Shown here: piece after piece, positions 1-64,000 of the stretch | How the letters are laid out: each line of letters opens with the position of its first letter | Numbering within the stretch: position 1 is the first letter of the stretch | Source: Bacillota bacterium | GTDB lineage: Bacteria; Bacillota; Clostridia; DUPQ01 | Direction: 5' to 3' | Assembly: GCA_036743175.1 (NCBI GenBank) | Contig: DAINQB010000001.1 | Span: 69,135-133,134 of the forward strand | Length of the DNA stretch: 64,000 nucleotides | Translations under genes and position numbers: made by a program | Notes under the pieces: model-generated | Database searches by the model: none | Seen by the model: only the letters and a program-made list of their open reading frames with translations | Told to the model about the DNA's origin: nothing

Positions 1-5
1 AGAAA

Positions 6-29
6 CAACCGCCGTTTGAACGGCGGTTG
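6..29 (-). terminator. Candidate intrinsic terminator hairpin at the window edge
   Basis: Perfect inverted repeat caaccgccgtt..aacggcggttg at positions 6-29; on the minus strand it is followed by a T-run (tttct) that continues past the window edge; lies ~170 nt downstream of the minus-strand GNAT gene. Confidence 0.3.
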
Positions 30-202
30 TATTGGAATGCACCTTTGGGGATTGGTGCTGTTGGGGGTCTTAGGTTGCTGTTTTCACAGCTTTTTGGTTT
101 CATGGACATTCTACCCTGTTTGCACCAATAAACAACACATTACACCCCTTTTATACGTTCAATCCCCTGTAAACTACAAAATCAGCCATTGTCTGACACT
201 TG

Positions 203-661
203 TCATATACTCTTTTCCATATATACAAGTGTAAATTCATCCTTGAAAGGTTCTTCCTTGTATATCCTGTAACCCATCTTCTCATAAAGAGCTATATTCT
301 TTTCACTCTGGCCACCGGTGAAAAGCCACAGCCGACTGATTCCTTCGGTATGCTTCTCGATTTCTTCCATGAGTCTCCGGCCGATGCCCATGTTCTGCCA
401 TTCATCAGATACACTAAGTCTTTTTATCTCTGCACTTTGCCCGTCTCTTAGCAGCCTGATACTGCCTGCAATCCTGCCTGATACCAAGGCAACAATGACA
501 CTCAGATTCTCATCTGAAAGGTCAATGTCGGAAGCCTCCTCAACCATGGGAGGAATATCATATGCATCATACTTCTGAGCCTGCACAAGAAAAGCTTTTT
601 TCTGGATTGCAAGTATTTCTGCCAGATCCTCTTCCCCGGCCTTTCGCAATAAAATCTCCAT
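203..661 (-). CDS. GNAT family N-acetyltransferase
   Basis: ORF 203..715; likely start at MEILLRKAGEEDLAEILAIQKKAF (661), one base after the upstream gene's end at 663. GNAT motif-A-like RLSVSDEWQNMGIGRRLM. Confidence 0.7.
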   Translation of the reverse strand: MEILLRKAGEEDLAEILAIQKKAFLVQAQKYDAYDIPPMVEEASDIDLSDENLSVIVALVSGRIAGSIRLLRDGQSAEIKRLSVSDEWQNMGIGRRLMEEIEKHTEGISRLWLFTGGQSEKNIALYEKMGYRIYKEEPFKDEFTLVYMEKSI

Positions 662-662
662 G

Positions 663-1457
663 TCAGTACAGCTCCAGAAAACTCTTGACCGTATATCTGA
701 CTGTGAAGGCATCAATCAACTCAACATCCTTGCTCTTGCTGTTATAGACCGCCTCGGCATCCTCAAGCCTTAGGAACCGTGCCTCAACGGTGACAGGGTC
801 CTTTATGTCATACAGAACAGCATCATCGATTTTGGTTACAGCTGTTCTGACCCCTTCATAGATTTCATCAACAACCCTTGCAGGATGCTTCAGTACTGCC
901 AGGTTCCTTCCTATGGCTTCCTTTGTAACCACTGTGGTCACCCAGGGCATGTCCCGGTTTATCTGACTGACAAGCTTGTTGTCGCCTGCAATGAATATAA
1001 GCGGAGCGCCCAGCAGCCTTGTGGCACTTGCGGCATCAATCTCAATTTCACCAACGGAGACACCGTTCAGTTTTATATATTGATATGTGACTGAGCTGCA
1101 GGTATGTGTCAGAATTCCTGCAAATGTATCCGCCTTGGGATGATATCCAAGGAGAAGCACTGCATCAATGTCCTTGTCATATAGCCCCGGCCATCTGTGC
1201 TTTGCACCGACCCCTGCAACTATATCAACCCTTTTGTCCAGTTCATTGTAGTCCATGTTGAGACTTCCGTTGTGATTGTCCCACACATACACCATCTCAG
1301 CGCCGGAATCATACAGGGCCCTGACTGCTGAGTTTATTTCCTGTACTGCCTGTTTTGCGGCTGCCTGGAACTGCTTTGATGTGTTTCCAAGACCCTCCTT
1401 CGGATACCCTACAACCCCGGCTATTCCTTCCATGTCACAAGCTATTGCATATCTCAT
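663..1457 (-). CDS. dppA: M55 family metallopeptidase (D-aminopeptidase DppA-like)
   Basis: 264 aa. MRYAIACDMEGIAGV N-terminus and overall architecture typical of Peptidase_M55/DppA. Confidence 0.7.
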   Translation of the reverse strand: MRYAIACDMEGIAGVVGYPKEGLGNTSKQFQAAAKQAVQEINSAVRALYDSGAEMVYVWDNHNGSLNMDYNELDKRVDIVAGVGAKHRWPGLYDKDIDAVLLLGYHPKADTFAGILTHTCSSVTYQYIKLNGVSVGEIEIDAASATRLLGAPLIFIAGDNKLVSQINRDMPWVTTVVTKEAIGRNLAVLKHPARVVDEIYEGVRTAVTKIDDAVLYDIKDPVTVEARFLRLEDAEAVYNSKSKDVELIDAFTVRYTVKSFLELY

Positions 1458-3202
1458 ATTCCGACTCCCTTCATATACTCCCTGTGATTTGCCGCTGCTT
1501 CATTTGTAAGCAGTGCTCTTTTATAAATCCTGAGAACATCAACTTTTTCTGCAACAGTTATCTTTTTGCCACCGTTTACATGCCTTAGGTTGGGATTGAA
1601 CCTTCCCCATCCGAACTGTCGTTTCCCGGCTCCGTCCTGTAAAGTTCCGTTTACTACAAAGCTTATTATCTTTGGACCCCCGTCAACTGTCATCGTCACA
1701 AATGTTTTCTCTTTGAAGTCTATGACATCGCTCTTCCAGGAACAGATGGTCCTTCCATCACTTAAAATGATATATATTTTGTCATCATCCGTGGATTCAA
1801 CCAGGATGCCGCTTCCATCTTCGCCTCTGTTGTCGGCAATCATTTCCCATTTTCCGGGCTTGCCCTCAAGAACAAATTCAAAAGAAAAACCATTATGGTT
1901 GTCACCGGTACAGGAAGCTGCCCCTGAATGATCAAAGAACAGGAATGGTTCAATCACCGGCATATCATGGACACCAAAACCGCATTCCAGTAGGATATCT
2001 TCCCCACTGCATGGCCCAAGCTCCTTCCACGACAGCAATTTCCCAAGAAACTCTTTGTCAATTTCGTGGGTTCTTGCATAATCCTTCTGGGTTTCTGAAA
2101 CAAATGTCTTGCCTGAATCCTGTATCAGGTCCGGATAACTTATCCTGACATATGGATCTTCATCATAGAGCAATATCTCAGGCTGGGACCATTCAATCAT
2201 TCGTCCATCAGGTCCGTCAGTCTCTTTCCCTGCTAGACACCAGGCCGGATTTCTGTCGTCATACCACTTTCCCCAGTTGTTGTGGAACCAATAAAGGAAC
2301 TGTCCGTTCTCAAGTTTCCAGACAAAATTTGCAGCCCTTGGATGTCTTACCGGCATATACTTCGGTTCTTCCCAGTTTCTGCCCTGATCCCGACTGTATG
2401 AATATGCCGGTCTCCCATCAATGGTTCTGTATACTGTGAAGAATGATCCATCACTGAGGGGTACATAGCTGTGTTCCTCTGATACCGGGCCTCCTCCTTC
2501 AGGAGTCCTGATTCCGATGTCACCTTCAGGCAGTGTCTCGAATCTTAGTTTGGTTATATCTCTTTCGTACATGATGTTTTCGCTTTTTATAAGAACACCT
2601 TCACTCTTTGCAAAGAATCCATGTCCCATCTCCCCTACCTTATGTATGGACAGATATGCACAGTCATCATGCACAAGGGGTTTTCCAACATTCCAGAAGA
2701 ACATGATTTCGCCCTTGTAAGGATTTTCAAGGTCCCATCTGAACCTTCGCATGGGTACCTCTCCCCTTTGGTCAGACCAAGTCATTCCGTTGTCATCACT
2801 GTAACGGAACACATAATATCCCTGCGAATCCACTCTTTTGCATATCCCCCCTTCAAAGGGTGGATCAGTGGCTATTATTTCCCTTACATTGTCTTTGTTG
2901 AAGTTATAGAAGCAATAAATCCTGCCATAGCTTGTTTTCAAAAGAACTGAATATGAATTTTCAGGTGAACCCTTGGGTTCCATTCTGTTTATGTTCTCCC
3001 AGGTCCGGCCCATATCAGTGCTTCGCATGGTCATTACATACTGGCCGGGCAAACCTTCCTTACCCTCACCGGTAGTAAGACTGCATACCCATGCCCCGTC
3101 ATCAGCCTTCAGAATATATGGTTGATCGCTGTAATATTCAGTTGGTATTTCCCTGCCGTTTCTAATATTTCGCCAATCCATTTTTTCTATCTTCCTTTCC
3201 AT
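1454..3202 (-). CDS. BNR/Asp-box repeat glycoside hydrolase (sialidase-like) with C-terminal LamG/ConA-like lectin domain
   Basis: Three Asp-box motifs SxDxGxTW (STDMGRTW, SDDNGMTW, SRDQGRNW). No clear FRIP motif, so sialidase specificity is uncertain. Start may be the internal Met at 3181; overlaps the end of the upstream MFS gene. Confidence 0.55.
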   Translation of the reverse strand: MERKIEKMDWRNIRNGREIPTEYYSDQPYILKADDGAWVCSLTTGEGKEGLPGQYVMTMRSTDMGRTWENINRMEPKGSPENSYSVLLKTSYGRIYCFYNFNKDNVREIIATDPPFEGGICKRVDSQGYYVFRYSDDNGMTWSDQRGEVPMRRFRWDLENPYKGEIMFFWNVGKPLVHDDCAYLSIHKVGEMGHGFFAKSEGVLIKSENIMYERDITKLRFETLPEGDIGIRTPEGGGPVSEEHSYVPLSDGSFFTVYRTIDGRPAYSYSRDQGRNWEEPKYMPVRHPRAANFVWKLENGQFLYWFHNNWGKWYDDRNPAWCLAGKETDGPDGRMIEWSQPEILLYDEDPYVRISYPDLIQDSGKTFVSETQKDYARTHEIDKEFLGKLLSWKELGPCSGEDILLECGFGVHDMPVIEPFLFFDHSGAASCTGDNHNGFSFEFVLEGKPGKWEMIADNRGEDGSGILVESTDDDKIYIILSDGRTICSWKSDVIDFKEKTFVTMTVDGGPKIISFVVNGTLQDGAGKRQFGWGRFNPNLRHVNGGKKITVAEKVDVLRIYKRALLTNEAAANHREYMKGVGI

Positions 3203-4355
3203 ATATGTAGGTTACCGCAAATCCAACAAGACAGACTGCAGAAACCATCAGGTACCCTGCCTTTATACTAGCATATCTTACAACCATTCCCATAAAAAAT
3301 GGTCCTCCGATGATGCCAATTCCATATATTGCCTGCAGATAGCCCATGGCTGTATCCTTCATTCCGCTCTTTATGTTCCTAAGGCCCTGTGCCATCATCA
3401 CTGGAAGTATGAATCCCATGAAGAATCCAACCATGCCCTGCATTAAATACAGCTGAAGAGGACTGGTTGCAAATGGCATGATGGCGAAGGAGGCAGCTGA
3501 ACCAATGAATGCAATGAGAACTGTCTTCTTGGGACCGAACTTTCTTTTCATCACCCTTCCGCTCAGCATTGCACTCAGAACACCCATTATTGTAAATACG
3601 GCTGTAAGTATTCCTATCAATGCATTGCTGACACCCATATCCCTGGCCATAACAGGTGTAAATGTATATGTTGTTGCAAACACAGCGAACTGGAAGAATA
3701 TCATGATTGTCGAGGACATATACAGGTCCCTGTCTTTTATAACAGAAAGGATTTCCCTTGTAGAATGATGAACCTTTTCCTCATGGGTTCTGTCAAGGGG
3801 AAGGAAAATCCATGGTATCAGACATATTCCTGCCGCTATTCCTCCGGCAAGAAAGGCCCATTTCGAACCCACGAACTGTGCTATCAGCCCTCCGATTATT
3901 ATTGCAAAGGTTCTCCCAAGTTTGAATGATGCACTCATGTTTCCCATGGCATGATGCGAGTCCATCTCCCTGAAGGTCTCTGTCATATACCCAGGAAGAA
4001 TAATACTGGATGTCGCTCCTATACCCGCCATTATCCTGAATACAAGCATATATTCCGGTGTGGGTGACAATCCAAGGCCTATGCCACTGACCAGGCAGAA
4101 AAGTATCCCGGCACCAATGAAGTATTTTCTGTTCTGGACCCTGTCCGAAAGGAAACCTACTGGGATACGAAGAATCAGCTGTGCAACTCCATATGATCCT
4201 GCTATCGTTCCAATCATAACAGCATCAGCACCAAGTGATGATGCATGATTTGATAGAACCGATCCATATGAATACAATGAAAACCAATACATTGCTGAAA
4301 CTGTATAGAAAATCCACAGTGTCTTCCTTTGAATGCCGCTCATGTTGCCCTCCAT
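3162..4355 (-). CDS. MFS transporter
   Basis: 397 aa, 12 predicted TM segments, MFS-like loop motif GFLSDRVQNRKYF. Confidence 0.75.
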   Translation of the reverse strand: MEGNMSGIQRKTLWIFYTVSAMYWFSLYSYGSVLSNHASSLGADAVMIGTIAGSYGVAQLILRIPVGFLSDRVQNRKYFIGAGILFCLVSGIGLGLSPTPEYMLVFRIMAGIGATSSIILPGYMTETFREMDSHHAMGNMSASFKLGRTFAIIIGGLIAQFVGSKWAFLAGGIAAGICLIPWIFLPLDRTHEEKVHHSTREILSVIKDRDLYMSSTIMIFFQFAVFATTYTFTPVMARDMGVSNALIGILTAVFTIMGVLSAMLSGRVMKRKFGPKKTVLIAFIGSAASFAIMPFATSPLQLYLMQGMVGFFMGFILPVMMAQGLRNIKSGMKDTAMGYLQAIYGIGIIGGPFFMGMVVRYASIKAGYLMVSAVCLVGFAVTYIYGKEDRKNGLAKY

Positions 4356-4565
4356 TATTCAGAATAGTAACATATGAACTCCCCTGCAACAATAGAACAT
4401 GGAAAAGCAATGCCATGATCAGCAACTCATTTCATGGGTATTAAATTAAATCAAGATCTTTGTTATGCACAACCCTGCCGTCAATATACATTAACAATCA
4501 ACTATGATATATTTATACAAACATAATATTTATATGACGGGATACAATTTTACGGCCAGTTTAAT

Positions 4566-5966
4566 ATGAAAACCACAAACAATCGGTTATTCAAAATACT
4601 ATTCATTATATTTTTCAGCATTCTGATCATTGTACCATTATCCTTTACATTGATCAGAGGTGAAAGCAGTTTTTCACAAACTGAAAACAGGAAGCTTGAA
4701 ACCTTTCCGAACTTCAGCATCAATGATTATCTGAAAACTGTATTTCAGGAAGCACTGGAAAGCGCCTTGAAGGATCAATTGCTTTTTTCAGCTGAATTAA
4801 AACATATATACAATAATATCAAAAACAAAAGCCTTGAACTTTCCTACTCAGTCCTGAATCCACTGTTTAAAGCAGGTGACCCGCTTCCCCCTCAGATACA
4901 ATCATCACAAGTGCCTGTAATATCCGGACAGGAGGAAAATGTATCCAATGGATATCAAATACCTGTAATCAGCAATGAAGAAGATATAATCAACAAGGAA
5001 CCGGAAAGTTCAGTTGCCGGTAATGCAACACAACCGATTGGACCATATAACATTGAAATTGCTCCTTCAGTCCTTGATGGTTACACATTGCTTCCGAAGG
5101 GTCAGGAGCTCTTGCTTTTAAGTGAATATGAGCATTTGATATTTCCCCATGAGGACTTTGAAGAGTCAAGGCCTTTGCTTGAAAACAAAATTAACAATAT
5201 CAACGCAATCACCGAACAGTTTCCAGATTTAAAATATTATTTATATTATATCGAAACTGATTATGATGCTGACTTTGTGAACCATCAAAACAGCCATGAG
5301 TTCTATAACTATATTGTAGCTGCAATAAATGAGAAGGTAATTACAGATGTATTTCCTATAAACAAAACGGATGACCTGACAGATAATTTCTTCAAGACAG
5401 ACCATCACTGGAATAATTCCGGTCAATTGAAAGGATATTCAGATATTGTTACCATGCTCGGAGAAGAATCTATCATTGAGACTGAAATGCTGGATTTTCC
5501 AGGATTGACATATTATGGCTATAAGGCAAGGCTTCTTGACGAATATAAAATCAAAGATGAGTTTGGTCTTCTGTACGCTTCGCTGGATTCATATGATTTA
5601 TTTTTAGATGGAGCTGTTTCCACGCTGAGGACCAAGGAATCATATTACAATGGAATCTACAGCCAGAATGACTCTGTTTCACATTATTCAAAGTGCAATG
5701 GTTATGACTATGGTGAAATAGTATATGACTTCCATAAGGAGGAGAAAGAGAATATTCTGATATTCGTGGACAGCTATTCCAATCCCATCAATGATTTGAT
5801 AGCGTCCCACTATAACAAGACTTTTATAATTGACATGCGCCATTACAAAGAGGTCATGGGTCATCCTTTTTCATTTGAAAGGTATGTTGAAGAGAATAAT
5901 ATAAGCACTGTCTTGTTCACCGGGTACTTTTTATTCTATGCCAATGACGCATTTTTAGTAGACTAA
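4566..5966 (+). CDS. DHHW family protein (AlgJ/AlgX/PatB-like SGNH O-acetyltransferase partner)
   Basis: N-terminal TM anchor, SQTENRKLETFP (ENR-L-P motif) and FFKTDHHWNNSG (DHHW motif). Immediately upstream of an MBOAT gene. Confidence 0.75.
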   Translation: MKTTNNRLFKILFIIFFSILIIVPLSFTLIRGESSFSQTENRKLETFPNFSINDYLKTVFQEALESALKDQLLFSAELKHIYNNIKNKSLELSYSVLNPLFKAGDPLPPQIQSSQVPVISGQEENVSNGYQIPVISNEEDIINKEPESSVAGNATQPIGPYNIEIAPSVLDGYTLLPKGQELLLLSEYEHLIFPHEDFEESRPLLENKINNINAITEQFPDLKYYLYYIETDYDADFVNHQNSHEFYNYIVAAINEKVITDVFPINKTDDLTDNFFKTDHHWNNSGQLKGYSDIVTMLGEESIIETEMLDFPGLTYYGYKARLLDEYKIKDEFGLLYASLDSYDLFLDGAVSTLRTKESYYNGIYSQNDSVSHYSKCNGYDYGEIVYDFHKEEKENILIFVDSYSNPINDLIASHYNKTFIIDMRHYKEVMGHPFSFERYVEENNISTVLFTGYFLFYANDAFLVD

Positions 5967-5990
5967 CTGTTTTTTTAAGAAGGTAATGAC

Positions 5991-7400
5991 ATGGTTTTCA
6001 GCAGTTTTACATTTATTTTTCTTTTTCTACCATTGGTACTGTGCATGTATTACATTGTACCGGGAAGAATCTTCAAGAACCTTGTTCTAATTGTTTCATC
6101 GTTGCTTTTTTATTCATGGGGAGAACCGTTTTACGTCCTGATCATGGTGCTTTCAATACTAAACGATTATACTTTTTCCAATTTACTTGTAAAGGCCAGG
6201 GAAAACAATCAGCCCCGGAAAGCCAGAGTATATTTTATTATATCAATCTTAATTAACCTTGGGCTCCTTGGCTTTTTCAAATATTACGGATTTGCAGTTG
6301 ATAATCTGAACAATCTTTTCAATCTAAACCTGGTGAATCATGATTTGCCTTTACCCATTGGCATCAGTTTCTATACTTTCCAGACAATGTCTTACAGCAT
6401 AGATGTCTATCGTCGTAAAGTTAAGGTTCAGAAAAACATTCTGACCCTTGCTACCTATGTGGCCCTGTTCCCCCAGTTGATTGCAGGACCCATTGTCAGG
6501 TATATTGACGTTGAATCCGATATGGAAAACAGGATTGAATCCCTTCCTTTGATATATGAAGGAACCAGAAGGTTTATAAAGGGGCTGGCCAAAAAAGTTC
6601 TGATTGCCAATACAATGGGGTTTTTCGCTGATTTTATATATAACGGGAACATTCTAGAACATGGCACACTTATATTATGGCTGGCGGCAATAGCCTATGC
6701 ACTGCAGATTTACTTCGATTTTTCGGGATACAGTGATATGGCCATCGGCTTAGGTAAGATGTTTGGTTTTAATTTCCCTGAGAATTTCAATCATCCGTAT
6801 ATGGCCACCAGTATCACCGATTTCTGGCGCAGATGGCACATTTCCCTCAGTACATGGTTCAGGGATTATCTGTATATCCCACTGGGCGGGAATAACGGTG
6901 GTTCGTTGTTCCAGATTAGAAATTTATTCATTGTATGGCTTGCAACAGGACTTTGGCACGGAGCATCCTGGAATTTTATATTATGGGGCCTTTATTACTT
7001 TGTTTTCCTGGTACTTGAAAAGTTCCTGCTTGCTGATGTTCTGAAAAAGATTCCTTCCATTATAAAAAGAATCGCTACTCTTCTGGTTATTACTGTCGGC
7101 TGGGTCATTTTCAGATTGGAAGATTTCCAGGCAATGGGAACAGCCCTCTCCCGTATGTTTGTGTATAATCCTTTGAATACGACTTCATTCCTTTTTGATT
7201 ATCAACCAATATTGTATACTGTTCCATTTATGCTGGCAGGGATATTCTTTTCTTTTCCTCTGTATAAAAAAATGGAAGACAAAATAACAGGTCCCGGAAT
7301 GCGGATGGCATTGGATGTTACACTTTTAATTGTCTTTATGGTTTCAATCATGTTCCTGGCAGGTGAGAATTATAATCCCTTTATTTATTACAGATTTTGA
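5991..7400 (+). CDS. MBOAT family membrane-bound O-acyltransferase (AlgI/DltB/PatA-like)
   Basis: 469 aa polytopic protein with conserved MBOAT His region (WRRWHISLSTWFRDYLYIPLGG) and WHGASWNF; 24 nt downstream of the DHHW gene. Confidence 0.8.
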   Translation: MVFSSFTFIFLFLPLVLCMYYIVPGRIFKNLVLIVSSLLFYSWGEPFYVLIMVLSILNDYTFSNLLVKARENNQPRKARVYFIISILINLGLLGFFKYYGFAVDNLNNLFNLNLVNHDLPLPIGISFYTFQTMSYSIDVYRRKVKVQKNILTLATYVALFPQLIAGPIVRYIDVESDMENRIESLPLIYEGTRRFIKGLAKKVLIANTMGFFADFIYNGNILEHGTLILWLAAIAYALQIYFDFSGYSDMAIGLGKMFGFNFPENFNHPYMATSITDFWRRWHISLSTWFRDYLYIPLGGNNGGSLFQIRNLFIVWLATGLWHGASWNFILWGLYYFVFLVLEKFLLADVLKKIPSIIKRIATLLVITVGWVIFRLEDFQAMGTALSRMFVYNPLNTTSFLFDYQPILYTVPFMLAGIFFSFPLYKKMEDKITGPGMRMALDVTLLIVFMVSIMFLAGENYNPFIYYRF

Positions 7401-7470
7401 TACAAAGTTGACAGGTATGCACATTTATATTCCCGCCTTAACAATACTTTTCCCTTAATTTTTTCATATA

Positions 7471-8268
7471 TCATGGCAGTTGATCATTTTTTCCAATCGC
7501 ATTTGCTCCGGTCTCACTCTTTTTACTGAGCCTTTTGATTAAAGCTAAAATCTTCTTACGCATTAAAACAACCAAAAGTGACATGCCAATCAATATAGCC
7601 GCTGTTATTGCTGCAGTTTTAACATCACCCTTTGATATCCTGTCTCCGACATATATGCTTAATAAGATTGTCGGAGAACCCGCTGTAACCGCACAAAGAA
7701 GAAATTTGGGAAGTGAAATCCGGGTATTTGCAAATATATATGGAAGAATCCCGTTTGGTACACCTGGTATCAGGAATAACAGGAAGGCCATGAACATCAG
7801 GTTGTCTGATTTTCTAATGAATGAGAAGTCCCACCTTGACTTGGTAAGTTTATCCTCACGTTTCAACCATTTGAAATTAAGTGCAACCTTTATCTGCCTC
7901 ACCAGAACGAATACCATTACATTGCCAAGAAGAAATCCGGTCAGGCAAATCAGGAATCCATAAAAAACATCATATGCAAGGCCGGCAAGAATCTGTATGG
8001 GCACAGCTGAGATAACCGCTGATATTATTTGAAGTGCTCCAAGAGATATCAGAATAAAAACTCCTTTGCTTCCGTAACTGTCTATTATTGAAACAACTGA
8101 GTTTTCATCATTTGTATGTGCAAAAATGTTCTTGATAAGGGGAATCAAGTCAATGCACATTATAACGATCAAAACGACCATCAATACAATCACTATGATA
8201 GAGAAGATTCTCTGTTTATACTTTTTCAACCAATCCAGCAAGCAATATTCCCCCCCTGACCAAGTCAT
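7471..8268 (-). CDS. TVP38/TMEM64 (DedA-related, VTT domain) family membrane protein
   Basis: 265 aa multi-TM protein; central VTT-like region (GSPTILLSIYVGDRISKGD). Confidence 0.55.
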   Translation of the reverse strand: MTWSGGEYCLLDWLKKYKQRIFSIIVIVLMVVLIVIMCIDLIPLIKNIFAHTNDENSVVSIIDSYGSKGVFILISLGALQIISAVISAVPIQILAGLAYDVFYGFLICLTGFLLGNVMVFVLVRQIKVALNFKWLKREDKLTKSRWDFSFIRKSDNLMFMAFLLFLIPGVPNGILPYIFANTRISLPKFLLCAVTAGSPTILLSIYVGDRISKGDVKTAAITAAILIGMSLLVVLMRKKILALIKRLSKKSETGANAIGKNDQLP

Positions 8269-8658
8269 TTCATAATTTCAGTAATATAATTGTATCATTT
8301 TTCTGTCACGCAATTAATATTCATTGGTGTTAGTAAACCATTGAATATGCAAGTTAACGCTTAAGATAATTTTATTCTGTGATAAGCATAAAAATAAATA
8401 TATTAGTCAATTGTTCACAGTGACATGCTCCCATCACTCATAGAAGTGGTGAGGAGATTTTGTAGCCCTTTAACAACCTCTTTGTCAATTTAACAACGAT
8501 AACATGACTGGTATTATCGTCATGCATGGACAACCTTCATCTGTAGATAATGTTCTTTGATTTCCTCTACCAAGTACTCCCCGGAGTAGCTGAAGGGATT
8601 TCTCCGGTATAATTCAATAATCTATTTTTTGTTTCTTTTCCTTATGATAATTATTATA

Positions 8659-8928
8659 TCATTTCTCATAAATATCTTTACGATGTCCAATCTCAACAGC
8701 AGTTATTACAAGATCATCATCTTGAATCATCGCCAGTATTCTGTAATCGCCAACTCTATATCTCCATTTATCGTTCAATTCACCCCGAAGTGCTTTCCCA
8801 TATAATCTGGGATTTTCACAATTAACCAATTTTTCCTCAATATAGGCTAAAATTAAGGCTGCAATCTTCTTATCCATCTTCTTAAGTTGCTTTGCTGCAG
8901 TCTTTGTATAATTAACCATATATCTCAT
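8659..8928 (-). CDS. relE: Type II toxin, RelE/ParE family
   Basis: 89 aa. C-terminal RYRVGDYRILAMIQDDDLVITAVEIGHRKDIY typical of the RelE/ParE fold. 4-nt overlap with the upstream antitoxin. Confidence 0.8.
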   Translation of the reverse strand: MRYMVNYTKTAAKQLKKMDKKIAALILAYIEEKLVNCENPRLYGKALRGELNDKWRYRVGDYRILAMIQDDDLVITAVEIGHRKDIYEK

Positions 8929-9143
8929 AAGCCAAGGTCCTTTTTTAAATTTTCATGACTGATTTTCTCATTCTCTTTTTCTTCTTCCCAGACTTTATCA
9001 AAAAGTGCCAGATCATATTCATCTTCGATTTTTTCAAGAACAGCCTGTCTTATCAGGGTAGACAAATCTAAATTATGCAATTCGGCATACTTTCTAACTA
9101 TTGCGTCATCTCTGTCGCTTAATCTTAGTGATACTGTACTCAT
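8925..9143 (-). CDS. Type II antitoxin (ribbon-helix-helix / RelB-DinJ-like)
   Basis: 72 aa. N-terminal VSLRLSDRDDAIVRKYAELHNLDLSTLIRQAVLEKI is RHH-like; translationally coupled to relE. Confidence 0.7.
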   Translation of the reverse strand: MSTVSLRLSDRDDAIVRKYAELHNLDLSTLIRQAVLEKIEDEYDLALFDKVWEEEKENEKISHENLKKDLGL

Positions 9144-9314
9144 TTTTTCACCTCCGATGCGTAATACATCGTATTACATGATTACTATAGCATCCTGCCT
9201 AATTTATGTCAAATATGCTTTTTATTAAGTTTATCGTGAAAATTGGTATCAATATGTACATAGCACATCTATTTCTACGTCAAAGTACTCCCCGTTGTAC
9301 CTGAACGGAGTATA

Positions 9315-9887
9315 TCAGTTATGACTGCCCTTTATAAACTCAATATTTTTCATCAAATAGTCAATTCCACTGTAAATAGTCAGAACCACAGCAACAACCA
9401 TCAGTGCATCATCAAGGTACCACATGTCAATGATATCATTGAGCATCCAGGCAACTGATGCAATAATCTGCATAACTGTTTTCACTTTACCCCAGATACT
9501 TGCAGCTACTATCTTACCTTCTCCTGCAGCGATTGTTCTTATTCCCATTACCATGAGCTCCCTTGCAATGACAATAATGACTATCCAAACGGAAAGGTTG
9601 AATTTTACTACCAATACAAGCAGTGCTGCAAGAACCAGCAGCTTATCAGCAATGGGGTCCAGGAATTTTCCAAGATTGGTGACTTCATTCCTTTTTCTTG
9701 CAAGATTTCCGTCAATAATATCTGTTATTCCCGCAGCAATGAAAAGAAATATGGCTATATATGGACCGGCTGTGTCCATGAATGAACCAAGTCCCGACGG
9801 AAGCCAATCAGGAGCTGGTAATGCAAATATGAGGAAAAGAGGAATCAAAAGTATTCTTAGGAAAGTTATCTTGTTAGGCAGGTTCAT
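9315..9887 (-). CDS. pgsA: CDP-diacylglycerol--glycerol-3-phosphate 3-phosphatidyltransferase
   Basis: CDP-alcohol phosphatidyltransferase motif DGNLARKRNEVTNLGKFLDPIADK. Confidence 0.85.
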   Translation of the reverse strand: MNLPNKITFLRILLIPLFLIFALPAPDWLPSGLGSFMDTAGPYIAIFLFIAAGITDIIDGNLARKRNEVTNLGKFLDPIADKLLVLAALLVLVVKFNLSVWIVIIVIARELMVMGIRTIAAGEGKIVAASIWGKVKTVMQIIASVAWMLNDIIDMWYLDDALMVVAVVLTIYSGIDYLMKNIEFIKGSHN

Positions 9888-11205
9888 TGACTGCTTCTCC
9901 TATCAGGTCGTATTCCCTGGCCTCCAGGATCCTGACACGGACCATATCCCCTGGTTCCAGTGGTTCGGATGATGCCACATACACAAGACCGTCTATTTCC
10001 GGAGCTTCCGCATATGATCTTCCTTCGTAGAAGATTCCATCATCCGATACATTACTGATGATTATATCATAAACTTTTCCTACACGTTTTTCATTTATTT
10101 TCCTGGAGATTTCTGCCTGTTCCCTCATCAGAATATCCCTGCGCTTAGAAGAAATTTCATCAGATATCTTACCCGGGAGCTTGTATGAAGCAGCTCCGTC
10201 CTCATCACAATATGTAAAAACCCCGATTCTGTCAAACTTCATTTCCTTTATGAATTTATGAAGTTCATTGAAATCCTCATTGCTTTCTCCCGGGAAGCCT
10301 GTTATAAAGGTCGTTCTAATGACTGCATCCGGAACCTTATGCCGTATTTTTTCAATTAGTTCCCGGTAATATCCGTTGGTTCCCTTCCTGCCCATGAGCT
10401 TCAGAATTCTGTCGGAAGCATGCTGCATGGGAATGTCGAAATATGGTACAAGGTTATCATTTGCAGCAATCAAGTCAATTAATCTGTCATCGATCAGTTC
10501 TGGATAGCAGTACAGCATCCTGTACCATTTTGGTCCTTCTGATGAGATGAGTCTTTCAAGAAGGTCAGCCAATGATGGTTTGCCATAAAGGTCAAAGCCA
10601 TAGTTTGTGGTGTCCTGGGCAACCAGTATTGCTTCTTGAAGTTTATTTTCCTTTGTCAATCCAGTAACTTCATTTACGATATCCTCTATCCTTCTGCTTC
10701 GCATTTTTCCCCTGATTGACGGAATCATGCAATATGTACAGGTATTGTCACAGCCATCTGATATCTTTATATATGCACTGCCGTCATTTGCAGATAATTT
10801 TCTTGGCAGCTCCAGAAAGTCAATTGAATCCTTTTTACCGGTAAGAATACCATCCTGGCCTTCTTGCAGTATTCTTCCCAGTTCAGGTATTGCATCTATT
10901 CCAATGCAAAGGTCCACTTCAGGAAGTTCCTCCAGTATCTTTTCCCTGTATCTTTCAGTCAGACATCCTGCAACAATAAGCTTCTTCAGCTTACCTGTCT
11001 TTTTAAGTTCAGAAACATCAAGGATGGTTGATATGGCTTCTTCAACGGCCGGTTGTATGAATGCACATGTATTTATTACAGCTATTTCAGCATTCTCAAG
11101 ATCGTTTGTCAGTTCATATCCTGAATTGTCTGCAACTGCTGCAAGTATTTCACTGTCTACAGTATTCTTCGGGCATCCAAGGGATACGATTGCTATGTGT
11201 TCCAT
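9874..11205 (-). CDS. rimO: Ribosomal protein S12 methylthiotransferase RimO (radical SAM MTTase + TRAM)
   Basis: N-terminus VSLGCPKNTVDSE (RimO-type), radical SAM CDNTCTYC, C-terminal TRAM domain. Confidence 0.85.
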   Translation of the reverse strand: MEHIAIVSLGCPKNTVDSEILAAVADNSGYELTNDLENAEIAVINTCAFIQPAVEEAISTILDVSELKKTGKLKKLIVAGCLTERYREKILEELPEVDLCIGIDAIPELGRILQEGQDGILTGKKDSIDFLELPRKLSANDGSAYIKISDGCDNTCTYCMIPSIRGKMRSRRIEDIVNEVTGLTKENKLQEAILVAQDTTNYGFDLYGKPSLADLLERLISSEGPKWYRMLYCYPELIDDRLIDLIAANDNLVPYFDIPMQHASDRILKLMGRKGTNGYYRELIEKIRHKVPDAVIRTTFITGFPGESNEDFNELHKFIKEMKFDRIGVFTYCDEDGAASYKLPGKISDEISSKRRDILMREQAEISRKINEKRVGKVYDIIISNVSDDGIFYEGRSYAEAPEIDGLVYVASSEPLEPGDMVRVRILEAREYDLIGEAVNEPA

Positions 11206-11813
11206 GGTTCCTCCATATTGGTTACTTCAGCTATTATATCCTTTTCGAAGCCCCTTGAAGCAAGATAAGTGGCAATTTTCATCGGTTCCTTTCTGCCTTT
11301 GAATTTTCTTTCTGCTATTTTCCTTGCAGTGACCAAATCATCCAGATCCGCTTTATCAATCGCAGTCCTTGCGGTTTGTGGGTTCAGGCCGTTGACTAAA
11401 AGCCATTGCTCCATTGCATACTTCGACATAGGTGATGATATCATTTTCCTCTTTAGAATCTTCGTGGCAAACTTCAAATCATCCAAATATCCATCCCTTT
11501 CCAGATTGTCAAGGGCTTCGTTGCTGATATCTGCATCAAACCCGTTTTCATCAAGATATGCCAAAAGCCGGCTTCTGGGCTTAAGGCCTGCAGCCAGCTT
11601 TTTCTTGCATAAAATCTCCGCTTCAATTACCCTGTCCTGGAATACCAGCTTTTCTACTTCATCACGGTTGAATTCTTCTTTTTCGTAAAGGTATCTTGTG
11701 AAATATAGTTCTTCTGATACCGTGAACTCAGTTCCGTCCTCCAGAACAATTAGAAAACCCTTATTCAGCTCCGCTCTCCGGCTGACTTTCATGCTTTGCT
11801 CCATCCAAACCAT
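11193..11813 (-). CDS. recX: Recombination regulator RecX
   Basis: 206 aa helical-repeat protein immediately downstream of recA. Confidence 0.7.
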
Positions 11814-12783
11814 AGTGGCGTCTTACCAGTTTCTCTATTTCGTCACATACTTCCGGATTTTCCCTGAGGTAAGTCTTTGCATTTTCACGCCCCTGGCCTA
11901 TCCTCTGGTCCTTGTATGAAAACCATGACCCACTCTTGTTTATCACATCAATCTCAGCTGCCATATCCAGTATGCAGCCTTCCGTTGATATTCCCTGTCC
12001 GTACATTATATCAAATTCCGCCTGTTTGAAGGGAGGTGCTATCTTGTTCTTGGAAACCTTTACGACGGTCCTGGAACCCAGTATGTCCTGTCCGTCCTTT
12101 ATCCGTTCGGTTCTTCTTACATCAAGTCTTACGGATGAATAGAATTTCAGTGCCCTTCCTCCGGGAGTAACCTCAGGATTGCCGAACATAACGCCGACCT
12201 TTTCCCTCAGCTGATTTATGAATATTGCCGTTGTCCTGGATTTACTTATGACACCTGCAAGCTTCCTGAGTGCCTGTGACATAAGCCTTGCCTGCAGTCC
12301 GACATGTGTGTCACCCATTTCACCGTCAATCTCAGCCTTTGGTACAAGGGCTGCAACTGAGTCAACTACGATGATATCTATGGCTCCGCTTCTGACAAGG
12401 GCTTCCGTTATCTCAAGGGCCTGTTCGCCTGTGTCCGGCTGGGCTACGATAAGGTCGTCTATATTGACTCCAAGTCTTTTGGCATATTCCGGATCAAGGG
12501 CATGCTCAGCATCAACAAAGGCAGCTTCGCCGCCGAGTTTCTGTGCCTGAGCTATCATGTGAAGGGTTACGGTTGTTTTACCTGAAGACTCCGGGCCATA
12601 CACCTCAACGATCCTTCCTCTTGGCACTCCGCCTATTCCCAGTGCTACATCAAGGGAAAGCGCTCCGGTTGGTATGCTTTCAACATGCATGTGAGCATTT
12701 TCGCCCAGTCTCATGACTGCACCTTTTCCAAACTGTTTCTCTATCTGCAAAAGAGCCATATCCAATGCTTTTTTCTTTTCCAT
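11761..12783 (-). CDS. recA: Recombinase RecA
   Basis: Walker [10 protein letters not shown], classic RecA sequence throughout. Confidence 0.95.
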
Positions 12784-12801
12784 AATGTAATTCCTCCGAT
12801 A

Positions 12802-12815
12802 AGAACATTTGTTCT
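12802..12815 (-). promoter_or_regulatory. Cheo/LexA (DinR) SOS box upstream of recA
   Basis: AGAACATTTGTTCT (GAAC-N4-GTTC) between a -10-like TATATAAT (12821-12828, minus strand) and the recA RBS GGAGG. Confidence 0.75.
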
Positions 12816-12861
12816 GCTAAATTATATATGACCGATTTGACAATGTCAACATCTATTATAT

Positions 12862-14484
12862 TCAATTTCCATTTTTTGTCAATTGTTTGAGTTTATTAAC
12901 AGTTCCGTTCCATATCTGCCTCATTTCATCTATCTTCATGTAATATGAAGAAACGGCATAGGCAATCATGCCGATCAGTATATCAAGGGTTACCCATGCA
13001 AGCTGCCGGCTCTTTGATATGACCATAATGCTTTTACCTAATAAAAGTGGAGCTATTATGCTGTCCGATAAATATACCGCTGCTCCCATGATAAGGACGG
13101 CTATGGCAGTCTTCAGTACAAATCCCTTTTTATCAATGAACCTGAATCCTTTTATTCGCTTCCTGAAAAGCAGCAGAAGGGTTACTGTTATGAATATTGT
13201 GGCAATAGAATATGCAAGGGCAACACCGGCAGCCCCCATGTCCGTGGTTCTGGTAACAGTATAGGCCAGTATGAAGTTGATTATTATACCTATGCTTCCT
13301 GCAATGAACGGCAGCATTGAATTCTTGGTGGAATAGTATGCCCTGTTCATTATTGTGTTTATTGACTGGGTGACTATAGAAAGGCTGTAAAGGGTAAGCA
13401 TTGCGGCAGTCAGTGATACCGCAGCATCGTCAAGATTCCCCCAGTTGAACATCAGCTGGATGGTAGGTTTGCTGATGATTGCAAGCCCTGCCGCAGATGG
13501 GACGGCAAGGAAGAGAACAAATCTAATGGCAGAATTCAGTTTTTCACCAAGTTCATTGAATTTCCCGAATGCATAAAGAGCGGATAAGGATGGAAGGATT
13601 GCGACACCTACTGCCTGTGCAATTATTCCAAGAGGCATCTGCCATGTCTTTCCGGCAACTTCAAGGGCACTGAGACTTCCTTCATCAAAGAATGTTGTAT
13701 AGTATTTTGAAATTATGAAGTTGATCTGCACGAATGCAGATGTCAGAAGCGTTGGAACCGCAAGCCTCACCATCCTGTGGAAATCAGGATGAGCCATATG
13801 CAGGGTAGGTCTGTAATCCTTCATGTATTTGATCGTGAATGAAAACTGAAGGATGAAATAGAAGAATGAACAGATTACGATGCCAAGTACAACCTTCTCA
13901 GCGCCATAGTTGCTTGATGCATCAGAATTGCTGAGGAAGAAAATACTCAGTACAGTCGCCAGATTGTATACGCAGGGCCCAAAGGCTGCAACAACGAACT
14001 TTGAATATGAATTGAGTATTCCGTTGCAGAACCCTGAAAGCATCATAAAAAATGAAATTGGCATCAATATCCTGGTCAGCCTTACTGCCAGTTCCATCTT
14101 TTCAGGGGGAGCATCGGCAAAGCCTCTGGCGACAAGATTCATCAGCTGCGGTGCAAAAACCACACCAAGTATGCATATCACCATCATGACAATCATCATG
14201 ACATTGATATATGTGCTTACTACCTTCCAGCCTTCCTTCTCTTCTTTTTTTTCGACGTACCCGGTCAGCATGGGAATCAGTGATGCCGCTATGGCTCCGC
14301 CCACCAACAGACCGTACATAAGATCCGGTATCTGAAATGCAGCATTGTATGCATCTGCAACACTGCTGTAACCACCCATTCTTGCGGGAATGAGAGCAGT
14401 CCTGAAAAACCCCAGTATCCTGCTGAGCAGTACTGAAAGCATTATCATGGCTGCCGTTCCCCTGAAGCTGACCCTGTTGCTCAA
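12862..14484 (-). CDS. murJ: Lipid II flippase MurJ (MviN)
   Basis: 540 aa, 14 TM segments, MurJ/MviN-type N-terminus LLSRILGFFR. Confidence 0.8.
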   Translation of the reverse strand: MSNRVSFRGTAAMIMLSVLLSRILGFFRTALIPARMGGYSSVADAYNAAFQIPDLMYGLLVGGAIAASLIPMLTGYVEKKEEKEGWKVVSTYINVMMIVMMVICILGVVFAPQLMNLVARGFADAPPEKMELAVRLTRILMPISFFMMLSGFCNGILNSYSKFVVAAFGPCVYNLATVLSIFFLSNSDASSNYGAEKVVLGIVICSFFYFILQFSFTIKYMKDYRPTLHMAHPDFHRMVRLAVPTLLTSAFVQINFIISKYYTTFFDEGSLSALEVAGKTWQMPLGIIAQAVGVAILPSLSALYAFGKFNELGEKLNSAIRFVLFLAVPSAAGLAIISKPTIQLMFNWGNLDDAAVSLTAAMLTLYSLSIVTQSINTIMNRAYYSTKNSMLPFIAGSIGIIINFILAYTVTRTTDMGAAGVALAYSIATIFITVTLLLLFRKRIKGFRFIDKKGFVLKTAIAVLIMGAAVYLSDSIIAPLLLGKSIMVISKSRQLAWVTLDILIGMIAYAVSSYYMKIDEMRQIWNGTVNKLKQLTKNGN

Positions 14485-15731
14485 TCCTCGACCTCCATCC
14501 CCAGTTCATGCCTTCTTATCATATCAAGGGCATGAAGACAGGAAGAATACCTTATTCTGTCCCTGCCGCCCCAAAGTTTCAATTGCTTTGTTTTGGTTCC
14601 ATACGCGTCGGATATTGCAATGAAGACTGTTCCCACGGGTTTTTCAACGGTTCCCCCGTCGGGACCTGCAATACCTGTGATTGAAAGACCAATCCCACAG
14701 TTGCAGGTTTTTCTTGCACCCTCAGCCATCTCGATTGCTGTCTCGGCACTCACCGCTCCATATCTTTCAATTGTTTCAGGCAACACACCCAACACATTGA
14801 TCTTCGATTGGTTTGAATATGTAACAGCTCCCATGTACAGAACAGATGAAATCCCCGGAATGTCTGTAAGCATGGATGTCAGTTTTCCGCCTGTACATGA
14901 TTCTGCTATGGCAATGCCCGTTTTATTTTTCATGAGCAAAGCTGAAGTTACCTGATGAAGTTCCTCATTGTTGTAAGAGTAAATGTATTTTCCCAGCCTG
15001 TCTTTGATTTCATTGAGAACAGGAGCCATCATTTCATCGGGGTTCTCCCGTCCCGGTATGTATTTTACCGTAACCCTGAGTGTAGTTTCACCCATCTTTG
15101 CATAAGGAGCTATTGTAGGATTGCTCTGTGCGGTTATCAAATCATTTATGACAGTCTCCATGCTTGATTCGCCTATGCCGAACATCCTGATGAAGACTGA
15201 TTTAAGCTTATAGTTCGCCCTTTTCATGAAAAATGGAAGTACTGACTGCTCAAACATGGGTTCCATTTCCCATGGCGGACCCGGAAGCATTACAACGGTT
15301 TTTTCATTCTTTTCTATGATACATCCCGGAGCAGTTCCATTGTCATTCCTGAGTATTATTGCACCCTCAGGAAAATATCCCTGTTTTTCATTGTTTGCCG
15401 TGGCTGTCCTTCCCAGTTTGTTGAAAAATCCATGTATTTTCTGCAATGTTTCTTCGTCAGGCACCATCCTAAGCCCAAGTGCATTGGCAATTGTTTCCTT
15501 GGTCAGGTCATCCTGTGTGGGCCCAAGGCCACCGGTTGTCAGTATGACATCTGCTCTTTTGAGAGCTATGTCAAGACAAGAAGACAGCCGCTGGGGATTG
15601 TCCCCGACGACTGTATGATAATACACATATACGTCTGCATCCGGGAATCGTTCTGACACATAACGGGCATTTGTATTCGTTATCTGCCCCATCAGAAGCT
15701 CCGTGCCAACGGCAATAATTTCAGCGATCAA
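14481..15731 (-). CDS. cinA: Competence/damage-inducible protein CinA (NMN amidohydrolase)
   Basis: N-terminal MoCF-biosynthesis domain MIAEIIAVGTELLMGQITNTNA; C-terminal CinA domain. Confidence 0.85.
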   Translation of the reverse strand: MIAEIIAVGTELLMGQITNTNARYVSERFPDADVYVYYHTVVGDNPQRLSSCLDIALKRADVILTTGGLGPTQDDLTKETIANALGLRMVPDEETLQKIHGFFNKLGRTATANNEKQGYFPEGAIILRNDNGTAPGCIIEKNEKTVVMLPGPPWEMEPMFEQSVLPFFMKRANYKLKSVFIRMFGIGESSMETVINDLITAQSNPTIAPYAKMGETTLRVTVKYIPGRENPDEMMAPVLNEIKDRLGKYIYSYNNEELHQVTSALLMKNKTGIAIAESCTGGKLTSMLTDIPGISSVLYMGAVTYSNQSKINVLGVLPETIERYGAVSAETAIEMAEGARKTCNCGIGLSITGIAGPDGGTVEKPVGTVFIAISDAYGTKTKQLKLWGGRDRIRYSSCLHALDMIRRHELGMEVED

Positions 15732-15745
15732 ATTGCTAAAACCTC

Positions 15746-16177
15746 CTATTGGTTATAGACAGCATCAGAAGACAATACTTCAAGTCCCTTGGCCTGCAGG
15801 CTTTTGATTGCCCTTTCGCAATCCTCGACCCTCAGGATGACATTTGCCTTGTGACTGGTCTTTGAGATGAATGCATATATATATTCCACGCTGATTTTGT
15901 CTTCATGGAGAATCTGCAGTGCATCTGCAAGACCTCCGGGTGCATCCTCTATGGATATGGCAATTACTTCAGTAATGCTTACAGTAAAACCTTCATTGCG
16001 GAGTGCTTCCTCAGCCTTCCTGGGATGGTCCACGATAAGCCTGAGTATTCCAAACTCAGTCGTATCCGCAATCGAAAGAGCCCTGATGTTGATGTTTGCA
16101 TCACTGAGGATCCGGGCAACCTGTGCAACCCTTCCCTCTTTGTTTTCCAGAAAAACCGAAATCTGTTTTACAAGCAT
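15746..16177 (-). CDS. ACT domain-containing protein
   Basis: 143 aa with two ACT-like halves; the typical partner of PaaK-like ligases. Confidence 0.7.
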   Translation of the reverse strand: MLVKQISVFLENKEGRVAQVARILSDANINIRALSIADTTEFGILRLIVDHPRKAEEALRNEGFTVSITEVIAISIEDAPGGLADALQILHEDKISVEYIYAFISKTSHKANVILRVEDCERAIKSLQAKGLEVLSSDAVYNQ

Positions 16178-16187
16178 ACCTTCCTCC

Positions 16188-17489
16188 TTATAAGTTCCTG
16201 TTGTCTATGACACGCTGTGCCTTGCCTTCACTCCTGGCTATTGTCTTGGGTTCAACCAGAGTAACCTTTGCGCTTATTGCCAGTGTGCTTTCAATGTTGA
16301 ACTTGAGTTTTCTCTCAAGGTCCTCAATTTTCTTAACTTCATCCGAGAACAGTGCCTGGGTCATCTCAACCTGTACTTCAAGGGCGTCCATGGACCCTGC
16401 CTTGGAAACTATCAGCTGGTAGTGAGGGGCTGTTTCCCCAAGTTCCAGAAGAACACTTTCAATCTGTGTCGGGAATACATTTACTCCCCTGATTATAAGC
16501 ATATCGTCGGTTCTTCCCGTGACCTTCTCCATCCTGTAGGAGGTTCTTCCGCAGGCGCACGGTTCATTGTTGAGCTTTGATATATCCCTGGTCCTGTATC
16601 TAAGCAACGGAAGTGCTTTCTTTGTTACGGTGGTGAAGACTATTTCGCCCTGCTCACCATAATCCAGAACTTCTTCGGTATCAGGGTTGATTATCTCAGG
16701 TATGAAATGGTCATCATTTACATGCAGTCCGCATTTTTCAGGGCACTCCTGGGATACGCCGGGGCCGATTATTTCGCTGAGGCCATATATATCGATTGCA
16801 AGGACACCAAGTCTTTCCTCTATGTCCTTCCTCATATTTTCACTCCATGGTTCCGCTCCGAATATTCCCGCCTTCAGTTTAATCTTTGAACGGTCAATCT
16901 TCTGTTCCTCAATGACTTCTGCAAGATAAAGGGCGTATGAAGGTGTGCATGAAATAATGGTTGGACCAAAGTCAAGCATCAGTTCAATCTGTCTCTTTGT
17001 ATTGCCACCTGATATGGGTATGACAGCCATTCCTATTTTTTCCGCACCATAATGTACCCCAAGGCCTCCTGTGAAAAGTCCGTATCCGTATGCATTCTGG
17101 AGAATGTCAGATTTTGTAGCACCGCAGGCACTGATAGTCCTTGCCATGACCTCTGCCCAGACATCAATGTCATCCCTTGTATATCCTACGACAGTTCTTT
17201 TTCCCGTTGTCCCGCTGGAAGCATGTATCCTCACGACATCATCCATGGGAACGGCAAAAAGTCCATATGGATAATGCTCCCTGAGGTCCGTTTTATATGT
17301 GAACGGCAGATCCTTCAGATTGTCGATGCTCTTTATATCACCGGGCAGGATGCCAAGGTCATCCATCTTTTTCTTGTAAAAGGGAACGTTGGCATAGACA
17401 TGTGCAACGGTTTCGGCAAGCCTCTTCCCCTGCAGCTGTCTCTTTTCCTCATCGCCCATACATTCATACTTGGGATTCCAGATTGTCAT
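16188..17489 (-). CDS. paaK: Phenylacetate--CoA ligase family protein (PaaK-like)
   Basis: 433 aa. AMP-binding motif [11 protein letters not shown] and overall PaaK/F390-synthetase-like sequence. Confidence 0.8.
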
Positions 17490-17544
17490 AAATATACCTC
17501 TCCTTCATTCTATAGTAATGCAATGTCGTTTTCAATCATGCATA

Positions 17545-17813
17545 TATAAAAAAGCCCGTCTCACAAAGAGACGGAGCTTATCCGCGGTACCACACTTCTT
17601 CCCGGTAAAACCGGGCCCTCCGGAATAACGGTTCCGATTCCGTTGTTTTCTACTTGATGTTCAAAAACAATGCTCAGGTATGAAATTTCACTGTTCCGCA
17701 GTGCCGGGTCATCCCACTCCCAGACCCTCTCTTGTGGTTACGGGCAGTTACTTTGTACCTTCATCGCTTCAACGTATTGAAGTTATTATATTATCTGCGT
17801 CTAGTGCTGTCAA
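17545..17813 (-). promoter_or_regulatory. T-box riboswitch leader (promoter + stem I + T-box + terminator) controlling paaK-ACT; specifier probably UUC (Phe)
   Basis: Read on the minus strand. Sigma-A promoter TTGACA-17nt-TATAAT (-35 = 17808-17813, -10 = 17785-17790). Stem I base K-turn GCGAUGAAGG...CCUGAGC. Specifier loop with AGUA on the 5' side and GAAAUUUCA (UUC + A) on the 3' side. T-box sequence AGUGUGGUACCGCGG (17580-17595). Terminator hairpin CCGUCUC/GAGACGG + U6 (17545-17577), immediately upstream of the paaK start. Confidence 0.8.
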
Positions 17814-17936
17814 TTCAAAGTGACTGACGGCCGGCCATTATTAACAAGTATTATCATCAACTCATAAATTCTTTGCCAAACAGGGATATTTATAGTAAAA
17901 TTGCATCAAAATGCACATAACAATCTGAGGTGGCTG

Positions 17937-19058
17937 ATGGTAGAAATAGTAGAAGTAAAGAATAACAGGGATCTTAGGAAATTCGTTGCCTATGTCAATG
18001 AGCTCTATAAGGATAACAAGTACTTTGTTCCTGACCTTGTGGTCGATGAAGTCAATACGCTAAGAAAAGACAAGAATCCCGCATATGAGTTTTCTGAAGC
18101 TGTCTTCTATCTTGCCTACCGGGATAAGAAAATAGTCGGAAGAATAGGTGTAATGGTCAACCACAGGGCCAATGAGAAATGGGGTCAGAACCGTGCCCGT
18201 TTCACACATTTTGATTTCATAGATGATCATGAGGTTTCAGAGAAACTCATGGAAACAGCCATCGGCTGGGCGAAGGAGCATGGATATGATGTAATCCACG
18301 GGCCCCTCGGTCTGACCGATATTGACCACCAGGGTCTCATGGTTGAGGGGTTTGATGAGCTTGATATGTTCATAACCATATACAATGCCCCCTACTACAA
18401 GGAGCACCTTGAAAAGCTTGGTTTCGAGCCTGAGATTGACTGGGTCGAATACCAGATACCTGTACCTGAAGAGCCCGTGGACAAGTATTCGAGGATTGCA
18501 AACATTGCAAGAAGGAAATTTGGTTACAGGGTAATTGAATTTACAAAGAAAAAGGACATACTAAAATGGGCTGACAAGGTCTTTGAACTTTACAACACTG
18601 CATATGCTCCCCTTTACGGCACCTCAATGCTTTCAGACAAACAGATTAAGATGTATATAGACAGTTTCTTTGGATTCGTCAATCCTGACTTCATAAAGAT
18701 AATTGTCAATAAGAACGATGAGGTCATTGGTTTTGGGATAACATTCCCCTCTTTGTCGAAGGCCATGCAAAAGGCAAAGGGCAGGCTTTTCCCCTTCGGC
18801 TTCATCCATCTGCTGAAAGCAATAAAGAAGAATGATACCCTTGACCTCTACCTCGTTGCCATCCACCCTGACTACCAGGGCACCGGAGCAAGTGCAATGC
18901 TGATTGAAAGCGTTCTCAATGCTGCGCACAGACACAACATGAAGTTCGCCGAAACAGGACCTGAACTTGAAAACAATACCGCAGTCCAGACCATGTGGAA
19001 ATACATTGAACGACGCCAGCACCGCCGCCGTAGGATTTATACAAAAAAGATTTCCTGA
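17937..19058 (+). CDS. Tandem GNAT-fold acyltransferase (FemAB/GNAT-like), function unknown
   Basis: ORF from 17901; likely start MVEIVEV at 17937 behind RBS GAGGTGG. C-terminal GNAT motif A HPDYQGTGASAML; N-terminal half also GNAT-like. Confidence 0.5.
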   Translation: MVEIVEVKNNRDLRKFVAYVNELYKDNKYFVPDLVVDEVNTLRKDKNPAYEFSEAVFYLAYRDKKIVGRIGVMVNHRANEKWGQNRARFTHFDFIDDHEVSEKLMETAIGWAKEHGYDVIHGPLGLTDIDHQGLMVEGFDELDMFITIYNAPYYKEHLEKLGFEPEIDWVEYQIPVPEEPVDKYSRIANIARRKFGYRVIEFTKKKDILKWADKVFELYNTAYAPLYGTSMLSDKQIKMYIDSFFGFVNPDFIKIIVNKNDEVIGFGITFPSLSKAMQKAKGRLFPFGFIHLLKAIKKNDTLDLYLVAIHPDYQGTGASAMLIESVLNAAHRHNMKFAETGPELENNTAVQTMWKYIERRQHRRRRIYTKKIS

Positions 19059-19080
19059 CATTTGTTCAAATCAGGCTTAG

Positions 19081-19117
19081 AAGCGGTCACGTTATCCGAC
19101 GGATGATGTGACCGCTT
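19081..19117. repeat. 37-bp palindromic repeat, copy A
   Basis: aagcggtcacgttatccgacggatgatgtgaccgctt: a 10-bp outer stem (aagcggtcac/gtgaccgctt) around an inner palindrome atccgNcggat. A second copy lies 531 bp downstream. Confidence 0.8.
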
Positions 19118-19144
19118 TGATGTATAATGGAGGCGGAGGTGATC

Positions 19145-19609
19145 ATGATGTTGATCAAGATTGGAAAATTGACATCTTTGCTTCTGCTTATCCCATTTCT
19201 CTTTATTTTTTGCTCTTGTTCGGTGATTGATCTGGATGAATTCAACGAACAGGTGGTGGGCGCTTTTGCATCAAGGGCCTTGTCAGCTGAAAGAAAATAT
19301 CTGAATGAACCGGCTGTGGGAACTGTAAATCCTTTTCCTGCTTCTTTTGTAATCACAGGAAAGGTCCTGATACTTGAGGAAAATATAGAATATGTAATTC
19401 CCCTTGATGAATATAAAAAGTATAACTTTGATGAATATGTCTGGTATACGGAAGTTCCTTCTGAAATAAGGTATGTGGTCCTTACAGAAATGGTGGATGA
19501 AAAAATTGTATATACAATAGTCGATCTTTCATATGACGAAAAAGTATACAAGGGCATTGCAGGATCATACAAGGAACTCGGAGAAATACTGGAAGAACTG
19601 ACTCTATGA
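19145..19609 (+). CDS. Small membrane-anchored/lipoprotein-like hypothetical protein
   Basis: ORF 19127..19609. Probable start ATG 19145 behind RBS GGAGGCGGAGGTG and a TATAAT at 19123-19128. N-terminal hydrophobic segment LLLLIPFLFIFCSCS. No recognisable domain. Confidence 0.5.
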   Translation: MMLIKIGKLTSLLLLIPFLFIFCSCSVIDLDEFNEQVVGAFASRALSAERKYLNEPAVGTVNPFPASFVITGKVLILEENIEYVIPLDEYKKYNFDEYVWYTEVPSEIRYVVLTEMVDEKIVYTIVDLSYDEKVYKGIAGSYKELGEILEELTL

Positions 19610-19611
19610 AC

Positions 19612-19647
19612 AAGCGGTCACGTTATCCGTCGGATGATGTGACCGCC
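19612..19647. repeat. 37-bp palindromic repeat, copy B
   Basis: aagcggtcacgttatccgtcggatgatgtgaccgcc; differs from copy A only at the central base and the last two bases. Overlaps the last codons of nrnA and lies 3 nt after the stop of the small lipoprotein gene. Confidence 0.8.
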
Positions 19648-20570
19648 ATTGCATCGAGGTCGGCAATCATCAGGTCCACCTGTTCCCAGGAATCAAGCAT
19701 TGCACCTGCTGCCTGGCGATGTCCTCCTCCGCCGTATTTGGAAGCTATTTCATTTACAGGGTGCCCCTTTGACCTGATGTCTACAATGATTCCATCAGTA
19801 TCCTGGGTGAAGTTAACCCAGATGGGTACTCCCTTTATATCCTTCATGGTATTTACCATACCCCTGGATATTGTAAATGCATCCATCCCTGAGGCTTTGA
19901 CGAAATCTTCATCATTCTTCATATAGGCAACACCGTTTTCCGTCAACATGAAGTCGGTCATGAATCTGCCGCGCAGCCGTTTGACTGAAATATCCTCCTC
20001 ATAAAGGCTGTCATATATGCTCTGGAGGTCAATGTCATATGACATGAGTCTCTCAGCTGTTTTGAAACTTCTTCCTGAAACCGTAGAGTAGAGAAACCGT
20101 CCCGAGTCAGTCACAAGGCCGTACATAAGCATTTCAGCTGCAGGGCGGTCCATATGCATCCCATGGGTAAAAATCATGTCTGCAATCATCTCACAGGCTG
20201 CTGACATGGTTGTATCGACATATGAGATGTCTCCGAAGGGTTCCCTGTCTATATGATGGTCTATTTTTATAAGGAAAGGGCTCATTACGAACCTTTGGTC
20301 ACTAAGAAGATGTATTGCCGCAGAATCAACTGCAATGGCCAGTGATTCTTTTATGACATCATCGGGAGGATTATCCAGGACTACAAGGCCTTCATACCTG
20401 TCTGCCGTCTCACCTGTTGTAAATATTTTTTTATGGGGATAGGTTCCCCTCAGACTGTATGCAAGACCGAACTGTGAACCTATTGCATCAAAATCCGGAC
20501 TCTTATGGGTAAATATGACAATGGAATCATATTCCTCAATCTTCTTAATTATTTCAGCTGTTATGCTCAT
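19623..20570 (-). CDS. nrnA: DHH/DHHA1 phosphoesterase NrnA (nanoRNase / pAp phosphatase)
   Basis: DHH motif (DHHIDREP) and DHHA1 GGGH motif (KYGGGGHRQAAGA). Confidence 0.8.
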   Translation of the reverse strand: MSITAEIIKKIEEYDSIVIFTHKSPDFDAIGSQFGLAYSLRGTYPHKKIFTTGETADRYEGLVVLDNPPDDVIKESLAIAVDSAAIHLLSDQRFVMSPFLIKIDHHIDREPFGDISYVDTTMSAACEMIADMIFTHGMHMDRPAAEMLMYGLVTDSGRFLYSTVSGRSFKTAERLMSYDIDLQSIYDSLYEEDISVKRLRGRFMTDFMLTENGVAYMKNDEDFVKASGMDAFTISRGMVNTMKDIKGVPIWVNFTQDTDGIIVDIRSKGHPVNEIASKYGGGGHRQAAGAMLDSWEQVDLMIADLDAMAVTSSDG

Positions 20571-21742
20571 CGCAATATATCGTCTTCCCCGCTTATCATG
20601 ATCTGATAATCGCTTTGGTACTGCCCAATGTTCCCGATGACACTAAGTTCCTCACCTACTGTAAAGAAATCAGGTTCTATATATGGTTTCATGTATTTGT
20701 CTATCCTTATGATACCCTTCGAATCACCGGATTTGACATGGACACTGTAGCCAAGGGTATTCTCACTGGCATCAATGGATGTTACGGTGAGGTTGTCAAT
20801 CCTTACATACATCGCCTCAGTCTCTTCACCTACTTCGGCCAATTCAATTACCATGGGTTCAATGGCAATCCCCTCCTCGACTGCGGTTATCTTTTTATCA
20901 AGGACATTGCTCAGCTCCAAAAGACCATTGTAATCCATTGTCCTTGCTGTGAATGTAACCCTGATACCTGGATACAATGCGGAATAATTATAGCTGTTTG
21001 CATAAATGTAGATTGCTCCGGTTTCGTCCTGGATATATGCATTGGATCCAATACGGCTTGTCACAACACCGGTAACTTCCACACTTGACCCAATCGGAAG
21101 TTTCCTGGCCTCAGCCAATGTAACCTTCTGGGTCTCATCTTCAACCTCATAGGTTGTATCAGGCGACCACAGCCCTACATCCTTTTTCTGGGCCTCACTT
21201 TCAACCTTGATCATCTGATTGTTGTACTTGTAATCCCCGTAAAGATACTTGACCCATGCAAGGCCTTCTTCAACCAGTTTGTAATTGAGAAGTTCTCCAT
21301 CGACCCATACCCATGCAAGCAGCCGGCCGTAGTTGTCCTCTATATCACTTTGGTCATCCTTTTCAAGTATTATGACTTTTGCTTTCTCAAGCTTTTCCTT
21401 CGTATAGTCCTTTGCGGGCAGCGCATATGGATGAAGTCCACCCGTTGAGCTGTTGGTCTCCGGTGTATCAATGGCCAGGAACCTGGTGGCACGCATGCCT
21501 TCCTTTAAAACGAAGTTTGCAGTATCCCCGTCACTCTGGCCTACGAACTGAACTATTTCATAACCATCCTCCATGAACTCCATGCCTTCGAAATCCAGGT
21601 CAGGAAGAACAGGCATGACAGCCGGTGCAGGGGTTGCAGATGCGGAAGGTTTATCCGAAACCTCTGCTTCATTTCCTTTGCATGCGGTCAGCATCAATGC
21701 CACTGACAATATGATTATGAGAATCCTGAATGTATTTTTCAT
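20567..21742 (-). CDS. Secreted thermonuclease (SNase-like) lipoprotein with C-terminal tandem OB-fold domains
   Basis: Lipoprotein signal LMLTAC; SNase core (RLLAWVWVDGELLNYKLVEEGLAWVKY...DVGLWS); ~180-aa C-terminal OB-fold-like extension as in YhcR-type nucleases. Confidence 0.7.
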   Translation of the reverse strand: MKNTFRILIIILSVALMLTACKGNEAEVSDKPSASATPAPAVMPVLPDLDFEGMEFMEDGYEIVQFVGQSDGDTANFVLKEGMRATRFLAIDTPETNSSTGGLHPYALPAKDYTKEKLEKAKVIILEKDDQSDIEDNYGRLLAWVWVDGELLNYKLVEEGLAWVKYLYGDYKYNNQMIKVESEAQKKDVGLWSPDTTYEVEDETQKVTLAEARKLPIGSSVEVTGVVTSRIGSNAYIQDETGAIYIYANSYNYSALYPGIRVTFTARTMDYNGLLELSNVLDKKITAVEEGIAIEPMVIELAEVGEETEAMYVRIDNLTVTSIDASENTLGYSVHVKSGDSKGIIRIDKYMKPYIEPDFFTVGEELSVIGNIGQYQSDYQIMISGEDDILR

Positions 21743-21774
21743 GTTTTCCCCTCCTTTTCAGGCATGAATGATGC

Positions 21775-21810
21775 ACAAAAAGGAAGGGGGAAGGCATGCC
21801 TCCCCCTTAA
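21775..21810 (-). terminator. Intrinsic terminator of the sugar ABC transporter operon
   Basis: GC-rich hairpin AAGGGGGAGGCAUGCCUUCCCCCUU followed by CCUUUUU on the minus strand, 13 nt after the SBP stop codon. Confidence 0.65.
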
Positions 21811-21822
21811 TGAAAATCTACT

Positions 21823-23127
21823 TTAGTTTATACTTGCTGCTGCATCTGTGATAGCCTGGTCAACGGACTTGATTCCCGTTGCTGCTTCTTCAACTGCAGT
21901 TTCAACTGCCATTCTCACACTGTAGCTTTCCTTGAATACAGGGTCATAGATATACCATGCTCCGTCATATGATGTTCCGACATCCTTGGTCGGGTTTGTG
22001 CCAGCCTCAACATATGCAACATATTCAGGAAGTTCACGTGCACTTTCCCTTACAGGAAGATATCCGCTGTTCATAGCCCAGAGAGCTGTATTTTCAGGAG
22101 CCATGAGGAACTTCATGAATTCAAATGTAGCGAGCTGTCCTACTTCATCTGATTTCAGCATGAACATATTTGATCCCTGCTGGATGACCTTCTCAACTTT
22201 TCCGAATGGTACCATTGCTGCATTCCACTCGAAGGCATCGCTTCCGATGTAAGCTGAACCTGATGTTGAGCCTATGAACATTACAAGGTTCTGGTCATTG
22301 AAAGGACCTGAACAGTAGTTGTCTTCTCCTGCTGTCCTGAAATATCCGCCTTCTACTCCGTCGATGAAGAACTGGAGTGCTTCACGGGCTTCAGGGCTGT
22401 TGAACAGAACATCACCATTGTTGTTGGTATACTGTCCGCCTGCCTGCTGTGTCCATGTAATGAAGAGGTTGGAAAGTGAGTCATAACCAAATGCAGGTTT
22501 TCCAAGTATTTCTGAAGCTGCAATTGAAACATCCTTCAGTTCTTCCCAGGTCGTGGGAACTGTCAGGTTGTTTTCATTGAAGAATGTCTCATTGTAGTAA
22601 AGTACTTCGGTTGATTTGTTGAAAGGAAGTGAATAGAACTTACCATCAGGATAGTTGCTGTTTTCTTCCCTGTAACCTTGGATGATGTCTTCCCAGTCTT
22701 CTACACCAACCTGAGAGTCAAAGATATACTCGTCAAGCTGCACGATTGCATCTGAATCAAGGTAAACCATGATGTTGTTTGCATATGCCTGTGCAATATG
22801 AGGTATGTCTCCGCCCTGCAGAGCTGAAACAAGCTTGGTGTGGAGGTCTGTATATCCACCCTGGTATGTAGCTTCAACTGTGATGCCGAATTCATTTTCT
22901 TCATTGAACTTGGCTACTACCAAATCCAATGCCGCTCCGTTTGCTCCGCTCATTGCATGCCAGAACTGGAGTACCGTTCCATCAGGTATTTCGGGCCATT
23001 CCTTTGCAGGTTCCATTGAATCCGCAGGCTTTGATGCGTCCGGTTCCTCATTGCTGGTCTTGCAGGCTGCAAAGGATGCAACCATGAGAACTGCGAGCAA
23101 CAATGCTAGGATTTTTCTCATTTTCAT
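21823..23127 (-). CDS. Carbohydrate ABC transporter substrate-binding lipoprotein (SBP family 1)
   Basis: 434 aa. Lipoprotein signal LLAVLMVASFAAC; MalE/UgpB-like. Confidence 0.8.
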   Translation of the reverse strand: MKMRKILALLLAVLMVASFAACKTSNEEPDASKPADSMEPAKEWPEIPDGTVLQFWHAMSGANGAALDLVVAKFNEENEFGITVEATYQGGYTDLHTKLVSALQGGDIPHIAQAYANNIMVYLDSDAIVQLDEYIFDSQVGVEDWEDIIQGYREENSNYPDGKFYSLPFNKSTEVLYYNETFFNENNLTVPTTWEELKDVSIAASEILGKPAFGYDSLSNLFITWTQQAGGQYTNNNGDVLFNSPEAREALQFFIDGVEGGYFRTAGEDNYCSGPFNDQNLVMFIGSTSGSAYIGSDAFEWNAAMVPFGKVEKVIQQGSNMFMLKSDEVGQLATFEFMKFLMAPENTALWAMNSGYLPVRESARELPEYVAYVEAGTNPTKDVGTSYDGAWYIYDPVFKESYSVRMAVETAVEEAATGIKSVDQAITDAAASIN

Positions 23128-23174
23128 TTTTATTCTCCTTCTTATCCTTTATATTTGAACAGGTTTCCCCTGTA

Positions 23175-23996
23175 TCAACCCTTTATTCCTGAACGTGCTA
23201 CACCTTCAACGATATATCTTCTGAAGAACAGATATATCACAAGAAGAGGTGCTATGACTATGGTGCCTGCCGCCATCAGAAGTTCATAATCCGTTCCGGC
23301 CTCACCGCTGAAATACTTCAATCCTATTGACAATACCCTCTTGCTCTCTGAGTTTGTTAGCAGCAGAGGCCAGATGTATGCATTCCATGAGGCTATGAAA
23401 TTGAAAAGACCGATGGTAATAAGCGCATTCTTGGCATTTGGAACCATTATCCTCCAAAGATACCTCCAGTCCGATGTACCGTCCACCTTTGCAGCAAGAT
23501 AAAGCTGTTCGGGTATCTGATTGAAGAACTCCCTGAGAAGATATATATAGAATATACTTGCAGTGAACGGAATTATCAGGGCTAGCAGTGTATCCATCAG
23601 CTGCATTCTGACTGCTACGGTTACATAATTGGTTATGATCAGTATCTGGCTTGGAATCATGAGGGTTGACAGAAGTATTGAAAAAATCAAGTCCCTTCCC
23701 CTGAATTTCAGCCGTGAGAACGCAAAGGCTGCAAATATGGATGTTATGAGCACAGAAAGAGTTGTCCCCACAGAAACTATGACGGTATTTACAAAATATG
23801 TGTCAAAGGGTGCATATTCCAGTGCTGTTGCATAGTTTCCCCATTGTGCCGGAGCCGGCCACCATACTATGGGGGATGCGGTTATCTGGTTGTAGGTCTT
23901 CAGACTTCCGGTTATCATCCAGAAGAACGGGAACAGCATTATGATTGCACCGGCTGTCAGCAGTATATATGTAATTATTTTATATACATTCTTCAT
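23175..23996 (-). CDS. Carbohydrate ABC transporter permease (MalG/UgpE-like)
   Basis: 273 aa, 6 TM segments, EAA-like loop in the C-terminal half. Confidence 0.8.
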   Translation of the reverse strand: MKNVYKIITYILLTAGAIIMLFPFFWMITGSLKTYNQITASPIVWWPAPAQWGNYATALEYAPFDTYFVNTVIVSVGTTLSVLITSIFAAFAFSRLKFRGRDLIFSILLSTLMIPSQILIITNYVTVAVRMQLMDTLLALIIPFTASIFYIYLLREFFNQIPEQLYLAAKVDGTSDWRYLWRIMVPNAKNALITIGLFNFIASWNAYIWPLLLTNSESKRVLSIGLKYFSGEAGTDYELLMAAGTIVIAPLLVIYLFFRRYIVEGVARSGIKG

Positions 23997-24005
23997 GTCA
24001 TCCCC

Positions 24006-24917
24006 CTAATACTGGACCCTTTTCTTGCTTACCCTCAGCTGTATGAATGTGAATACAAGTATGATCAGGAACAAGATAACCGATGCTGCAGCAGCACGCG
24101 GAGGTTCGTTTGCTCCATAGAACAAATCATACACATAATAGACTATGGTCATTGCCGTATCTGCAGGTCCCGGATTGTTTCCATACAATCCCACAACCTC
24201 GACATAGGTCTTCAACGCACCGATGAAGGAAATAATACCTATGTAGAAAACCATGGGCGAAAGAAGCGGCAGTGTTATTTTAGTAAAGGTCCTCCACCTG
24301 GATGTATTGTCTATCTTTGCAGCCTGGTAATACTGCTTGTTGATTCCCTGTATGCCTGCAAGGAACACAACAATCTTGAATGCAAGCCCCGACCAGATTC
24401 CGAATATTATCAATGCAGGCAGTGAATACTTCGGGTCATTGAGCCACATTATCGAATCTATTCCGAAAAGTCCCAGGATTCTGTTTAATATTCCATATGT
24501 AGAATTGAATATGAATTTGAATGCCAGTCCTATAGCTATTAGGTTTGTGATATAAGGCAGGAAGAACATGGTTTCAAATACCTTCATGCCCTTGAGCTTG
24601 CTGTTCAGCAGAACCGCCGTGAACAGTGCTATAGCCATCGAAACCGGAACGACTACAATTGTATATATGGTGGTATTCTTAAGGGCCAGTATGAACCTGC
24701 CGTCATTGAGCACCCATTTGTAGTTGTCAAGTCCGAAGCCGCTTCCCGTATGCTTGAAGATATTGTAATCCTTGAAGAAACTGATCCATACAGACCTGAA
24801 CATGGGATATATTACAAAAACAGCTATCACTATCAGCGCAGGTGATAAATAAAGCAATGCTTTCAGTGTGGTTTTCCATCTGGGCTCAAACATAAAGCCT
24901 GTTCCCCTCCGTATCAA
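24006..24917 (-). CDS. Carbohydrate ABC transporter permease (MalF/UgpA-like)
   Basis: 303 aa; the start may be an internal Met since the ORF overlaps the ATPase gene's end. Confidence 0.8.
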   Translation of the reverse strand: MIRRGTGFMFEPRWKTTLKALLYLSPALIVIAVFVIYPMFRSVWISFFKDYNIFKHTGSGFGLDNYKWVLNDGRFILALKNTTIYTIVVVPVSMAIALFTAVLLNSKLKGMKVFETMFFLPYITNLIAIGLAFKFIFNSTYGILNRILGLFGIDSIMWLNDPKYSLPALIIFGIWSGLAFKIVVFLAGIQGINKQYYQAAKIDNTSRWRTFTKITLPLLSPMVFYIGIISFIGALKTYVEVVGLYGNNPGPADTAMTIVYYVYDLFYGANEPPRAAAASVILFLIILVFTFIQLRVSKKRVQY

Positions 24918-25935
24918 AGAGCATCATGGAATTATCCCTGAGTGAAAGACCAATGGTCTCACCCTTCTTGAACATTACATCCGCAGCATTTATAACAACC
25001 TTGCAAAGGCGTTCTCCAAGATAAACGAAAAGCAGGGTTTCACGGCCTGTATACTCCATTGCCTGGATGACAGCTTTAACAGGGCTGTTTGCGTCCAGTC
25101 TGAATGATTCAGGTCTTATCCCCACATGTACCTGCTGGTCGGCAAGTTTTCCCGTATCCATAACAAAGCCGCCTGCATCAACCCTGCCACCCTTGATTTC
25201 AGTCCCAATTATATTGATCGGTGGATTTCCAAGGAACTTTGCCACGAACTCATTGACGGGATTGCGGTACATTTCCTGCGGTGATGCTATCTGCTGCAGG
25301 AATCCTTCGTTCATTATGACAATCTGGTCAGATATGGACATGGCTTCTTCCTGGTCATGGGTTACGAATATTGTCGTGACTCCTGTTTCACGTTGAATTC
25401 TCTTGATTTCCTCCCTCATTTCCAGTCGCAGACGTGCATCAAGATTGGAAAGAGGCTCATCAAGCAGAAGTATCCTGGGTTCCTTGACCAGTGCCCTGGC
25501 TATTGCAACCCTCTGCTGCTGTCCTCCGGACATCTGTCCCGGTTTCCTTTGGAGAAGCTCTGAGATATGAACCAGCTTTGCCATCTCCAGGGCTCTTTTC
25601 CTTGCCTCCTTCTTCGGAATCCTGAGGTTCTGCAACGGAAACATAATGTTCTGTTCGGCAGTCATATGAGGATAAAGGGCATAATTCTGGAAAACAAGGC
25701 CTATTCCCCTCTTTTCCGGTTCCTTCCTTGTAACATCCTCATCATCAAAGAAAATTTTTCCTGAAGTAGCCTTGAAAAGGCCTGCTATAAGATACAGTGT
25801 CGTAGATTTACCGCAGCCCGACGGTCCGAGAAGACCTGTCAGCTTGCCTTCGAGGAATTCAAGGCTTGCATCGTTCACTGCAATGACTTCCTCGAATGCC
25901 TTGGTTAGATTCTCCAGTCTGACTTTCATAATCAA
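24886..25935 (-). CDS. ABC transporter ATP-binding protein (MalK/UgpC/MsmK-like)
   Basis: Walker A GPSGCGKST, signature LSGGQQQRVAIARAL, Walker B LLLDEPLS, C-terminal TOBE-like domain. Confidence 0.85.
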   Translation of the reverse strand: MIMKVRLENLTKAFEEVIAVNDASLEFLEGKLTGLLGPSGCGKSTTLYLIAGLFKATSGKIFFDDEDVTRKEPEKRGIGLVFQNYALYPHMTAEQNIMFPLQNLRIPKKEARKRALEMAKLVHISELLQRKPGQMSGGQQQRVAIARALVKEPRILLLDEPLSNLDARLRLEMREEIKRIQRETGVTTIFVTHDQEEAMSISDQIVIMNEGFLQQIASPQEMYRNPVNEFVAKFLGNPPINIIGTEIKGGRVDAGGFVMDTGKLADQQVHVGIRPESFRLDANSPVKAVIQAMEYTGRETLLFVYLGERLCKVVINAADVMFKKGETIGLSLRDNSMMLFDTEGNRLYV

Positions 25936-26098
25936 TGTCCTTCGTCAATTCATCAATTCCACAGACAGCATTATACTTTTCATGTGTCCATGCGGTCAAT
26001 TAACATAAACTCAATTTAACACAATTTTAAAGGCTTTACAACAATTTACAGTGGTTTATGCATCTCCTGCATACAATATGTTGTATTTTTGCCATATA

Positions 26099-29000
26099 TC
26101 AGAAGAAACTTCTCTGGCTGCTCTCGGGAAGGTCCCCGAGGGCTCCCAGTTCCCTGAGTTTCTCTATTGCCGTCTTTGTAATCTTTCCGCGTTCTGAAAG
26201 GTCACTGACGGACATGAATTCCTTTTTGTTCCTGGCCCTGACAACAGTCCTGGCAGCCTTGGTTCCTATACCTCCCACAGCAGAGAGCGGAAGTCTGATG
26301 CCATCTTCCTCACAGAGGAATCTGTCGGCTCCGGAAAGCCTTAGATCCACGGGAAGGAAGTCTATTCCCCTTGCCATCATTTCCTCAACAATCTCAAGGA
26401 TGGTGAATATGTTCTGCTCCCTGGCATTCATTCTTTCTTCCCCGCTTCTAAGCTCCGTCATCCTGGCCCGTATTTCATCCATCGTCCCCGTCATCATGGA
26501 AACCTCGAATTCATCAGCGCGGATAGAGAAATATGCGGCATAATACTCCTTCGGATAGTAGATCTTGTACCAGGCTATCCTGAGGGCCATTATTACATAT
26601 GCCGCCGCATGGGCCTTCGGGAACATATACTCAATCTTCTTGCAGGATTCCACATACCATTTCGGCACACCGTGCTCAAGCATAACCTTCTCATGCTCCG
26701 GTGTTATGTTGCTGGACTTCTTCCTGACCTTTTCGGTGATTTCAAAGGCTGTGTGTGAATCCATTCCATGATGGATGAGGTATAGCATTATATTGTCTCG
26801 GATGCTTATGACCTCCTGAAGGGTTGCGGTCCCATTCTTTATAAGGTCCTCTGCATTGTTGCTCCAAACATTTTCCCCATGGGACAGCCCCGATATCTTG
26901 ATAAGCTCAGAGATAGTTGACGGTACGGCTGTTTTAAGCATCCCGCGCACGAATTTAGTGCCGAATTCGGGTATTCCCAGCACACCTATGCTGCAGTCAA
27001 TGTCCTTTACAAAACCCAGCACTTCCGCACTGCTGAACAAAGACATTATCTTCGGGTCCCTTATATTGATTTCCTTTGCCTTCGTACCGGTAAGATCCTC
27101 AAGCATCCTTATGATCGTGGGGTCATCATGGCCCAGGATATCCAGCTTCAGAAGGGTGTCATGCATGGAATTGAAATCAAAATGGGTTGTTACAGTATCA
27201 GATTCAGTATCATTGGCAGGCCTTTGGACCGGTGTAAAATCATTTATGGAATATCCTTCAGGAAGCACCACCATACCTCCCGGATGCTGGCCGGTTGTCC
27301 TTTTTACGCCGGCACATCCCTTGACCAGACGTTTGATCTCTGCTTTGTTATGGGGTATGTTGTTTTCCTCGAGATATCCCTTTACGAAACCAAAGGCCGT
27401 CTTGTCTGCGATTGTAGATATTGTTCCAGCCTTGAAGACATTGCTGCTTCCGAACAGTTCCTCGACGTGTTTATGGGCCCTGGCCTGGTATTCCCCTGAG
27501 AAATTCTGGTCAATGTCAGGCATCTTGTTTCCTTCAAATCCCAGGAAGGTTTCGAAGGGTATGTCAAACCCATCCTTTGCATACTGATTTTTGCATACGG
27601 GGCACTCCTTGTCAGGCATATCAAGACCGCAGTCATATTGAGATGGGTCTGCAAACTCTATGTTGTAACAATTCCTGCATATATAGTGGGCCTGCAGCGG
27701 ATTTACCTCGGTGATTCCTGAAAGGAATGCAGCGAATGATGAACCCACGGAACCCCTTGAACCAACCAGGTATCCGTTTTCCTGTGATTTAAGGGATAAC
27801 TTCTGGGCAATTATGTACATTACCGCATATCCATTGTTGATGATGGAATCAAGTTCCTTGTTCATCCTTTTCTCAATCAGTTCAGGGAGATTTTCACCAT
27901 ATAATTCGCAGACCTTTTTCCGGCATATCTCCCTGAGGTCCTCATCAGCTCCCTCTATGGACGGGGCGAACGTACCCTTTGGAATCGGACGCAGTGACTC
28001 AATGGAGTCCGCAATCGCACAGGGAACCTCCACGACAGCCTTGTATGCCCTGTCCTCACCCAGATAACTGAACTCCCCGAGCATTTCATCGGTTGTCCGC
28101 ATGAAGAGAGGTGCCTGTGATTCCACATCCTTGTACTTCATGCCATGCATTATTATTTTTCTGTATATTGCATCTTCCTCTGAGAAGAAGTGCGCATCGC
28201 ATGTAGCGGCAACCGGTATCCCAAGCTCAAGGCCTATTCCGTCTATCTTCATGTTAAGGTTCCTGATGTCATCCTCCTTACCAAGGATACCGTCCCTTAC
28301 CATGAATGAATTGTTGTCCACCGGCTGAATTTCAAGGTAGTCATAGAAACGTGCGATGCTTTTCAGAGTGTCATCGTCCCTGCCTTCCACTGCAGCGGAA
28401 TAAAGCTCTCCTGCTTCACATGCACTTCCAATTACCAGGTTTGTTCTCTTTGCTTCCAAAATGCTTTTAGGAATCCTTGGTTTCTTATAGAAGAAATTTA
28501 TATGGGAATATGAAATAAGTTCATATAGACTTTTCAGTCCGGCATTATTTTTTGCAAGAACTATTACATGATACTGCCTTAGTTTTACATTCATGGTTTT
28601 GCCGGAAACCAGAATGCATAAATCATTGGTTGACCTGATGCCTTCCATGAAGGAACAGCCCATGAAACGATTCCATGCTTCCCTGAGTTCACCTGCACCA
28701 TTGATTTCACCCGGTGGCATTACCCCCTTCATGTCAACCCCTGTGGCCCCAAGTCTGTCAAAGAGAATATTGAAATTTATGACCGGGTATCCCATGAACC
28801 TTTCATCAGGCCAGCCTGAGCAAATGATTGTACATCCTTTGTCCGGTGGCTGAATTGCATCTGTATCTCCCATCCGGGTTCTGACGGTGCTTCCGTCGGG
28901 CAGGATGATTTCACAATCCTCCCCCATATTGAAAACGAACATCTCTGTCTTGATTTCGTGGTCATCGGGGTTCCTCATGAATGCCGGTCCGTCATCAACA

Positions 29001-30106
29001 AGATAGCCTTCGACTCCGAATATGGGTTTTATTCCGTATATTTCCGCCTTCTCAAATGCTTCCGGAAAAGCCTGTACAACGCCATGGTCTGTAATTGCAA
29101 CTGCAGTATGCCCCCAGTCCTTCAGGGTCCTGAACAGCTGAGAAGGCTCAATGAAACCATCCTTTGAACTCATCTTTGTATGCAGATGGAGTTCAACCCT
29201 CTTTGAATCCGCTGTGTCTACCCTTTCCATATGAAGCGGCTCACACTCAGTTACATTCTTTGCCATGACTATGTTCTGAGAATCATAATTGTCATATCCG
29301 TAGCTGCCTTCAACCCTGATGCTGGCACCGGCCTGGAGCAGCTTTGCATGTTCCCTTGCCTCCGAACCTTCGCAGAACATCTTGCAGGTGATTGATGATG
29401 TGTAGTCAGTGACATCGAACTTGAACATGGTCTTGCCCCTCTTTGTCACATTGGACTCCACATCTATGATTTCGCACTCAAAGGCCACAAGCTTGAATTC
29501 ATTGCTGATTTCCCTGAGCCTGACCTCTGTATAGGAACGGTTCCTTCCGTATTTATTGACTTTTTCCGGTTTCTTAACAACCTTGGAAAAATCATTTATT
29601 ATCCTTTTGTTTTCCTCTGAATTCCTGCTCTTAAGCTCCTGCCTGATCTTATCAAACTCCTCCCGGCCATTGTCCGCCTTCTGCGGGGCGCATATTATAT
29701 CGCACTCCATCTGCAATCCCTTTGACAGGAATGAGGAAATATGCCTTATGCTTCCCGCTGCCGCCAAAAGCTTTTCACAGACATCAGGATAGGATATGAC
29801 AACGGAGTTTTCCCGTTTTTCAAAGGTAATACGTTCCCTGTACGGCAGCAGGGTCGGACAATGATCCACCATTCTGCCTATGATGTCCTGCTTTTCCCTT
29901 TCCCCAAGCTCAGCACCCTGGACACAGCATACAACTGCCAGGTTTTCCGTACCGAAATGCCCTTTGAAATGTTCAAGAAGTTCTTTCTCCTCTTCCAGAG
30001 GAACATAGGTTTCCGAAACAACATCAACCACCAGACTTTTTTCCAGTCTGTTAATCTTTACACTCCTGACCTTCACCTTCTGCAGTATCGTAGGTGTCTT
30101 CTCCAT
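26099..30106 (-). CDS. polC: DNA polymerase III PolC-type
   Basis: 1335 aa; PHP domain (HLHTKMS...ITDHGVVQAF) with an inserted exonuclease region and polymerase core; usual position upstream of ispG-rseP-dxr. Confidence 0.9.
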   Translation of the reverse strand: MEKTPTILQKVKVRSVKINRLEKSLVVDVVSETYVPLEEEKELLEHFKGHFGTENLAVVCCVQGAELGEREKQDIIGRMVDHCPTLLPYRERITFEKRENSVVISYPDVCEKLLAAAGSIRHISSFLSKGLQMECDIICAPQKADNGREEFDKIRQELKSRNSEENKRIINDFSKVVKKPEKVNKYGRNRSYTEVRLREISNEFKLVAFECEIIDVESNVTKRGKTMFKFDVTDYTSSITCKMFCEGSEAREHAKLLQAGASIRVEGSYGYDNYDSQNIVMAKNVTECEPLHMERVDTADSKRVELHLHTKMSSKDGFIEPSQLFRTLKDWGHTAVAITDHGVVQAFPEAFEKAEIYGIKPIFGVEGYLVDDGPAFMRNPDDHEIKTEMFVFNMGEDCEIILPDGSTVRTRMGDTDAIQPPDKGCTIICSGWPDERFMGYPVINFNILFDRLGATGVDMKGVMPPGEINGAGELREAWNRFMGCSFMEGIRSTNDLCILVSGKTMNVKLRQYHVIVLAKNNAGLKSLYELISYSHINFFYKKPRIPKSILEAKRTNLVIGSACEAGELYSAAVEGRDDDTLKSIARFYDYLEIQPVDNNSFMVRDGILGKEDDIRNLNMKIDGIGLELGIPVAATCDAHFFSEEDAIYRKIIMHGMKYKDVESQAPLFMRTTDEMLGEFSYLGEDRAYKAVVEVPCAIADSIESLRPIPKGTFAPSIEGADEDLREICRKKVCELYGENLPELIEKRMNKELDSIINNGYAVMYIIAQKLSLKSQENGYLVGSRGSVGSSFAAFLSGITEVNPLQAHYICRNCYNIEFADPSQYDCGLDMPDKECPVCKNQYAKDGFDIPFETFLGFEGNKMPDIDQNFSGEYQARAHKHVEELFGSSNVFKAGTISTIADKTAFGFVKGYLEENNIPHNKAEIKRLVKGCAGVKRTTGQHPGGMVVLPEGYSINDFTPVQRPANDTESDTVTTHFDFNSMHDTLLKLDILGHDDPTIIRMLEDLTGTKAKEINIRDPKIMSLFSSAEVLGFVKDIDCSIGVLGIPEFGTKFVRGMLKTAVPSTISELIKISGLSHGENVWSNNAEDLIKNGTATLQEVISIRDNIMLYLIHHGMDSHTAFEITEKVRKKSSNITPEHEKVMLEHGVPKWYVESCKKIEYMFPKAHAAAYVIMALRIAWYKIYYPKEYYAAYFSIRADEFEVSMMTGTMDEIRARMTELRSGEERMNAREQNIFTILEIVEEMMARGIDFLPVDLRLSGADRFLCEEDGIRLPLSAVGGIGTKAARTVVRARNKKEFMSVSDLSERGKITKTAIEKLRELGALGDLPESSQRSFF

Positions 30107-31167
30107 CAGTCCCCCCGGTTGAATCCGTTTATCAGCACCATGAGTTCATCAAGGGCTTCATCCGCTGTAACTTTCTTTATTATTTCACCTTTTTTAAACA
30201 GGAGAGCACCATCTGAACCTCCCGCTATACCAAGATCGGCATGGCGTGCCTCATTGGGACCGTTGACTCCGCATCCCATGACAGCAACATCCAATGATAT
30301 CTCAAGGTCCCTGGTCCTTTTCTCCAGTTCGTTGGCAATGTATATGATGTCCACCTTTGTTCTTCCGCAGGTCGGACATGAAATAATATTGACACCCTTT
30401 TTATATAAGCCAAGGGCCCTTAAAAGAACCTTTGCAGCCTCAACTTCATTCACTGGGTCCGCTGTAAGAGAGTATCTGATTGTATCACCGATTCCTTCTT
30501 CTAGAAGAATAGCCAGGGCTGCAGAGGACTTGATTGTCCCGGAAAAGACAGTCCCCGCCTCCGTAAGGCCTATATGGATTGGATAATCATATCTTTCATG
30601 CATCACACGGTTGATTGCAACCATATTAAGTATGTCCGATGACTTTGCGGCAATCACCAGATTCCTGTAGTCCATATCCTCTATCATGGTTACCTGCCGG
30701 TCAAGGTCCTCCATCATGGCTTTTACGGTTGCTCCGCCGTATTTTTCATAAAGTTCCCTTGAAAGAGACCCTGAATTGACTCCGACCCTTATGGGGATAT
30801 TTCTTTCCTTTGCAGCCTTTACGACTTCCGCAACCTTTTCCCTGCCGCCTATGTTCCCGGGGTTGATCCTTATCTTGTCTGCACCGTTTTCAATGCTTGC
30901 AACGGCAAGCCTGTGGTCAAAATGTATATCTGCCACAATGGGAATGTTTATCTGCTGTTTTATTTTACCAAGTGCAGCTGCACTCTCCCAGTCAGGTACC
31001 GTGACCCTTATGATTTCGCATCCTGCAGCAGTCAGCACTCTGATCTGTCTGACCGTTGAATCAATGTCAGCTGTAACTGTATTCGTCATGGATTGAATCG
31101 CAATGGGTCTTCCACCGCCAATTGTCCTGCTGCCTATTGATATTTCCCTTTTCACTTTTCCCATCAT
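30106..31167 (-). CDS. ispG: 4-hydroxy-3-methylbut-2-en-1-yl diphosphate synthase (flavodoxin)
   Basis: MMGKVKREISIGSRTIGGGRPIAIQSMTNT is the typical GcpE N-terminus. Confidence 0.9.
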   Translation of the reverse strand: MMGKVKREISIGSRTIGGGRPIAIQSMTNTVTADIDSTVRQIRVLTAAGCEIIRVTVPDWESAAALGKIKQQINIPIVADIHFDHRLAVASIENGADKIRINPGNIGGREKVAEVVKAAKERNIPIRVGVNSGSLSRELYEKYGGATVKAMMEDLDRQVTMIEDMDYRNLVIAAKSSDILNMVAINRVMHERYDYPIHIGLTEAGTVFSGTIKSSAALAILLEEGIGDTIRYSLTADPVNEVEAAKVLLRALGLYKKGVNIISCPTCGRTKVDIIYIANELEKRTRDLEISLDVAVMGCGVNGPNEARHADLGIAGGSDGALLFKKGEIIKKVTADEALDELMVLINGFNRGD

Positions 31168-32441
31168 CGAAGCCCCAGCAATCTTACGATGTCATTGAAG
31201 GTTGCAAACAGAAGCAGTGCCATCAGAAGTACGAAACCGGCTACGGTTATCCAGGCTGTTTTTTCCATTGGGAATGGCTTTCTTCGAATGCCCTCAATGG
31301 TGTGTATGACGATTTTGCTGCCGTCAAGGGCTGGAAAAGGTATGAGGTTCATGAGCCCCAGGTTGAGGCTTATGAAAGCCATCATGTTGGCAAGGTTGAT
31401 GATGAACATCCTGAATGTATCCTGTTGGATTGTAGCCCCGATGGTAGTGACGATTCCAACCGGACCCATCATTTCCCGGAACTTAACGGCGCCTGTTATA
31501 AGCCAGACAAGTGAAAGAATAACTGCCCTCAGTGTAGATATTGAAAATCCAACGGCATGTTTAATGGCAGTGAACACGTTGGTCGATGCCCCTTCATAAT
31601 ATATTCCCAGGTCATAGTATTCGGGTATACTCTGGAAGGCAGGTTCGAATGTAAAGAGTTCATACTTCCCATCCTTCTCAATACCTACCACCACAGTATC
31701 ACCATTGCTGTTTGCCATTGCAGCATCTATGTCGTCCCTGGAGAATACCGGATTGCCGTCAACGGAAACTATCTTGTCTCCCTGGCGCAGACCTGCGATG
31801 TATCCGTTGGAGTCTTCATCGATGCTGCCTACCACCGTACTTTCCCCTTCAGGTATGAAATTGATCATATATCTGTCCCCGCCGACCTGTTCAGGTGTTG
31901 CCAGAGCAGTATATTTTTCACCATCTCTTTTATACTCAATTTCGATTTTCCTGCCGTCAACCGTATATAGAAGAACAGTTAAATCCAATGGGTCATAGAC
32001 TCTTCTGCCGTCAATTGATATCAACTCGTCCCCGGAGCGAAGTCCGGCTTCATAAGCCACTGTACCTTCTTCAATGACTGTATTCTTATCCAGTGCATAG
32101 CCGGAGGAAAGAAACAGTATGAAGAGAACCAGCAGTGCAAAAATAAAGTTTGCGGCAGGGCCTGCAGATACCGCAATTATTTTCTTCCAGGCAGGCATCC
32201 TTGAATAGGATGTGGAACTGTCCACGTCCTCTTCCTCGCCCTCCATGGCCACAAATCCCCCAATGGGAATTGCCCTTATACTGTAAACCGTACCTTTTCT
32301 TTCGAAGCTGAAAAGCTTCGGACCCATGAATATTGCAAATTCCAGGACCCTGATCCCAACGGCCCTTGCTGCAATGAAATGGCCGATTTCATGTACCATT
32401 ATTATTATACTGAGTGCCAGTATGGCAACGACTATATTCAA
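31164..32441 (-). CDS. rseP: RIP metalloprotease RseP (site-2 protease)
   Basis: HEIGHF zinc motif, PDZ domains, TM segments. Confidence 0.85.
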   Translation of the reverse strand: MNIVVAILALSIIIMVHEIGHFIAARAVGIRVLEFAIFMGPKLFSFERKGTVYSIRAIPIGGFVAMEGEEEDVDSSTSYSRMPAWKKIIAVSAGPAANFIFALLVLFILFLSSGYALDKNTVIEEGTVAYEAGLRSGDELISIDGRRVYDPLDLTVLLYTVDGRKIEIEYKRDGEKYTALATPEQVGGDRYMINFIPEGESTVVGSIDEDSNGYIAGLRQGDKIVSVDGNPVFSRDDIDAAMANSNGDTVVVGIEKDGKYELFTFEPAFQSIPEYYDLGIYYEGASTNVFTAIKHAVGFSISTLRAVILSLVWLITGAVKFREMMGPVGIVTTIGATIQQDTFRMFIINLANMMAFISLNLGLMNLIPFPALDGSKIVIHTIEGIRRKPFPMEKTAWITVAGFVLLMALLLFATFNDIVRLLGLR

Positions 32442-32442
32442 T

Positions 32443-33585
32443 TCAAACCTCCTTGATCATCCTTTGTGCATTTTGTCTTGCCAGCTTGTCCTGCTCCAGG
32501 ATTGTTTCAATGGACTTTGCTTCCACCGGGTCATGCATTGTCATAACCTCTTCTATGATCCTGGGTATATCCAAGAAGGAAATATGACCGGACAAAAATG
32601 CCCTTACAGCTTCCTCATTGGCTGCATTCATTGCACATGGCATGGTTTTTCCTGTACGGCCCGCCTCATATGCCAGACTGAGACATCTGAACGTCTCCAT
32701 GTCCGGCTCATGGAATTGCAGACCCGCTAGATTATATATATCCAGTTTACTGAAATTATTGCACACTCTTTTAGGATATGTAAGGGAATATTGTATTGGA
32801 ATCCTCATATCCGGTGCTCCGAGCTGCGCAATGATGCTTCCGTCCGTGAATCCTACCATGGAATGAACGATGCTGCCAGGATGCACGACTACCTTTATCC
32901 TTTCATATTCCATATCGAAGAGCCACCTTGCTTCTATGACTTCAAGACCTTTGTTCATAAGGGTCGCACTGTCTATTGTAATCTTGCTTCCCATGGTCCA
33001 GCTCGGGTGGCGAAGAGCCATTTCCCTGGTGACATCCTTCAGTTTCTCGGCACTGTACCCCCTGAAAGGTCCTCCCGATGCTGTAAGGTAAATGCTGTCG
33101 ATTTCATTGTGCCGGTTTCCTTCCATGCATTGGAATACGGCAGAGTGTTCACTGTCCACCGGTATCAGTTCTACATTTCTTTCGTGTGCCGCCTTCATTA
33201 TCAGGTCTCCGGCAGCTACCAGAGTTTCTTTGTTGGCAAGGGCAACTCTCCGGGCTGTTCCTATGGCTTCAAGGGTAGGCATTATTCCTGCACTGCCCAC
33301 TATGCCGTTTACGACAATGTCGGCATTGCTGTTCCTTATGCATTCAAGAATTCCCGGGCTTCCTGCATAGGTCCTTACCCCATCGATAAGTGTTTTGAAT
33401 TTTTCGTATTTGTCTTCACTGGCAATTGCTGCGTGCCCGGGTCCGTAATCCCTGCATATGGCAGCAAGGCCTTCATAATCGGTATCAGCCGTAACACAGG
33501 TTACAATGAAACCCATTTCCCTGCACACATCAAGTGCCTGTCTCCCTATTGAACCTGTTGCACCCAGAATGCAAACCTTGGTCAT
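32443..33585 (-). CDS. dxr: 1-deoxy-D-xylulose 5-phosphate reductoisomerase
   Basis: MTKVCILGATGSIGRQALDV is the typical Dxr N-terminal NADPH-binding region. Confidence 0.9.
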   Translation of the reverse strand: MTKVCILGATGSIGRQALDVCREMGFIVTCVTADTDYEGLAAICRDYGPGHAAIASEDKYEKFKTLIDGVRTYAGSPGILECIRNSNADIVVNGIVGSAGIMPTLEAIGTARRVALANKETLVAAGDLIMKAAHERNVELIPVDSEHSAVFQCMEGNRHNEIDSIYLTASGGPFRGYSAEKLKDVTREMALRHPSWTMGSKITIDSATLMNKGLEVIEARWLFDMEYERIKVVVHPGSIVHSMVGFTDGSIIAQLGAPDMRIPIQYSLTYPKRVCNNFSKLDIYNLAGLQFHEPDMETFRCLSLAYEAGRTGKTMPCAMNAANEEAVRAFLSGHISFLDIPRIIEEVMTMHDPVEAKSIETILEQDKLARQNAQRMIKEV

Positions 33586-33597
33586 GTTTCCTCCAAA

Positions 33598-34419
33598 TCA
33601 GATAATAAAAATCACATATGTAAGCGGCAGCAGGAAAATCAGGCTGTCCACCCTGTCGAGAAGACCTCCGTGTCCCGGTATCAGTCTGCCGAAATCCTTG
33701 ATTGAGAATTCCCTTTTCAAAAAGGATGCAGCCCAGTCACCCAGCTGGGAAACCACTCCGGTCTCTGCTATGATTATTATCATTTTAACAAGTCCCGGAT
33801 ATGTACCGGCCACATTCTTCATGATAATTGTGTATATGGTCATGAATATGATGCTTCCTGCAATTCCGCCAATGCTGCCTTCAACGGTTTTCTTGGGGCT
33901 GATCTTCGGAACAATCTTCCGCTTCCCCCAGAAATATCCTGTGAAGTATGCAAATGTATCAGTTGCTATTGCTCCGACCAGAATCATGCCCAGCAGCCAT
34001 TTCCCGTCCGGCAGTTCCATGACCAGTACTGCAAAACTGAGCGGAACCACTGCATAAAGGGTACCGAATGCAGTGTATATGATGCTCTTAAGGTCATGGC
34101 GTTTGTTGAACATGGCTATCGTAAGGAGAAAGATAATGAAGAACATCGAAACCACCAGATATCCGCGGCCCCTTAAGACATCCTGCTTTATTACAAGGTC
34201 ATTGTATGTATTGAAAAGCACAGCAGTATATAACAGTGTGAAAATATATGACGGAAGCTTGAATGCAGCAATTCCCCCCTGCTCCAGCATATGCATGAAT
34301 TCATTGCAGCAGATAAGTGCAAGTACAAGATAGACAAGATAGAACCACTCGGTCGCCAGGAAAAATACCGACGCCACCATTAGAAGCACGAGAATGCCTG
34401 CGATAATTCTGGTCTTCAC
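33598..34419 (-). CDS. cdsA: Phosphatidate cytidylyltransferase
   Basis: 273 aa membrane protein with a CTP-transferase C-terminal signature; conserved uppS-cdsA-dxr order. Confidence 0.8.
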   Translation of the reverse strand: MKTRIIAGILVLLMVASVFFLATEWFYLVYLVLALICCNEFMHMLEQGGIAAFKLPSYIFTLLYTAVLFNTYNDLVIKQDVLRGRGYLVVSMFFIIFLLTIAMFNKRHDLKSIIYTAFGTLYAVVPLSFAVLVMELPDGKWLLGMILVGAIATDTFAYFTGYFWGKRKIVPKISPKKTVEGSIGGIAGSIIFMTIYTIIMKNVAGTYPGLVKMIIIIAETGVVSQLGDWAASFLKREFSIKDFGRLIPGHGGLLDRVDSLIFLLPLTYVIFII

Positions 34420-35144
34420 TTCTTGATACCTCCGAATCGTCTGATTCTTTTATTATAGTCCCTGACCGCCTGCAGCAGATGTTTCAACCTGAAATCCGGC
34501 CACAGGACATCGGAAAACCACAGTTCCGAATATGATGACTGCCATAACAGATAGTTTGACATGCGTTTTTCACCACTTGACCTGATGATTAGGTCCGGGT
34601 CGGGAATGCCTGCTGTAAACAGGGCTCCGGAGATTGCCTCTTCAGATATTCCTTCGGGCGAAATCCTTCCTTCAATGCACTCCATGGCAAGCCTTCTTGC
34701 TGCATTTGTGATTTCTGCCCTTGCCCCGTAATCAAGGGCAACAACGAATGTAAGACCAGTCTTGTCCTTCGTCCGTTCCTCTGTATTCCTTATTTTCTCT
34801 ACGATGTCCTCTGAAAGTCTGTTTCTGAAACCAATGAACTTAATACGTACATTTGTATCCTTTGAGGACTCGGCTGTACGATCCAGAAACTCCCTTATGA
34901 GATCCATGAGGTTATCTATCTCTTCAGCAGGTCTTTTCCAGTTTTCCGTCGAAAAAGCATATGCGGTGAGGTATTTCAGCCCAATGGCATCACAATCCTC
35001 CACAAGCTTCTTTATTGCACTGGCTCCGGCCCTGTGGCCGGCAGACCTCGGAAGTCCCCTTCTGTTTGCCCAGCGTCCGTTGCCATCCATGAACAAAGCA
35101 ATATGTTCCGGCAGCCTGGGGATTTTGACAGATTTTTTCATCAT
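34416..35144 (-). CDS. uppS: Isoprenyl transferase (undecaprenyl diphosphate synthase)
   Basis: HIALFMDGNGRWA motif. Confidence 0.9.
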   Translation of the reverse strand: MMKKSVKIPRLPEHIALFMDGNGRWANRRGLPRSAGHRAGASAIKKLVEDCDAIGLKYLTAYAFSTENWKRPAEEIDNLMDLIREFLDRTAESSKDTNVRIKFIGFRNRLSEDIVEKIRNTEERTKDKTGLTFVVALDYGARAEITNAARRLAMECIEGRISPEGISEEAISGALFTAGIPDPDLIIRSSGEKRMSNYLLWQSSYSELWFSDVLWPDFRLKHLLQAVRDYNKRIRRFGGIKK

Positions 35145-35303
35145 ATGAGTTTCTCCAACTTTCTAATACATCATACCAAATCACAGGTCAATAATCACCC
35201 CTGACCCAAACAATTTATATGCTGCAAATAATTACGACTGTCGTAAATATCGTCCGGTTATAATTATTACTTTTTGTTTCGATATGATCTTGCTGCTCCA
35301 GGT

Positions 35304-35337
35304 GCAAAAAAAACGAAATGCCGTTGGCATTTCGTTA
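35304..35337 (-). terminator. Intrinsic (bidirectional-type) terminator after frr
   Basis: Perfect 10-bp stem acgaaatgcc-gtt-ggcatttcgt with A8 upstream and a T-run downstream on the plus strand (so a U-run on either strand); ~20 nt after the frr stop. Confidence 0.7.
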
Positions 35338-35356
35338 CTTTTTGCTGTTTCGATTA

Positions 35357-35917
35357 TCAGACCTCAGTGACTTCGGCTTCCTTCTGCTTTACAAGTTCAT
35401 CTATGTTCTTGATATGCATGTCCGTAAGTTCCTGTATGTCCTTTTCTATGTCCTTGTAATCATCCTCGGTTATTTCGCTGGCTTTCTGTTGTTTCTTGAA
35501 CTCATCGATTGCACTTCGCCTTATGTTCCTTATCTTGACCTTGGCTTCCTCTCCATGGTTCTTTACAACCTTCACAATCTCATTTCTTCTTTCCTCTGAA
35601 GGAGTCGGGAACGTAAGCCTTATCACCTTTCCGTCGCTGTTCGGGTTTATTCCGATGTTGGATGCCTGTATGGCTTTTTCAACATCCTTTACAACACCTG
35701 CATCCCACGGCTGAATTACTATCATCCTGGCATCAGGAACCGATATATTACCAAGTTGGTTAATCGGAGTCGGTACTCCATAATAGTCAACCATGATTCC
35801 ATTTAAAATGGCTGGATTTGCCCTGCCTGCTCTTATTGTTGCCAAATGTTCCTTGAAATGCTCAATGACTTCATCCATCTCCATACTGAATTCGGTATAA
35901 TCGTCTTCATACTGCAT
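35357..35917 (-). CDS. frr: Ribosome recycling factor
   Basis: 186 aa; typical Frr sequence. Confidence 0.9.
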   Translation of the reverse strand: MQYEDDYTEFSMEMDEVIEHFKEHLATIRAGRANPAILNGIMVDYYGVPTPINQLGNISVPDARMIVIQPWDAGVVKDVEKAIQASNIGINPNSDGKVIRLTFPTPSEERRNEIVKVVKNHGEEAKVKIRNIRRSAIDEFKKQQKASEITEDDYKDIEKDIQELTDMHIKNIDELVKQKEAEVTEV

Positions 35918-35976
35918 AAAAATACCTCCTTGACTTTTTTTACATTATCTCATAAGTCAAAATAATAATGCAAACC

Positions 35977-36687
35977 CTATTTCTCAATATAGGTTCCTGT
36001 GCTCTTGCCAAGTACTGCATCGACGATATTATCCGGTTTTTCAAGAGCAAACAGCAATGACGGCATTTCATTGTCAAGACAAAGTGATGTAGCAGTCAGG
36101 TCTATGGCAGCAAGTTTCTTTTTCAATACCTCATGATAGGATATTGTATTGTATTTGACTGCATCCGGATTCTTATTAGGGTCATCGGAATATATACCGT
36201 CTATATTCTTGGCAAACAGTATTATATCAGCATCAATTTCCGCCGCTCTGAGAGCAGCAGCAGTATCGGTTGAGAAAAATGGATTTCCGGTTCCGCAGGC
36301 AAATATGACAATGTCATTGTTTTCAAGGTGCGAAACTGCCTTTCTTCTTATATATGGTTCACATATTCTGTCCATGGGGATGGCTGTCATGACCCTTGTC
36401 GGGATTTCCCGTTTCTCTATTGCATCCTGAAGGGCAAGGGCATTTATGACGGTTCCCAGCATTCCCATATGGTCTGCCGTCGACCTGTCCATTCCGGCTC
36501 CGTCCCTGCCCCGGAAAAAGTTACCCGCGCCAACTACCAGGGCTATCTGTACGCCCATCCCATAAACTTCCACAAGACTGTCAACAATCCCGTTTACAGT
36601 CTCAGAATCAATGCCAAACCCCTTTTTGCCAGCGAGGGCTTCTCCGCTCAGTTTTAAAAGAATTCTCTTGTATTTTGCTTTTCCCAC
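35977..36687 (-). CDS. pyrH: UMP kinase
   Basis: GTG start behind RBS GGCGGGAG; RILLKLSGEAL N-terminus. Confidence 0.9.
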   Translation of the reverse strand: MGKAKYKRILLKLSGEALAGKKGFGIDSETVNGIVDSLVEVYGMGVQIALVVGAGNFFRGRDGAGMDRSTADHMGMLGTVINALALQDAIEKREIPTRVMTAIPMDRICEPYIRRKAVSHLENNDIVIFACGTGNPFFSTDTAAALRAAEIDADIILFAKNIDGIYSDDPNKNPDAVKYNTISYHEVLKKKLAAIDLTATSLCLDNEMPSLLFALEKPDNIVDAVLGKSTGTYIEK

Positions 36688-36710
36688 TTTCTCCCGCCTT
36701 TCATAAATGG

Positions 36711-36740
36711 GTAAAAAAAGGGCACATACGTGCCCTTTGA
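36711..36740 (-). terminator. Intrinsic terminator/attenuator between tsf and pyrH
   Basis: Hairpin GGGCACGUAUGUGCCC followed by U7 on the minus strand, starting 6 nt after the tsf stop. Confidence 0.65.
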
Positions 36741-36744
36741 TTGG

Positions 36745-37389
36745 TCAACCCATTGTTTTCTGAACTTCTTCAGCGAAGTTTTCATTTCTCTTTTCAAGAC
36801 CTTCACCCATTTCGTATCTGGTGAATCTTCTTATCCTGATGTTTTCTCCGATTCTTGCAATCAGTTCAGTTGTAAGACCCTGTACTGTTTTGTCTGTATC
36901 CTTTATGAACTGCTGCTCCTCAAGACATATCTGTTTGAAGAATTTGTCTATTCTGCCTTCGATGATCTTGTCAACGACTGCTTCAGGTTTTCCTTCATTA
37001 AGAGCCTGGGCCTTGAGTATCGCCTTTTCCTTTTCAACCACATCAGCAGGAACCTCGTCCCTTCTGACATACTGCGGTTTCATGGCTGCAATCTGCATGG
37101 CTATGTCCTTCGCAAACTGTTGGAAATCTTCATTTTTTGCAGCAAAGTCAGTCTCGATGTTGACTTCAAGCAATACACCGATTCTTCCGTTGCCATGGAT
37201 ATATGATGTTACGACACCTTCAGCGGCAATCCTTCCGGATTTCTTTTCTGCGGTTGAAATACCTTTTTCCCTCAAATATTCTACAGCCTTCTCAAAATCA
37301 CCATTTGATTCAACGAGGGCTTTCTTGCAATCCATCATACCGGCACCGGTCTGTTCCCTGAGCGCCTTGACATCTGTTGCCTTTATCAT
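36745..37389 (-). CDS. tsf: Translation elongation factor Ts (short form)
   Basis: [26 protein letters not shown]-terminus; 214 aa. Confidence 0.9.
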
Positions 37390-37411
37390 TATCGTTTCCT
37401 CCTTGATTTAT

Positions 37412-38218
37412 TTACTCGGTTTCTTCTTCGTCTTCGGTTTCAGGATCAAAGGTTTCGTCCTCAACTACTTCCTCAACCTGTTCTTCCTCTGTCTCTTCAG
37501 AAACTTCCGTGGTTTCGTCCTCAACGCTGTACTGTTCTCCCCTGTTTGCTTCTATTACAGCATTTGCCATTACGGATGCAATCAGTTTGACCGCCCTTAT
37601 GGCGTCATCATTTCCCGGGATGATATAGTCGACTTCGTCAGGATCACAGTTTGTGTCCACGATTGCAACTATGGGGATGTTGAGTTTCTTTGCTTCAAGG
37701 ATGGCATTTCTTTCCTTGTTGGGATCCACGATGAACAATGCGTCCGGTACTCCGTGCATGTCCTTGATTCCACCGAGGTTGGTTTCAAGTTTTTCCATCT
37801 CAAGCCTGAGTTTGATGACTTCCTTCTTCGGTAGAAGATCGAATGTGCCGTCTTCCTCCATTGTATGGAGTTCCTTGAGCCTTGCAATCCTCTTGTTGAT
37901 TGTCTTGTAATTGGTAAGTGTTCCACCAAGCCATCTGGCCTTCATGTAGAACATTCCGCATCTGATTGCTTCTTCCTGTACAGAATCCTGGGCCTGCTTC
38001 TTGGTTCCGACAAACAGAATTTCTCCGCCGTCCATGACCGTATCCCTTATAAAGGCATAGGCTTCCTCAATCTTCTTTACGGTTTTCTGCAAATCTACGA
38101 TGTGGATTCCGTTCCTTTCGGTGAAAATGTATTCCGCCATCTTGGGGTTCCATCTTCTTGTCTGGTGACCGAAATGAACGCCAGCTTCCAAAAGCTGTTT
38201 CATTGATACAACTGCCAT
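37412..38218 (-). CDS. rpsB: 30S ribosomal protein S2
   Basis: [27 protein letters not shown]; acidic C-terminal tail. Confidence 0.95.
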
Positions 38219-38463
38219 ATTTTCCTCCTGTTTTTTCCTCCACGGCCTTCATTTTCCCAGGGCACCACGAGGGCACATCCCCGGGAATCCACCGTGTGTG
38301 TATTCCGGTTAACAATTATACATACTGCGGAGAATTAAAGCAATACCCAAATTTTCACCCTCCGAAAAATAACACTTGCCTATTATTTTTATATCTGTTA
38401 AAATGTCATGGCGTGTTCAAGGACATGTATATTAAAATATTTACGGAAAAGGAGGTGCTTGAA

Positions 38464-38649
38464 ATGGCAAAGTGTGAAATATGCAGCAAGTCCACGGTAT
38501 TCGGACATAATGTCAGTCACTCCGTCAGGAGAACAAACCGGAGCTGGAAGCCAAACATCAGGAAAATCAAAATAAATGACAACGGCACCATCAGGAAAGC
38601 TAGGGTTTGTACAAGCTGCCTTCGTTCAAATAAAGTGGAAAGAGCTTGA
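38464..38649 (+). CDS. rpmB: 50S ribosomal protein L28
   Basis: MAKCEICSKSTVFGHNVSHSVRRTNRSWKPN...CTSCLRSNKVERA; RBS GGAGGTG. The longer 163-aa track ORF is only an in-frame upstream extension. Confidence 0.85.
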   Translation: MAKCEICSKSTVFGHNVSHSVRRTNRSWKPNIRKIKINDNGTIRKARVCTSCLRSNKVERA

Positions 38650-38651
38650 TT

Positions 38652-38692
38652 ACAAAAAAAAAGAACACGATTGAACGGGTTCTTTTTTTTTG
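38652..38692. terminator. Bidirectional terminator between convergent rpmB and the MFS transporter gene
   Basis: A9-aagaac..cg-attgaa-cg..gttctt-T9: a hairpin flanked by an A-run and a T-run. Confidence 0.55.
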
Positions 38693-38711
38693 CCTTTTAA
38701 TATTTAGTCAA

Positions 38712-39995
38712 TCAGTCATCCATTGAATCATAGGCTTCGATGTTCTTTACAGCCTCAGGTTTATTATCTCCGTGTCTTACAAAGATCATTGTAATCAGGG
38801 CAAGAATTCCAAAAAGTGTACCATAAGGGAATAGGGTCCAGTACCCTACATAATCAAGGAGGGCACCCGACAGAATCGGTGTTATTATTTGTGCTGACAT
38901 TGAAAACGTATAATAGATTCCTGTATATTTCCCTACATCGGCGCTTCGGCTCATTTCAACCACCATTGGGTAGGAGTTCACATTTATTGACGCCCAGCCA
39001 ACACCTGCAAGGGCAAAGAAGAAGAACAGCAGTGTTGAGAAACTTTTGAAGAATGCAGCTGCTATAAATGCGACGGCAAGGAGTACAAGCCCGAACAGGA
39101 TGGTTTTCTTCCTGCCGACCTTTGATGCAACTATACCTACGGGAATGAAAGCTATGATTGCCGCTACCTGAGCCACAATCAGAGTGTATGCAAACAGTCC
39201 GCCCTCAAGCCCCCAGTAAACCTGGGCATATCTTGAAAAAGCGGTTGTGACTGCATTATAGCCCATGAACCAAAGAAAGACGGCCGCAAGCAGGAAGTAG
39301 AAACTTTTCTTCACATCGGGAGCCATTACTTCGGATGATTTCCTGCTTTTCTCGTCGCTGACCTGCTCATCAATGTCCTTTACAAGCTTTCTCTCCTTAA
39401 TTGTGAGTACAAGAATCATTATTGCTATCAGCATGAATCCTGCAATAACTGCAAAGACAGGAATGTAATCAGGATTGTCGCCCTTGGGCACCAGTACCCC
39501 CACAGCAAGCAGTGCAAATATTCCGCCTACAGCTCCCATGAGGTTGATTACTGCATTCGCCTTTGATCTCAGGGGCTTCGGAGTAACGTCGGGCATCAGT
39601 GCCACGCTTGCAGACCTGTAGGAACTCATGGCCAGCAGTGTAATACCCAGTGCAATGAACAGGAGTACAAAAGACCTCATGTTATTGGATACCGGAATGA
39701 ACATCATGCTGGTTACAGACAAAAGGGTTCCAATCAGTATGTAGGGCATCCTGCGCCCCATCCTTGAATTGGTCTTGTCGGACAGAGTTCCGAACAACGG
39801 AAGAAGAATCAAGGCCAGCACATTGTCTGCCGCCATGAAAATACCCGTTATGGTATCGCTTATTCCGAATGTATTCCTGAGTATGAGAGGGACGACCCCG
39901 TCATACAACTGCCAGAAGGAACCTATCGTCATGAACGCCAGGCCCACAAGGAAAGTACGTTTATAATTCAGTTTCATCCAAGACTCCTTATGCAA
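38712..39995 (-). CDS. MFS transporter
   Basis: 427 aa, 12 TM segments. Confidence 0.75.
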   Translation of the reverse strand: MHKESWMKLNYKRTFLVGLAFMTIGSFWQLYDGVVPLILRNTFGISDTITGIFMAADNVLALILLPLFGTLSDKTNSRMGRRMPYILIGTLLSVTSMMFIPVSNNMRSFVLLFIALGITLLAMSSYRSASVALMPDVTPKPLRSKANAVINLMGAVGGIFALLAVGVLVPKGDNPDYIPVFAVIAGFMLIAIMILVLTIKERKLVKDIDEQVSDEKSRKSSEVMAPDVKKSFYFLLAAVFLWFMGYNAVTTAFSRYAQVYWGLEGGLFAYTLIVAQVAAIIAFIPVGIVASKVGRKKTILFGLVLLAVAFIAAAFFKSFSTLLFFFFALAGVGWASINVNSYPMVVEMSRSADVGKYTGIYYTFSMSAQIITPILSGALLDYVGYWTLFPYGTLFGILALITMIFVRHGDNKPEAVKNIEAYDSMDD

Positions 39996-40056
39996 AAAAA
40001 TAAGATATCAGTGACATCTTACCATAAAGCCGTTGGAAATGAAATTGTATGGAAAT

Positions 40057-40689
40057 CTATATGTTTCTCCCGTAATTACAGAAGGGTTTTATCGTACATC
40101 TTTCACATTCAGGCTTTCTTGCATTGCATACAGCTCTTCCATGGGAAACAAGCCAATGGGAGAAAACAGTCCATTTATCCCTGGGAATAATTTTCATAAG
40201 GTCCTCTTCAACCTTGACAGGATCCGTGTTTGATGAAAGGCCTATTCGCCTTGACAATCTGCCTGCATGGGTATCAACGATGATACCGGGGACATGGAAG
40301 ATTTCTCCAAGTACAACATTAGCGGTTTTCCGGCCCACTCCGGGAAGACTCAGCAATTCCTCCATTGTCCCGGGAACTTCTCCATTGAAATGGGTGACAA
40401 TCCTTTCACAGCAGGCTTTTATATTCCTTGCCTTGTTCCTGAAGAAACCCGTTGAACGTATCAGCTCCTCAAGTTCCGGAAGATCAGCATTCATGAGGTC
40501 CACTGCAGTCGGAAATCTTTCAAACAATGCCGGGGTCACCATATTGACCCTCTCGTCAGTACACTGTGCCGCCAGTTGTGTTGATACAAGCAAATGCAGG
40601 GGGTTTGCATAATCAAGTGTGCATACCGCCCTGCCATACTCTGCCTCAAGCAGTCTGATCAGGTTGTCAATTCTTTCCTTCTTTGTCAA
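40057..40689 (-). CDS. nth: Endonuclease III
   Basis: HhH-GPD domain and C-terminal 4Fe-4S cluster loop CNARKPECERCTIKPFC. Confidence 0.9.
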   Translation of the reverse strand: MTKKERIDNLIRLLEAEYGRAVCTLDYANPLHLLVSTQLAAQCTDERVNMVTPALFERFPTAVDLMNADLPELEELIRSTGFFRNKARNIKACCERIVTHFNGEVPGTMEELLSLPGVGRKTANVVLGEIFHVPGIIVDTHAGRLSRRIGLSSNTDPVKVEEDLMKIIPRDKWTVFSHWLVSHGRAVCNARKPECERCTIKPFCNYGRNI

Positions 40690-41960
40690 TAATTCGCTTC
40701 TCCGAGGATCAATTGCAGCTCAACATAGTTCCATTCATCTTCATTGTCCCCAATTTGCCTGTAAACCTTTACGCTTACTTCATCACCCGGCATATACATG
40801 TTCTTCTGCTCAACCAGCTGGTCGAAGTCGAGTACCCTTACGCCATTGAACTCAGTTATTATATCATTGACTTTTATCCCGGCTTTGTCTGCAGGTGAAA
40901 ACGCGCCGACTTCGGATACCATTACACCTTCAGGCAGGCCCCTCTGTTCTGCAATCTCTGCTGTATAATCGTTCGAGATTGTCACTCCAATATTCGGTCT
41001 TCCCCTGCTTACCAGGCCATCGGTCTTCAGAGCCTCCACGGTTTCCATTACCTTGTTCACAGGTATTGCAAATCCCAGGCCCTCATATCCGGTGCTTACT
41101 ATCTTAACTGTATTGATACCTATAAGATGTCCGGATGAGTCAACCAACGCACCTCCGCTGTTACCGGGGTTGATGGCCGCATCAGTTTGTATAAGGTTCA
41201 GGCTCTCATTTTCATATTGTGATGCAGTCTCATCATAAAGTTCCCTGTTCAGACCGCTTATTATTCCGGCCGTGACAGATCCCATGTACATCATTCCTCC
41301 GGGGTTTCCTATTGCGACTGCAAGATCGCCCACCCTGATGTCATCTGAATTCCCGATATCTATCGGCACAAGGCCGGGTGCATCTATTTTCAGTACTGCA
41401 AGGTCAGTGACTGCATCACGTCCCACAACCTCAGCCTCATAAGGGGTATCCAGCTGTCCGTATACAAAAACCTTGATGGTTGCAGAGTCATATTTTACGT
41501 TGCTGCTGCCCTGAAGTGCATCTTCTATTACATGGTTGTTGGTAACTATGTAACCATCTTCCGAAAGTACAATCCCGGAACCTTCTCCCACACCTTCCGT
41601 CTGGTTGAAGAAGAAATTCGTGTATGGGAAGGTAATCTGCACACTGACAATGGATGGAATGACTTTTTCCGCTATGGCTGCCACAGGTGATGCTGTTTCA
41701 CTCTGTATTATCTCAACCCTCTTGATTATTCCGTCCTCTTCAGATGTCCCGCCACCTGTATAAACATATCCGTTGTTGCTGTATGCTCCTGTCAGTATTC
41801 CCCTGACATCAACATCATTGGCTGCTAGAAAGTATCCAACACCGGCCACTCCTGCAGACAATCCTATTACAAGACTCAGGAATACCGCCAGCAAAACCAT
41901 GATTACCTGGGTGGATTTAATCCTTGGTCTTTTATTATCCTGATTGTATTCACTATTCAT
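40686..41960 (-). CDS. htrA: HtrA/DegP family serine protease with PDZ domain
   Basis: N-terminal TM anchor, catalytic GNSGGAL, C-terminal PDZ domain. Confidence 0.85.
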   Translation of the reverse strand: MNSEYNQDNKRPRIKSTQVIMVLLAVFLSLVIGLSAGVAGVGYFLAANDVDVRGILTGAYSNNGYVYTGGGTSEEDGIIKRVEIIQSETASPVAAIAEKVIPSIVSVQITFPYTNFFFNQTEGVGEGSGIVLSEDGYIVTNNHVIEDALQGSSNVKYDSATIKVFVYGQLDTPYEAEVVGRDAVTDLAVLKIDAPGLVPIDIGNSDDIRVGDLAVAIGNPGGMMYMGSVTAGIISGLNRELYDETASQYENESLNLIQTDAAINPGNSGGALVDSSGHLIGINTVKIVSTGYEGLGFAIPVNKVMETVEALKTDGLVSRGRPNIGVTISNDYTAEIAEQRGLPEGVMVSEVGAFSPADKAGIKVNDIITEFNGVRVLDFDQLVEQKNMYMPGDEVSVKVYRQIGDNEDEWNYVELQLILGEANY

Positions 41961-42042
41961 AAAATCAACTCCTTGTTACATTTCATGTAAATAATAATAC
42001 CCTTCATATCCTGAAATTTTGTAAAAAATCTGTTAACAATTG

Positions 42043-43554
42043 CTAAAGACCCTGCTGGACCGAGAATCTGAACTCAGTACCCCTGCCCTCAACTGAGTCC
42101 ACCTCTATGGTTTCTCCATGGGATATCAGAATGCTCCTGACAATCGAGAGTCCAAGACCGGCTCCGCCGCTTGAATAACCTCTTGAGGAATCTTCCTTGT
42201 AGAACCTTTCCCATATCTTTTCAAGTTTCTCCGGAGGAATTCCAACTCCGTCATCTTTGATTGTAACAATGATCTTTGACTTAATTGCCTTTGTTGAAAT
42301 GCTTATGTTACCTTTATCACCTGTGAACTTCACAGCATTGTCAAGGAGATTCATCAGCACCCTTTCAATGTCATCCCTGCTGGCATTTACTATGGTCATG
42401 TCATCCTCGAACCTGATATCCATCTCTATCTTCCTTGAATTAATCCTGTTTTCCATGCTTATGGCAACGGTCCTTATAAGTTCATTCAAGTCAAAGTTTT
42501 CCTTGACCGGAACATTTCTTTCACCTGAAAGCCTCGTTAGTACCATAAGGTCGTTGACAAGCCTGTTGAGCCTGCTGCTCTCATTCTTTACAATTTCAAG
42601 GTATTTCCTTTGTTTATCCGGAGGTATTGTTCCGTCAAGCATTCCCTCTACAAAACCATTTATTGAGGTCACCGGGGTCCGAAGCTCATGGGATACATCT
42701 GAGACAAATTCCTGTCTTGAGTTTTCCAGTTCCTCTATTTTATCCAGCATCTTGTTCAGGGCCTTGCCAAGCTGGCCTATCTCATCCTTCCTCCTTGTCA
42801 CGGAAACCCTGGCCTGCAGATCCCCCTTTGAAATACGTGTTGTTGTTCCCACCATGTTCCTGAGGGGACTGCTGAAGCTTCTTGCCAATATCATTATGAA
42901 ACCGGCTGCAATCAGTATGGAGATCGCCCATGGAACGATATATGCAAGTATAAGCTCACGCCTGCCGACACTGAGTTCTTCCTCAGGAGTATGGATATAG
43001 ACTGCTATTTCCGAATCTTTCCCGATGTAGTCATTTCCTCTGTATTTGTATGTCTTTATATATGTCAGTCCGGGTTTCAAACCGCTTCCTTCAAAGATTC
43101 CTGCAAACACCTCCGTAGCAATGAATGTGGTTTCATCTGACTCAAAGTAGGGTTTGAAATACCTGTCATCATAGATATACCTTTCCGTTCTATTATAAAA
43201 GTCCCTTACAAAGAACTGGTCATCGGCATCCGTTGAATCAGACACAGCAATTATTCCGCCGTTTTCATTGATTACCCATATTATGGAATTTATGTTTTCC
43301 CCGTACACCCTGACATTGTCAGCCAGCATGTTCCTCTCCTCAAGTTCCTGGTAGGTCCTTGGTATTGAGGACATGTCAAAGGTTGAGTTTGTTACATTCA
43401 GGAAGATTTCACCGGCCACAATGTCATATAGCTCTATCTTGCGGTTATATGTGAAGTCATCAAGTTCAATATAGAAGAAACCAGCCATGACAAGAAATGA
43501 AACTACAAGTATTCCGGCAAATACAATGAACATTTTCCAGAATACGGATTTCAT
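42043..43554 (-). CDS. Sensor histidine kinase (CssS-like)
   Basis: Two TM segments flanking an extracytoplasmic domain, HAMP, HisKA (SHELRTP), HATPase (GGAGLGLSIV). Confidence 0.85.
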   Translation of the reverse strand: MKSVFWKMFIVFAGILVVSFLVMAGFFYIELDDFTYNRKIELYDIVAGEIFLNVTNSTFDMSSIPRTYQELEERNMLADNVRVYGENINSIIWVINENGGIIAVSDSTDADDQFFVRDFYNRTERYIYDDRYFKPYFESDETTFIATEVFAGIFEGSGLKPGLTYIKTYKYRGNDYIGKDSEIAVYIHTPEEELSVGRRELILAYIVPWAISILIAAGFIMILARSFSSPLRNMVGTTTRISKGDLQARVSVTRRKDEIGQLGKALNKMLDKIEELENSRQEFVSDVSHELRTPVTSINGFVEGMLDGTIPPDKQRKYLEIVKNESSRLNRLVNDLMVLTRLSGERNVPVKENFDLNELIRTVAISMENRINSRKIEMDIRFEDDMTIVNASRDDIERVLMNLLDNAVKFTGDKGNISISTKAIKSKIIVTIKDDGVGIPPEKLEKIWERFYKEDSSRGYSSGGAGLGLSIVRSILISHGETIEVDSVEGRGTEFRFSVQQGL

Positions 43555-44240
43555 CTGGATACCTCAAATTTATATCCGATTCCCCAGACGGTCTTCAGCT
43601 CCCAGTTGGGATTACCGTTGTTGATCTTCTCCCTGAGCCTTTTGATATGTACATCCACCGTCCTGGAGTCACCATAGAAATCGTACCCCCAGATACTGTG
43701 GAGAAGATTTTCCCTTGTAAACACCTTGTTGGGGTTTGACACAAAATGATACAGGAGCAGAAATTCCTTCGGAGGCATCTCCACTGCTTCATCGCCCAGG
43801 AGCACGGAATACTTGTTTTTGTTCACAACAAGGCCCGGAAGGACTATCTCCTCATCCTCATCCCTGGTACCTGTGCTTCGCCTGAGTATTGCCTTGACCC
43901 TTGCTACCAGTTCCTTTCCATCGAATGGCTTGACTATATAATCATCTGCCCCGAGTTCCAGTCCAAGGACCTTGTCAAAGGTCTCCCCCTTCGCCGAAAG
44001 CATAATTATGGGAACCGTACTGTTCTTCTTGATTGTGCGGCACACTTCCCAGCCATCCATTCCCGGCATCATTATATCCAGGATAATAAGGTCCGGCCTG
44101 GATTCCTCGAAGATCCTGATACCTGTATGACCGTCATATGCAGTCATTACCCCATACTCTTCTTTTTTAAGATACAGGGCTACAAGTTCGCATATGTTTT
44201 CATCATCATCGATTATGAGTATATTTACATTTTGCTCCAC
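43551..44240 (-). CDS. OmpR-family response regulator (CssR-like)
   Basis: Receiver domain plus winged-helix trans_reg_C (DVHIKRLREKI). Confidence 0.85.
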   Translation of the reverse strand: MEQNVNILIIDDDENICELVALYLKKEEYGVMTAYDGHTGIRIFEESRPDLIILDIMMPGMDGWEVCRTIKKNSTVPIIMLSAKGETFDKVLGLELGADDYIVKPFDGKELVARVKAILRRSTGTRDEDEEIVLPGLVVNKNKYSVLLGDEAVEMPPKEFLLLYHFVSNPNKVFTRENLLHSIWGYDFYGDSRTVDVHIKRLREKINNGNPNWELKTVWGIGYKFEVSR

Positions 44241-46489
44241 GTATGCCTCCCGCTCTGTCTGCTGCTGAAGTAATCAAGATAAGCTTCCAATGAACGAACT
44301 GCTGATCTGATATCTGAATACACCGGCAGACTGCCTTTCTCCATCAGGCCTACAAACTCACCATAGAATTCGCTTGCATTGACAGATACCACAAGGGGTT
44401 TATCATATTTTTCATATATCCTTACCAACACATTGGCAAGTGAATTTTCATCGCCGCAGGTATCCGGAGTTGATTTTATATTCTCAACATGGGGTACGAC
44501 ACCGACTATCACGGCATCTACGTTTTCATCCTCCATGAAGGCTTCTATGAATTCACCGTACATTACATCATCGGTCATTGGTGTTACATCTATGATTGCA
44601 TTCCTTGTATCGGCAAGTCCATGGAAATTAATTTTGTTCAGTCTTTCCAGGGTTTCGTCTGTGACCCTGACAGGTTTCAGCCTTCCCAGCTCATCGGATG
44701 CAATGGTTGCCTCGAAGCCTGCATTCAAAACCCCTCCGACCCTCATGCCCCCGGTCTTCTTGTCCGCCAGCAGAGAAAATACCTTAATGCAGTCCATGAA
44801 CTGCGTTGCATCCTCGGTAAGGATTACACCCGCCTGCAGACAGGCAGCCTTGAATGTGTCGTAATCACCTGTCATGGCAGCTGTATGGCTCTTTGCGGCC
44901 TGTGCTCCTGCTTCCGTCTTTCCGCCTTTGTAAACTATGACTGGTTTTGTGCTTTCCCTGGCCAGGTCAAAGAACAGACGGCCTTCCCTTTCATCGAATC
45001 CTTCGACATACACGGATATGACCTTTATTGAATCATCAGCCATGAAATACTTCAGAAGATCGGTAATCTTGACATCATATTTGTTGCCGAAGCTTGCCAC
45101 CGCCTTGAATACAGGATTGTTCACAAGCTTGTCTATCATCGTTATTGCCATTCCGCCGCTTTGAGTAAGCAGTGCTGTGTTGCTGTTCTCATCGGAAGTC
45201 AGCCTCAATCTGTTTTCTTCGATGAAAAGGGTGTTGACTCCCCTGCCCTTTTCCTGTGAGCCATAATAAACACCCATACAATTGGGCCCGATGATACGCA
45301 TGCCCTCCGGTTTGGTTTCATCAAGCATTGCCGCGAACTCTTTGTAACCGATGTCCGAAGGGATACCGGGAATCATAACCATGGCTCCGGGTTTTCTTTT
45401 CCCCATGTTTTTCAGAAAGTCAGGGACTGATGCAGCCGGAGCTGCATAAACGGCAAGATCAACATCCTGGGGCAGGTCATCAAGGTTCTGGTACATCCTG
45501 TATTCCTTGCCCCCTATCCTGGTACTGCCCTCCCTGAGATTTATGCAATACAGGTCGGTTCTGTCCAGTTCATGGAGAAGATTTGCAATTTCCCTTCCCA
45601 TGCTGTATTTGGATTCGTTCCTTGAAACACCTATTACAGCCACACCGTTGGGTTTGAAGAATGCATCAATGTTGGTTATATCAGCTTCCAGCTTGCTTTT
45701 GAAATTCGATTCCTCAAAGGTCATGTAACCGTCAACGGCAACAAATCGTCCGCTTTTTGAAAATACAAATGGATTTACATCCATGCTGAGTATATGGTAT
45801 CTGACTTCAGCATCTGAGACATCGGAATATCTGTGGGCCAGCTTGCTTATTATCTCCGCCGACCTTGCAATAAGGTCCTTGTACTCAGGATGACCTATTT
45901 CATTGAATTTATTTATGATTTTCAATGAACCTGCAAGTTCCCCGGACTCCTCCTTTGTCAGGTGAGGAAGGAATAGATTTGCAGGATCATAATATTTTGC
46001 AAAGAACTCCGCATCATCTCCACCCTTGCTCAGGGTTACCACAGGGCCGAATGCATTGTCATTCTTGACGCCTATCAGCAATTCATTTCCCAGGCTCTGG
46101 GTGAAATCCACGAACTCCACTATCAAGAATCCTTCAATCAGAGGTTTTTCGTCCTCACTGAAGTGACTGAGCACTGTTTCCTTCATTCTCTGAAGAACAA
46201 ACTGAACAAACAATGTTTCTGAATTATTTATTACCTTGACCCCGCCGAGTTTCTGCTTGTGGGCAATATCTCTGGAAACAATCTTGATGACTATCCTGTC
46301 ACCGAATTGCATCAGTATTTCCTCAGTTGCATGCTCAGGTTTTTCAACGAAGACATAATGAGGCACATCCAGTCCTGCATTCCCGAGAATATCATAGACC
46401 TCGTGCTCAAAAAGCATGTTCCTGCCGTCTGCAGCCGCTTTCTCAAAAACAGTATCTATCCTCTTGTATACATCTGCTCCCAAAGACAT
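44225..46489 (-). CDS. NDP-forming acyl-CoA synthetase family protein (acetate--CoA ligase ADP-forming-like; ATP-grasp + CoA-binding/ligase-CoA domains)
   Basis: 754 aa: N-terminal ATP-grasp region followed by a succinyl-CoA-synthetase-like CoA-binding domain (NGVAVIGVSRN...). No C-terminal GNAT, so not a Pat-type acetyltransferase. Confidence 0.6.
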   Translation of the reverse strand: MSLGADVYKRIDTVFEKAAADGRNMLFEHEVYDILGNAGLDVPHYVFVEKPEHATEEILMQFGDRIVIKIVSRDIAHKQKLGGVKVINNSETLFVQFVLQRMKETVLSHFSEDEKPLIEGFLIVEFVDFTQSLGNELLIGVKNDNAFGPVVTLSKGGDDAEFFAKYYDPANLFLPHLTKEESGELAGSLKIINKFNEIGHPEYKDLIARSAEIISKLAHRYSDVSDAEVRYHILSMDVNPFVFSKSGRFVAVDGYMTFEESNFKSKLEADITNIDAFFKPNGVAVIGVSRNESKYSMGREIANLLHELDRTDLYCINLREGSTRIGGKEYRMYQNLDDLPQDVDLAVYAAPAASVPDFLKNMGKRKPGAMVMIPGIPSDIGYKEFAAMLDETKPEGMRIIGPNCMGVYYGSQEKGRGVNTLFIEENRLRLTSDENSNTALLTQSGGMAITMIDKLVNNPVFKAVASFGNKYDVKITDLLKYFMADDSIKVISVYVEGFDEREGRLFFDLARESTKPVIVYKGGKTEAGAQAAKSHTAAMTGDYDTFKAACLQAGVILTEDATQFMDCIKVFSLLADKKTGGMRVGGVLNAGFEATIASDELGRLKPVRVTDETLERLNKINFHGLADTRNAIIDVTPMTDDVMYGEFIEAFMEDENVDAVIVGVVPHVENIKSTPDTCGDENSLANVLVRIYEKYDKPLVVSVNASEFYGEFVGLMEKGSLPVYSDIRSAVRSLEAYLDYFSSRQSGRHTWSKM

Positions 46490-46654
46490 AGTACCCTCCC
46501 ATGTATGAAATTGTAGGTTCTCCCTTTACATTATCCACAAATTCACCTCCCTTGGCAACACACCCCTCCCATGTAATGCGCTCCCCATGTCCGCAGCACG
46601 CCCATGCCATTGCAAATTATGAGATTTCAGCATGATTATTATTACCCGAAGTAT

Positions 46655-46684
46655 TGTCAACCATTGGTGTTGTTTGGGTTGACA
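46655..46684 (+). promoter_or_regulatory. BirA operator upstream of bioY
   Basis: TGTCAACC-N14-GGTTGACA matches the Firmicutes BirA box TGTTAACC-N14/15-GGTTAACA; ~30 nt upstream of the bioY start. Confidence 0.7.
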
Positions 46685-46714
46685 GCCAATTCAATGTGTG
46701 TTATTTTCCTTGCT

Positions 46715-47275
46715 ATGAAAACACGGGATTTGATTTTCATGGCATTTTTCATAGCTCTCACGACAGTAGGCGCATTTTTAAGACTCCCCCTGCCGTTCAT
46801 GAGTGTTACTTTTCAGTTGTTCTTTGCATTGCTTGCAGGGATAATACTGGGGCCTGTGCGTGGACTGCTGGCCATGACCGCATATGTACTGATCGGTCTT
46901 GCGGGTCTTCCTGTGTTCACCATGGGCGGAGGCCCCGGCTATGTCCTTCAACCCTCCTTTGGATTCATCCTCGGGTTTTTACCTGCAGCATGGCTGTCCG
47001 GCCTCGTCTATGAAAAATCCGGCCTGAAAGCAGTACATGCCATTTATCCTTCATACATCACCGGAATGATTGCTGCATATGTAATTGGAATTCCTTATTT
47101 ATATCTTGTAATGAAGTATTATCTTGGAAATGAAGAAGCAACGATGATTTCTGTCACTGTATCAATGGCGTTGTATTTCATCAAGGATATTATCCTGGGT
47201 TTAGTACTGGTTTTATTCTCCCGGTTTGTTCCTTTGCTTAAGAAGTTCGCTTTCAGTCAGACCAAATCCCCCTGA
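46715..47275 (+). CDS. bioY: Biotin transporter BioY (ECF S-component)
   Basis: ORF from 46604; likely start MKTRDLIFMAF at 46715. Typical BioY TM pattern. Confidence 0.85.
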   Translation: MKTRDLIFMAFFIALTTVGAFLRLPLPFMSVTFQLFFALLAGIILGPVRGLLAMTAYVLIGLAGLPVFTMGGGPGYVLQPSFGFILGFLPAAWLSGLVYEKSGLKAVHAIYPSYITGMIAAYVIGIPYLYLVMKYYLGNEEATMISVTVSMALYFIKDIILGLVLVLFSRFVPLLKKFAFSQTKSP

Positions 47276-48201
47276 TGCCAGCCGTTTTCTTCCATTGCTG
47301 CAACTATATCATCAACCACAGCCCTCCAGCTTCTTCCATAGTTGCAAAAAAGCGTCCTGTCCTCAGGTGCCCTTCCCATGAGACGCTGTACGACGATACC
47401 TTTGTCAAGGTTGCGAAGGAAGAGTATTGATCTTTCAATGAAATCACTGCATTCAAGCATCTTCATTTCGCCTTCCATGAACATTTCACCAAGACGGGTA
47501 CCCCTAAGTACATAAAGTGAGTGGCACTTCACCTGGGATGCACCTGTCTCATTGAGAAAACGGGCGTTTTTGGCAACCTGCGTGGAATCCTCAAAAGGAA
47601 GGTCATTTATCATATGTGCACAAAAAGGAATCCCATGGTCATTCAACAGTCCTGCAGCCTTTTCAAAATCCCTGACTGTATGACCTCTTTTCAAAATGTT
47701 GAGACTCCTGTCGCTGGAACTTTGAAGCCCCATCTCAATTACCATGTCCACACCCCTGTCCTTTGATAATCCGGCAAGGAAACGAACATGTTGTCCGTCA
47801 ATGCAATCGGGTCTTGTGGATATATAGAGGGCAACGATCTTCTCCATGCATGCCTCTTCCATATATCCCATGAATCTATCTGATTCCATATATGTATTGG
47901 AATAATTCTGAAAATATGCGATGAATTTTCCGGCCTTGTATTTCTTCCCCATGTAACCGATGTTCTGCCGTATCTGCTCACTTACGGGTATTTCGGGATC
48001 CAGTGACTCAAAACCGGCGGCTTCGTCTCCACAGAAAATACAGCCGTCTGAACCTTTCGTACCATCACGGTTCGGGCAGCTGCACGGAACTGCGACAGGT
48101 ATCTTGTAAACCCTGCCGCTGTATCTTTCCTTCAGGAAATCTGAAAACCTGTAATAGGGAAAATCAATTCCTGCTTTTTCCCCTGCTGATGAGGTAGGCA
48201 T
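47257..48201 (-). CDS. TIGR01212-family radical SAM protein
   Basis: 314 aa. CPNRDG...CIFCGDE cluster region and a TIM-barrel radical SAM core. Confidence 0.7.
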   Translation of the reverse strand: MPTSSAGEKAGIDFPYYRFSDFLKERYSGRVYKIPVAVPCSCPNRDGTKGSDGCIFCGDEAAGFESLDPEIPVSEQIRQNIGYMGKKYKAGKFIAYFQNYSNTYMESDRFMGYMEEACMEKIVALYISTRPDCIDGQHVRFLAGLSKDRGVDMVIEMGLQSSSDRSLNILKRGHTVRDFEKAAGLLNDHGIPFCAHMINDLPFEDSTQVAKNARFLNETGASQVKCHSLYVLRGTRLGEMFMEGEMKMLECSDFIERSILFLRNLDKGIVVQRLMGRAPEDRTLFCNYGRSWRAVVDDIVAAMEENGWHQGDLV

Positions 48202-49276
48202 TTATGAACCCGTCTATCTCTCCGTCCATTACCTTCTGGACATCACCCATCTCAAAATTGGTCCTGTGGTCCTTGACCATAGTATAAGGACAGAATACAT
48301 ATGACCTTATCTGGCTGCCCCAGGCTATCTCCATCTGGACACCCTTCAGGTCCTCTATCTTTTCCTTTGCTTCCCTCTCCTTGATTTCCATCAGCTTGGA
48401 GTAAAGAAGTTTCATAGCTGTCTCACGGTTCTGATGCTGGCTCCGTTCTGACTGGCAGGCTGCAACAAGTCCTGTGGGTATATGGGTCAGCCTTACGGCA
48501 GAATCAGTCTTGTTGACATGCTGTCCTCCGGCTCCGGATGAACGGAATGTGTCCATCTTGATGTCCTCCGGTTTTATATCAACTTCCATGTCTGAGCTGA
48601 TTTCCGGTATGACCTCCAGTGATGCAAATGAAGTGTGCCTTCTGCCTGATGAGTCAAAGGGAGATATCCTGACCAGCCTGTGAACTCCGTTCTCCGCCTT
48701 TGCATATCCATAGGCATAGGGACCTTCAATCCTTGCAGTTACACTCTTTACCCCGGCATCATCACCCGGAAGTATGTCCGTTATCACAAACCTGAATCCC
48801 CTGTTTTCTGCCCATCTTGAGTACATTCGCAGCAGCATCTCAACCCAGTCCTGGGCTTCGGTACCGCCTGCACCCGCATGGAGTGTAATGATGGCATTTT
48901 CACTGTCATGCCTGCCGCTCAGCAACGTCTGAAGTCTGACCTCATCATACCTTTTGCGGAGTTTGGACAGACCTTTTTCAAGTTCCTGCTCCATTTCTGT
49001 TCCGGGATCTTCCTCGTAAAGTTCAAGAAGTACCGTTGCATCATCATACAGTGTCTGAAGTTTTTCAAAACTACCGAGACTCCCCTTCAGCTGCTTTATC
49101 TTCTGCAGAACCTTCTGGGAGTTGTCCTGGTCATTCCAGAAGCCTTCACCTGATGCCTCTTCCTCAAGGGCAGTAATCTCATTCCTTATCTTTGATGTAC
49201 CTAGACTTTTGTCTAGGTCACCTATCTTTTCCTCAAAGCCGGATATTTCCGCTCTGACCAAACTAATGTCTATCAA
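48164..49276 (-). CDS. prfB: Peptide chain release factor 2 (no programmed frameshift; TTG start)
   Basis: SPFDSSGRRHTSFASLEV and the GGQ motif (RSSGAGGQHVNKTDSAVRLTHIPTG). Contiguous ORF from a TTG 7 nt after RBS GGAAGGGA; no CUU UGA shift site. Confidence 0.85.
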   Translation of the reverse strand: MIDISLVRAEISGFEEKIGDLDKSLGTSKIRNEITALEEEASGEGFWNDQDNSQKVLQKIKQLKGSLGSFEKLQTLYDDATVLLELYEEDPGTEMEQELEKGLSKLRKRYDEVRLQTLLSGRHDSENAIITLHAGAGGTEAQDWVEMLLRMYSRWAENRGFRFVITDILPGDDAGVKSVTARIEGPYAYGYAKAENGVHRLVRISPFDSSGRRHTSFASLEVIPEISSDMEVDIKPEDIKMDTFRSSGAGGQHVNKTDSAVRLTHIPTGLVAACQSERSQHQNRETAMKLLYSKLMEIKEREAKEKIEDLKGVQMEIAWGSQIRSYVFCPYTMVKDHRTNFEMGDVQKVMDGEIDGFINAYLISRGKSRN

Positions 49277-49277
49277 A

Positions 49278-50453
49278 TTAATTTCCCTTCCTTCTTGTCA
49301 GGAATCTTTCCATTCTTTCAAGTGCTTCCTTGATATTTTCCATTGAACTTGCATATGTAGCACGCACATATCCTTCCCCGCTGTCACCGAAGGCAGTACC
49401 GGGTATGACAAGTACTTTTTCCTCCCTAAGCAATCCCTCACAGAATTCATCGCTGGTCATACCTGTGGAGGTTATATTGGGGAAGATATAAAATGCTCCC
49501 TGGGGTTCAAAGCACTTAAGACCGAGGTCCCTTACGCCCTTCAGAAGAAACTTTCTTCTCCTGTCGTATTCTCCCACCATGTCACTCACCTCGTCGTCGC
49601 AGTTACGAAGAGCCTCAATTCCGGCATACTGGGCAACCGTCGGAGCACACATCAGCGCATACTGGTGTATCTTGAACATATGCTTCACAAACCTTGCATC
49701 ACCGCAGACATATCCAAGTCTCCAGCCTGTCATGGCGTGACTCTTGGAAAACCCGTTGACCAGTATCAGTCTGTCACGGATTGACGGGAATGTTGCCATT
49801 GACCTGAACTCAAATCCATAGGTGAGTTCTGAATATATTTCATCGGAAATAATAAGCAGGTCCTTCTTTTCAAGTACCCTTACTATCTCCTCAAGCTCAG
49901 GCCCGGTCATTACCGATCCCGTCGGGTTGTTCGGAAAAGGTATTATCACTGCCTTGGTTTTATTGGTGATGGCCCTCTCAAGCGCACCGGGATCAATCTT
50001 GAACAAATTTTCTTCCTTAAGAGGAAGTGATACCGGTGTTCCCCCGTTTGTAAGCACACAGCCTTTGTATGCAACAAAACTTGGTTCAGGTACGATTACT
50101 TCATCACCCGGTTCAAGTATGGCACTGAGTGCCAGGTCAATTCCTTCACTGGCACCGACAGTTACTATAATCTCATTGTCCGGGTTATAGTGAGCTTTAT
50201 ACTTTCTGTCAAGATAAGTTGCAATCTCTTTTCTAAGCTCCTTTATCCCTGCATTTGCGGAATAATGGGTATGACCCTGTTCCAGTGCAAAAATACCGGC
50301 TTCTCTAATACTCCAAGGTGTTACGAAATCAGGTTCACCTATTCCAAGTGAAATCACACCTTCCAGTTCATTTATCAGGTCAAAATATTTCCGTATTCCC
50401 GAAGGCGGCATTGACCTTATGCTCTCCTTGATGAATCTCTCAGGTGTTGTCAT
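49278..50453 (-). CDS. Pyridoxal phosphate-dependent aminotransferase (class I, aspartate/aromatic type)
   Basis: 391 aa fold-type I aminotransferase with the PLP-Lys region SFSKSHAMTGWRLGY. Confidence 0.8.
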   Translation of the reverse strand: MTTPERFIKESIRSMPPSGIRKYFDLINELEGVISLGIGEPDFVTPWSIREAGIFALEQGHTHYSANAGIKELRKEIATYLDRKYKAHYNPDNEIIVTVGASEGIDLALSAILEPGDEVIVPEPSFVAYKGCVLTNGGTPVSLPLKEENLFKIDPGALERAITNKTKAVIIPFPNNPTGSVMTGPELEEIVRVLEKKDLLIISDEIYSELTYGFEFRSMATFPSIRDRLILVNGFSKSHAMTGWRLGYVCGDARFVKHMFKIHQYALMCAPTVAQYAGIEALRNCDDEVSDMVGEYDRRRKFLLKGVRDLGLKCFEPQGAFYIFPNITSTGMTSDEFCEGLLREEKVLVIPGTAFGDSGEGYVRATYASSMENIKEALERMERFLTRRKGN

Positions 50454-50929
50454 AGGACAATGGCCTCCCTGTCATCATCTTCCTTTCCCTCAAGAAGTAT
50501 ATTGCCGTCCTTGTATTTCTTAAGGACAAAATGGGTTGCGGTACTGAGGACCCCGTCAATTACAGAAAGCTTTTCCGATACGAACATAGCGACTTCCTTA
50601 AGACCGGCTCCTTCTACGATAACCGTCAGGTCATAGCTCCCTGACATGAGATAGCATGCCCTTACCTGGGGATACTTGTATATCCTGGCTGCCATTCTGT
50701 CAAAACCCTTGTCCCTCTGTGGAGTGAGTTTGACTTCGATCAATGCCGTAACAAAATCCCTGTCGGTTTTGTCCCAGTTGATTACAGCCTTGTAACCCCG
50801 GATGGTTCCATTTTTCTCGAATTCCGCAATGGCATCCGCTACTTCCGCTTCCGAATAACCTGTCATTGCAGTAATCTCACCTGTGGTTGCCTTGGAATTC
50901 TTCTCCAGGATTTCAAGTATCTCTCTCAT
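50450..50929 (-). CDS. Lrp/AsnC family transcriptional regulator
   Basis: 159 aa: N-terminal HTH plus C-terminal RAM domain; adjacent to the aminotransferase. Confidence 0.8.
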   Translation of the reverse strand: MREILEILEKNSKATTGEITAMTGYSEAEVADAIAEFEKNGTIRGYKAVINWDKTDRDFVTALIEVKLTPQRDKGFDRMAARIYKYPQVRACYLMSGSYDLTVIVEGAGLKEVAMFVSEKLSVIDGVLSTATHFVLKKYKDGNILLEGKEDDDREAIVL

Positions 50930-51011
50930 AAGTCCCTCCGTATATTTTACTCATTCATACATAAAGAGAACCGGTTTTGACGGTTCTCCATATATTTGTA
51001 CATCAATCTGT

Positions 51012-51554
51012 TCAGGCGAAGAAGTCGTCGTTTTCCTTTGAATCCTCTGCTTGCGCAGAAGCTTCGTATGCCGCTTCACTGCTATTTGCTTCTTCTGTAA
51101 CTTCTTCCTCTGAACTGTTCCAGCCTTCATCAAGGATTATATTATTGACCGCCTCACTGTAACTGCTGAGGATGACAGCTGCATCAGCCTTCATCTTCAT
51201 CAGCTGCTTCCTGATGTCAACAATCTTCTCCCGCTCCCTTTCAGCTGCTGCTTCAAGGTCACCTACTTCACGGGCTGCCCGATCCCTCGCTTCGGCCAGT
51301 ATCTGTTCAGCTTTTTCATTGGCCTTGACCAAAGCTCCCGTTATCTTTTCTTTTTCACTCCGGATGGTCTCTTCCTCAAGCTTGAGTTCTTCATACCTGT
51401 CAGTAATTTTCATGAGCTGCTTTGAAACTTTTTCAAGTTCCATATCCTTTGCTGACAACTTTTCCTCGTAATCCTTTATCATGGTTTCGATATATGTATT
51501 GACGGCAGTCTTGTTGAATCCGAACATAGAACCGGGAAATCTTCTTCCAGCCAT
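51012..51554 (-). CDS. DivIVA domain protein
   Basis: Likely start MAGRRFPGSMFGFNK at 51554 behind RBS GGAGGG; the N-terminal DivIVA-like motif is followed by a long coiled-coil. Confidence 0.6.
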   Translation of the reverse strand: MAGRRFPGSMFGFNKTAVNTYIETMIKDYEEKLSAKDMELEKVSKQLMKITDRYEELKLEEETIRSEKEKITGALVKANEKAEQILAEARDRAAREVGDLEAAAEREREKIVDIRKQLMKMKADAAVILSSYSEAVNNIILDEGWNSSEEEVTEEANSSEAAYEASAQAEDSKENDDFFA

Positions 51555-51593
51555 ATCATCCCTCCGATACCCCAAATTGGGTTTACTCAAATA

Positions 51594-51625
51594 TGAAAAA
51601 TTGCATAATGATTCATTATGCAATT
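51594..51625 (-). terminator. Terminator after trxA (perfect 27-bp palindrome)
   Basis: aattgcataatga-t-tcattatgcaatt (13-bp arms) followed on the minus strand by a U-run; 26 nt after the trxA stop and ~45 nt upstream of the divIVA-like start. Confidence 0.55.
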
Positions 51626-51650
51626 CATCATTTTGTGAACATATTATAAA

Positions 51651-51980
51651 CTATAAGCTTGCTGTAATCAAGTCACTGATGACCGATGCAGGCCTCAGAC
51701 CAATGAGTCTTTCCACAATTTCACCATTTTTGAAAAGAAGCATTGTAGGAATATTCATGATTCTGTAATTACCGGCTACATCGGGGCTTTTATCCACATC
51801 CAGCTTGACGAATTTTGCCTTGCCTTCAAACTGATCGGACAATTGTTCGAAGATAGGTGCCAGTGCCCTGCATGGTCCGCACCACTCCGCCCAGAAATCC
51901 ACAAGAACCGGAACGTCGGAATCAAGTACAATTTCCTTGAAATCAGAACTGTTCACTTCAATAACATTTTTGCCTGCCAT
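51651..51980 (-). CDS. trxA: Thioredoxin
   Basis: WAEWCGPCR active site; 109 aa. Confidence 0.95.
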
Positions 51981-52040
51981 GTTGCAATCCTCCTTAGTAT
52001 ACTAATCGAATGATACCCCATGGATATCATGTCAAACATT

Positions 52041-52919
52041 TCAATGCTCCAGGATACCGAGTGCGTTGGTCCTGCAGATCTTCATATATGCGTCATCGGA
52101 AAGTTTTCCAAGGGCATTCATCTCATCAAGCCAGGATCCGAGCTGAAATTCGACAGATGGTGAACTCACATCTGTTCCATAGAACAATCTGTCCTGGAAT
52201 CGCTCCATGAACCACAGTCCGAAATCAATGTCCCTCATCACGGCATTCTGACCGCTGCCTGCTGACAGATCCCCGAGCAGATTGGGATAGTTCTCAAACA
52301 ACTCCACCAGTCTTCCCGGTTCAACCTTTCCCGCAGGATACTGTCCCCTTGTTTCTTCCGTTACATCCCTGCCTATCTCCGACCAGAAGAACTGGGAATG
52401 TCCCAGTATCCTGAGTCTCGGGTATTTGTCAAGGAGAGCTTCCAGCCTTGGCAGCCCGAGGTCGTCAACTATTCCATAGTAACCGCCCACCTGCGGAGCA
52501 ATATGAATGGTAACAGGCATGTCGCATTTTGCACAATGGTAGAAAAGATTGTCAACAAGAGGGTCATCAATATAGTAATTGAAAGTTACTTCTCCTACGC
52601 CCTTTGCTCCCAGCTTTTTATAGAAATCAAGGAAATATGAAAAATCGGTATCAGGTGAATTCTTTCCCATCGTGGGATGAAGGTTGCAGAACCAGTAGAA
52701 TGTTTCAGGGTAATCCTGTGCAAGCTGGTATGCTTCTTCGTTGGATTGGATATGAAAACCGAACTCCGGGGATATCCCGGTCATAATGACACCCTTTTCT
52801 ATGCCCCAGAGGTCATACTTCTCCCTTATCTGCTCCGGTGAAGCATAATGCTCATTGTTTCTGGGTCTTCTGAGCATCTGCACTGCCCTGGTGTGTACAT
52901 GGATATCGATTTTCTTCAT
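52041..52919 (-). CDS. Amidohydrolase-2 family (TIM-barrel metal-dependent hydrolase)
   Basis: 292 aa with N-terminal IDIHVHT metal-binding motif. Confidence 0.65.
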   Translation of the reverse strand: MKKIDIHVHTRAVQMLRRPRNNEHYASPEQIREKYDLWGIEKGVIMTGISPEFGFHIQSNEEAYQLAQDYPETFYWFCNLHPTMGKNSPDTDFSYFLDFYKKLGAKGVGEVTFNYYIDDPLVDNLFYHCAKCDMPVTIHIAPQVGGYYGIVDDLGLPRLEALLDKYPRLRILGHSQFFWSEIGRDVTEETRGQYPAGKVEPGRLVELFENYPNLLGDLSAGSGQNAVMRDIDFGLWFMERFQDRLFYGTDVSSPSVEFQLGSWLDEMNALGKLSDDAYMKICRTNALGILEH

Positions 52920-53046
52920 TACTGTCCCCTTGATAAAAAGTCTGCCCGGAACTTATTCTAACACATAAATAGCTTTGATTTGTACCATTTATCTGGGATA
53001 TACTACATAAAAAGTGTTTTATGCACGATTGAAAGTGTCAGCTGCA

Positions 53047-54415
53047 AGTCAAGTCCATAATTGTGTGTAAATTCTCCTCCGGAAAAATTCATATTGCTAC
53101 ACCTTCCCGAGGGTTCATGGCCGTGGGTCGGTCTTTTACATAATCATGATATTCTTCCATATTGAAATATTTCCTGCCACTTATCCATTTCTCATGCTGT
53201 TCCATCAGCAATGCTCCCAATAGTCTGATTATTGATTTCTCATTCGGGAATATCCGGATTACACGCTCACGTCTCCTGATTTCCTCATTCAGCCTTTCAA
53301 TGCAGTTTGATGTCCTCAGCCTTTTCCTGTAGTGCTCCGGTAGTGAAAAAACTGCAGTTATATCATCAAATGAATCATCAAGCAGTTTCATGGCCTTTGG
53401 GAACTCCTTCTTGTACCTTGCGACCATATCTGTTTTTCTGACAAGAGCACTGTCTTTGTCTGGTGCATTGTATATGTCAGTGAGATGTGCCTTGACCTCA
53501 GCTTTCCTTGTGTTTGGAACCTTGTCCAGCAGATTCTTTGAAAAGTGGGTCTGGCATCTCTGCCAGGATGCATTATGGAACTGTTTCTTTATTGCATTTA
53601 CAAGCCCCATATGGCTGTCACTTGTCATAATGTCAATGTTTGAAAGACCTCTGTCCTTAAGGGATATGAAAAACTTGTTCCATGACTCTTCGGACTCAGT
53701 GTCATCCACTGCAAATCCTATGATTTCCCTGTGTCCGTCAGTGATAATACCTATAGCTATCATTAGTCCCTTGTTCCTTACTATGTTGTTTTCCCTGGCC
53801 CTTGTGTACAAAGCATCAACTATTACAAAGAGGTAACTCTTATCAAGTGGTCTGTTCCTGAATTCAGCTACGATTGGATCCAGTCCCAGGCAAAGAGCCG
53901 ATACAGTTGATTTGGAGAACTCAGTGCCGCAAAGCTGCTGTGTAATCTCCTTTACCTTTCTTGTAGAGACACCATTGATTACCATTTCCATCATGGATAG
54001 TACCAATGCCTGCTCGCTGCGCTGGTATTCATGGAAGAGCGTGGTAGAGAAGTTTCCGTTTCTCAACCTGGGAATGGCCAGGGTGAGCTGTCCGATGCGC
54101 ACGTTCATGCTTCTGTCCCTCGTACCGTTCCTGTATGCGTTCCTGTCGTCAGATCTCTCATACTTCTGTGCTCCTATTTGTTCAGTTGCCTGAGCGTCCA
54201 AAACCTGGTTCAGGACCTTCTGCACCAGGTTCGCAAATGCCTTGTCTTTTGAATCTCCTGTAAAAAGCCCTTTAATATCTTCTCCATTCAGTGTAATATT
54301 GAATTGAGTCACGGTCTGAGTACCTCCTGTATTATTTATTTGTTATCGATTTAATTATACCGAAGGTCTCAGACTTTTTCTCTGAGTGAATTTACACCAT
54401 TATATGGACTTTATC
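53047..54415 (-). mobile_element. IS256-family insertion sequence, copy 1
   Basis: ~1.37 kb; imperfect terminal inverted repeats GT(C)AAGTCCATAATTGTGTGTAAATTC / GATAAAGTCCATATAATGGTGTAAATTC; encodes a 407-aa mutator-type transposase. Confidence 0.85.
53089..54312 (-). CDS. IS256 family transposase
   Basis: 407 aa with a mutator/IS256-type DDE transposase sequence; identical to the second copy. Confidence 0.9.
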   Translation of the reverse strand: MTQFNITLNGEDIKGLFTGDSKDKAFANLVQKVLNQVLDAQATEQIGAQKYERSDDRNAYRNGTRDRSMNVRIGQLTLAIPRLRNGNFSTTLFHEYQRSEQALVLSMMEMVINGVSTRKVKEITQQLCGTEFSKSTVSALCLGLDPIVAEFRNRPLDKSYLFVIVDALYTRARENNIVRNKGLMIAIGIITDGHREIIGFAVDDTESEESWNKFFISLKDRGLSNIDIMTSDSHMGLVNAIKKQFHNASWQRCQTHFSKNLLDKVPNTRKAEVKAHLTDIYNAPDKDSALVRKTDMVARYKKEFPKAMKLLDDSFDDITAVFSLPEHYRKRLRTSNCIERLNEEIRRRERVIRIFPNEKSIIRLLGALLMEQHEKWISGRKYFNMEEYHDYVKDRPTAMNPREGVAI

Positions 54416-54452
54416 AATATTAACAGTTAAAATAATCTATGCAATTAAATAC

Positions 54453-54764
54453 TTAGGCAAAAAAGTATACTATATCAGCATAACAATAATTTAAATCTAC
54501 TCCGTATACTTTATTAGTAATAGCAGTTGCGACTTCATATCCTTCAGAGTATCCTTGTCCTAAATGCTCTCCATAAGGACCGAAGAGATCTACCGCCACA
54601 TAAATATACTCATCATCACAATCCACTGTACCCCATCCACGACACCAAGTTGGATTATATCCACCATAAACACCGTAATCCACATCAAGCGCAAACACCG
54701 ATCCAACTACTGTAAATGAAAGTAACAATACAATAATCAGAATAATTCCTATTCTTTGTTTCAT
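54453..54764 (-). CDS. Small secreted Tyr/Trp/Gly-rich protein (paralog 1), unknown family
   Basis: 103 aa with signal peptide ending VFA; mature ~78 aa with 3 Cys; C-terminal motif EGYEVATA...VYGVDLNYCY shared with paralog 2; RBS AAAGGGGAAAGAG. Confidence 0.6.
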   Translation of the reverse strand: MKQRIGIILIIVLLLSFTVVGSVFALDVDYGVYGGYNPTWCRGWGTVDCDDEYIYVAVDLFGPYGEHLGQGYSEGYEVATAITNKVYGVDLNYCYADIVYFFA

Positions 54765-54820
54765 TCTCTTTCCCCTTTCAAAATAATAACACTTGAAACA
54801 TTGCTATCATCTATACCACT

Positions 54821-56395
54821 TTAATTTGATCTATAATTATATGTTGTAGTTTTTCCCATCCTTCCATTTATTTCCTCTAAAACTGATACCGCACCCATTC
54901 GGATAAAGTTTGTCTTATATTGCTTTATTGAGTCCTCAAGAAGAATATTTGAATCCAGAAAAGCTTCAATCCCATTAACATCATTAAATCTAAAATAACC
55001 AGCTTCAACATTAGTTGATCTAGTAAAAATCTGATTAAACACATTCTGTACATAAATCATACTACTTCTTAATGATTCAATTTTCTGCAGGCTCTCACCA
55101 TTATACGATAAGCCTTGTGATATTAAGCTGTTTGGTTTGATTGGTTTTAAGTCAGTAAAATTTCCTTTTTCAGGTAAAAAGGTATAAATCTCATCATTTA
55201 TTATTCTGTAATCAATGTTCTCAATACCAAAAGTAAAATCTAATGAGTAATCATCATCTGTAAAAATATTGTTGAATAAATACACCGTTTCATTAATATT
55301 TTCGATGTTTTTAGGGAACAAATAGAATGACAAATCACTTCGCACCTCACATACAAATTTGTCATTAATCCCTGTTAAACAGTACCCATTAACACTGTTA
55401 TATTGCTTATCTTCATTATAGAGATATAGATTAAAATCATCCGAGTTTGCCGAATATATATAACGATACTCTGAGGCAAAATCCTTGCTAATATTGTCTA
55501 AGTTCTCGATAAATACATTTCTTGTTTGGTCAATTGCAGGGTCAAACATATATCTATATCCATATATTGCCATCAAGTCTTCTCCGATTAAATTCCTGAG
55601 AAATTCGAGGGCTTCCTGTGAATTGTCAGAAAATACACCATCCTCAAAAGAATCCGTGAGAGGATTAAATGAAACTGTTGTATTAAATTCAGTGTTAAAA
55701 TAAACTCCATATGCGCGCATAATATCAGATGTACTTTGCGCTAAATATGGCCTACTTATACACAATGGATAATATAATAATTCCCCTTCATAATTATCCT
55801 TGCTCCTGCGAAGGTAGTCATAAAACTCGCTTAAGGTTTCTGGGACATTTAGATTAAGTTTGTTGAGAATTTCAGCATTGTAATAACGAGGAACAGCATA
55901 TTTATTTTCTATGGTTGGTACAGCATATATTGCTCCATCTATCGTTAGTGCATCAATGTAATCACCGTTGACATACTGGTCCCATCCATAGTACTCATAA
56001 TAATCGCTTAAGTCGTAAGCCAAATGTGCTTTACTGTAGTCAAGAATGTCTGTATTGAATTGATATACTTGTCCTCTTTGGTAGCTTAAATATAAAATGC
56101 CTGTGGGATCTACTTCAAGAAGATTTTCTGGGCTAATTCCTGAATAATCAATATAAATCTCCTTATCAAATTTTTCTTTTATATATTTTTGCCAGTTATC
56201 AATGGCTTCATAATCTCCCCATTTATATACAGGGTAGATAATTGACAAGTTATTGATATATTCACTAGGAACCACATTTTTATCCTCAACATTTACATTA
56301 GGTATTTTAGTAATATCGGGATTTTGTTCTTTACTGCCACAAGCAACCATTGATACAATAATGACCAATATAATATATATTAATACTTTTTTCAC
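54821..56395 (-). CDS. Orphan extracellular solute-binding-like lipoprotein (SBP family 1, LplA/YesO-like)
   Basis: 524 aa; GTG start behind GGAGG; lipoprotein signal VSMVAC; IDGAIYAVP motif typical of sugar SBPs; no permease or ATPase genes adjacent. Confidence 0.6.
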   Translation of the reverse strand: MKKVLIYIILVIIVSMVACGSKEQNPDITKIPNVNVEDKNVVPSEYINNLSIIYPVYKWGDYEAIDNWQKYIKEKFDKEIYIDYSGISPENLLEVDPTGILYLSYQRGQVYQFNTDILDYSKAHLAYDLSDYYEYYGWDQYVNGDYIDALTIDGAIYAVPTIENKYAVPRYYNAEILNKLNLNVPETLSEFYDYLRRSKDNYEGELLYYPLCISRPYLAQSTSDIMRAYGVYFNTEFNTTVSFNPLTDSFEDGVFSDNSQEALEFLRNLIGEDLMAIYGYRYMFDPAIDQTRNVFIENLDNISKDFASEYRYIYSANSDDFNLYLYNEDKQYNSVNGYCLTGINDKFVCEVRSDLSFYLFPKNIENINETVYLFNNIFTDDDYSLDFTFGIENIDYRIINDEIYTFLPEKGNFTDLKPIKPNSLISQGLSYNGESLQKIESLRSSMIYVQNVFNQIFTRSTNVEAGYFRFNDVNGIEAFLDSNILLEDSIKQYKTNFIRMGAVSVLEEINGRMGKTTTYNYRSN

Positions 56396-56435
56396 TCATT
56401 GCCTCCACTAAAATATTGATGGTAGCATAGAATTA

Positions 56436-56765
56436 TTATTTAAACATCCAATATGGGGCATTTACATAACAATAGTTAGGGTCATACCCCCAAACCCTAG
56501 GTGTATCTGCCGTAGCCCATCCAAAGCCTTCGCCATCATCCTGAGCTAATAACCAATTAGAACCAACCAGTCTTAGTTCTGCTGTTATATATATGTAGTA
56601 ACTTGGGAAATAACCTATTTCTGCCCATCCAGCTACCCAATAATCATCTTCGACTTGGTCATATGCGCCATAAGCCCAAAAGTGATATCCATCTGTTGCA
56701 GAAACTGTCGACATAAAAGAAAACACAACAGCAATCAAAATAAACAATATTAATATTTTTTTCAT
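56436..56765 (-). CDS. Small secreted Tyr/Trp/Gly-rich protein (paralog 2), unknown family
   Basis: Track ORF starts at a TTG (56783); the likely start is ATG MKKILILF at 56765 behind RBS GAGAGAAGGGG. Signal peptide ends VSA; mature ~86 aa; C-terminus EGFGWATAD...VWGYDPNYCY is homologous to paralog 1. Confidence 0.6.
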   Translation of the reverse strand: MKKILILFILIAVVFSFMSTVSATDGYHFWAYGAYDQVEDDYWVAGWAEIGYFPSYYIYITAELRLVGSNWLLAQDDGEGFGWATADTPRVWGYDPNYCYVNAPYWMFK

Positions 56766-57359
56766 ATTTTCCCCTTCTCTCAATTTGCTTTTATTTCTAT
56801 ACTACCACCATTTATAGTATAGCGTATGATTACTTACTAGTCAATTAATTTTATTTCTTCTGTTTCTAAACGAAAGATGATATCTAATAAGTGTATTTTT
56901 ACTCCTTATGACAAGTGTAATACTCCTCCCATATGTTCATTTTTTGAAAATTAACTAGAATCCTTCGATTTAATTTAGTGTCCAAGCCCTTTATCCGTAT
57001 TCACCTTCTAAGATTCTAAATCTTACAATGACTGTAAATTTATATAGGCCATATTCATATGAACTTTTAATACAATTAACTTATAAAAAAACACTCTTAT
57101 TATAGGAATCTCCAGATAAGAGTTAGTAATGGTGGTGCGCTGATAATCTTATCCTACGTTTCAGTTCGAAAAAGTACAAATAGCAAATAGCATCAGACAC
57201 TGTTTCATGCCCTAATCCTATTAATTAGCCAGAAAATATAGAAATCAGTTTTAAACTTACTATTATTTTTAAAGCTATTGTATTTTAACGTATATATATC
57301 TATAATTATATTGAATTTATTTTACATTGACTACCATTTCTTTATAACGAGGAATAAAT

Positions 57360-58725
57360 AGTTAAGTCCATATTTGTGTGTAAATTCTCCTCCGGAAAAA
57401 TTCATATTGCTACACCTTCCCGAGGGTTCATGGCCGTGGGTCGGTCTTTTACATAATCATGATATTCTTCCATATTGAAATATTTCCTGCCACTTATCCA
57501 TTTCTCATGCTGTTCCATCAGCAATGCTCCCAATAGTCTGATTATTGATTTCTCATTCGGGAATATCCGGATTACACGCTCACGTCTCCTGATTTCCTCA
57601 TTCAGCCTTTCAATGCAGTTTGATGTCCTCAGCCTTTTCCTGTAGTGCTCCGGTAGTGAAAAAACTGCAGTTATATCATCAAATGAATCATCAAGCAGTT
57701 TCATGGCCTTTGGGAACTCCTTCTTGTACCTTGCGACCATATCTGTTTTTCTGACAAGAGCACTGTCTTTGTCTGGTGCATTGTATATGTCAGTGAGATG
57801 TGCCTTGACCTCAGCTTTCCTTGTGTTTGGAACCTTGTCCAGCAGATTCTTTGAAAAGTGGGTCTGGCATCTCTGCCAGGATGCATTATGGAACTGTTTC
57901 TTTATTGCATTTACAAGCCCCATATGGCTGTCACTTGTCATAATGTCAATGTTTGAAAGACCTCTGTCCTTAAGGGATATGAAAAACTTGTTCCATGACT
58001 CTTCGGACTCAGTGTCATCCACTGCAAATCCTATGATTTCCCTGTGTCCGTCAGTGATAATACCTATAGCTATCATTAGTCCCTTGTTCCTTACTATGTT
58101 GTTTTCCCTGGCCCTTGTGTACAAAGCATCAACTATTACAAAGAGGTAACTCTTATCAAGTGGTCTGTTCCTGAATTCAGCTACGATTGGATCCAGTCCC
58201 AGGCAAAGAGCCGATACAGTTGATTTGGAGAACTCAGTGCCGCAAAGCTGCTGTGTAATCTCCTTTACCTTTCTTGTAGAGACACCATTGATTACCATTT
58301 CCATCATGGATAGTACCAATGCCTGCTCGCTGCGCTGGTATTCATGGAAGAGCGTGGTAGAGAAGTTTCCGTTTCTCAACCTGGGAATGGCCAGGGTGAG
58401 CTGTCCGATGCGCACGTTCATGCTTCTGTCCCTCGTACCGTTCCTGTATGCGTTCCTGTCGTCAGATCTCTCATACTTCTGTGCTCCTATTTGTTCAGTT
58501 GCCTGAGCGTCCAAAACCTGGTTCAGGACCTTCTGCACCAGGTTCGCAAATGCCTTGTCTTTTGAATCTCCTGTAAAAAGTCCTTTAATATCTTCTCCAT
58601 TCAGTGTAATATTGAATTGAGTCATGTCTGAGTACCTCCTGTATTTTTGTTTTTTCTCAATTTAATTATACCGAAGGTCTCAGACTTTTCTCTGAGTGAA
58701 TTTACACCATTATATGGACTTTATC
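57360..58725 (-). mobile_element. IS256-family insertion sequence, copy 2
   Basis: Same termini and same orientation as copy 1; the encoded transposase is identical. Confidence 0.85.
57402..58625 (-). CDS. IS256 family transposase
   Basis: Identical 407-aa product to 53089..54312. Confidence 0.9.
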   Translation of the reverse strand: MTQFNITLNGEDIKGLFTGDSKDKAFANLVQKVLNQVLDAQATEQIGAQKYERSDDRNAYRNGTRDRSMNVRIGQLTLAIPRLRNGNFSTTLFHEYQRSEQALVLSMMEMVINGVSTRKVKEITQQLCGTEFSKSTVSALCLGLDPIVAEFRNRPLDKSYLFVIVDALYTRARENNIVRNKGLMIAIGIITDGHREIIGFAVDDTESEESWNKFFISLKDRGLSNIDIMTSDSHMGLVNAIKKQFHNASWQRCQTHFSKNLLDKVPNTRKAEVKAHLTDIYNAPDKDSALVRKTDMVARYKKEFPKAMKLLDDSFDDITAVFSLPEHYRKRLRTSNCIERLNEEIRRRERVIRIFPNEKSIIRLLGALLMEQHEKWISGRKYFNMEEYHDYVKDRPTAMNPREGVAI

Positions 58726-58756
58726 CAGCTGCATTAAATACTTTAAGAGGTGACAC

Positions 58757-59671
58757 ATGAAAAGATATCCGGCAGTAATAATGGCAACGGCAGTAATACC
58801 CTGGGACAATGATTATAAATTCATCCGGGATAGTTTCACAAGGCAGGTTGAGCACCTGTGCAACAATGGAATCAAAAACATCTACCTGTTCGGAACCGCC
58901 GGAGAAGGTCATGCGGTCAGCAACAGACAATTCAGTGAAATCACTGCATGCTTCAAGGACCTGTCCGGAAGCCTGGGTTTCACACCCATGGTGGGGCTGA
59001 TTGACCTTTCAGTGCATAGAATGCTTGAAAAACTGGATATTGCATATTCCATGGGAATCCGTGAATACCAGTTTTCCCTTCCTTCATGGGGAAGCCTGAA
59101 CGACAAGGAAGTGGATGACTTCTTTGATGTATTGCTGGGCTCCCGGCCTGACTGCCTGTTCCTCAATTATAATCTCAGCCGGACAAAGCGATTCCTGGAA
59201 CCTTCGGAATTGTTCCGGCAGGCTGAAAAACACAATAATTTTGCAGCAGTTAAATATACCAGAGGTTTGCCTGAAGACTTCATCGCCATAGCAGAATCCA
59301 ATACACCGCTCCAATTCTTTGTAACAGAAAAGAATTTCATGGAATTGTCACGGCTCACTGAGTGCGGTCTTCTTATGTCCGTGGGTAATTCAGACCTTAG
59401 GCGTGCAGTACAATTGGTCAGGCTGTGTATGACGGGCAGACATGACGAAGCGCAGGTCCACTTTGATGTCTTCATGAAGATTCGGGACGAATTACTGAAA
59501 GCCGTTGATTTTCCGGCCATCGACAGTGCTTATGATAAGTTATTTACAAAACTCGAGATTGAAGATTTCCCGTTGAGACTGCTGCCACCCTACCAATATA
59601 CGACTGATGAGGCTTTTGGGATTTTCAGGGATGCTGCAGCTTCAATCCTTGGCCAGAACCCTTTGGATTGA
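58757..59671 (+). CDS. DapA/NAL-family class I aldolase (dihydrodipicolinate synthase-like)
   Basis: 304 aa; LFGTAGEGHAVS matches the DapA-family GTTGE region. Starts 24 nt after the transposon TSD. Confidence 0.6.
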   Translation: MKRYPAVIMATAVIPWDNDYKFIRDSFTRQVEHLCNNGIKNIYLFGTAGEGHAVSNRQFSEITACFKDLSGSLGFTPMVGLIDLSVHRMLEKLDIAYSMGIREYQFSLPSWGSLNDKEVDDFFDVLLGSRPDCLFLNYNLSRTKRFLEPSELFRQAEKHNNFAAVKYTRGLPEDFIAIAESNTPLQFFVTEKNFMELSRLTECGLLMSVGNSDLRRAVQLVRLCMTGRHDEAQVHFDVFMKIRDELLKAVDFPAIDSAYDKLFTKLEIEDFPLRLLPPYQYTTDEAFGIFRDAAASILGQNPLD

Positions 59672-60829
59672 TTCAACAGCGGCAACAACCCGTCTTGCAG
59701 GACACGCTATGTTCAGCCTTATGAAGCCTCTTCCTTCTTCTCCGAAGATACTGCCCGGGTCCACCAGCAGCCCTTCCAGACGTTCAAGGTCTTTTGCAAA
59801 CGCCATGTCATCATTGACGCCTGCATTTCCAAGGTCAAGCCAGGCGAGATACGTACCTTCCGGTATGATGAAACCCATTCCCGGGATTTTTTCCTGCAGA
59901 CATTCCTTAAGAAGCCTGAAATTACCATCTATGTACCTGCTTACCTGCTCGAGCCATTCAGCTCCGTTATCATATGCGGCAATATATGCTTCGGCACTCA
60001 GTGGATTTGTCATTCCAAGGCTGAGGATGCCATATGCCCGGTTCTTCCAACGTTCCTTAAGTTCCTGGTTTTCAATTATCACCACTGAAATTGCCAGACC
60101 CGGTATATTGAAGGTCTTGCTGGGAGCGGTAAGTGTAATGGTATTCATCCTGTCCCCGGCCAGGGCTGCAGGTGTGAATTCAGTTCCATCCCTTGTAATG
60201 TCCATATGTATTTCATCACTGACAAGAAGAACATCATTTTCACTGCACAATCTTCCGACTTCATGCAATTCCTGTTCTGTCCAGACACGTCCCACCGGAT
60301 TATGCGGCGAACACAATATCATAAGCTTATTGGCAGGATCCATGACCATGGCTTCCAGGTCTGCAAAATCCATGGAATATCTTCCGCCATGGCAAATAAG
60401 TGGATTTACCACAACCCTTCTTCCGGCTGCCTCTATTGTCTTCCTGAAGGGATAGTATACAGGAGTCTGTATTATTATTCCGTCACCCGGCTCAGTGAAT
60501 TCACTGACAGCTACTCCCAGGGATGTCACAACACCCGGTGCTACCAGTACATCATTGCATGCCGGACTCCATCCATATCTTTTTGATATCCAATTACAGA
60601 TAGCACCGGGAACCTTATCCCTGTCAAACAATGAGTAACCATAGACCGGATGTGCCGCTCTTTTTTCAATTGCACTGACTATCGGTTTGGCACAGGGAAA
60701 ATCCATGTCCGCAACCCACATGGAATTTACTTCTCCATCGTAGCGAACATGTCCCATCCTGAAGTTCCGGTCCCATTTCAACGAAGCAGTGTTGCTTCTG
60801 TCAGGCATCCGGTCAAAATCATATTTCAT
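59642..60829 (-). CDS. patB: MalY/PatB-type PLP-dependent C-S lyase (cystathionine beta-lyase family)
   Basis: Likely start MKYDFDRMPDRSNTASLKWD, a PatB/MalY hallmark; fold-type I aminotransferase. Confidence 0.75.
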   Translation of the reverse strand: MKYDFDRMPDRSNTASLKWDRNFRMGHVRYDGEVNSMWVADMDFPCAKPIVSAIEKRAAHPVYGYSLFDRDKVPGAICNWISKRYGWSPACNDVLVAPGVVTSLGVAVSEFTEPGDGIIIQTPVYYPFRKTIEAAGRRVVVNPLICHGGRYSMDFADLEAMVMDPANKLMILCSPHNPVGRVWTEQELHEVGRLCSENDVLLVSDEIHMDITRDGTEFTPAALAGDRMNTITLTAPSKTFNIPGLAISVVIIENQELKERWKNRAYGILSLGMTNPLSAEAYIAAYDNGAEWLEQVSRYIDGNFRLLKECLQEKIPGMGFIIPEGTYLAWLDLGNAGVNDDMAFAKDLERLEGLLVDPGSIFGEEGRGFIRLNIACPARRVVAAVESIQRVLAKD

Positions 60830-60830
60830 A

Positions 60831-62063
60831 TCAGATTTTAAGTCCTTCTTTAATTCTTCTGACTGCTTCCACTGTATTTTCCCTGGTTCCAAATGCAGTC
60901 AACCTGAAATATCCTTCGCCACTGGGACCGAATCCGGAACCCGGTGTCCCGACTACATTCACTTCGTTCAGCAGCTTGTCAAAGAGCTCCCATGAAGTCA
61001 TTCCTGCGGGTGTTCTGAGCCATATGTAAGGAGCATTTATACCACCATAGACTTCCAGACCTATTTCCCTGAGGCCCTCACGGATTATAGATGCGTTTTT
61101 CATGTAATATGCTATGGTTTCTGCCGTCTGCTTCTTGCCTTCCTCAGTATATACGGCAGCAGCACCCTTTTGGATAATATATGATACCCCATTGAACTTG
61201 GTGCTTACGCGCCTTGCCCACAGTTTGTTTATTGAAACCTCACTCCCGTCAGACGACTTTGCCATGAGTTCCTTCGGAACAACTGTATAAGCACATCTTG
61301 TTCCTGTGAACCCGGCTTTCTTGGAATAACTTCGAAACTCGACGGCAACCTTCTTTGCCCCATCTATTTCGAATATTGACCTTGGTACGTCATCCTCTGA
61401 GATATAAGCCGCATAAGCAGCATCATATAAAATTATGGAGCCGTTCGCAGATGCATAATCCACCCACTTCTTCAGTTCATCCCTGCCCAGTGTCGTACCC
61501 GTGGGATTGTTGGGAGAACAAAGGTAAATGATATCCGCACTTTTTGAAGGCAGTTCCGGCTTGAAATTATTTTCAGCAGTACAAGGCATGTAAATGACAT
61601 TGCTCCACCTGCCGTCAATGAAGTCGCCTGTTCTTCCGGCCATGGCATTTGTATCGACATATACAGGATATACCGGGTCTGTAACGGCTATTGTATTGTC
61701 AGTCCCGAATATTTCCTGAAAATTTCCTGTATCACACTTGGCTCCGTCACTGACGAAGATTTCGTCCTGATCCAGTTCAACCCCTCTGCTTCTATAATCG
61801 TTTTCGATTATTGCATTTATAAGAAAATCGTAACCCTGGTCAGGCCCATAACCCTTGAATGTTTCTCCCTTTGACATGTCGTCGACCGCATTGTGCAATG
61901 CCCTTACAATCTCTTCGTTCAAAGGCTGTGTTACATCACCTATTCCCAGGCTGATTACATTCGCACCCGGATTCGAAGCCTTGTACTTGTTGACCCGGTT
62001 CCTGATTTCTGCAAAGAGATAATTGCCAGGCAGTTTCAGATAGTTCTCGTTGATTTTAAGCAT
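60831..62063 (-). CDS. dapL: LL-diaminopimelate aminotransferase
   Basis: [21 protein letters not shown]-terminus typical of DapL; 410 aa; adjacent to dapF. Confidence 0.85.
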
Positions 62064-62074
62064 TTTGCCCCCTG

Positions 62075-62908
62075 TTATATATTGATTTCACCTTCAAAGA
62101 CCGTTACTGCTGGTCCGGTCATATAAACATGATTGTCTTCTTCATTCCACTCGATTTCAAGGTCACCGCCCAGAAGCCTTACAGTATTGGTTCTGGGAGA
62201 CTTACCGTTGAGAACCGATGCTACAAGCACTGCGCAGGCCCCGGTTCCGCATGCCAGTGTCTCACCCGAGCCTCTTTCCCATACCCTCATCCTGAGTGTA
62301 CCGTCCTCAAGGACTTCCACGAACTCGGTATTGATTCTTTTGGGAAACAGCACGTGGTTCTCCATGAGCGGTCCTTCTTTTTCAATGTCAATTGAATCCA
62401 CTGAGCCCACATATGTGACAGCATGTGGATTTCCCATGGAGACACAGGTAATGTTGTATTTTGCAATATCTGTGCTGATAGTCCTGTCAATACAAGTGCT
62501 TCCATCAAATGAAACAGGTATCGAAGCCGGTTCAAGTATAGGTTCACCCATGTCTACCCGGGCTTCATAAACCAAACTGTCTCTTACACTCAGCTGCAGT
62601 ATCTTTATGCCTGCAAGGGTTTCGATTTCAACGGTTTCCTTTTTCGTCAGCCCCTTGTCATATACGAATTTTCCTACGCATCTTATACCATTGCCGCACA
62701 TTTCACCTTCAGAACCGTCTGCATTGAACATCCTCATCCTGAAATCAGCCTTATCAGATGGACATACCAGAATCAGCCCGTCACTGCCTATCCCGAAATG
62801 TCTGTCACTTACAAATACGGCAACCTTTGAAGGATCCTCAATGGTTTCCGTCATACAGTTGACATAAACATAATCGTTGCCTATTCCATGCATCTTTGTA
62901 AACTTCAT
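62075..62908 (-). CDS. dapF: Diaminopimelate epimerase
   Basis: [17 protein letters not shown] and the two catalytic Cys regions ([15 protein letters not shown]). Confidence 0.9.
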
Positions 62909-62965
62909 TTTTCTTCCTTTCGGTCCGGGTCCAAAATGATTTCATCCATTATACTAAAGGGTATT

Positions 62966-63994
62966 TCAATCTTCAATGATAACTTTGTCCCGACCTGTGT
63001 TCTTTGCATCATACAAAAGCATATCTGCCCTTTTAAGGGACTCTTCAACATCACCGTTGTATTTTGCGATTCCTCCGCTGATTGTCACATCAATTGAATC
63101 CTTCAGAATCTTTCTGAACTCAGCTACCTTGCCCGATATTACCTTCTTGTCACATCCTGCTCCTATTACAAGGAATTCATCTCCACCGAACCGGATGCTG
63201 GTCATATCCTCAAATATGGAGGTCATTGCTTCAGCCACCTTGATCAATATCCTGTCTCCTTCGGAATGACCGAGTTTGTCATTGATGGTCTTGAATCTGT
63301 CGATGTCAAATATGAACAGGCAGACATGGGCATCCGATTCCTGCAGTTCAGCCAGCCTTTCCTTTAAATAACGGCGGTTGAAAATCCCTGTCAGGGTGTC
63401 ATTCTTTGATATTTCCTCCATCTCCCTCGATAAACCAAGTGCCCTGTCCCGCTCCCTTCTGTGTTCGTTGGATGTCCATAAGGCCAGTGCTGCTATGAGA
63501 AGCAGTATTACAGGTATATTGGTAAGCCAGTCAAGAAACATATCATTGTCCGATACAACAGGAAAAATTTCAGGCACAAAGTAGTTCAAAAGCATGAGCA
63601 CCTGTGCAATAACTATATAGGATGCAATGAAGAAAATACGAACTTTTCCATAGAAAGAATAAACAATTGCGAGCAGAAGAACAATCATGTATGGTATTGC
63701 TGCGGTTCTCAGTCCACCGCTAAGAATGAAAAGTGCAGGGAAAATTGCATATATGGTAAGAACAAAGCTGACATTCTTTATGACCCTCCTGTTCTTTTCC
63801 CTTCTGTTGTAAAGAATCATTATTCCCGCTATGAATAATATGAATGCAATCCACTTTATGTTCTTCTCAAATGGAATACCTGAAACAATGTTCATAAGGA
63901 CAACCACAAGTGATGACAGGATCATCGTCAGATAGACAAAGGTCACCATTCTTTCTTCCAACGGATAATTGCTGTCAAAGAGATACTTCTTCAT
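62966..63994 (-). CDS. GGDEF-domain diguanylate cyclase with N-terminal multi-TM sensor region
   Basis: GGDEF motif in RFGGDEFLVIGAG and an I-site-like RFKTIND; 5-6 TM helices at the N-terminus. Confidence 0.8.
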   Translation of the reverse strand: MKKYLFDSNYPLEERMVTFVYLTMILSSLVVVLMNIVSGIPFEKNIKWIAFILFIAGIMILYNRREKNRRVIKNVSFVLTIYAIFPALFILSGGLRTAAIPYMIVLLLAIVYSFYGKVRIFFIASYIVIAQVLMLLNYFVPEIFPVVSDNDMFLDWLTNIPVILLLIAALALWTSNEHRRERDRALGLSREMEEISKNDTLTGIFNRRYLKERLAELQESDAHVCLFIFDIDRFKTINDKLGHSEGDRILIKVAEAMTSIFEDMTSIRFGGDEFLVIGAGCDKKVISGKVAEFRKILKDSIDVTISGGIAKYNGDVEESLKRADMLLYDAKNTGRDKVIIED

Positions 63995-64000
63995 GATGAT

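Follow-up and report, generated by a model that had tools for sequence, protein, structure and literature searches.

The window analyzed here, a 64-kb stretch of DNA, carries on its minus strand two adjacent genes downstream of an RNA leader. The first gene encodes a PaaK-like arylacetate-CoA ligase of 433 amino acids (positions 16188..17489; Pfam AMP-binding and AMP-binding_C_2), with a GGAG-type ribosome-binding site ahead of its ATG at 17489. The second encodes an ACT-pair protein (ACT_8) of 143 amino acids (15746..16177), which matches Pfam PF19571 with 111.5 bits and the PDB structure 2f06 with E = 5.6e-31. A preliminary description of this DNA had proposed an operon of a PaaK-like ligase and an ACT protein, and Pfam identified the two open reading frames accordingly. 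On the same strand, cinA (14481..15731) starts 14 nt past the stop of the ACT gene and has its own AGGAGG. We scanned the gap between the ACT gene and cinA and detected no terminator-like or promoter-like site. Judging from this layout, cinA is possibly co-transcribed by read-through, which we regard as uncertain, and it is possible that read-through reaches both cinA and murJ.

We compared the ligase to curated protein models and to solved structures. The closest model is the PaaK equivalog TIGR02155, against which the ligase scores 593.7 bits. Because this is below the cut-off of the model (646.3), we refer to the protein as a PaaK-family or PaaK-like ligase and not as an equivalog. The best solved structures are those of PaaK1 and PaaK2 of Burkholderia (2y27 and 2y4n, E = 2.4e-139) and a protein of Bacteroides (4r1l, E = 2.3e-113). 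A tblastn search within the 64-kb window retrieved neither iorA nor iorB.

Upstream of the ligase, the promoter scan found a site with a 12/12 match to the sigma-70-type consensus on the minus strand. Its −35 hexamer TTGACA (17808..17813) is separated by a 17-nt spacer from the −10 hexamer TATAAT (17785..17790), which agrees with the consensus sigma-A promoter of the preliminary description. Two further 12/12 sites occur in the 8-kb region that was scanned, both upstream of recA. The −10 region is kept in an alignment of nine leaders of the window's own clade, whose ligases are 78–96% identical (alignment A1).

The promoter is followed by a full-length match to the Rfam T-box covariance model (CM) RF00230, which the preliminary description had suggested as a check. 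The match covers model positions 1–219 at 17564..17773 of the minus strand, with 104.6 bits (gathering score 93 bits) and E = 4.9e-22, and it is the sole Rfam family match within the 64-kb window. Every leader element listed in the preliminary description was found on the minus strand at the position given for it, and the T-box that it placed at 17545–17813 is confirmed. The leader is beyond chance, given the E-value of the CM match and the conservation of the same leader, with covariation, in related contigs.

Leader architecture and the terminator switch

In the CM alignment, Stem I extends over 17672..17767 of the minus strand and consists of a K-turn base, the helix GGUA/UACC, the specifier loop, an AGAGA bulge and the distal helix GGGUC/GACCC. 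The K-turn claimed earlier for the base of Stem I occupies conserved columns, with GC-GAUGAA as its 5′ part and UGA-GC as its 3′ part. Both halves of the S-turn element (AGUA and GAA), of which AGUA had been pointed out before, are also present. The AGAGA bulge aligns to conserved CM columns, and the distal loop UGGGAGUGGGAU matches the consensus only partially. The minimum-free-energy fold of Stem I alone was not better than that of shuffled sequence (z = −0.12), a result that is uninformative because Stem I relies on non-canonical motifs.

The 3′ strand of the specifier loop is GAAAUUUCA, and it lies immediately 5′ of the UACC strand that pairs with GGUA. The specifier columns of the CM contain the Phe codon UUC at 17682..17684 of the minus strand (U17684, U17683 and C17682), followed by the conserved purine A17681. 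The preliminary description had read the specifier as a Phe UUC followed by a purine, and the CM indeed assigns UUC, not GAA, to these columns. In the frame rule of TBDB, the codon comprises nucleotides 2–4 counted from the 3′ end of the specifier bulge, and UUC accounts for 99% of the Phe specifiers in that database as UAC does for 99% of the Tyr specifiers (PMC7778990).

Between Stem I and the switch region, the CM alignment identifies three elements on the minus strand. Stem II (17644..17669) has the helix UGUUUUU/GAAAACA and the loop motifs GAA...AGUA, and is 95.2% paired with compensatory change in three of seven pairs. The Stem IIA/B element (17629..17642), in which CGG...CCG is followed by UUA, is 100% paired. 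Stem III (17601..17615; CCCGGU/ACCGGG) is 90.7% paired, with compensatory change in two pairs.

The antiterminator was located by the CM alignment at 17567..17596 of the minus strand. It comprises the helix AGUG/CUCU (helix A1), which has a U-U mismatch, a 7-nt bulge UGGUACC, whose UGGU is at 17592-17589, and the helix GCGGA/UCCGU. The conserved T-box sequence named in the preliminary description, AGUGUGGUACCGCGG, can be read directly at 17596-17582 of the same strand. Bacterial tRNA-Phe has the discriminator base A73, which is complementary to UGGU. No tRNA genes, including tRNA-Phe, were found within the 64-kb window.

An intrinsic terminator, UCCGUCUC-UUUGU-GAGACGGG followed by C and U6, was detected by the terminator scan at 17548..17575 of the minus strand. 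The hairpin (17575-17555) has eight pairs, and the U6 tract (17553-17548) ends 58 nt ahead of the ATG at 17489, so that the earlier figure of about 55 nt was approximately right. The terminator uses as its 5′ strand the same nucleotides that form the 3′ strand of the antiterminator, and the two structures are thus mutually exclusive. The preliminary description had made its reading depend on an antiterminator alternative to the terminator, and this alternative exists, complete with its UGGU bulge. Folding gave −18.6 kcal/mol for the terminator region compared to −5.3 kcal/mol for the antiterminator alone. This gap is the usual asymmetry of such switches, and implies that read-through depends on stabilization by uncharged tRNA.

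Conservation within the clade of the window

We assessed the conservation of the leader using alignment A1. The loop strand GAAAUUUCA is identical in eight of the nine leaders, the exception being the leader of locus L005, which differs once, in the GAA of the S-turn (GACAUUUCA). TTTCA does not vary among the nine. In the helix just below the specifier loop, 100% of the cells are paired, with compensatory change in two of the four pairs (GC/CG/UG/AU and CG/UA). The register of the specifier is fixed by this adjoining helix, as it is both fully paired and covarying.

RNAalifold recovered Stems II and III and the terminator from the nine leaders, and did not recover the architecture of Stem I. 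For this reason, the canonical T-box structure used for counting pairs was written by hand from the CM alignment. With this structure, 90.5% of the cells in the alignment were paired compared to 81.9 ± 1.0% after shuffling, and none of 500 shuffles reached the observed value. When the 3′ partners were slid by 1–3 columns only 40–50% were paired, a comparison that is itself biased toward the unslid register because the structure was taken from one of the nine leaders. The compensatory changes are independent of this choice. We counted 16 pairs with such changes, compared to 8.3 ± 1.7 in the shuffles, and orthologous leaders therefore display the covariation for which the preliminary description had suggested looking. 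For the terminator, the paired fraction in the nine leaders is 98.6%.

Some members of the clade depart from the canonical form. Helix A1 of the antiterminator has the U-U mismatch in seven of the nine leaders, and the pair is restored in L063 (A-U) and in L003 (G-U). The leaders of L004 and L005 score under the RF00230 gathering threshold, and that of L005 (60.1 bits) has UGAU instead of UGGU in the bulge, which may indicate decay in its lineage. These features, namely the mismatch in helix A1, the two scores below threshold and the mutated UGGU, would be expected if the leader were an evolutionary relic that no longer regulates an operon that is constitutively off or leaky. We consider this highly unlikely for the window. 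Its copy exceeds the gathering threshold, and the UGGU, the T-box sequence, the terminator and the consensus promoter are all intact. The compensatory changes among the members of the clade demonstrate that the structure is still under selection. Moreover, the mismatched pair itself has been restored in two of the leaders. We rejected the relic reading on the basis of the intact window copy and the clade-wide compensatory changes, and treat the leader as a functional T-box in what follows.

Related loci and the direction of the pathway

The related loci were drawn from a one-genome-per-species collection (56 loci) and from metagenomes (55 loci), and a few more were retrieved by exact protein look-up. 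Of the 56 genome loci, about 48 keep the pairing of the ligase with the ACT protein; they come from Bacillota, Bacteroidota, Deltaproteobacteria, Fibrobacteres and an archaeon. The genes iorA and iorB are directly upstream of the ligase in about 35 related loci, and a second ligase paralog is often found upstream of iorA. Two loci (L025 and L027) have a separate ACT gene for each of the two ligase paralogs, which hints at a dedicated partner.

T-boxes are far more restricted than the genes. Among the loci collected, those on ligase loci are confined to four lineages. We identified UUC in the standard frame in 16 leaders from these four lineages, all of them ahead of orthologous ligases. The leaders belong to the clade of the window (L001–L005, L061, L063, L073, L117 and L118), to Tepidanaerobacteraceae (L014, L016 and L040), to L037 and to L077. 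Within the clade of the window, T-boxes were found down to 74% ligase identity, with UUC throughout. The gene order paaK-ACT-cinA-murJ-recA is kept in L057–59, L117 and L118, and in the T-box-bearing loci of the clade wherever flanking sequence is available. In the syntenic relative L118, iorAB is located 4 kb upstream and is not part of the T-box unit. The Tepidanaerobacteraceae leaders come from Fervidicola ferrireducens (L014), a MAG (L016) and Thermovorax subterraneus (L040), and have the loop strand GAAGUUCG. L037, a Clostridia MAG, has a T-box of 134.3 bits with GAA-UUCA and its own terminator. L077 is a metagenome contig with the loop GAAAUUCC, followed by a ligase 59% identical to that of the window and by an ACT gene. 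In L077 and L117 the UUC is followed by C and not by a purine.

Most of the orthologous clusters of IOR (indolepyruvate/arylpyruvate:ferredoxin oxidoreductase), ligase and ACT genes have no T-box. A 12-mer scan of IOR-containing orthologous loci detected none, and neither did an Rfam search of 11 such loci. Given that the IOR-containing loci scanned gave none, T-box control appears to be sporadic and not a general feature of the cluster.

Two of the Tepidanaerobacteraceae loci provide a comparison between paralogs. In both L016 and L040, a second T-box (128.0 and 127.6 bits, respectively) lies 1.6 kb upstream of the first, has the Tyr specifier UAC followed by A, and precedes a second PaaK-like ligase. 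The layout is thus T-box (Tyr), ligase, T-box (Phe), ligase and ACT. We placed the ligases in a neighbor-joining tree. All the Phe-linked ligases fall into the group that in other loci is encoded downstream of iorB and followed by ACT, which includes the Bacteroides proteins and the ligase of the window, and the two Tyr-linked ligases fall into the group that in other loci is encoded upstream of iorA (64–67% identity).

The paralogs also bear on the reading frame of the specifier. In the −1 frame the leaders have a Ser codon in every lineage (UCA, UCG or UCC), and alternative frames are possible in some T-boxes according to TBDB (PMC7778990). The leader could therefore read another tRNA, such as tRNA-Ser via UCA, or several tRNAs, and the link to Phe would be a coincidence. 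However, it is only in the +0 frame that a single identical triplet, UUC, occurs in 16 of 16 leaders; the third base of the −1 codon varies, and different Ser isoacceptors would be needed. In addition, shifting the paralog leader from the +0 to the −1 frame would turn its UAC (Tyr) into ACA (Thr), and a Phe and Tyr pair suits two arylacetate-CoA ligases whereas a Ser and Thr pair does not. We rejected the −1 frame, the only arguments against it being the positional rule and the Phe/Tyr pairing of the paralogs, and consider that a leader reading other tRNAs is very improbable. We retain UUC, and hence Phe, as the specifier.

The most complete gene row is found in L037. Its Phe T-box heads an acyl-CoA ligase, the alpha and beta subunits of IOR, a PaaK-like ligase, an ACT protein and a class I/II aminotransferase. 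The IOR alpha subunit scores 705.5 against TIGR03336 (cut-off 650.9) and the beta subunit 290.5 against NF005325 (cut-off 230). The aminotransferase gene is split in L037 and is intact (395 amino acids) in L091, a contig of a different metagenome record whose proteins are 99–100% identical. As annotated, the row in L037 and L091 would comprise exactly the enzymes needed to convert phenylacetate via phenylacetyl-CoA and phenylpyruvate to Phe.

Such a route has precedents. A passage in PMC7356843 that cites Allison 1965 treats the synthesis of Phe from phenylacetate by rumen anaerobes as long known. The IOR-linked ligase of Bacteroides was assayed and is an arylacetate-CoA ligase, and the authors of that 2026 study suggest that a role in the biosynthesis of aromatic amino acids is possible (PMC13285125). 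The direction of the IOR-ligase cluster is debated, with host-relevant production of phenylacetate on one side and aromatic amino acid biosynthesis on the other, the latter being the possibility raised in PMC13285125. Regulation is informative in this regard, as the genes behind a T-box are those that are wanted when the amino acid it names is short. Since a T-box is switched on when its cognate tRNA is uncharged, induction under a shortage of Phe or Tyr fits biosynthesis or salvage and argues against catabolism. The Phe and Tyr T-boxes on two paralogous ligases, together with the complete row of L037, are therefore regulatory evidence for the direction of amino acid synthesis. This riboswitch logic is independent of the work on Bacteroides.

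We considered whether the leader is a genuine Phe-sensing T-box in front of a ligase that serves Phe catabolism or energy conservation, or else aerobic degradation of the paa type. The ligase, which is AMP-forming, would then run in reverse at the end of a route from Phe via phenylpyruvate and phenylacetyl-CoA to phenylacetate. The nearest solved structures, PaaK1 and PaaK2, belong to the aerobic phenylacetate degradation pathway, and Bacteroides IOR is tied to the production of phenylacetate from Phe in work that PMC13285125 cites, as it is summarized there. Against this, the T-box would induce a Phe-consuming pathway under Phe starvation, which would be counterproductive, and there are no paaABCDE-type genes nearby. 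Furthermore, AMP-forming ligases favor acyl-CoA synthesis (PMC13285125), and the operon of L037 and L091 ends with an aminotransferase. We rejected the catabolic reading on the grounds of the T-box logic, the lack of paa neighbors and the aminotransferase in the L037/L091 operon, and regard it as distinctly unlikely.

It is also conceivable, although unlikely, that Phe is sensed and that the substrate of the ligase is some other aryl or acyl acid, that the ligase performs an amino acid-related adenylation, or that the ACT protein is the true target, in which case the operon would have some other Phe-related function. The ligase scores under the PaaK equivalog cut-off, and PaaK-like ligases with other substrates exist, such as 2-hydroxyisobutyryl-CoA synthetase (6hdw), AjiA1 and 6siw. 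The window itself has no IOR within its 64 kb, and 2f06, the structural relative of the ACT partner, is uncharacterized. On the other hand, dozens of genomes have an ortholog of the ligase flanked by iorB and ACT, arylacetates are substrates of the Bacteroides ortholog (PMC13285125), and the Phe and Tyr specifiers of the paralogs match phenylacetate and 4-hydroxyphenylacetate.

Our preferred interpretation, which we regard as probable, is a canonical class I transcriptional T-box for tRNA-Phe (anticodon GAA) that responds to Phe limitation by inducing the ligase and the ACT protein for the salvage of phenylacetate to Phe. Salvage had been the reading of the preliminary description, and the comparison supports it through the UUC specifiers in four lineages, the Tyr and Phe paralogs and the operon of L037 and L091. 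Transcription would start at the consensus sigma-A promoter, and we infer that Stem I uses the UUC specifier together with the distal platform to bind the tRNA. The 3′ NCCA end of an uncharged tRNA would pair with the UGGU bulge and stabilize the weak antiterminator, allowing RNA polymerase to read through. With a charged tRNA, the far more stable terminator would form and transcription would stop 58 nt ahead of the ATG. Phe limitation would thus turn on expression of the PaaK-like arylacetate-CoA ligase together with the ACT-pair protein, and read-through would probably extend this to cinA. Scavenged phenylacetate, the presumed substrate, would be converted by the ligase to phenylacetyl-CoA, which IOR would reductively carboxylate to phenylpyruvate, and an aminotransferase would then yield Phe. 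The ACT protein is most likely an amino acid-binding regulatory partner.

A broader generalization is that the ligases encoded downstream of iorB serve the conversion of phenylacetate to Phe and those of the group upstream of iorA the conversion of 4-hydroxyphenylacetate to Tyr. The module as a whole would be an anabolic salvage pathway for aromatic amino acids that is induced when the corresponding charged tRNA runs short, and the ACT protein would be its dedicated feedback sensor. We put the chances that this full scheme is correct at roughly even. The specifiers predict substrates for both groups of ligases and point to the ACT-pair protein of the 2f06 family, so far uncharacterized, as a member of the pathway. 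If the scheme is true, T-box specifiers would be a natural annotation of the IOR-ligase-ACT clusters that are widespread in anaerobes, and would settle the direction of these clusters in gut and rumen bacteria. Two carriers of the arrangement of T-box and ligase, Thermovorax subterraneus DSM 21563 and Fervidicola ferrireducens Y170, have been cultured, which makes the prediction directly testable.

Comparison with known systems

The T-box family mostly controls aminoacyl-tRNA synthetases, genes for de novo biosynthesis and transporters. We compared the leader of the window to the class I transcriptional T-boxes of RF00230, of the tyrS and glyQS type of Bacillus subtilis, and found the same full architecture, from the K-turn to the competing terminator, and the same mechanism. 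The deviations are minor and consist of the U-U mismatch in helix A1 and the partly non-consensus distal loop.

In terms of regulated genes, the nearest systems are the Phe T-boxes on pheS/pheT, Phe biosynthesis genes and transporters (PMC2494555; PMC7778990). They share the UUC specifier and induction by uncharged tRNA-Phe. The target in the window differs in that it is an arylacetate-CoA ligase with an ACT protein and not a synthetase, a shikimate or prephenate gene or a transporter. A precedent for a T-box on an alternative route to an aromatic amino acid, outside de novo synthesis, is the phenylalanine-4-hydroxylase of the Bacillus cereus group (Wels 2008, PMC2494555). That case concerns the hydroxylation of Phe to Tyr in another group of organisms, and has no module of ligase, IOR and ACT.

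Phenylacetate-CoA ligase, paaK, iorA and indolepyruvate are not mentioned in the open comparative T-box literature and supplements that we searched, although an earlier listing in TBDB or RegPrecise is possible. The term "ACT domain" is absent from the RegPrecise T-box supplements. In the searchable literature, we found no link between a T-box and phenylacetate-CoA ligase, paaK or indolepyruvate.

Among characterized ligases, PaaK1 and PaaK2 of Burkholderia (2y27 and 2y4n) are the closest solved homologs and belong to the same two-domain fold family. They function in catabolism, and their genes are located in paa clusters and respond to the substrate, whereas the ligase of the window has no paa neighbors and is predicted to be induced by a shortage of Phe. 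Another related enzyme is the AMP-forming arylacetate-CoA ligase associated with IOR in Bacteroides. It differs in its regulation, as we know of no T-boxes in Bacteroidota, and the direction in which the pathway runs in that group is debated. The Bacteroides enzyme (4r1l family; PMC13285125) nevertheless belongs to the same orthologous group as the ligase of the window and has the same proposed anabolic role. Taken together, the RNA is an ordinary T-box, and it is the genes under its control that are unusual for the family.

Genes downstream of the ACT gene

On the minus strand of the window, the T-box-gated unit (leader, PaaK-like ligase gene and small ACT-pair protein gene) is followed closely by cinA (14481-15731), whose start codon lies 14 nt beyond the ACT stop codon, and the cinA stop codon in turn overlaps the murJ start. 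We detected no terminator-like site between the unit and cinA/murJ, nor any promoter-like site matching at 9 or more of the 12 positions. Because of this, cinA and murJ may rely for their expression on read-through of the T-box or on an internal promoter that departs from the consensus. The gene order paaK-ACT-cinA-murJ-recA-recX is kept down to 74% ligase identity (L117 and L118, both loci of the window clade). Immediately 5' of recA are two tandem sigma-70-type promoter matches, both perfect (12/12; 12821-12882, minus strand).

Leader variation and other RNA elements

The T-box of clade member L005 (2389-2601) scores just 60.1 bits, with UGAU replacing the UGGU bulge and CCGUG replacing CCGCG; either the switch has decayed in this member or the assembly may be in error. 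At L073, a ~120-nt repeat present in about 2.5 direct copies (2610-2890) is inserted after the T-box terminator and ahead of the ligase start codon, lengthening the gap from leader to ATG to ~400 nt. Other RNA elements near related loci comprise a group II intron domain match near the Fervidicola locus (L014, 8399-8469, minus strand; 46.5 bits) and a 6S RNA gene 5' of another ligase locus (L076, 1801-1986, plus strand; 100.6 bits).

A probable pair of insertion-sequence copies

The window contains two minus-strand IS256-family transposase ORFs (53089-54312 and 57402-58625) of equal length (407 aa) and equal NCBIfam score (379.4 bits). A single insertion sequence is probably present here in two copies, which bracket a ~3-kb segment. 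One look-up placed this segment on a separate 4.6-kb contig (L116), beside a mutator-type transposase.

Ligase paralogs and predicted substrates

Two Tepidanaerobacteraceae loci, L016 and L040 (Thermovorax subterraneus), have an additional T-box whose specifier is UAC, a Tyr codon (4064-4284 and 4077-4297, respectively). It precedes a second PaaK-like ligase paralog, and the pair lies immediately 5' of the Phe T-box unit. From this arrangement we predict that the second ligase serves specifically in the conversion of 4-hydroxyphenylacetate into Tyr. A more remote third group of PaaK-like paralogs (~45% identity) is located 3' of the main ligase in L026 (7806-9056), L027 (3937-5214) and L050 (7340-8623). 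At none of these three loci does a T-box accompany the paralog, which in L027 and L050 is paired with an ACT gene of its own. This third paralog could be a ligase for a third arylacetate, such as indoleacetate.

Follow-up and report, generated by a model that had tools for sequence, protein, structure and literature searches.

A probable IS256-type compound element around an AT-rich operon in an uncultured Clostridia genome

In a metagenome-assembled genome (MAG) of uncultured Clostridia, two directly repeated copies of an IS256-family insertion sequence (IS) enclose a 2.9-kb AT-rich operon of foreign composition, and we consider this arrangement to be probably an IS256-type compound (composite-type) element. 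It was studied within a window of 64 kb, i.e., the whole stretch of DNA that was analyzed. The unit consists of IS copy 1, the cargo and IS copy 2; it measures 5,679 bp in total and is bounded by a single 8-bp duplication, CAGCTGCA. The point of insertion is a 150-bp spacer between the divergently transcribed genes of an amidohydrolase and a protein of the DHDPS family. The overall structure is that of a well-formed but ordinary composite transposon. The class is defined by a behavior, movement of the unit as a whole, and its assignment here is a reading of the structure. The features are as follows, with coordinates counted from the first letter of the window.

52041..52919, minus strand: left flanking host gene, amidohydrolase/TatD-like, 292 aa; both Pfam matches just under the cut-off, synteny in related genomes
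53039..53046: left copy of the target-site duplication, CAGCTGCA; the same 8 bp bound the single-IS allele in contig L001
53047..54415, minus strand: IS256-family IS copy 1, 1,369 bp; end alleles L1 (53050 C, 53060 A) and R1 (GTG start, altered 5' leader)
53047..53074, plus strand: transposase-distal terminal inverted repeat of IS copy 1, AGTCAAGTCCATAATTGTGTGTAAATTC; 20 of 28 positions match the other end
53089..54312, minus strand: transposase of copy 1, 407 aa, GTG start; PF00872 (E 1.5e-128), NF033543
54388..54415, minus strand: transposase-proximal terminal inverted repeat of IS copy 1, GATAAAGTCCATATAATGGTGTAAATTC
54416..57359, minus strand: cargo, 2,944 bp, GC 31.6%, three co-directional genes and a 576-bp leader
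54453..54764, minus strand: 103-aa small secreted protein with a signal-peptide-like helix at its N-terminus, which ends in ...VFA before LD; paralogue of the 109-aa protein
54821..56395, minus strand: lipoprotein, 524 aa, lipobox MVAC, predicted MalE-like type-I solute-binding fold (Pfam, AlphaFold2, Foldseek)
56436..56765, minus strand: 109-aa small secreted protein, read from the ATG at 56765; P0030, the public gene call, has the same length
56784..57359, minus strand: AT-rich non-coding sequence (GC 26.9%) that precedes the cargo operon as its leader
57360..58725, minus strand: IS256-family IS copy 2, 1,366 bp; end alleles L2 (57363 T, 57373 T) and R2 (ATG start)
57402..58625, minus strand: transposase of copy 2, 407 aa, ATG start; protein identical to that of copy 1
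58726..58733: right copy of the target-site duplication, CAGCTGCA, directly outside the outer end of IS copy 2
58757..59671, plus strand: right flanking host gene, DHDPS family, 304 aa; IS copy 2 ends 31 bp before its start codon

The insertion sequences and the duplication

Both IS copies belong to the IS256 family, with a Mutator/IS256-type DDE transposase (HPQ45842.1 and HPQ45846.1 at NCBI). The Pfam match extends over the full length of the model, and the NCBIfam model NF033543 (transpos_IS256) scores 379 bits against a cut-off of 150. Each copy has the expected size of the family, about 1.3–1.5 kb, a single transposase open reading frame and imperfect terminal inverted repeats, whose 24-nt arms are 79–83% complementary. 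The 8–9-bp duplication typical of the family is seen in L001, where CAGCTGCA stands on both sides of a single IS; in L070, a 91%-identical relative is bounded by a perfect AAAGTCTG duplication. The boundaries of the IS and the 8-bp length of its duplication are thus confirmed independently. The best named relatives of the transposase are 64% identical in protein sequence (Alkalibacter) and 55–57% identical (plasmids of Paenibacillus and Alicyclobacillus). As judged from the nucleotide sequence, closure of a circle over a 6-bp junction would pair the TTGACT of the L tip with a TATAAT that lies 11 nt inside the R end, and so create a promoter.

A prior reading of this DNA from its sequence only, hereafter the sequence-only reading, had reported identical 407-aa transposases and proposed an alignment of the two IS copies. 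The translations match in full, but the DNA does not: 11–12 positions differ, all near the ends, around an identical center of about 1.2 kb. Two of the differences lie at the transposase-distal end (53050 C/T and 53060 A/T), the coding region contributes one synonymous site (54268) and the start codon (GTG versus ATG), and the 5' leader (54313–54375) has three 1-bp indels and four substitutions. The outer ends look ancestral: six states of R2 recur in more distant relatives, and L1 retains an intact TTGACT tip. The inner ends look derived, R1 by its GTG start and altered leader and L2 by a unique change, from G to A, at four bases from the tip.

The direct orientation and the spacing of about 3.0 kb put forward in the sequence-only reading hold, with both transposases on the minus strand and 2,944 bp of cargo between the copies. 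So do its identical outer flanks, at 53039–53046 and 58726–58733, and its differing inner junctions: AATATTAA (54416–54423) and GAATAAAT (57352–57359) are unlike each other, and there is no duplication at either inner junction. In the window, CAGCTGCA is present 11 times when both strands are counted, which puts the probability of a match at any one position at about 1e-4 and makes chance an unlikely explanation. Two copies of the same IS therefore surround a non-IS segment, and one duplication surrounds the whole unit, with neither copy having its own.

The cargo operon and its products

The cargo is compositionally foreign. Its GC content of 31.6% compares with 44.2% in the rest of the window and 42.8% in the IS, and its genes have a GC3 of 0.21–0.28, against 0.45–0.52 in the neighboring genes, which bears out the marked AT-richness first read from the sequence. 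The leader contains a promoter-like site, TTGACT-17-TATACT, at 56844–56816, and an Rfam search of it gave no match.

The 524-aa protein matches Pfam SBP_bac_8 (PF13416) at E 4.3e-5, with 23.9 bits and thus under the gathering score of 27; one homologue (P0002) has a precomputed PF13416 annotation. Its AlphaFold2 model has a pLDDT of 83.6 and a pTM of 0.82. A Foldseek search of the PDB with this model returned 920 chains at E<=0.001, the top ones being all sugar-binding proteins or MBP fusions, and the best sugar-binding matches had E values of 1e-12 to 1e-14 and TM-scores of 0.44–0.56. By its predicted fold, the protein is a sugar-type (MalE-like) solute-binding lipoprotein. Among 5.8 billion proteins it has 29 homologues, the next best being 42% identical. 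No permease or ATPase gene accompanies it within the cargo, and no cognate one was found beside its homologues in L058, L060 and L061, of which the latter two are solitary. An unrelated MacB-type ABC pair lies upstream of the homologue in L058.

The 103-aa and 109-aa proteins are paralogues, with 33% identity (E 3e-11). For the latter, a mechanical open reading frame from the TTG at 56783 would give 115 aa. Their family is very rare, with four representatives among 1.84 billion clusters; in L074, a distant homologue is encoded directly upstream of a lipoprotein gene. The 103-aa protein has no Pfam, NCBIfam or PDB family. The view that no cargo protein belongs to a recognized family has to be given up for the 524-aa protein, given its MalE-like fold.

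From the fold and the signal sequences, our guess is that the cargo provides a carbohydrate-binding lipoprotein exposed at the surface, with two secreted proteins as its partners. It seems unlikely that it is a self-contained, previously undescribed extracellular module, shuttled by IS256-family elements between AT-rich accessory DNA and the chromosomes of uncultured Clostridia. Were it such a module, an orphan lipoprotein with a sugar-binding fold might work with two paralogous small secreted proteins, possibly as a receptor/ligand, toxin/immunity or surface-remodeling set.

The site in other assemblies and the origin of the unit

In a sister species (L026), the amidohydrolase and DHDPS genes are 150 bp apart, with neither IS nor cargo. 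Removal of the unit and one CAGCTGCA from the window leaves 52920–53046 and 58734–58756, i.e., 150 bp as well. The empty site anticipated in relatives is therefore present with exactly the predicted length, but its local sequence has diverged and lacks CAGCTGCA. Neither transposase nor cargo was found at the related loci (0 of 32). No conspecific empty site was found, and the metagenome scan for one failed its positive control.

A single IS without cargo occupies the site in at least five metagenome assemblies. Both CAGCTGCA flanks are seen in L001, L011, L012 and L013, which come from four different samples; in L015, from a fifth, only the flank on the amidohydrolase side is seen, because the contig ends inside the IS. 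This IS has exactly the outer-end alleles, is complete and looks wild-type, its start codon being ATG and its tip intact. Cargo-linked alleles are no more frequent than single-IS ones among the informative assemblies. That a single IS is bounded by the same duplication indicates that one IS256-type insertion made it.

Since the source is a MAG and the two IS copies share an identical core of 1.2 kb, the physical order of the unit rests on agreement between assemblies; short reads probably cannot bridge this core. A single IS accompanied by a free 4.3-kb circle of IS and cargo, or by a second locus, would be compatible with the same assembly graph. The linkage from DHDPS through IS copy 2 into the cargo was assembled independently in L009 and L008, and that from the cargo through a full IS copy 1 to the amidohydrolase gene in the window only. 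The end alleles keep the same partners from sample to sample: L1 goes with the amidohydrolase gene, L2 and R1 with the cargo, and R2 with DHDPS. Every contig that carries the exact 407-aa transposase maps to the DHDPS site. In the same sample, the coverage of cargo and chromosome contigs, taken from the contig names, is 2.71 versus 2.99 and 6.2 versus 8.3.

The cargo-IS junction also occurs beside a PqqD-like gene (L066) and beside an unrelated 395-aa IS256-family element (L004), and in L005 IS copy 1 runs for only 199 bp before unrelated DNA begins. The sequence-only reading had proposed to search other genomes for the cargo linked to IS256; these contexts are partial and without duplications. 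Because the junction has other outer contexts, a single event is too simple a history. The L066 contig, 1.8 kb long and assembled from short reads, spans a repeat and is possibly chimeric. IS copy 1 equals the cargo-linked IS of L066 in its first ~486 bp and the resident type in its 3' part; the 33 differences of L066 in alignment columns 983–1361 are absent from it.

We propose that one copy-out/paste-in insertion of IS256 type would have created the CAGCTGCA duplication, and that the two direct repeats of 1.37 kb would undergo homologous recombination, interconverting the IS-cargo-IS and single-IS alleles, in one direction by deletion and in the other by Campbell-type integration of an IS-cargo circle. 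For the order of events, the sequence-only reading had offered transposition of the whole unit or entry of a circle into a resident copy. The whole unit is indeed bracketed, but this choice is not narrowed, as both predict the single-IS allele; we give transposition of the whole unit and capture of the cargo by a resident IS roughly even odds, leaving a remainder for other readings. It is plausible, if somewhat short of probable, that IS-cargo-IS formed elsewhere, was copied out by its outer ends and pasted into CAGCTGCA, the single-IS alleles being later deletions. The whole structure would then come from one event, with Tn4001 as a precedent for an IS256 composite; ancestral-looking outer and derived inner ends are the pattern expected if only the outer ends must stay functional, and the cargo-R1 junction in L066 and L004 points to a history of the IS-cargo association outside this site. 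Against it, no complete unit with its own duplication was found at a second target among short metagenome contigs, where absence is weak evidence; single-IS alleles have the frequency given above; and, if L066 is the donor, its 33 differences should recur in copy 1, so that an extra gene-conversion event is needed. Capture, for which we would likewise go nearly as far as an even chance, has an R2...L1 IS making the duplication and a circle from an IS-flanked donor locus integrating by a single homologous crossover into two hybrid copies. The complete single IS, with its outer-end alleles and flanks, is as this account has it; the mosaic of copy 1 is that of a crossover product and needs no further events; and one sample series contains both the single IS of L015 (3300036763) and the cargo-IS-PqqD contig L066 (3300036765). 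A composite that lost its cargo by deletion would, however, leave the same single-IS allele, the mosaic depends on the possibly chimeric L066, and a circle and its donor, neither of them observed, must share a cell. We also know of no dedicated translocatable-unit pathway like that of IS26 in the IS256 family.

There is a slim chance that the structure is an artefact of the assembly graph, the chromosome having a single IS and the cargo, on a 4.3-kb circle or at another IS-flanked locus, being threaded through the shared core. The MAG source, the identical core, the single-IS path in five assemblies and the alternative outer contexts in L066 and L005 would all agree with this. Yet DHDPS, IS copy 2 and cargo are joined in three independent assemblies from different pipelines (the window, L009 and L008), the exact transposase always has DHDPS at its R end and so leaves no other R-end flank for an IS leading into the cargo, and cargo coverage is close to that of the chromosome. 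In sample 3300010349, moreover, the only open ends are cargo-R1 (L009) and L1-amidohydrolase (L003), which when joined give the structure in the window. Two independent insertions that by chance bracket native DNA are effectively refuted by the junction sequences, because a single duplication encloses the entire unit and both IS copies lack one of their own. The sequence-only reading had held that divergent copies would argue for such insertions; the copies do differ as DNA, but the duplication pattern overrides that rule. The cargo is moreover foreign in composition and absent from the locus in 32 of 32 related genomes, and removal of the unit restores the ancestral 150-bp spacer length exactly.

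Comparison with known systems

The 524-aa cargo protein resembles MalE-like ABC solute-binding proteins (FusA 5g5y, AlgQ2 1kwh, NgtS 5swa and TMBP 1eu8) in its predicted two-lobed fold, and those of Gram-positive bacteria in its lipoprotein signal. It differs from them in a sequence identity of only 11–14%, a Pfam score under the cut-off, the very small size of its family (29 members) and the lack of adjoining permease/ATPase genes.

In Tn4001, the IS256 copies are inverted, unlike the direct repeats described here. IS256 moves by copy-paste via circular intermediates and forms the composite transposon Tn4001 (PMC10266640). Like Tn4001, Tn4031 and Tn5281 of staphylococci and enterococci, the present unit has an IS256-family IS on both sides of a short cargo and a duplication around the whole, and the transposase chemistry, copy-paste through circles, would be the same (PMC10266640, PMC6496109). 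It differs from this group in that its transposase is a distant relative, its cargo is not a resistance gene and its mobility as a unit is putative.

The pseudo-compound transposons of IS26 and IS257, such as Tn4003 in pSK1, also have direct-repeat IS around a cargo. There, too, the full structure is found alongside single-IS alleles that have the same duplication, and the likeness is one of outcome only; for IS257 and Tn4003, a single IS with the same duplication marks loss of the composite, and gain and loss proceed via an IS-plus-cargo circle (PMC6496109). These elements are of the IS6 family, whereas the transposase described here is of the Mutator-like IS256 type and scores 22 bits against the NCBIfam IS6 model (cut-off 125), so that an IS26-type translocatable unit was rejected. 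In contrast to IS26, integration of a circle here would depend on host homologous recombination and not on a dedicated conservative reaction of the transposase.

The two insertion sequences and their junctions

Between an amidohydrolase gene (52041-52919, minus strand) and a DHDPS-like gene (58757-59671, plus strand) lie two copies of an insertion sequence (IS), separated by a cargo:

53047-54415, transposase ORF on the minus strand: IS copy 1, a 1.37-kb element with one 407-aa ORF
54416-57359, genes on the minus strand: cargo
57360-58725, transposase ORF on the minus strand: IS copy 2, a 1.37-kb element with one 407-aa ORF

The transposase is of the full-length Mutator/IS256 type (Pfam PF00872, E 1.5e-128; NCBIfam transpos_IS256, 379 bits against a cut-off of 150), and no IS copies beyond these two were found within the 64-kb window. 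The IS ends are imperfect inverted repeats, GATAAAGTCCATATAATGGTGTAAATTC and AGTCAAGTCCATAATTGTGTGTAAATTC. We denote the transposase-distal ends of copies 1 and 2 as L1 and L2, and the transposase-proximal ends as R1 and R2; the outer ends of the IS-cargo-IS unit are GGACTTGACT on one side and GATAAAGTCC, with the R2 leader, on the other.

The sequence-only reading had described identical 8-bp flanks outside the outer ends and differing inner junctions, and both descriptions are correct. That is, the octamer CAGCTGCA abuts the two outer ends (53039-53046 and 58726-58733), and the inner flanks, AATATTAA and GAATAAAT, are unrelated to each other. The octamer occurs 11 times in the window, versus about 2 expected from shuffles, an excess that we suspect to be a codon-usage effect of Ala-Ala-type GCAGCTGCA strings; this over-representation notwithstanding, the chance of a match at one given position is about 1e-4. 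A 91%-identical relative of the IS in another assembly (L070) lies between perfect 8-bp duplications, AAAGTCTG, which confirms the positions of the IS ends and the length of the duplication. Two independent insertions are ruled out by the junction sequences.

The same reading had taken the two copies to be identical. This holds for the 407-aa translations but not for the DNA, which differs at 11-12 positions in a global alignment, all close to the ends; the central ~1.2 kb is identical. Two of the differences are in the transposase-distal repeat and one is synonymous, at 54268; the transposase ORF of copy 1 starts with GTG and that of copy 2 with ATG, and the 5' leaders differ by three 1-bp indels and four substitutions. 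With IS relatives as outgroups, the R2 leader is of the ancestral type and R1 is derived. At the L2 end (57360-57373), four bases in from the tip, G is replaced by A in copy 2 alone among 11 related IS sequences, so that the tip hexamer reads TTAACT instead of TTGACT. In a circle with a 6-bp junction, TTGACT and a TATAAT located 11 nt inside the opposite end would together make up a promoter; with its hexamer altered, copy 2 may therefore be disabled as an IS in its own right.

The leader differences fall at 54300-54380 in copy 1 and 58613-58690 in copy 2. In copy 1 the Shine-Dalgarno sequence stands one base farther from the GTG, and another eight changes lie within ~70 bp; the copy 2 leader, with its ATG start, is common to more distant IS relatives. 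Judged from their clustering, the changes in copy 1 look like an imported block rather than scattered mutation, and the altered leader may lower transposase expression from this copy.

The cargo genes

The cargo comprises three co-directional genes, encoding two small proteins of 103 and 109 aa and a 524-aa lipoprotein, and a 576-bp non-coding leader (56784-57359). Its marked AT-richness, also part of the earlier description, is borne out: the GC content is 31.6% over the 2,944 bp of cargo, versus 42.8% in the IS and 44.2% in the rest of the window, and GC3 is 0.21-0.28 in the cargo genes versus 0.45-0.52 in neighboring genes. No Rfam match was found in the leader or the IS ends at E<=1, the leader contains no ORFs worth noting, and promoter-like sites occur no more often than after shuffling of the sequence. 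A phage origin of the cargo was rejected, as it has no relative in IMG/VR and no match to phage DNA or protein; so was a plasmid origin, the single plasmid match being marginal and to an Agrobacterium solute-binding protein.

That the cargo encodes no recognizable families proved true of the small proteins but not of the lipoprotein. The 524-aa protein has a lipoprotein signal (MVAC) and a sub-threshold match to SBP_bac_8, and its AlphaFold2 model, which is confident (pLDDT 83.6), resembles the sugar-type solute-binding proteins TMBP, Lmo0181, NgtS, FusA and AlgQ2 (E 1e-12 to 1e-14). No transporter genes accompany it in the cargo, nor do any accompany its homologues in two other loci (L060, L061); the homologue in L058, a 2.45-Mb contig of a related MAG, is accompanied by nothing more than a MacB-type ABC pair, unrelated and located upstream. 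Among 5.8 billion proteins, no more than 29 belong to this family, the nearest being 42% identical, and the homologous genes are also lower in GC than their surroundings. Members of the family seem to occupy variable, IS-rich regions.

The two small proteins, of 103 and 109 aa, are paralogous to each other (33% identity, E 3e-11), and their N-termini resemble signal peptides. They fit no family in Pfam, NCBIfam, PHROG or PDB, and neither a PDB profile search nor a Pfam search at E<=10 gave anything credible. Searched exhaustively with a profile, 1.84 billion representatives contained two further relatives only, and the AlphaFold2 model of the small proteins is unusable (pLDDT 51). No small-protein gene was found linked to the lipoprotein homologues in L058, L060, L061 or L073.

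Several features of these related loci were recorded in passing. In L073 (Logan SRR7589087, 2275-9267), an 89%-identical IS relative lies between two members of the lipoprotein family, one frameshifted and one very distant, in the vicinity of IS3-type fragments and a group II intron reverse transcriptase. Upstream of the homologue in L058, a called 142-aa 'protein' (7200-7628) consists of about three 38-aa tandem repeats and is probably repetitive DNA, not a gene. In L074 (Logan SRR30503389, 275-1287), a distant small-protein homologue, P0157, is encoded directly upstream of a lipoprotein gene, in the order of the cargo, and downstream of a membrane protein with weak holin similarity. The idea of a prophage 'moron' was not retained, as this similarity (E 0.01 in Pfam and PHROGs) is below cut-offs; it serves as a lead only.

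Allelic states of the site and origin of the unit

The transposase accessions, HPQ45842.1 and HPQ45846.1, are four numbers apart on a 160-kb contig labeled 'MAG TPA: Clostridia bacterium'; the window thus derives from a metagenome-assembled genome. When species-representative genomes were scanned with the amidohydrolase, 32 related loci emerged; their sources are uncultured MAGs of Clostridia type or taxa further removed, and both the transposase and the cargo genes are absent from all of them. The nearest of these relatives is L026, whose amidohydrolase is 90% identical; there, the amidohydrolase gene and the DHDPS-like gene stand side by side in divergent orientation, with 150 bp between them. 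Removal of 53047-58725 and one CAGCTGCA from the window leaves a spacer of 127 + 23 bp, i.e., exactly this length. Thus, the empty site anticipated in relatives is confirmed in its spacing but not in its target octamer, as the L026 spacer has diverged in sequence.

Look-ups of exact proteins gave many independent contigs from metagenomes; one short recombinant patch aside, they are 98.8-100% identical to the window. No conspecific empty site was among them: wherever one of them has the DHDPS-like gene, the IS lies 31 bp upstream of it. Look-up of the exact transposase placed the exact IS at this site only. In four assemblies, each from its own sample (L011, L012, L013 and the 66.6-kb contig L001), the allele is of the single-IS type, in which DHDPS, one IS and amidohydrolase follow one another, with CAGCTGCA on both sides and the end alleles R2 and L1; in a fifth sample (L015) the same amidohydrolase-L1 junction is found, on a contig that stops inside the IS. 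Two other assemblies (L009 and L008) show DHDPS, IS(R2..L2) and cargo, in that order, and several more have cargo with the inner IS ends (L005, L006, L062, L063). As single-IS and cargo-linked assemblies are both found, both allelic states exist. The linkage of end alleles to flanks is constant everywhere but in one Logan contig (L014), in which the assembler could have joined the wrong alleles via the last 40 nt of the R end, which the alleles share. Going by the figures in contig names, cargo and chromosomal contigs of the same samples are covered to a similar depth (2.71 versus 2.99 and 6.2 versus 8.3). Of the JGI samples, 3300010349 contains the form with cargo, its contigs ending within the IS, and 3300010350 contains the form with a single IS, on a contig of 66.6 kb; ERZ18242372 and SRR5007228 are also cargo-positive. 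The population comes close to being clonal, and its strain polymorphisms lie >1.5 kb from the element, so strain divergence gives no signal for ordering events. A scan of JGI metagenome contigs with an empty-site 24-mer gave 0 matches; since a control cargo 30-mer known to be in L009 (Ga0116240_10023591) also gave 0, such scans are uninformative rather than negative evidence, and the scanned collection is incomplete relative to the JGI contigs reachable by protein look-up.

Two observations concern the flanking genes. L012 is 99.9% identical to the window except in a 365-bp patch inside the amidohydrolase gene (52121-52485), whose 70 substitutions suggest that it was acquired from a related species by recombination, or that the assembly is chimeric. 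On the other side, the IS end is 31 bp, and the duplication 23 bp, from the DHDPS-like start codon (58726-58756), so that in all samples seen the IS separates this gene from most of the ancestral 150-bp promoter region; the IS end was found to contain no outward promoter of consensus type.

Linkage of the cargo to IS256 in other genomes, which had been proposed as a check, was found in part. L066, a 1.8-kb contig (JGI 3300036765), holds the end of the 103-aa gene and an identical cargo/IS junction, but in a different outer context and with no target duplication. Its IS matches copy 1 over the first ~486 bp, including all R1 states, and has 33 differences from it, grouped within the final 400 bp; beyond it comes an AT-rich flank (1544-1813), which a search of viral contigs did not recover and which codes for a protein of the PqqD family (Pfam E 1.1e-8), a family whose presence is often a sign of gene clusters for peptide modification. 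L066 may show where the cargo came from, or may be chimeric. In one sample (L004, ENA ERZ18242616, 380-1722), an unrelated IS256-family element, with a 35%-identical 395-aa transposase, no target duplication and an unrelated, AT-rich other flank, abuts window position 57115, inside the cargo leader. L005 (ENA ERZ27264001) and six similar contigs contain only 199 bp of copy 1 from the R end, followed by unrelated DNA; the L005 tail (3299-3493, 195 bp, 36% GC) has no plasmid match, and no identity was found for it.

The duplication would record one IS256-type insertion into the spacer, and recombination between the direct IS repeats, standard behavior of such structures (PMC6496109), would relate the single-IS and IS-cargo-IS alleles. 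What was inserted admits two readings that we judge about equally probable. If the IS-cargo-IS unit entered whole, a single event explains the structure, and the intact outer ends and decayed inner ends are accounted for. If instead a resident single IS captured the cargo, the abundance of the complete single-IS allele is as expected, and the hybrid copy 1 needs no further events, provided that L066 is a true physical contig. It is also conceivable, though unlikely, that the chromosome holds only a single IS, into which the assembler threaded a cargo loop; against this, DHDPS, IS and cargo are joined in three independent assemblies, no other R-end flank exists for the exact transposase, and the open ends in sample 3300010349 are complementary.

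Comparison with known systems

This is a clean natural compound element of the IS256 family outside the staphylococcal and enterococcal resistance setting. One uncultured Clostridia population has both states, in consecutively numbered JGI samples, and long reads from it could distinguish unit transposition from recombination into resident copies for IS256-type composites. The cargo shows that insertion sequences move very rare secreted-protein and lipoprotein genes, beyond resistance genes; current understanding of transposons is unchanged by these findings.

The element has all the structural features of an IS256-family IS and those of a composite transposon; the behavioral mark of the latter, the same unit at a second site, was not found. 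The nearest models are the Tn4001-type IS256 composites and, for the single-IS/composite polymorphism, the IS26/IS257 pseudo-compound transposons, although the element is not a member of the IS6-type translocatable-unit system. Its only unusual aspect is the rarity of its cargo families.

What the first reader, a model, noticed from the sequence alone, without database searches (positions are those of the whole stretch)
54453..56765. Two paralogous small secreted Tyr/Trp/Gly-rich proteins with a shared ...NYCY C-terminus flanking a lipoprotein
The 103-aa and 115-aa products both have cleavable signal peptides and aromatic-rich mature domains of ~78-86 aa (Y+W+F roughly 25%). Their C-termini align clearly: EGYEVATAITNKVYGVDLNYCYADIVYFFA vs EGFGWATADTPRVWGYDPNYCYVNAPYWMF, and DEYIYVAVDLFG vs SYYIYITAELRLVG. 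They bracket a 524-aa lipoprotein in a tight same-strand operon (40 and 56 nt spacers, each with a strong RBS). I do not recognise the family. Size, secretion, the Cys pattern and the mobile context are compatible with bacteriocin-like or exotoxin peptides and a cognate lipoprotein (immunity or receptor), or with an uncharacterised surface complex.
Basis: partly seen in the sequence, partly recalled or inferred. Interest (0 to 1): 0.75.

Follow-up and report, generated by a model that had tools for sequence, protein, structure and literature searches.

The report
Transposon-borne secreted proteins with orphan lipoprotein
Two related small secreted proteins from a new and very rare family flank a sugar-binding-type lipoprotein gene as the only cargo of a jumping-gene element in a Clostridia chromosome; the small proteins always travel with this kind of lipoprotein, but whether the pair captures sugars or attacks rival bacteria is still open.

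Summary
Three same-strand genes (109-aa, 524-aa lipoprotein, 103-aa) form a tight operon, and the two small products are true paralogues (33% identity; 0 of 5000 shuffles match).

The operon is the sole, low-GC (31.6% against 44%) cargo of an IS256-family composite transposon (53047-58725) with an 8-bp target duplication.

The small proteins belong to a new family with only six clusters among 5.8 billion proteins. Each has a Sec signal, and the mature protein is an acidic, roughly 80-aa beta-sandwich (pLDDT 89.5).

The NYCY/Cys motif and the aromatic richness are not family-wide.

The closest relative sits at the end of an amino-sugar catabolic gene array.

Best reading, about 0.35: a cell-surface carbohydrate recognition pair. 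Rival, about 0.2: a bacteriocin-like effector with a lipoprotein immunity or decoy partner.

The parts
53039..53046 (.). Left copy of the 8-bp target-site duplication CAGCTGCA
   Evidence: the same octamer abuts the outer end of IS copy A here and the outer end of IS copy B at 58726-58733.
53047..54415 (-). IS256-family insertion sequence, copy A (1369 bp). The transposase is 53089-54312, 407 aa.
   Evidence: Pfam Transposase_mut E=1.5e-128; 99.2% identical to copy B; imperfect terminal inverted repeats; blastn hits to annotated IS256-family transposases.
54416..57359 (-). Transposon cargo (2944 bp, 31.6% GC against 44.2% in the host and 42.9% in the IS)
   Evidence: It contains only the three-gene operon and its leader.
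54453..54764 (-). Small secreted protein 2 (103 aa; 25-aa signal peptide; 78-aa acidic mature domain, pI 4.05)
   Evidence: It is P0031 in public data. A stop-loss variant of 114 aa exists in L002.
54821..56395 (-). Orphan lipoprotein (524 aa, GTG start, lipobox VSMVA|C) with a divergent sugar-type solute-binding-protein fold
56436..56765 (-). Small secreted protein 1 (109 aa from ATG 56765; 23-aa signal peptide; 86-aa acidic mature domain, pI 4.05)
   Evidence: (P0001). The AF2 model has pLDDT 89.5 and is all-beta.
56816..56844 (-). Candidate sigma-70-type promoter TTGACT-17-TATACT, about 50 nt upstream of the first gene
   Evidence: 10 of 12 consensus matches. This is a consensus match only and is not evidence of function.
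56766..57359 (-). AT-rich non-coding leader (27% GC). A different IS256-family element is inserted at about 57115 in metagenome contig L002.
   Evidence: no Rfam match; no direct repeats; the L002 junction.
57360..58725 (-). IS256-family insertion sequence, copy B (1366 bp). The transposase is 57402-58625, 407 aa.
   Evidence: It is in direct orientation with copy A and differs by 8 mismatches and 3 indels, clustered at the ends.
58726..58733 (.). Right copy of the 8-bp target-site duplication CAGCTGCA
   Evidence: The same octamers flank a single hybrid IS at this site in contig L064.

Best explanation
SHOWN. An IS256-family composite transposon (53047-58725, 8-bp target duplication) sits in a Clostridia chromosome between an amidohydrolase gene and a DHDPS-like gene. 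Its only cargo is a foreign, low-GC three-gene operon.

The middle gene encodes a membrane-tethered lipoprotein with a very divergent sugar-type solute-binding-protein (SBP) fold. It belongs to a lineage-specific, multi-copy family that is never encoded next to ABC-importer permeases.

The two flanking genes are ancient duplicates. They encode Sec-exported, acidic beta-sandwich proteins of about 80 residues, from a new family with only six sequence clusters in public data.

Wherever this family occurs, it lies immediately upstream of, and co-diverges with, a lipoprotein of this family.

INFERRED. The small protein and the lipoprotein work together as a pair, probably in physical contact, on the outer face of the membrane.

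My preferred reading is a carbohydrate recognition or capture module. The tethered SBP-fold lipoprotein binds an amino-sugar-containing glycan, and the secreted beta-sandwich protein is its accessory partner. The transposon has mobilised this module into a new host.

It is not demonstrably a Lactococcin-972-type bacteriocin system.
For: Transposon:
- Two IS copies are 99.2% identical.
- The transposase matches Transposase_mut at E=1.5e-128.
- The 8-bp TSD flanks the whole unit.
- There is a GC step.
- The same cassette is about 100% identical on 15 metagenome contigs.
- A hybrid solo IS occupies the same site in L064.

Pairing:
- All six small-protein clusters sit directly upstream of a lipoprotein homologue.
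- The partnered lipoproteins fall in two clades that mirror the small-protein subgroups.
- dN/dS is 0.15-0.18.

Carbohydrate reading:
- PDB profile hits are sugar SBPs.
- The closest relative pair (L014/L067) ends a tight co-directional array of ROK-like, URO-D-like, NagB and N-acyl-D-glucosamine 2-epimerase genes.
- L070 repeats the epimerase upstream, and L024 has a URO-D-like gene upstream.
- Unpartnered paralogues sit beside GH2, GH42/35 and BNR genes.
Against: - No importer permease or CUT1 ATPase is encoded in any of 48 lipoprotein loci, so classical ABC uptake is unsupported.
- The small proteins match no CBM family.
- Their aromatic residues are not positionally conserved.
- They have no cell-anchoring motif.
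- The sugar-catabolic context is seen in one clade only (L014/L067/L070), with a weaker hint in L024.
- IS-flanked, sporadic, duplicated small secreted genes are typical of antagonism modules.
- No direct evidence of physical interaction could be obtained, because no multimer prediction was available.
Confidence: 0.35

Rival explanations
1. Antagonism module. The small proteins are Sec-dependent, unmodified beta-sandwich bacteriocin-like effectors, sharing a fold with the Lactococcin 972 family. The lipoprotein is the producer's immunity factor, which intercepts the effector at the surface. It could act as LanI-type lipoproteins do, or as a resistant decoy copy of a core-genome lipoprotein that is the effector's receptor or target.
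For: - The precursor architecture of 109/23/86 aa matches the validated Clostridia Lcn972-family bacteriocin mediterrocin, at 114/25/89 (PMC12345188).
- A W-x-x-G-x-G motif aligns to the Lcn972 GTWQHGYG motif.
- The cassette is IS-flanked more than once.
- Its distribution is sporadic.
- The gene is duplicated.
- The small protein and lipoprotein co-diverge.
- The partner is a diverged paralogue of a core-genome family, as in target-duplication self-resistance.
Against: - There is no Pfam or NCBIfam Lactococcin_972 hit for any member, even at E<=10.
- The profile finds no Lcn972 in the PDB.
- The full-length hhalign hit is driven by signal peptides. The mature-only score of 11.5 lies within the column-shuffle null, which has mean 8.8 and maximum 14.6.
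- Foldseek finds nothing at E<=0.001 and Lcn972 is not in its top 50.
- All six members are strongly acidic (pI 4.05-4.35), whereas seven Lcn972-family proteins have pI 6.95-9.7. This is not a proteome-wide trait.
- Six of six Firmicute Lcn972 loci carry a DUF1430-type membrane protein and an ABC ATPase, both absent here.
- No precedent for an SBP-like immunity lipoprotein was found.
- The native context of the closest relative is metabolic.
Confidence: 0.2
2. Signalling or envelope-biogenesis pair. The orphan SBP-fold lipoprotein is a surface sensor or assembly factor, in the way orphan SBPs partner sensor kinases or regulate glycolipid synthesis. The small secreted protein is its protein ligand or modulator, and neither nutrition nor killing is involved.
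For: - The family is consistently orphan, with 0 permeases in 48 loci.
- At least seven distinct paralogue loci lie between rnfAB and a DUF4330/glycosyltransferase/MurJ/Wzy polysaccharide cluster.
- Pairing with the small protein is strict.
Against: - No sensor kinase or regulator is adjacent in the partnered loci.
- Nothing in the transposon cargo could transduce a signal.
- Only two sub-clades of the lipoprotein family have the partner.
Confidence: 0.12
3. There is no functional coupling. The small genes are merely co-transcribed neighbours, or decaying ORFs, that hitch-hike with the lipoprotein gene.
For: The function of every part is unknown, and most lipoprotein paralogues (about 30 loci) do without any small partner.
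Against: - Five independent locus types all keep the same order and short spacing (40-170 nt).
- There is purifying selection, with dN/dS 0.15-0.18.
- The AF2 fold is confident from only six sequences.
- The small proteins co-diverge with the lipoprotein clades.
- Chance adjacency of two rare families five times over is negligible.
Confidence: 0.05

Closest known systems
Lactococcin 972 family bacteriocins (Pfam PF09683 / TIGR01653; Lcn972 PDB 2LGN, Formosin D 9HKJ, mediterrocin)
   Same: - Both are found in Gram-positive (Bacillota) hosts.
- Both have a Sec signal peptide of about 23-25 aa and an unmodified mature protein of 66-89 aa.
- Both have an N-terminal W-x-x-G motif.
- Both are often found next to mobile elements.
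   Different: - There is no significant sequence or profile similarity once signal peptides are removed.
- Foldseek does not confirm the match.
- The small proteins are strongly acidic, whereas the Lcn972 family is neutral to cationic.
- The partner gene is an SBP-fold lipoprotein, not a DUF1430 seven-TM protein plus ABC ATPase.
Large oligo/polysaccharide-binding family-1 SBPs of ABC importers (Smon0123 5XS8, Blon_2347 6FTH, AlgQ2 4TQU, FusA 5G5Y)
   Same: - It is lipid-anchored in a Gram-positive host.
- Its size class is about 500 aa.
- In one relative it neighbours sugar-catabolic genes.
   Different: - Identity is only 11-14%.
- The Pfam SBP_bac_8 score is below the gathering threshold, at 23.9 bits against 27. 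The window's own canonical SBP scores 151 bits.
- It is never next to permease or ATPase genes.
- There are several paralogues per genome in non-transport contexts.
- It is paired with a small secreted protein.
IS256-family composite transposons (for example Tn4001-type structures)
   Same: - Two directly repeated IS256-family elements bracket the cargo.
- The transposase is a Mutator/IS256 DDE type.
- There are imperfect terminal inverted repeats.
- There is an 8-bp target duplication.
   Different: - The cargo is not a resistance gene but an uncharacterised secreted-protein and lipoprotein operon.
- The IS is only about 73% identical to any IS256-family element in PLSDB plasmids.
LanI-type lantibiotic immunity lipoproteins (NisI, SpaI)
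   Same: The concept is the same: a surface-tethered lipoprotein encoded beside a secreted antimicrobial peptide and proposed to intercept it. This is established knowledge and was not tested here.
   Different: The fold and size are unrelated. No Pfam hit other than SBP_bac_8 was found at E<=1, and no lantibiotic machinery is present.

Membership tests
Lactococcin 972 family bacteriocin | Significant match to the family sequence model (PF09683 / TIGR01653) or to family members | tested here: not met
   There was no hit in Pfam at E<=10 for any of the 6 members, in NCBIfam at E<=1, or with the profile against the PDB at E<=10. The mature-only hhalign score of 11.5 (probability 0.4%) lies within the column-shuffle null.
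Lactococcin 972 family bacteriocin | Sec-type signal peptide and an unmodified mature protein of about 65-90 aa | tested here: met
   All six members show n/h/c regions with small residues at -3/-1, and mature domains of 77-89 aa. This is by inspection only, with no dedicated predictor.
Lactococcin 972 family bacteriocin | Lcn972-like six-stranded beta-sandwich fold | tested here: inconclusive
   [not shown]
Lactococcin 972 family bacteriocin | Adjacent DUF1430-type multi-pass membrane protein and ABC ATPase (immunity) | tested here: not met
   These are present in 6 of 6 Firmicute reference loci. They are absent from the cargo and from all partnered relatives.
Lactococcin 972 family bacteriocin | Neutral to cationic mature protein (a typical property of the lipid II binder, not a formal criterion) | tested here: not met
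   The small proteins have pI 4.05-4.35 and net charge -6 to -14. Seven family members have pI 6.95-9.70 and net charge 0 to +5.
Lactococcin 972 family bacteriocin | Antimicrobial activity / lipid II binding | not testable with these tools
   This needs purified protein and indicator strains.
Family-1 (CUT1-type) ABC-importer solute-binding protein | Two-lobe SBP fold | tested here: met
   [not shown]
Family-1 (CUT1-type) ABC-importer solute-binding protein | Pfam SBP_bac_1/8 match above the gathering score | tested here: not met
   SBP_bac_8 scores 23.9 bits against a cutoff of 27. PDB profile hits reach only E about 2e-5 over 55 residues.
Family-1 (CUT1-type) ABC-importer solute-binding protein | Encoded with cognate permease and ATPase genes | tested here: not met
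   phmmer with the window's own CUT1 permeases found 0 hits in the ORFs of 48 lipoprotein loci. The ATPase hits there are MacB, ABC-F or exporter types.
Family-1 (CUT1-type) ABC-importer solute-binding protein | Lipoprotein signal with lipobox Cys (Gram-positive SBPs) | tested here: met
   The Cys is invariant in 26 homologues, and lipobox-like L/I-x-G/A-C appears across the loci.
IS256-family composite transposon | Two copies of one IS bracketing the cargo, a Mutator/IS256 transposase, and terminal inverted repeats | tested here: met
   Searches show 99.2% identity between the copies. One search gives the transposase match at E=1.5e-128. One search shows 26-28 of 40 matching IR positions. One search gives annotated IS256-family hits.
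IS256-family composite transposon | 8-9 bp target-site duplication flanking the whole unit | tested here: met
   CAGCTGCA is at 53039-53046 and 58726-58733.
IS256-family composite transposon | Movement of IS-cargo-IS as one unit | tested here: inconclusive
   L064 has a single A-left/B-right hybrid IS with the same TSD at the same site. This fits cargo loss or gain by IS x IS recombination, or assembler collapse. No second insertion site of the whole unit was seen.
Carbohydrate-binding module (CBM) | Match to a CBM family model, or a conserved aromatic binding platform | tested here: not met
   No CBM Pfam hit was found at E<=10. The invariant residues are W20, G23, L41, T65 and G70 only, and aromatic content drops to 0.13 in L041.

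The most novel reading that the evidence does not exclude
The small proteins are a new class of Sec-dependent, anionic beta-sandwich bacteriocins that share only their fold with Lactococcin 972. Producer immunity comes from a transposon-borne decoy paralogue of a core-genome SBP-fold lipoprotein that is the toxin's receptor or target on sensitive cells. This would be a protein-toxin version of 'self-resistance by target duplication', not the usual DUF1430/ABC immunity system.
Probability: 0.15. Interest if true: 0.75.

Novelty: new variant of a known kind. Interest (0 to 1): 0.45.

Why it matters
If the pairing reflects a physical complex, it defines a previously undescribed accessory partner for SBP-fold lipoproteins in Gram-positive bacteria. 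It would also give a handle on a whole lineage-specific family of 'orphan' SBP lipoproteins whose role is unknown.

If instead the bacteriocin reading is right, it would extend the Lcn972 fold to acidic proteins with a completely different immunity principle.

Either way, the cassette is a clean, minimal, mobile three-gene unit of 2.9 kb. It has already been captured by two different IS256-family elements, which makes it easy to test by heterologous expression.

Its impact is limited by extreme rarity: six clusters, all from uncultured Clostridia.

Tried and rejected
1. Word-indexed search with the 109-aa protein found only itself.
2. Exhaustive HMMER of 1.84 billion representatives with the two-paralogue profile found only the two window proteins. 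It also returned a TIR/NB-ARC/TPR protein (P0032) whose TPR repeats match by composition. I rejected that hit as spurious.
3. A metagenome pattern scan with the small-protein profile found no relatives.
4. A second metagenome scan with the lipoprotein profile found 13 loci, none with a small partner.
5. Foldseek against afdb50 was not available on the machine.
6. The full-length hhalign hit to the Lcn972 family (probability 79%, E=1.6e-5) looked promising. I rejected it after trimming signal peptides and running 200 column shuffles.
7. A viral-contig scan for Lcn972 relatives and a tblastn with the Formosin D fragment found nothing.
8. PADLOC, PHROGs, and tblastn of the small protein and the lipoprotein against plasmids and phages found nothing meaningful.
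9. Rfam on the whole transposon, a repeat search in the leader, and a terminator fold after the last gene found nothing.
10. Acidity as a proteome-wide trait was rejected. The median pI of the window's ORFs is 5.55.
11. A second small gene downstream of the lipoprotein was looked for in the relatives and not found.
12. A literature search found no precedent for an SBP-like immunity lipoprotein.
Full report
**Observation**

The three ORFs exist on the minus strand exactly where reported. They are 54453-54764 (103 aa), 54821-56395 (524 aa, GTG start) and a first gene ending at 56436.

The first gene is best read from ATG 56765 (109 aa), which has an AAGGGG RBS. The 115-aa reading starts at a TTG (56783) with no RBS, and public gene calls also give 109 aa.

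The intergenic spacers are 40 and 56 nt, each with an RBS.

Both small products have a typical n/h/c signal peptide ending VSA|T and VFA|L, which leaves mature domains of 86 and 78 aa. Y+W+F is 26.7% and 21.8%.

Their similarity spans the whole mature domain. BLASTP gives E=1e-8 and 33% identity. None of 5000 composition-preserving shuffles reaches the observed score of 101, and the best shuffle scores 76. So the paralogy is real and is not a by-product of aromatic-rich composition.

The middle protein has a lipobox (VSMVA|C), and its Cys is invariant in 26 homologues.

**Setting**

The operon is flanked by two direct copies of a 1.37-kb IS, at 53047-54415 and 57360-58725. The copies are 99.2% identical. 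Each encodes a 407-aa Mutator/IS256-family transposase (Pfam E=1.5e-128), and blastn finds annotated IS256-family relatives. Each has imperfect terminal inverted repeats.

The octamer CAGCTGCA lies immediately outside both outer ends. That is the 8-bp target duplication expected of the IS256 family, and it flanks the whole IS-cargo-IS unit.

The cargo (54416-57359) is 31.6% GC. The surrounding chromosome is 44.2% and the IS is 42.9%. The chromosome encodes PolC, DivIVA and RF-1. The cargo holds nothing besides the three genes, a candidate promoter (TTGACT-17-TATACT) and an AT-rich leader. The leader has no Rfam match and no repeats.

The same cassette is about 100% identical on 15 metagenome contigs. 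One of them, L002, has a different IS256-family element inserted in the leader at about 57115. Its transposase is only 35% identical to the window's. L002 also carries a stop-loss allele that extends the 103-aa protein to 114 aa.

A 66.6-kb contig from another sample, L064, has the same chromosomal site with a single IS and no cargo. That IS is an exact hybrid. Its left end carries the copy-A variants and its right end carries all nine copy-B variants, and it is flanked by the same octamers. This is what IS x IS recombination would leave after cargo loss, or conversely the site into which cargo was captured. Assembler collapse across the repeat cannot be excluded.

**The small proteins**

No Pfam, NCBIfam, PHROG, PADLOC or PDB sequence match exists, and tblastn against plasmids and phages finds nothing.

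An exhaustive HMMER pass over 1.84 billion representatives with the two-paralogue profile returned only the two proteins themselves. It also returned a spurious TPR protein.

Distant relatives came to light only by searching the ORFs next to lipoprotein homologues. A profile search then found six clusters in 5.8 billion proteins: the two window proteins, P0034 (L014), P0033 (L017/L042/L043), P0035 (L024/L071) and P0036 (L041).

The closer pairs give dN/dS of 0.15-0.18, so these are genuine genes.

Across the family only W20, G23, L41, T65 and G70 are invariant. The NYCY motif and the Cys pattern are confined to the window pair, and L014 has no Cys in its mature domain. Aromatic content falls to 0.13-0.17 in the second subgroup.

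All six are strongly acidic, with pI 4.05-4.35 and net charge -6 to -14. This is not a general trait of the proteome, whose median pI is 5.55.

AlphaFold2 with six sequences gives a confident all-beta model with pLDDT 89.5 and pTM 0.77.

**The lipoprotein**

It has about 28 homologues at 36-45% identity, all in uncultured Clostridia MAGs and often several per genome.

I used that canonical importer's permeases as probes. No BPD-type permease turned up in any of 48 lipoprotein loci, so the family is consistently 'orphan'.

Unpartnered paralogues occupy conserved core positions:
- rnfA-rnfB, then the lipoprotein, then two DUF4330 genes and glycosyltransferase/MurJ/Wzy genes, in at least seven loci.
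- MacB-type ABC, then the lipoprotein, then a Zn-ribbon gene and GH2, in three loci.
- Tandem duplicates.

**The partnership**

Every small-protein cluster lies directly upstream of a lipoprotein homologue, on the same strand and 40-170 nt apart.

The converse is not true. About 30 lipoprotein loci have no small partner.

The partnered lipoproteins form two clades, window+L014 and L017+L024. The small proteins split the same way: win103 and L014 are 36% identical, and L017, L024 and L041 are 45-57% identical to each other. So the two genes are inherited together and diverge together.

The small-lipoprotein-small arrangement is unique to the window.

**Testing the bacteriocin idea**

The precursor architecture also matches mediterrocin, a validated Lcn972-family bacteriocin from a Clostridia species. 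Mediterrocin has a 114-aa precursor with a 25-aa signal and an 89-aa mature protein, and is only 18% identical to Lcn972 (PMC12345188).

Every further test was negative:
- Foldseek finds nothing at E<=0.001 and does not list Lcn972 in its top 50.
- I assembled seven diverse Lcn972-family sequences from annotated plasmids. Full-length hhalign gave 79% probability, but that signal comes from the signal peptides. With mature domains only, the score is 11.5, inside the column-shuffled null of mean 8.8, SD 1.75 and maximum 14.6. Only a short W-x-x-G-x-G motif aligns to GTWQHGYG.
- The Lcn972-family proteins are neutral to cationic (pI 6.95-9.7), which is opposite to the acidic small proteins here.
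- All six Firmicute reference loci have a DUF1430-type membrane protein and an ABC ATPase. Nothing of the kind is present here or in the relatives.

I therefore do not file these proteins as Lcn972-family members. A shared fold remains possible.

**Evidence for a carbohydrate role**

Besides the lipoprotein's structural neighbours, the closest relative pair (L014, full contig L067) ends a tight co-directional array. The order is an unknown 464-aa protein, a ROK-like protein, a URO-D/MtaA-like protein, NagB, N-acyl-D-glucosamine 2-epimerase (NCBIfam 390 bits), the small protein, then the lipoprotein.

An independent contig, L070, repeats the epimerase upstream. L024, from the other clade, has a URO-D-like gene directly upstream.

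Other paralogues neighbour GH2, GH42/35 and BNR genes.

Three points count against this reading. No transporter is encoded nearby. The small proteins match no CBM family and lack a conserved aromatic platform. The metabolic context is clear in one clade only.

**Verdict**

The cassette is a mobile operon carried on an IS256 composite transposon. It pairs a new, extremely rare family of secreted acidic beta-sandwich proteins with a sub-branch of an orphan SBP-fold lipoprotein family.

I favour a surface carbohydrate recognition or capture pair (about 0.35) over a bacteriocin-like effector with a lipoprotein immunity or decoy partner (about 0.2). A signalling or envelope role (about 0.12) and no functional coupling (about 0.05) trail these. 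The remainder is unassigned.

Interest is moderate. The pairing is novel and cleanly testable, but the taxonomic reach is narrow and the function is unresolved.

Noticed in passing
L064 (JGI 3300010350, 66.6-kb contig), locus coordinates about 2508-3873; corresponds to window 53039-58733: The same chromosomal site carries a single IS and no cargo. The IS is an exact A-left/B-right hybrid of the window's two copies, with the same CAGCTGCA duplication. This is either a recombinational loss or gain allele or an assembly collapse.
   Followed up: yes
L002 1-1722 (junction at window ~57115) and L002 4074-4418: A second, different IS256-family element (395-aa transposase, 35% identical) is inserted in the operon leader. 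The same contig has a TAA-to-TAT stop-loss that extends the 103-aa protein to 114 aa.
   Followed up: partly
L009 7200-7628 (= L016 3080-3508): Three tandem repeats of about 130 nt lie between MacB-type ABC genes and an unpartnered lipoprotein paralogue. They read as a spurious repetitive 142-aa ORF on both strands.
   Followed up: no
L011/L018, L021, L046, L047, L050, L051, L054: There is a conserved synteny of rnfA-rnfB, a lipoprotein paralogue, two DUF4330 genes, then glycosyltransferase/MurJ/Wzy genes, in at least seven distinct loci. This suggests that some members of the orphan SBP-fold family act in cell-envelope polysaccharide biology.
   Followed up: partly
L015 3274-3918; L017 5635-6054; L024 ~3030-3410: IS21-type IstA and IstB fragments, and another transposase fragment, lie immediately downstream of lipoprotein homologues. 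So association of this gene family with insertion sequences is recurrent.
   Followed up: no
window 19623-25935: This stretch holds a canonical CUT1 sugar ABC importer: an ATPase with a TOBE domain, two BPD permeases, and a 434-aa SBP at 151 bits. Next to it are a secreted SNase+DUF5689 nuclease-like protein and a DHH/DHHA1 phosphoesterase.
   Followed up: partly
window 4001-10000: This is a lower-GC stretch (0.37-0.39 against about 0.45). It contains an MBOAT-family O-acyltransferase (5991-7400), an adjacent 466-aa protein with no Pfam match (4566-5966) and a VTT-domain membrane protein. It may be another acquired region.
   Followed up: no
window 49278-50453, 59642-60892, 60831-62063: Three class I/II aminotransferase paralogues lie around the insertion site. 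Two of them are adjacent and overlap by about 60 nt, and an ORF at 59607-60455 (+) overlaps one of them antisense.
   Followed up: no
L060 2293-2607 and L061 3260-3574 (Macrococcus plasmids): Some Lcn972-family operons carry an extra small YxeA-family gene between the DUF1430 membrane protein gene and the ABC ATPase gene. This is another case of a small exported protein embedded in a bacteriocin/immunity module.
   Followed up: no
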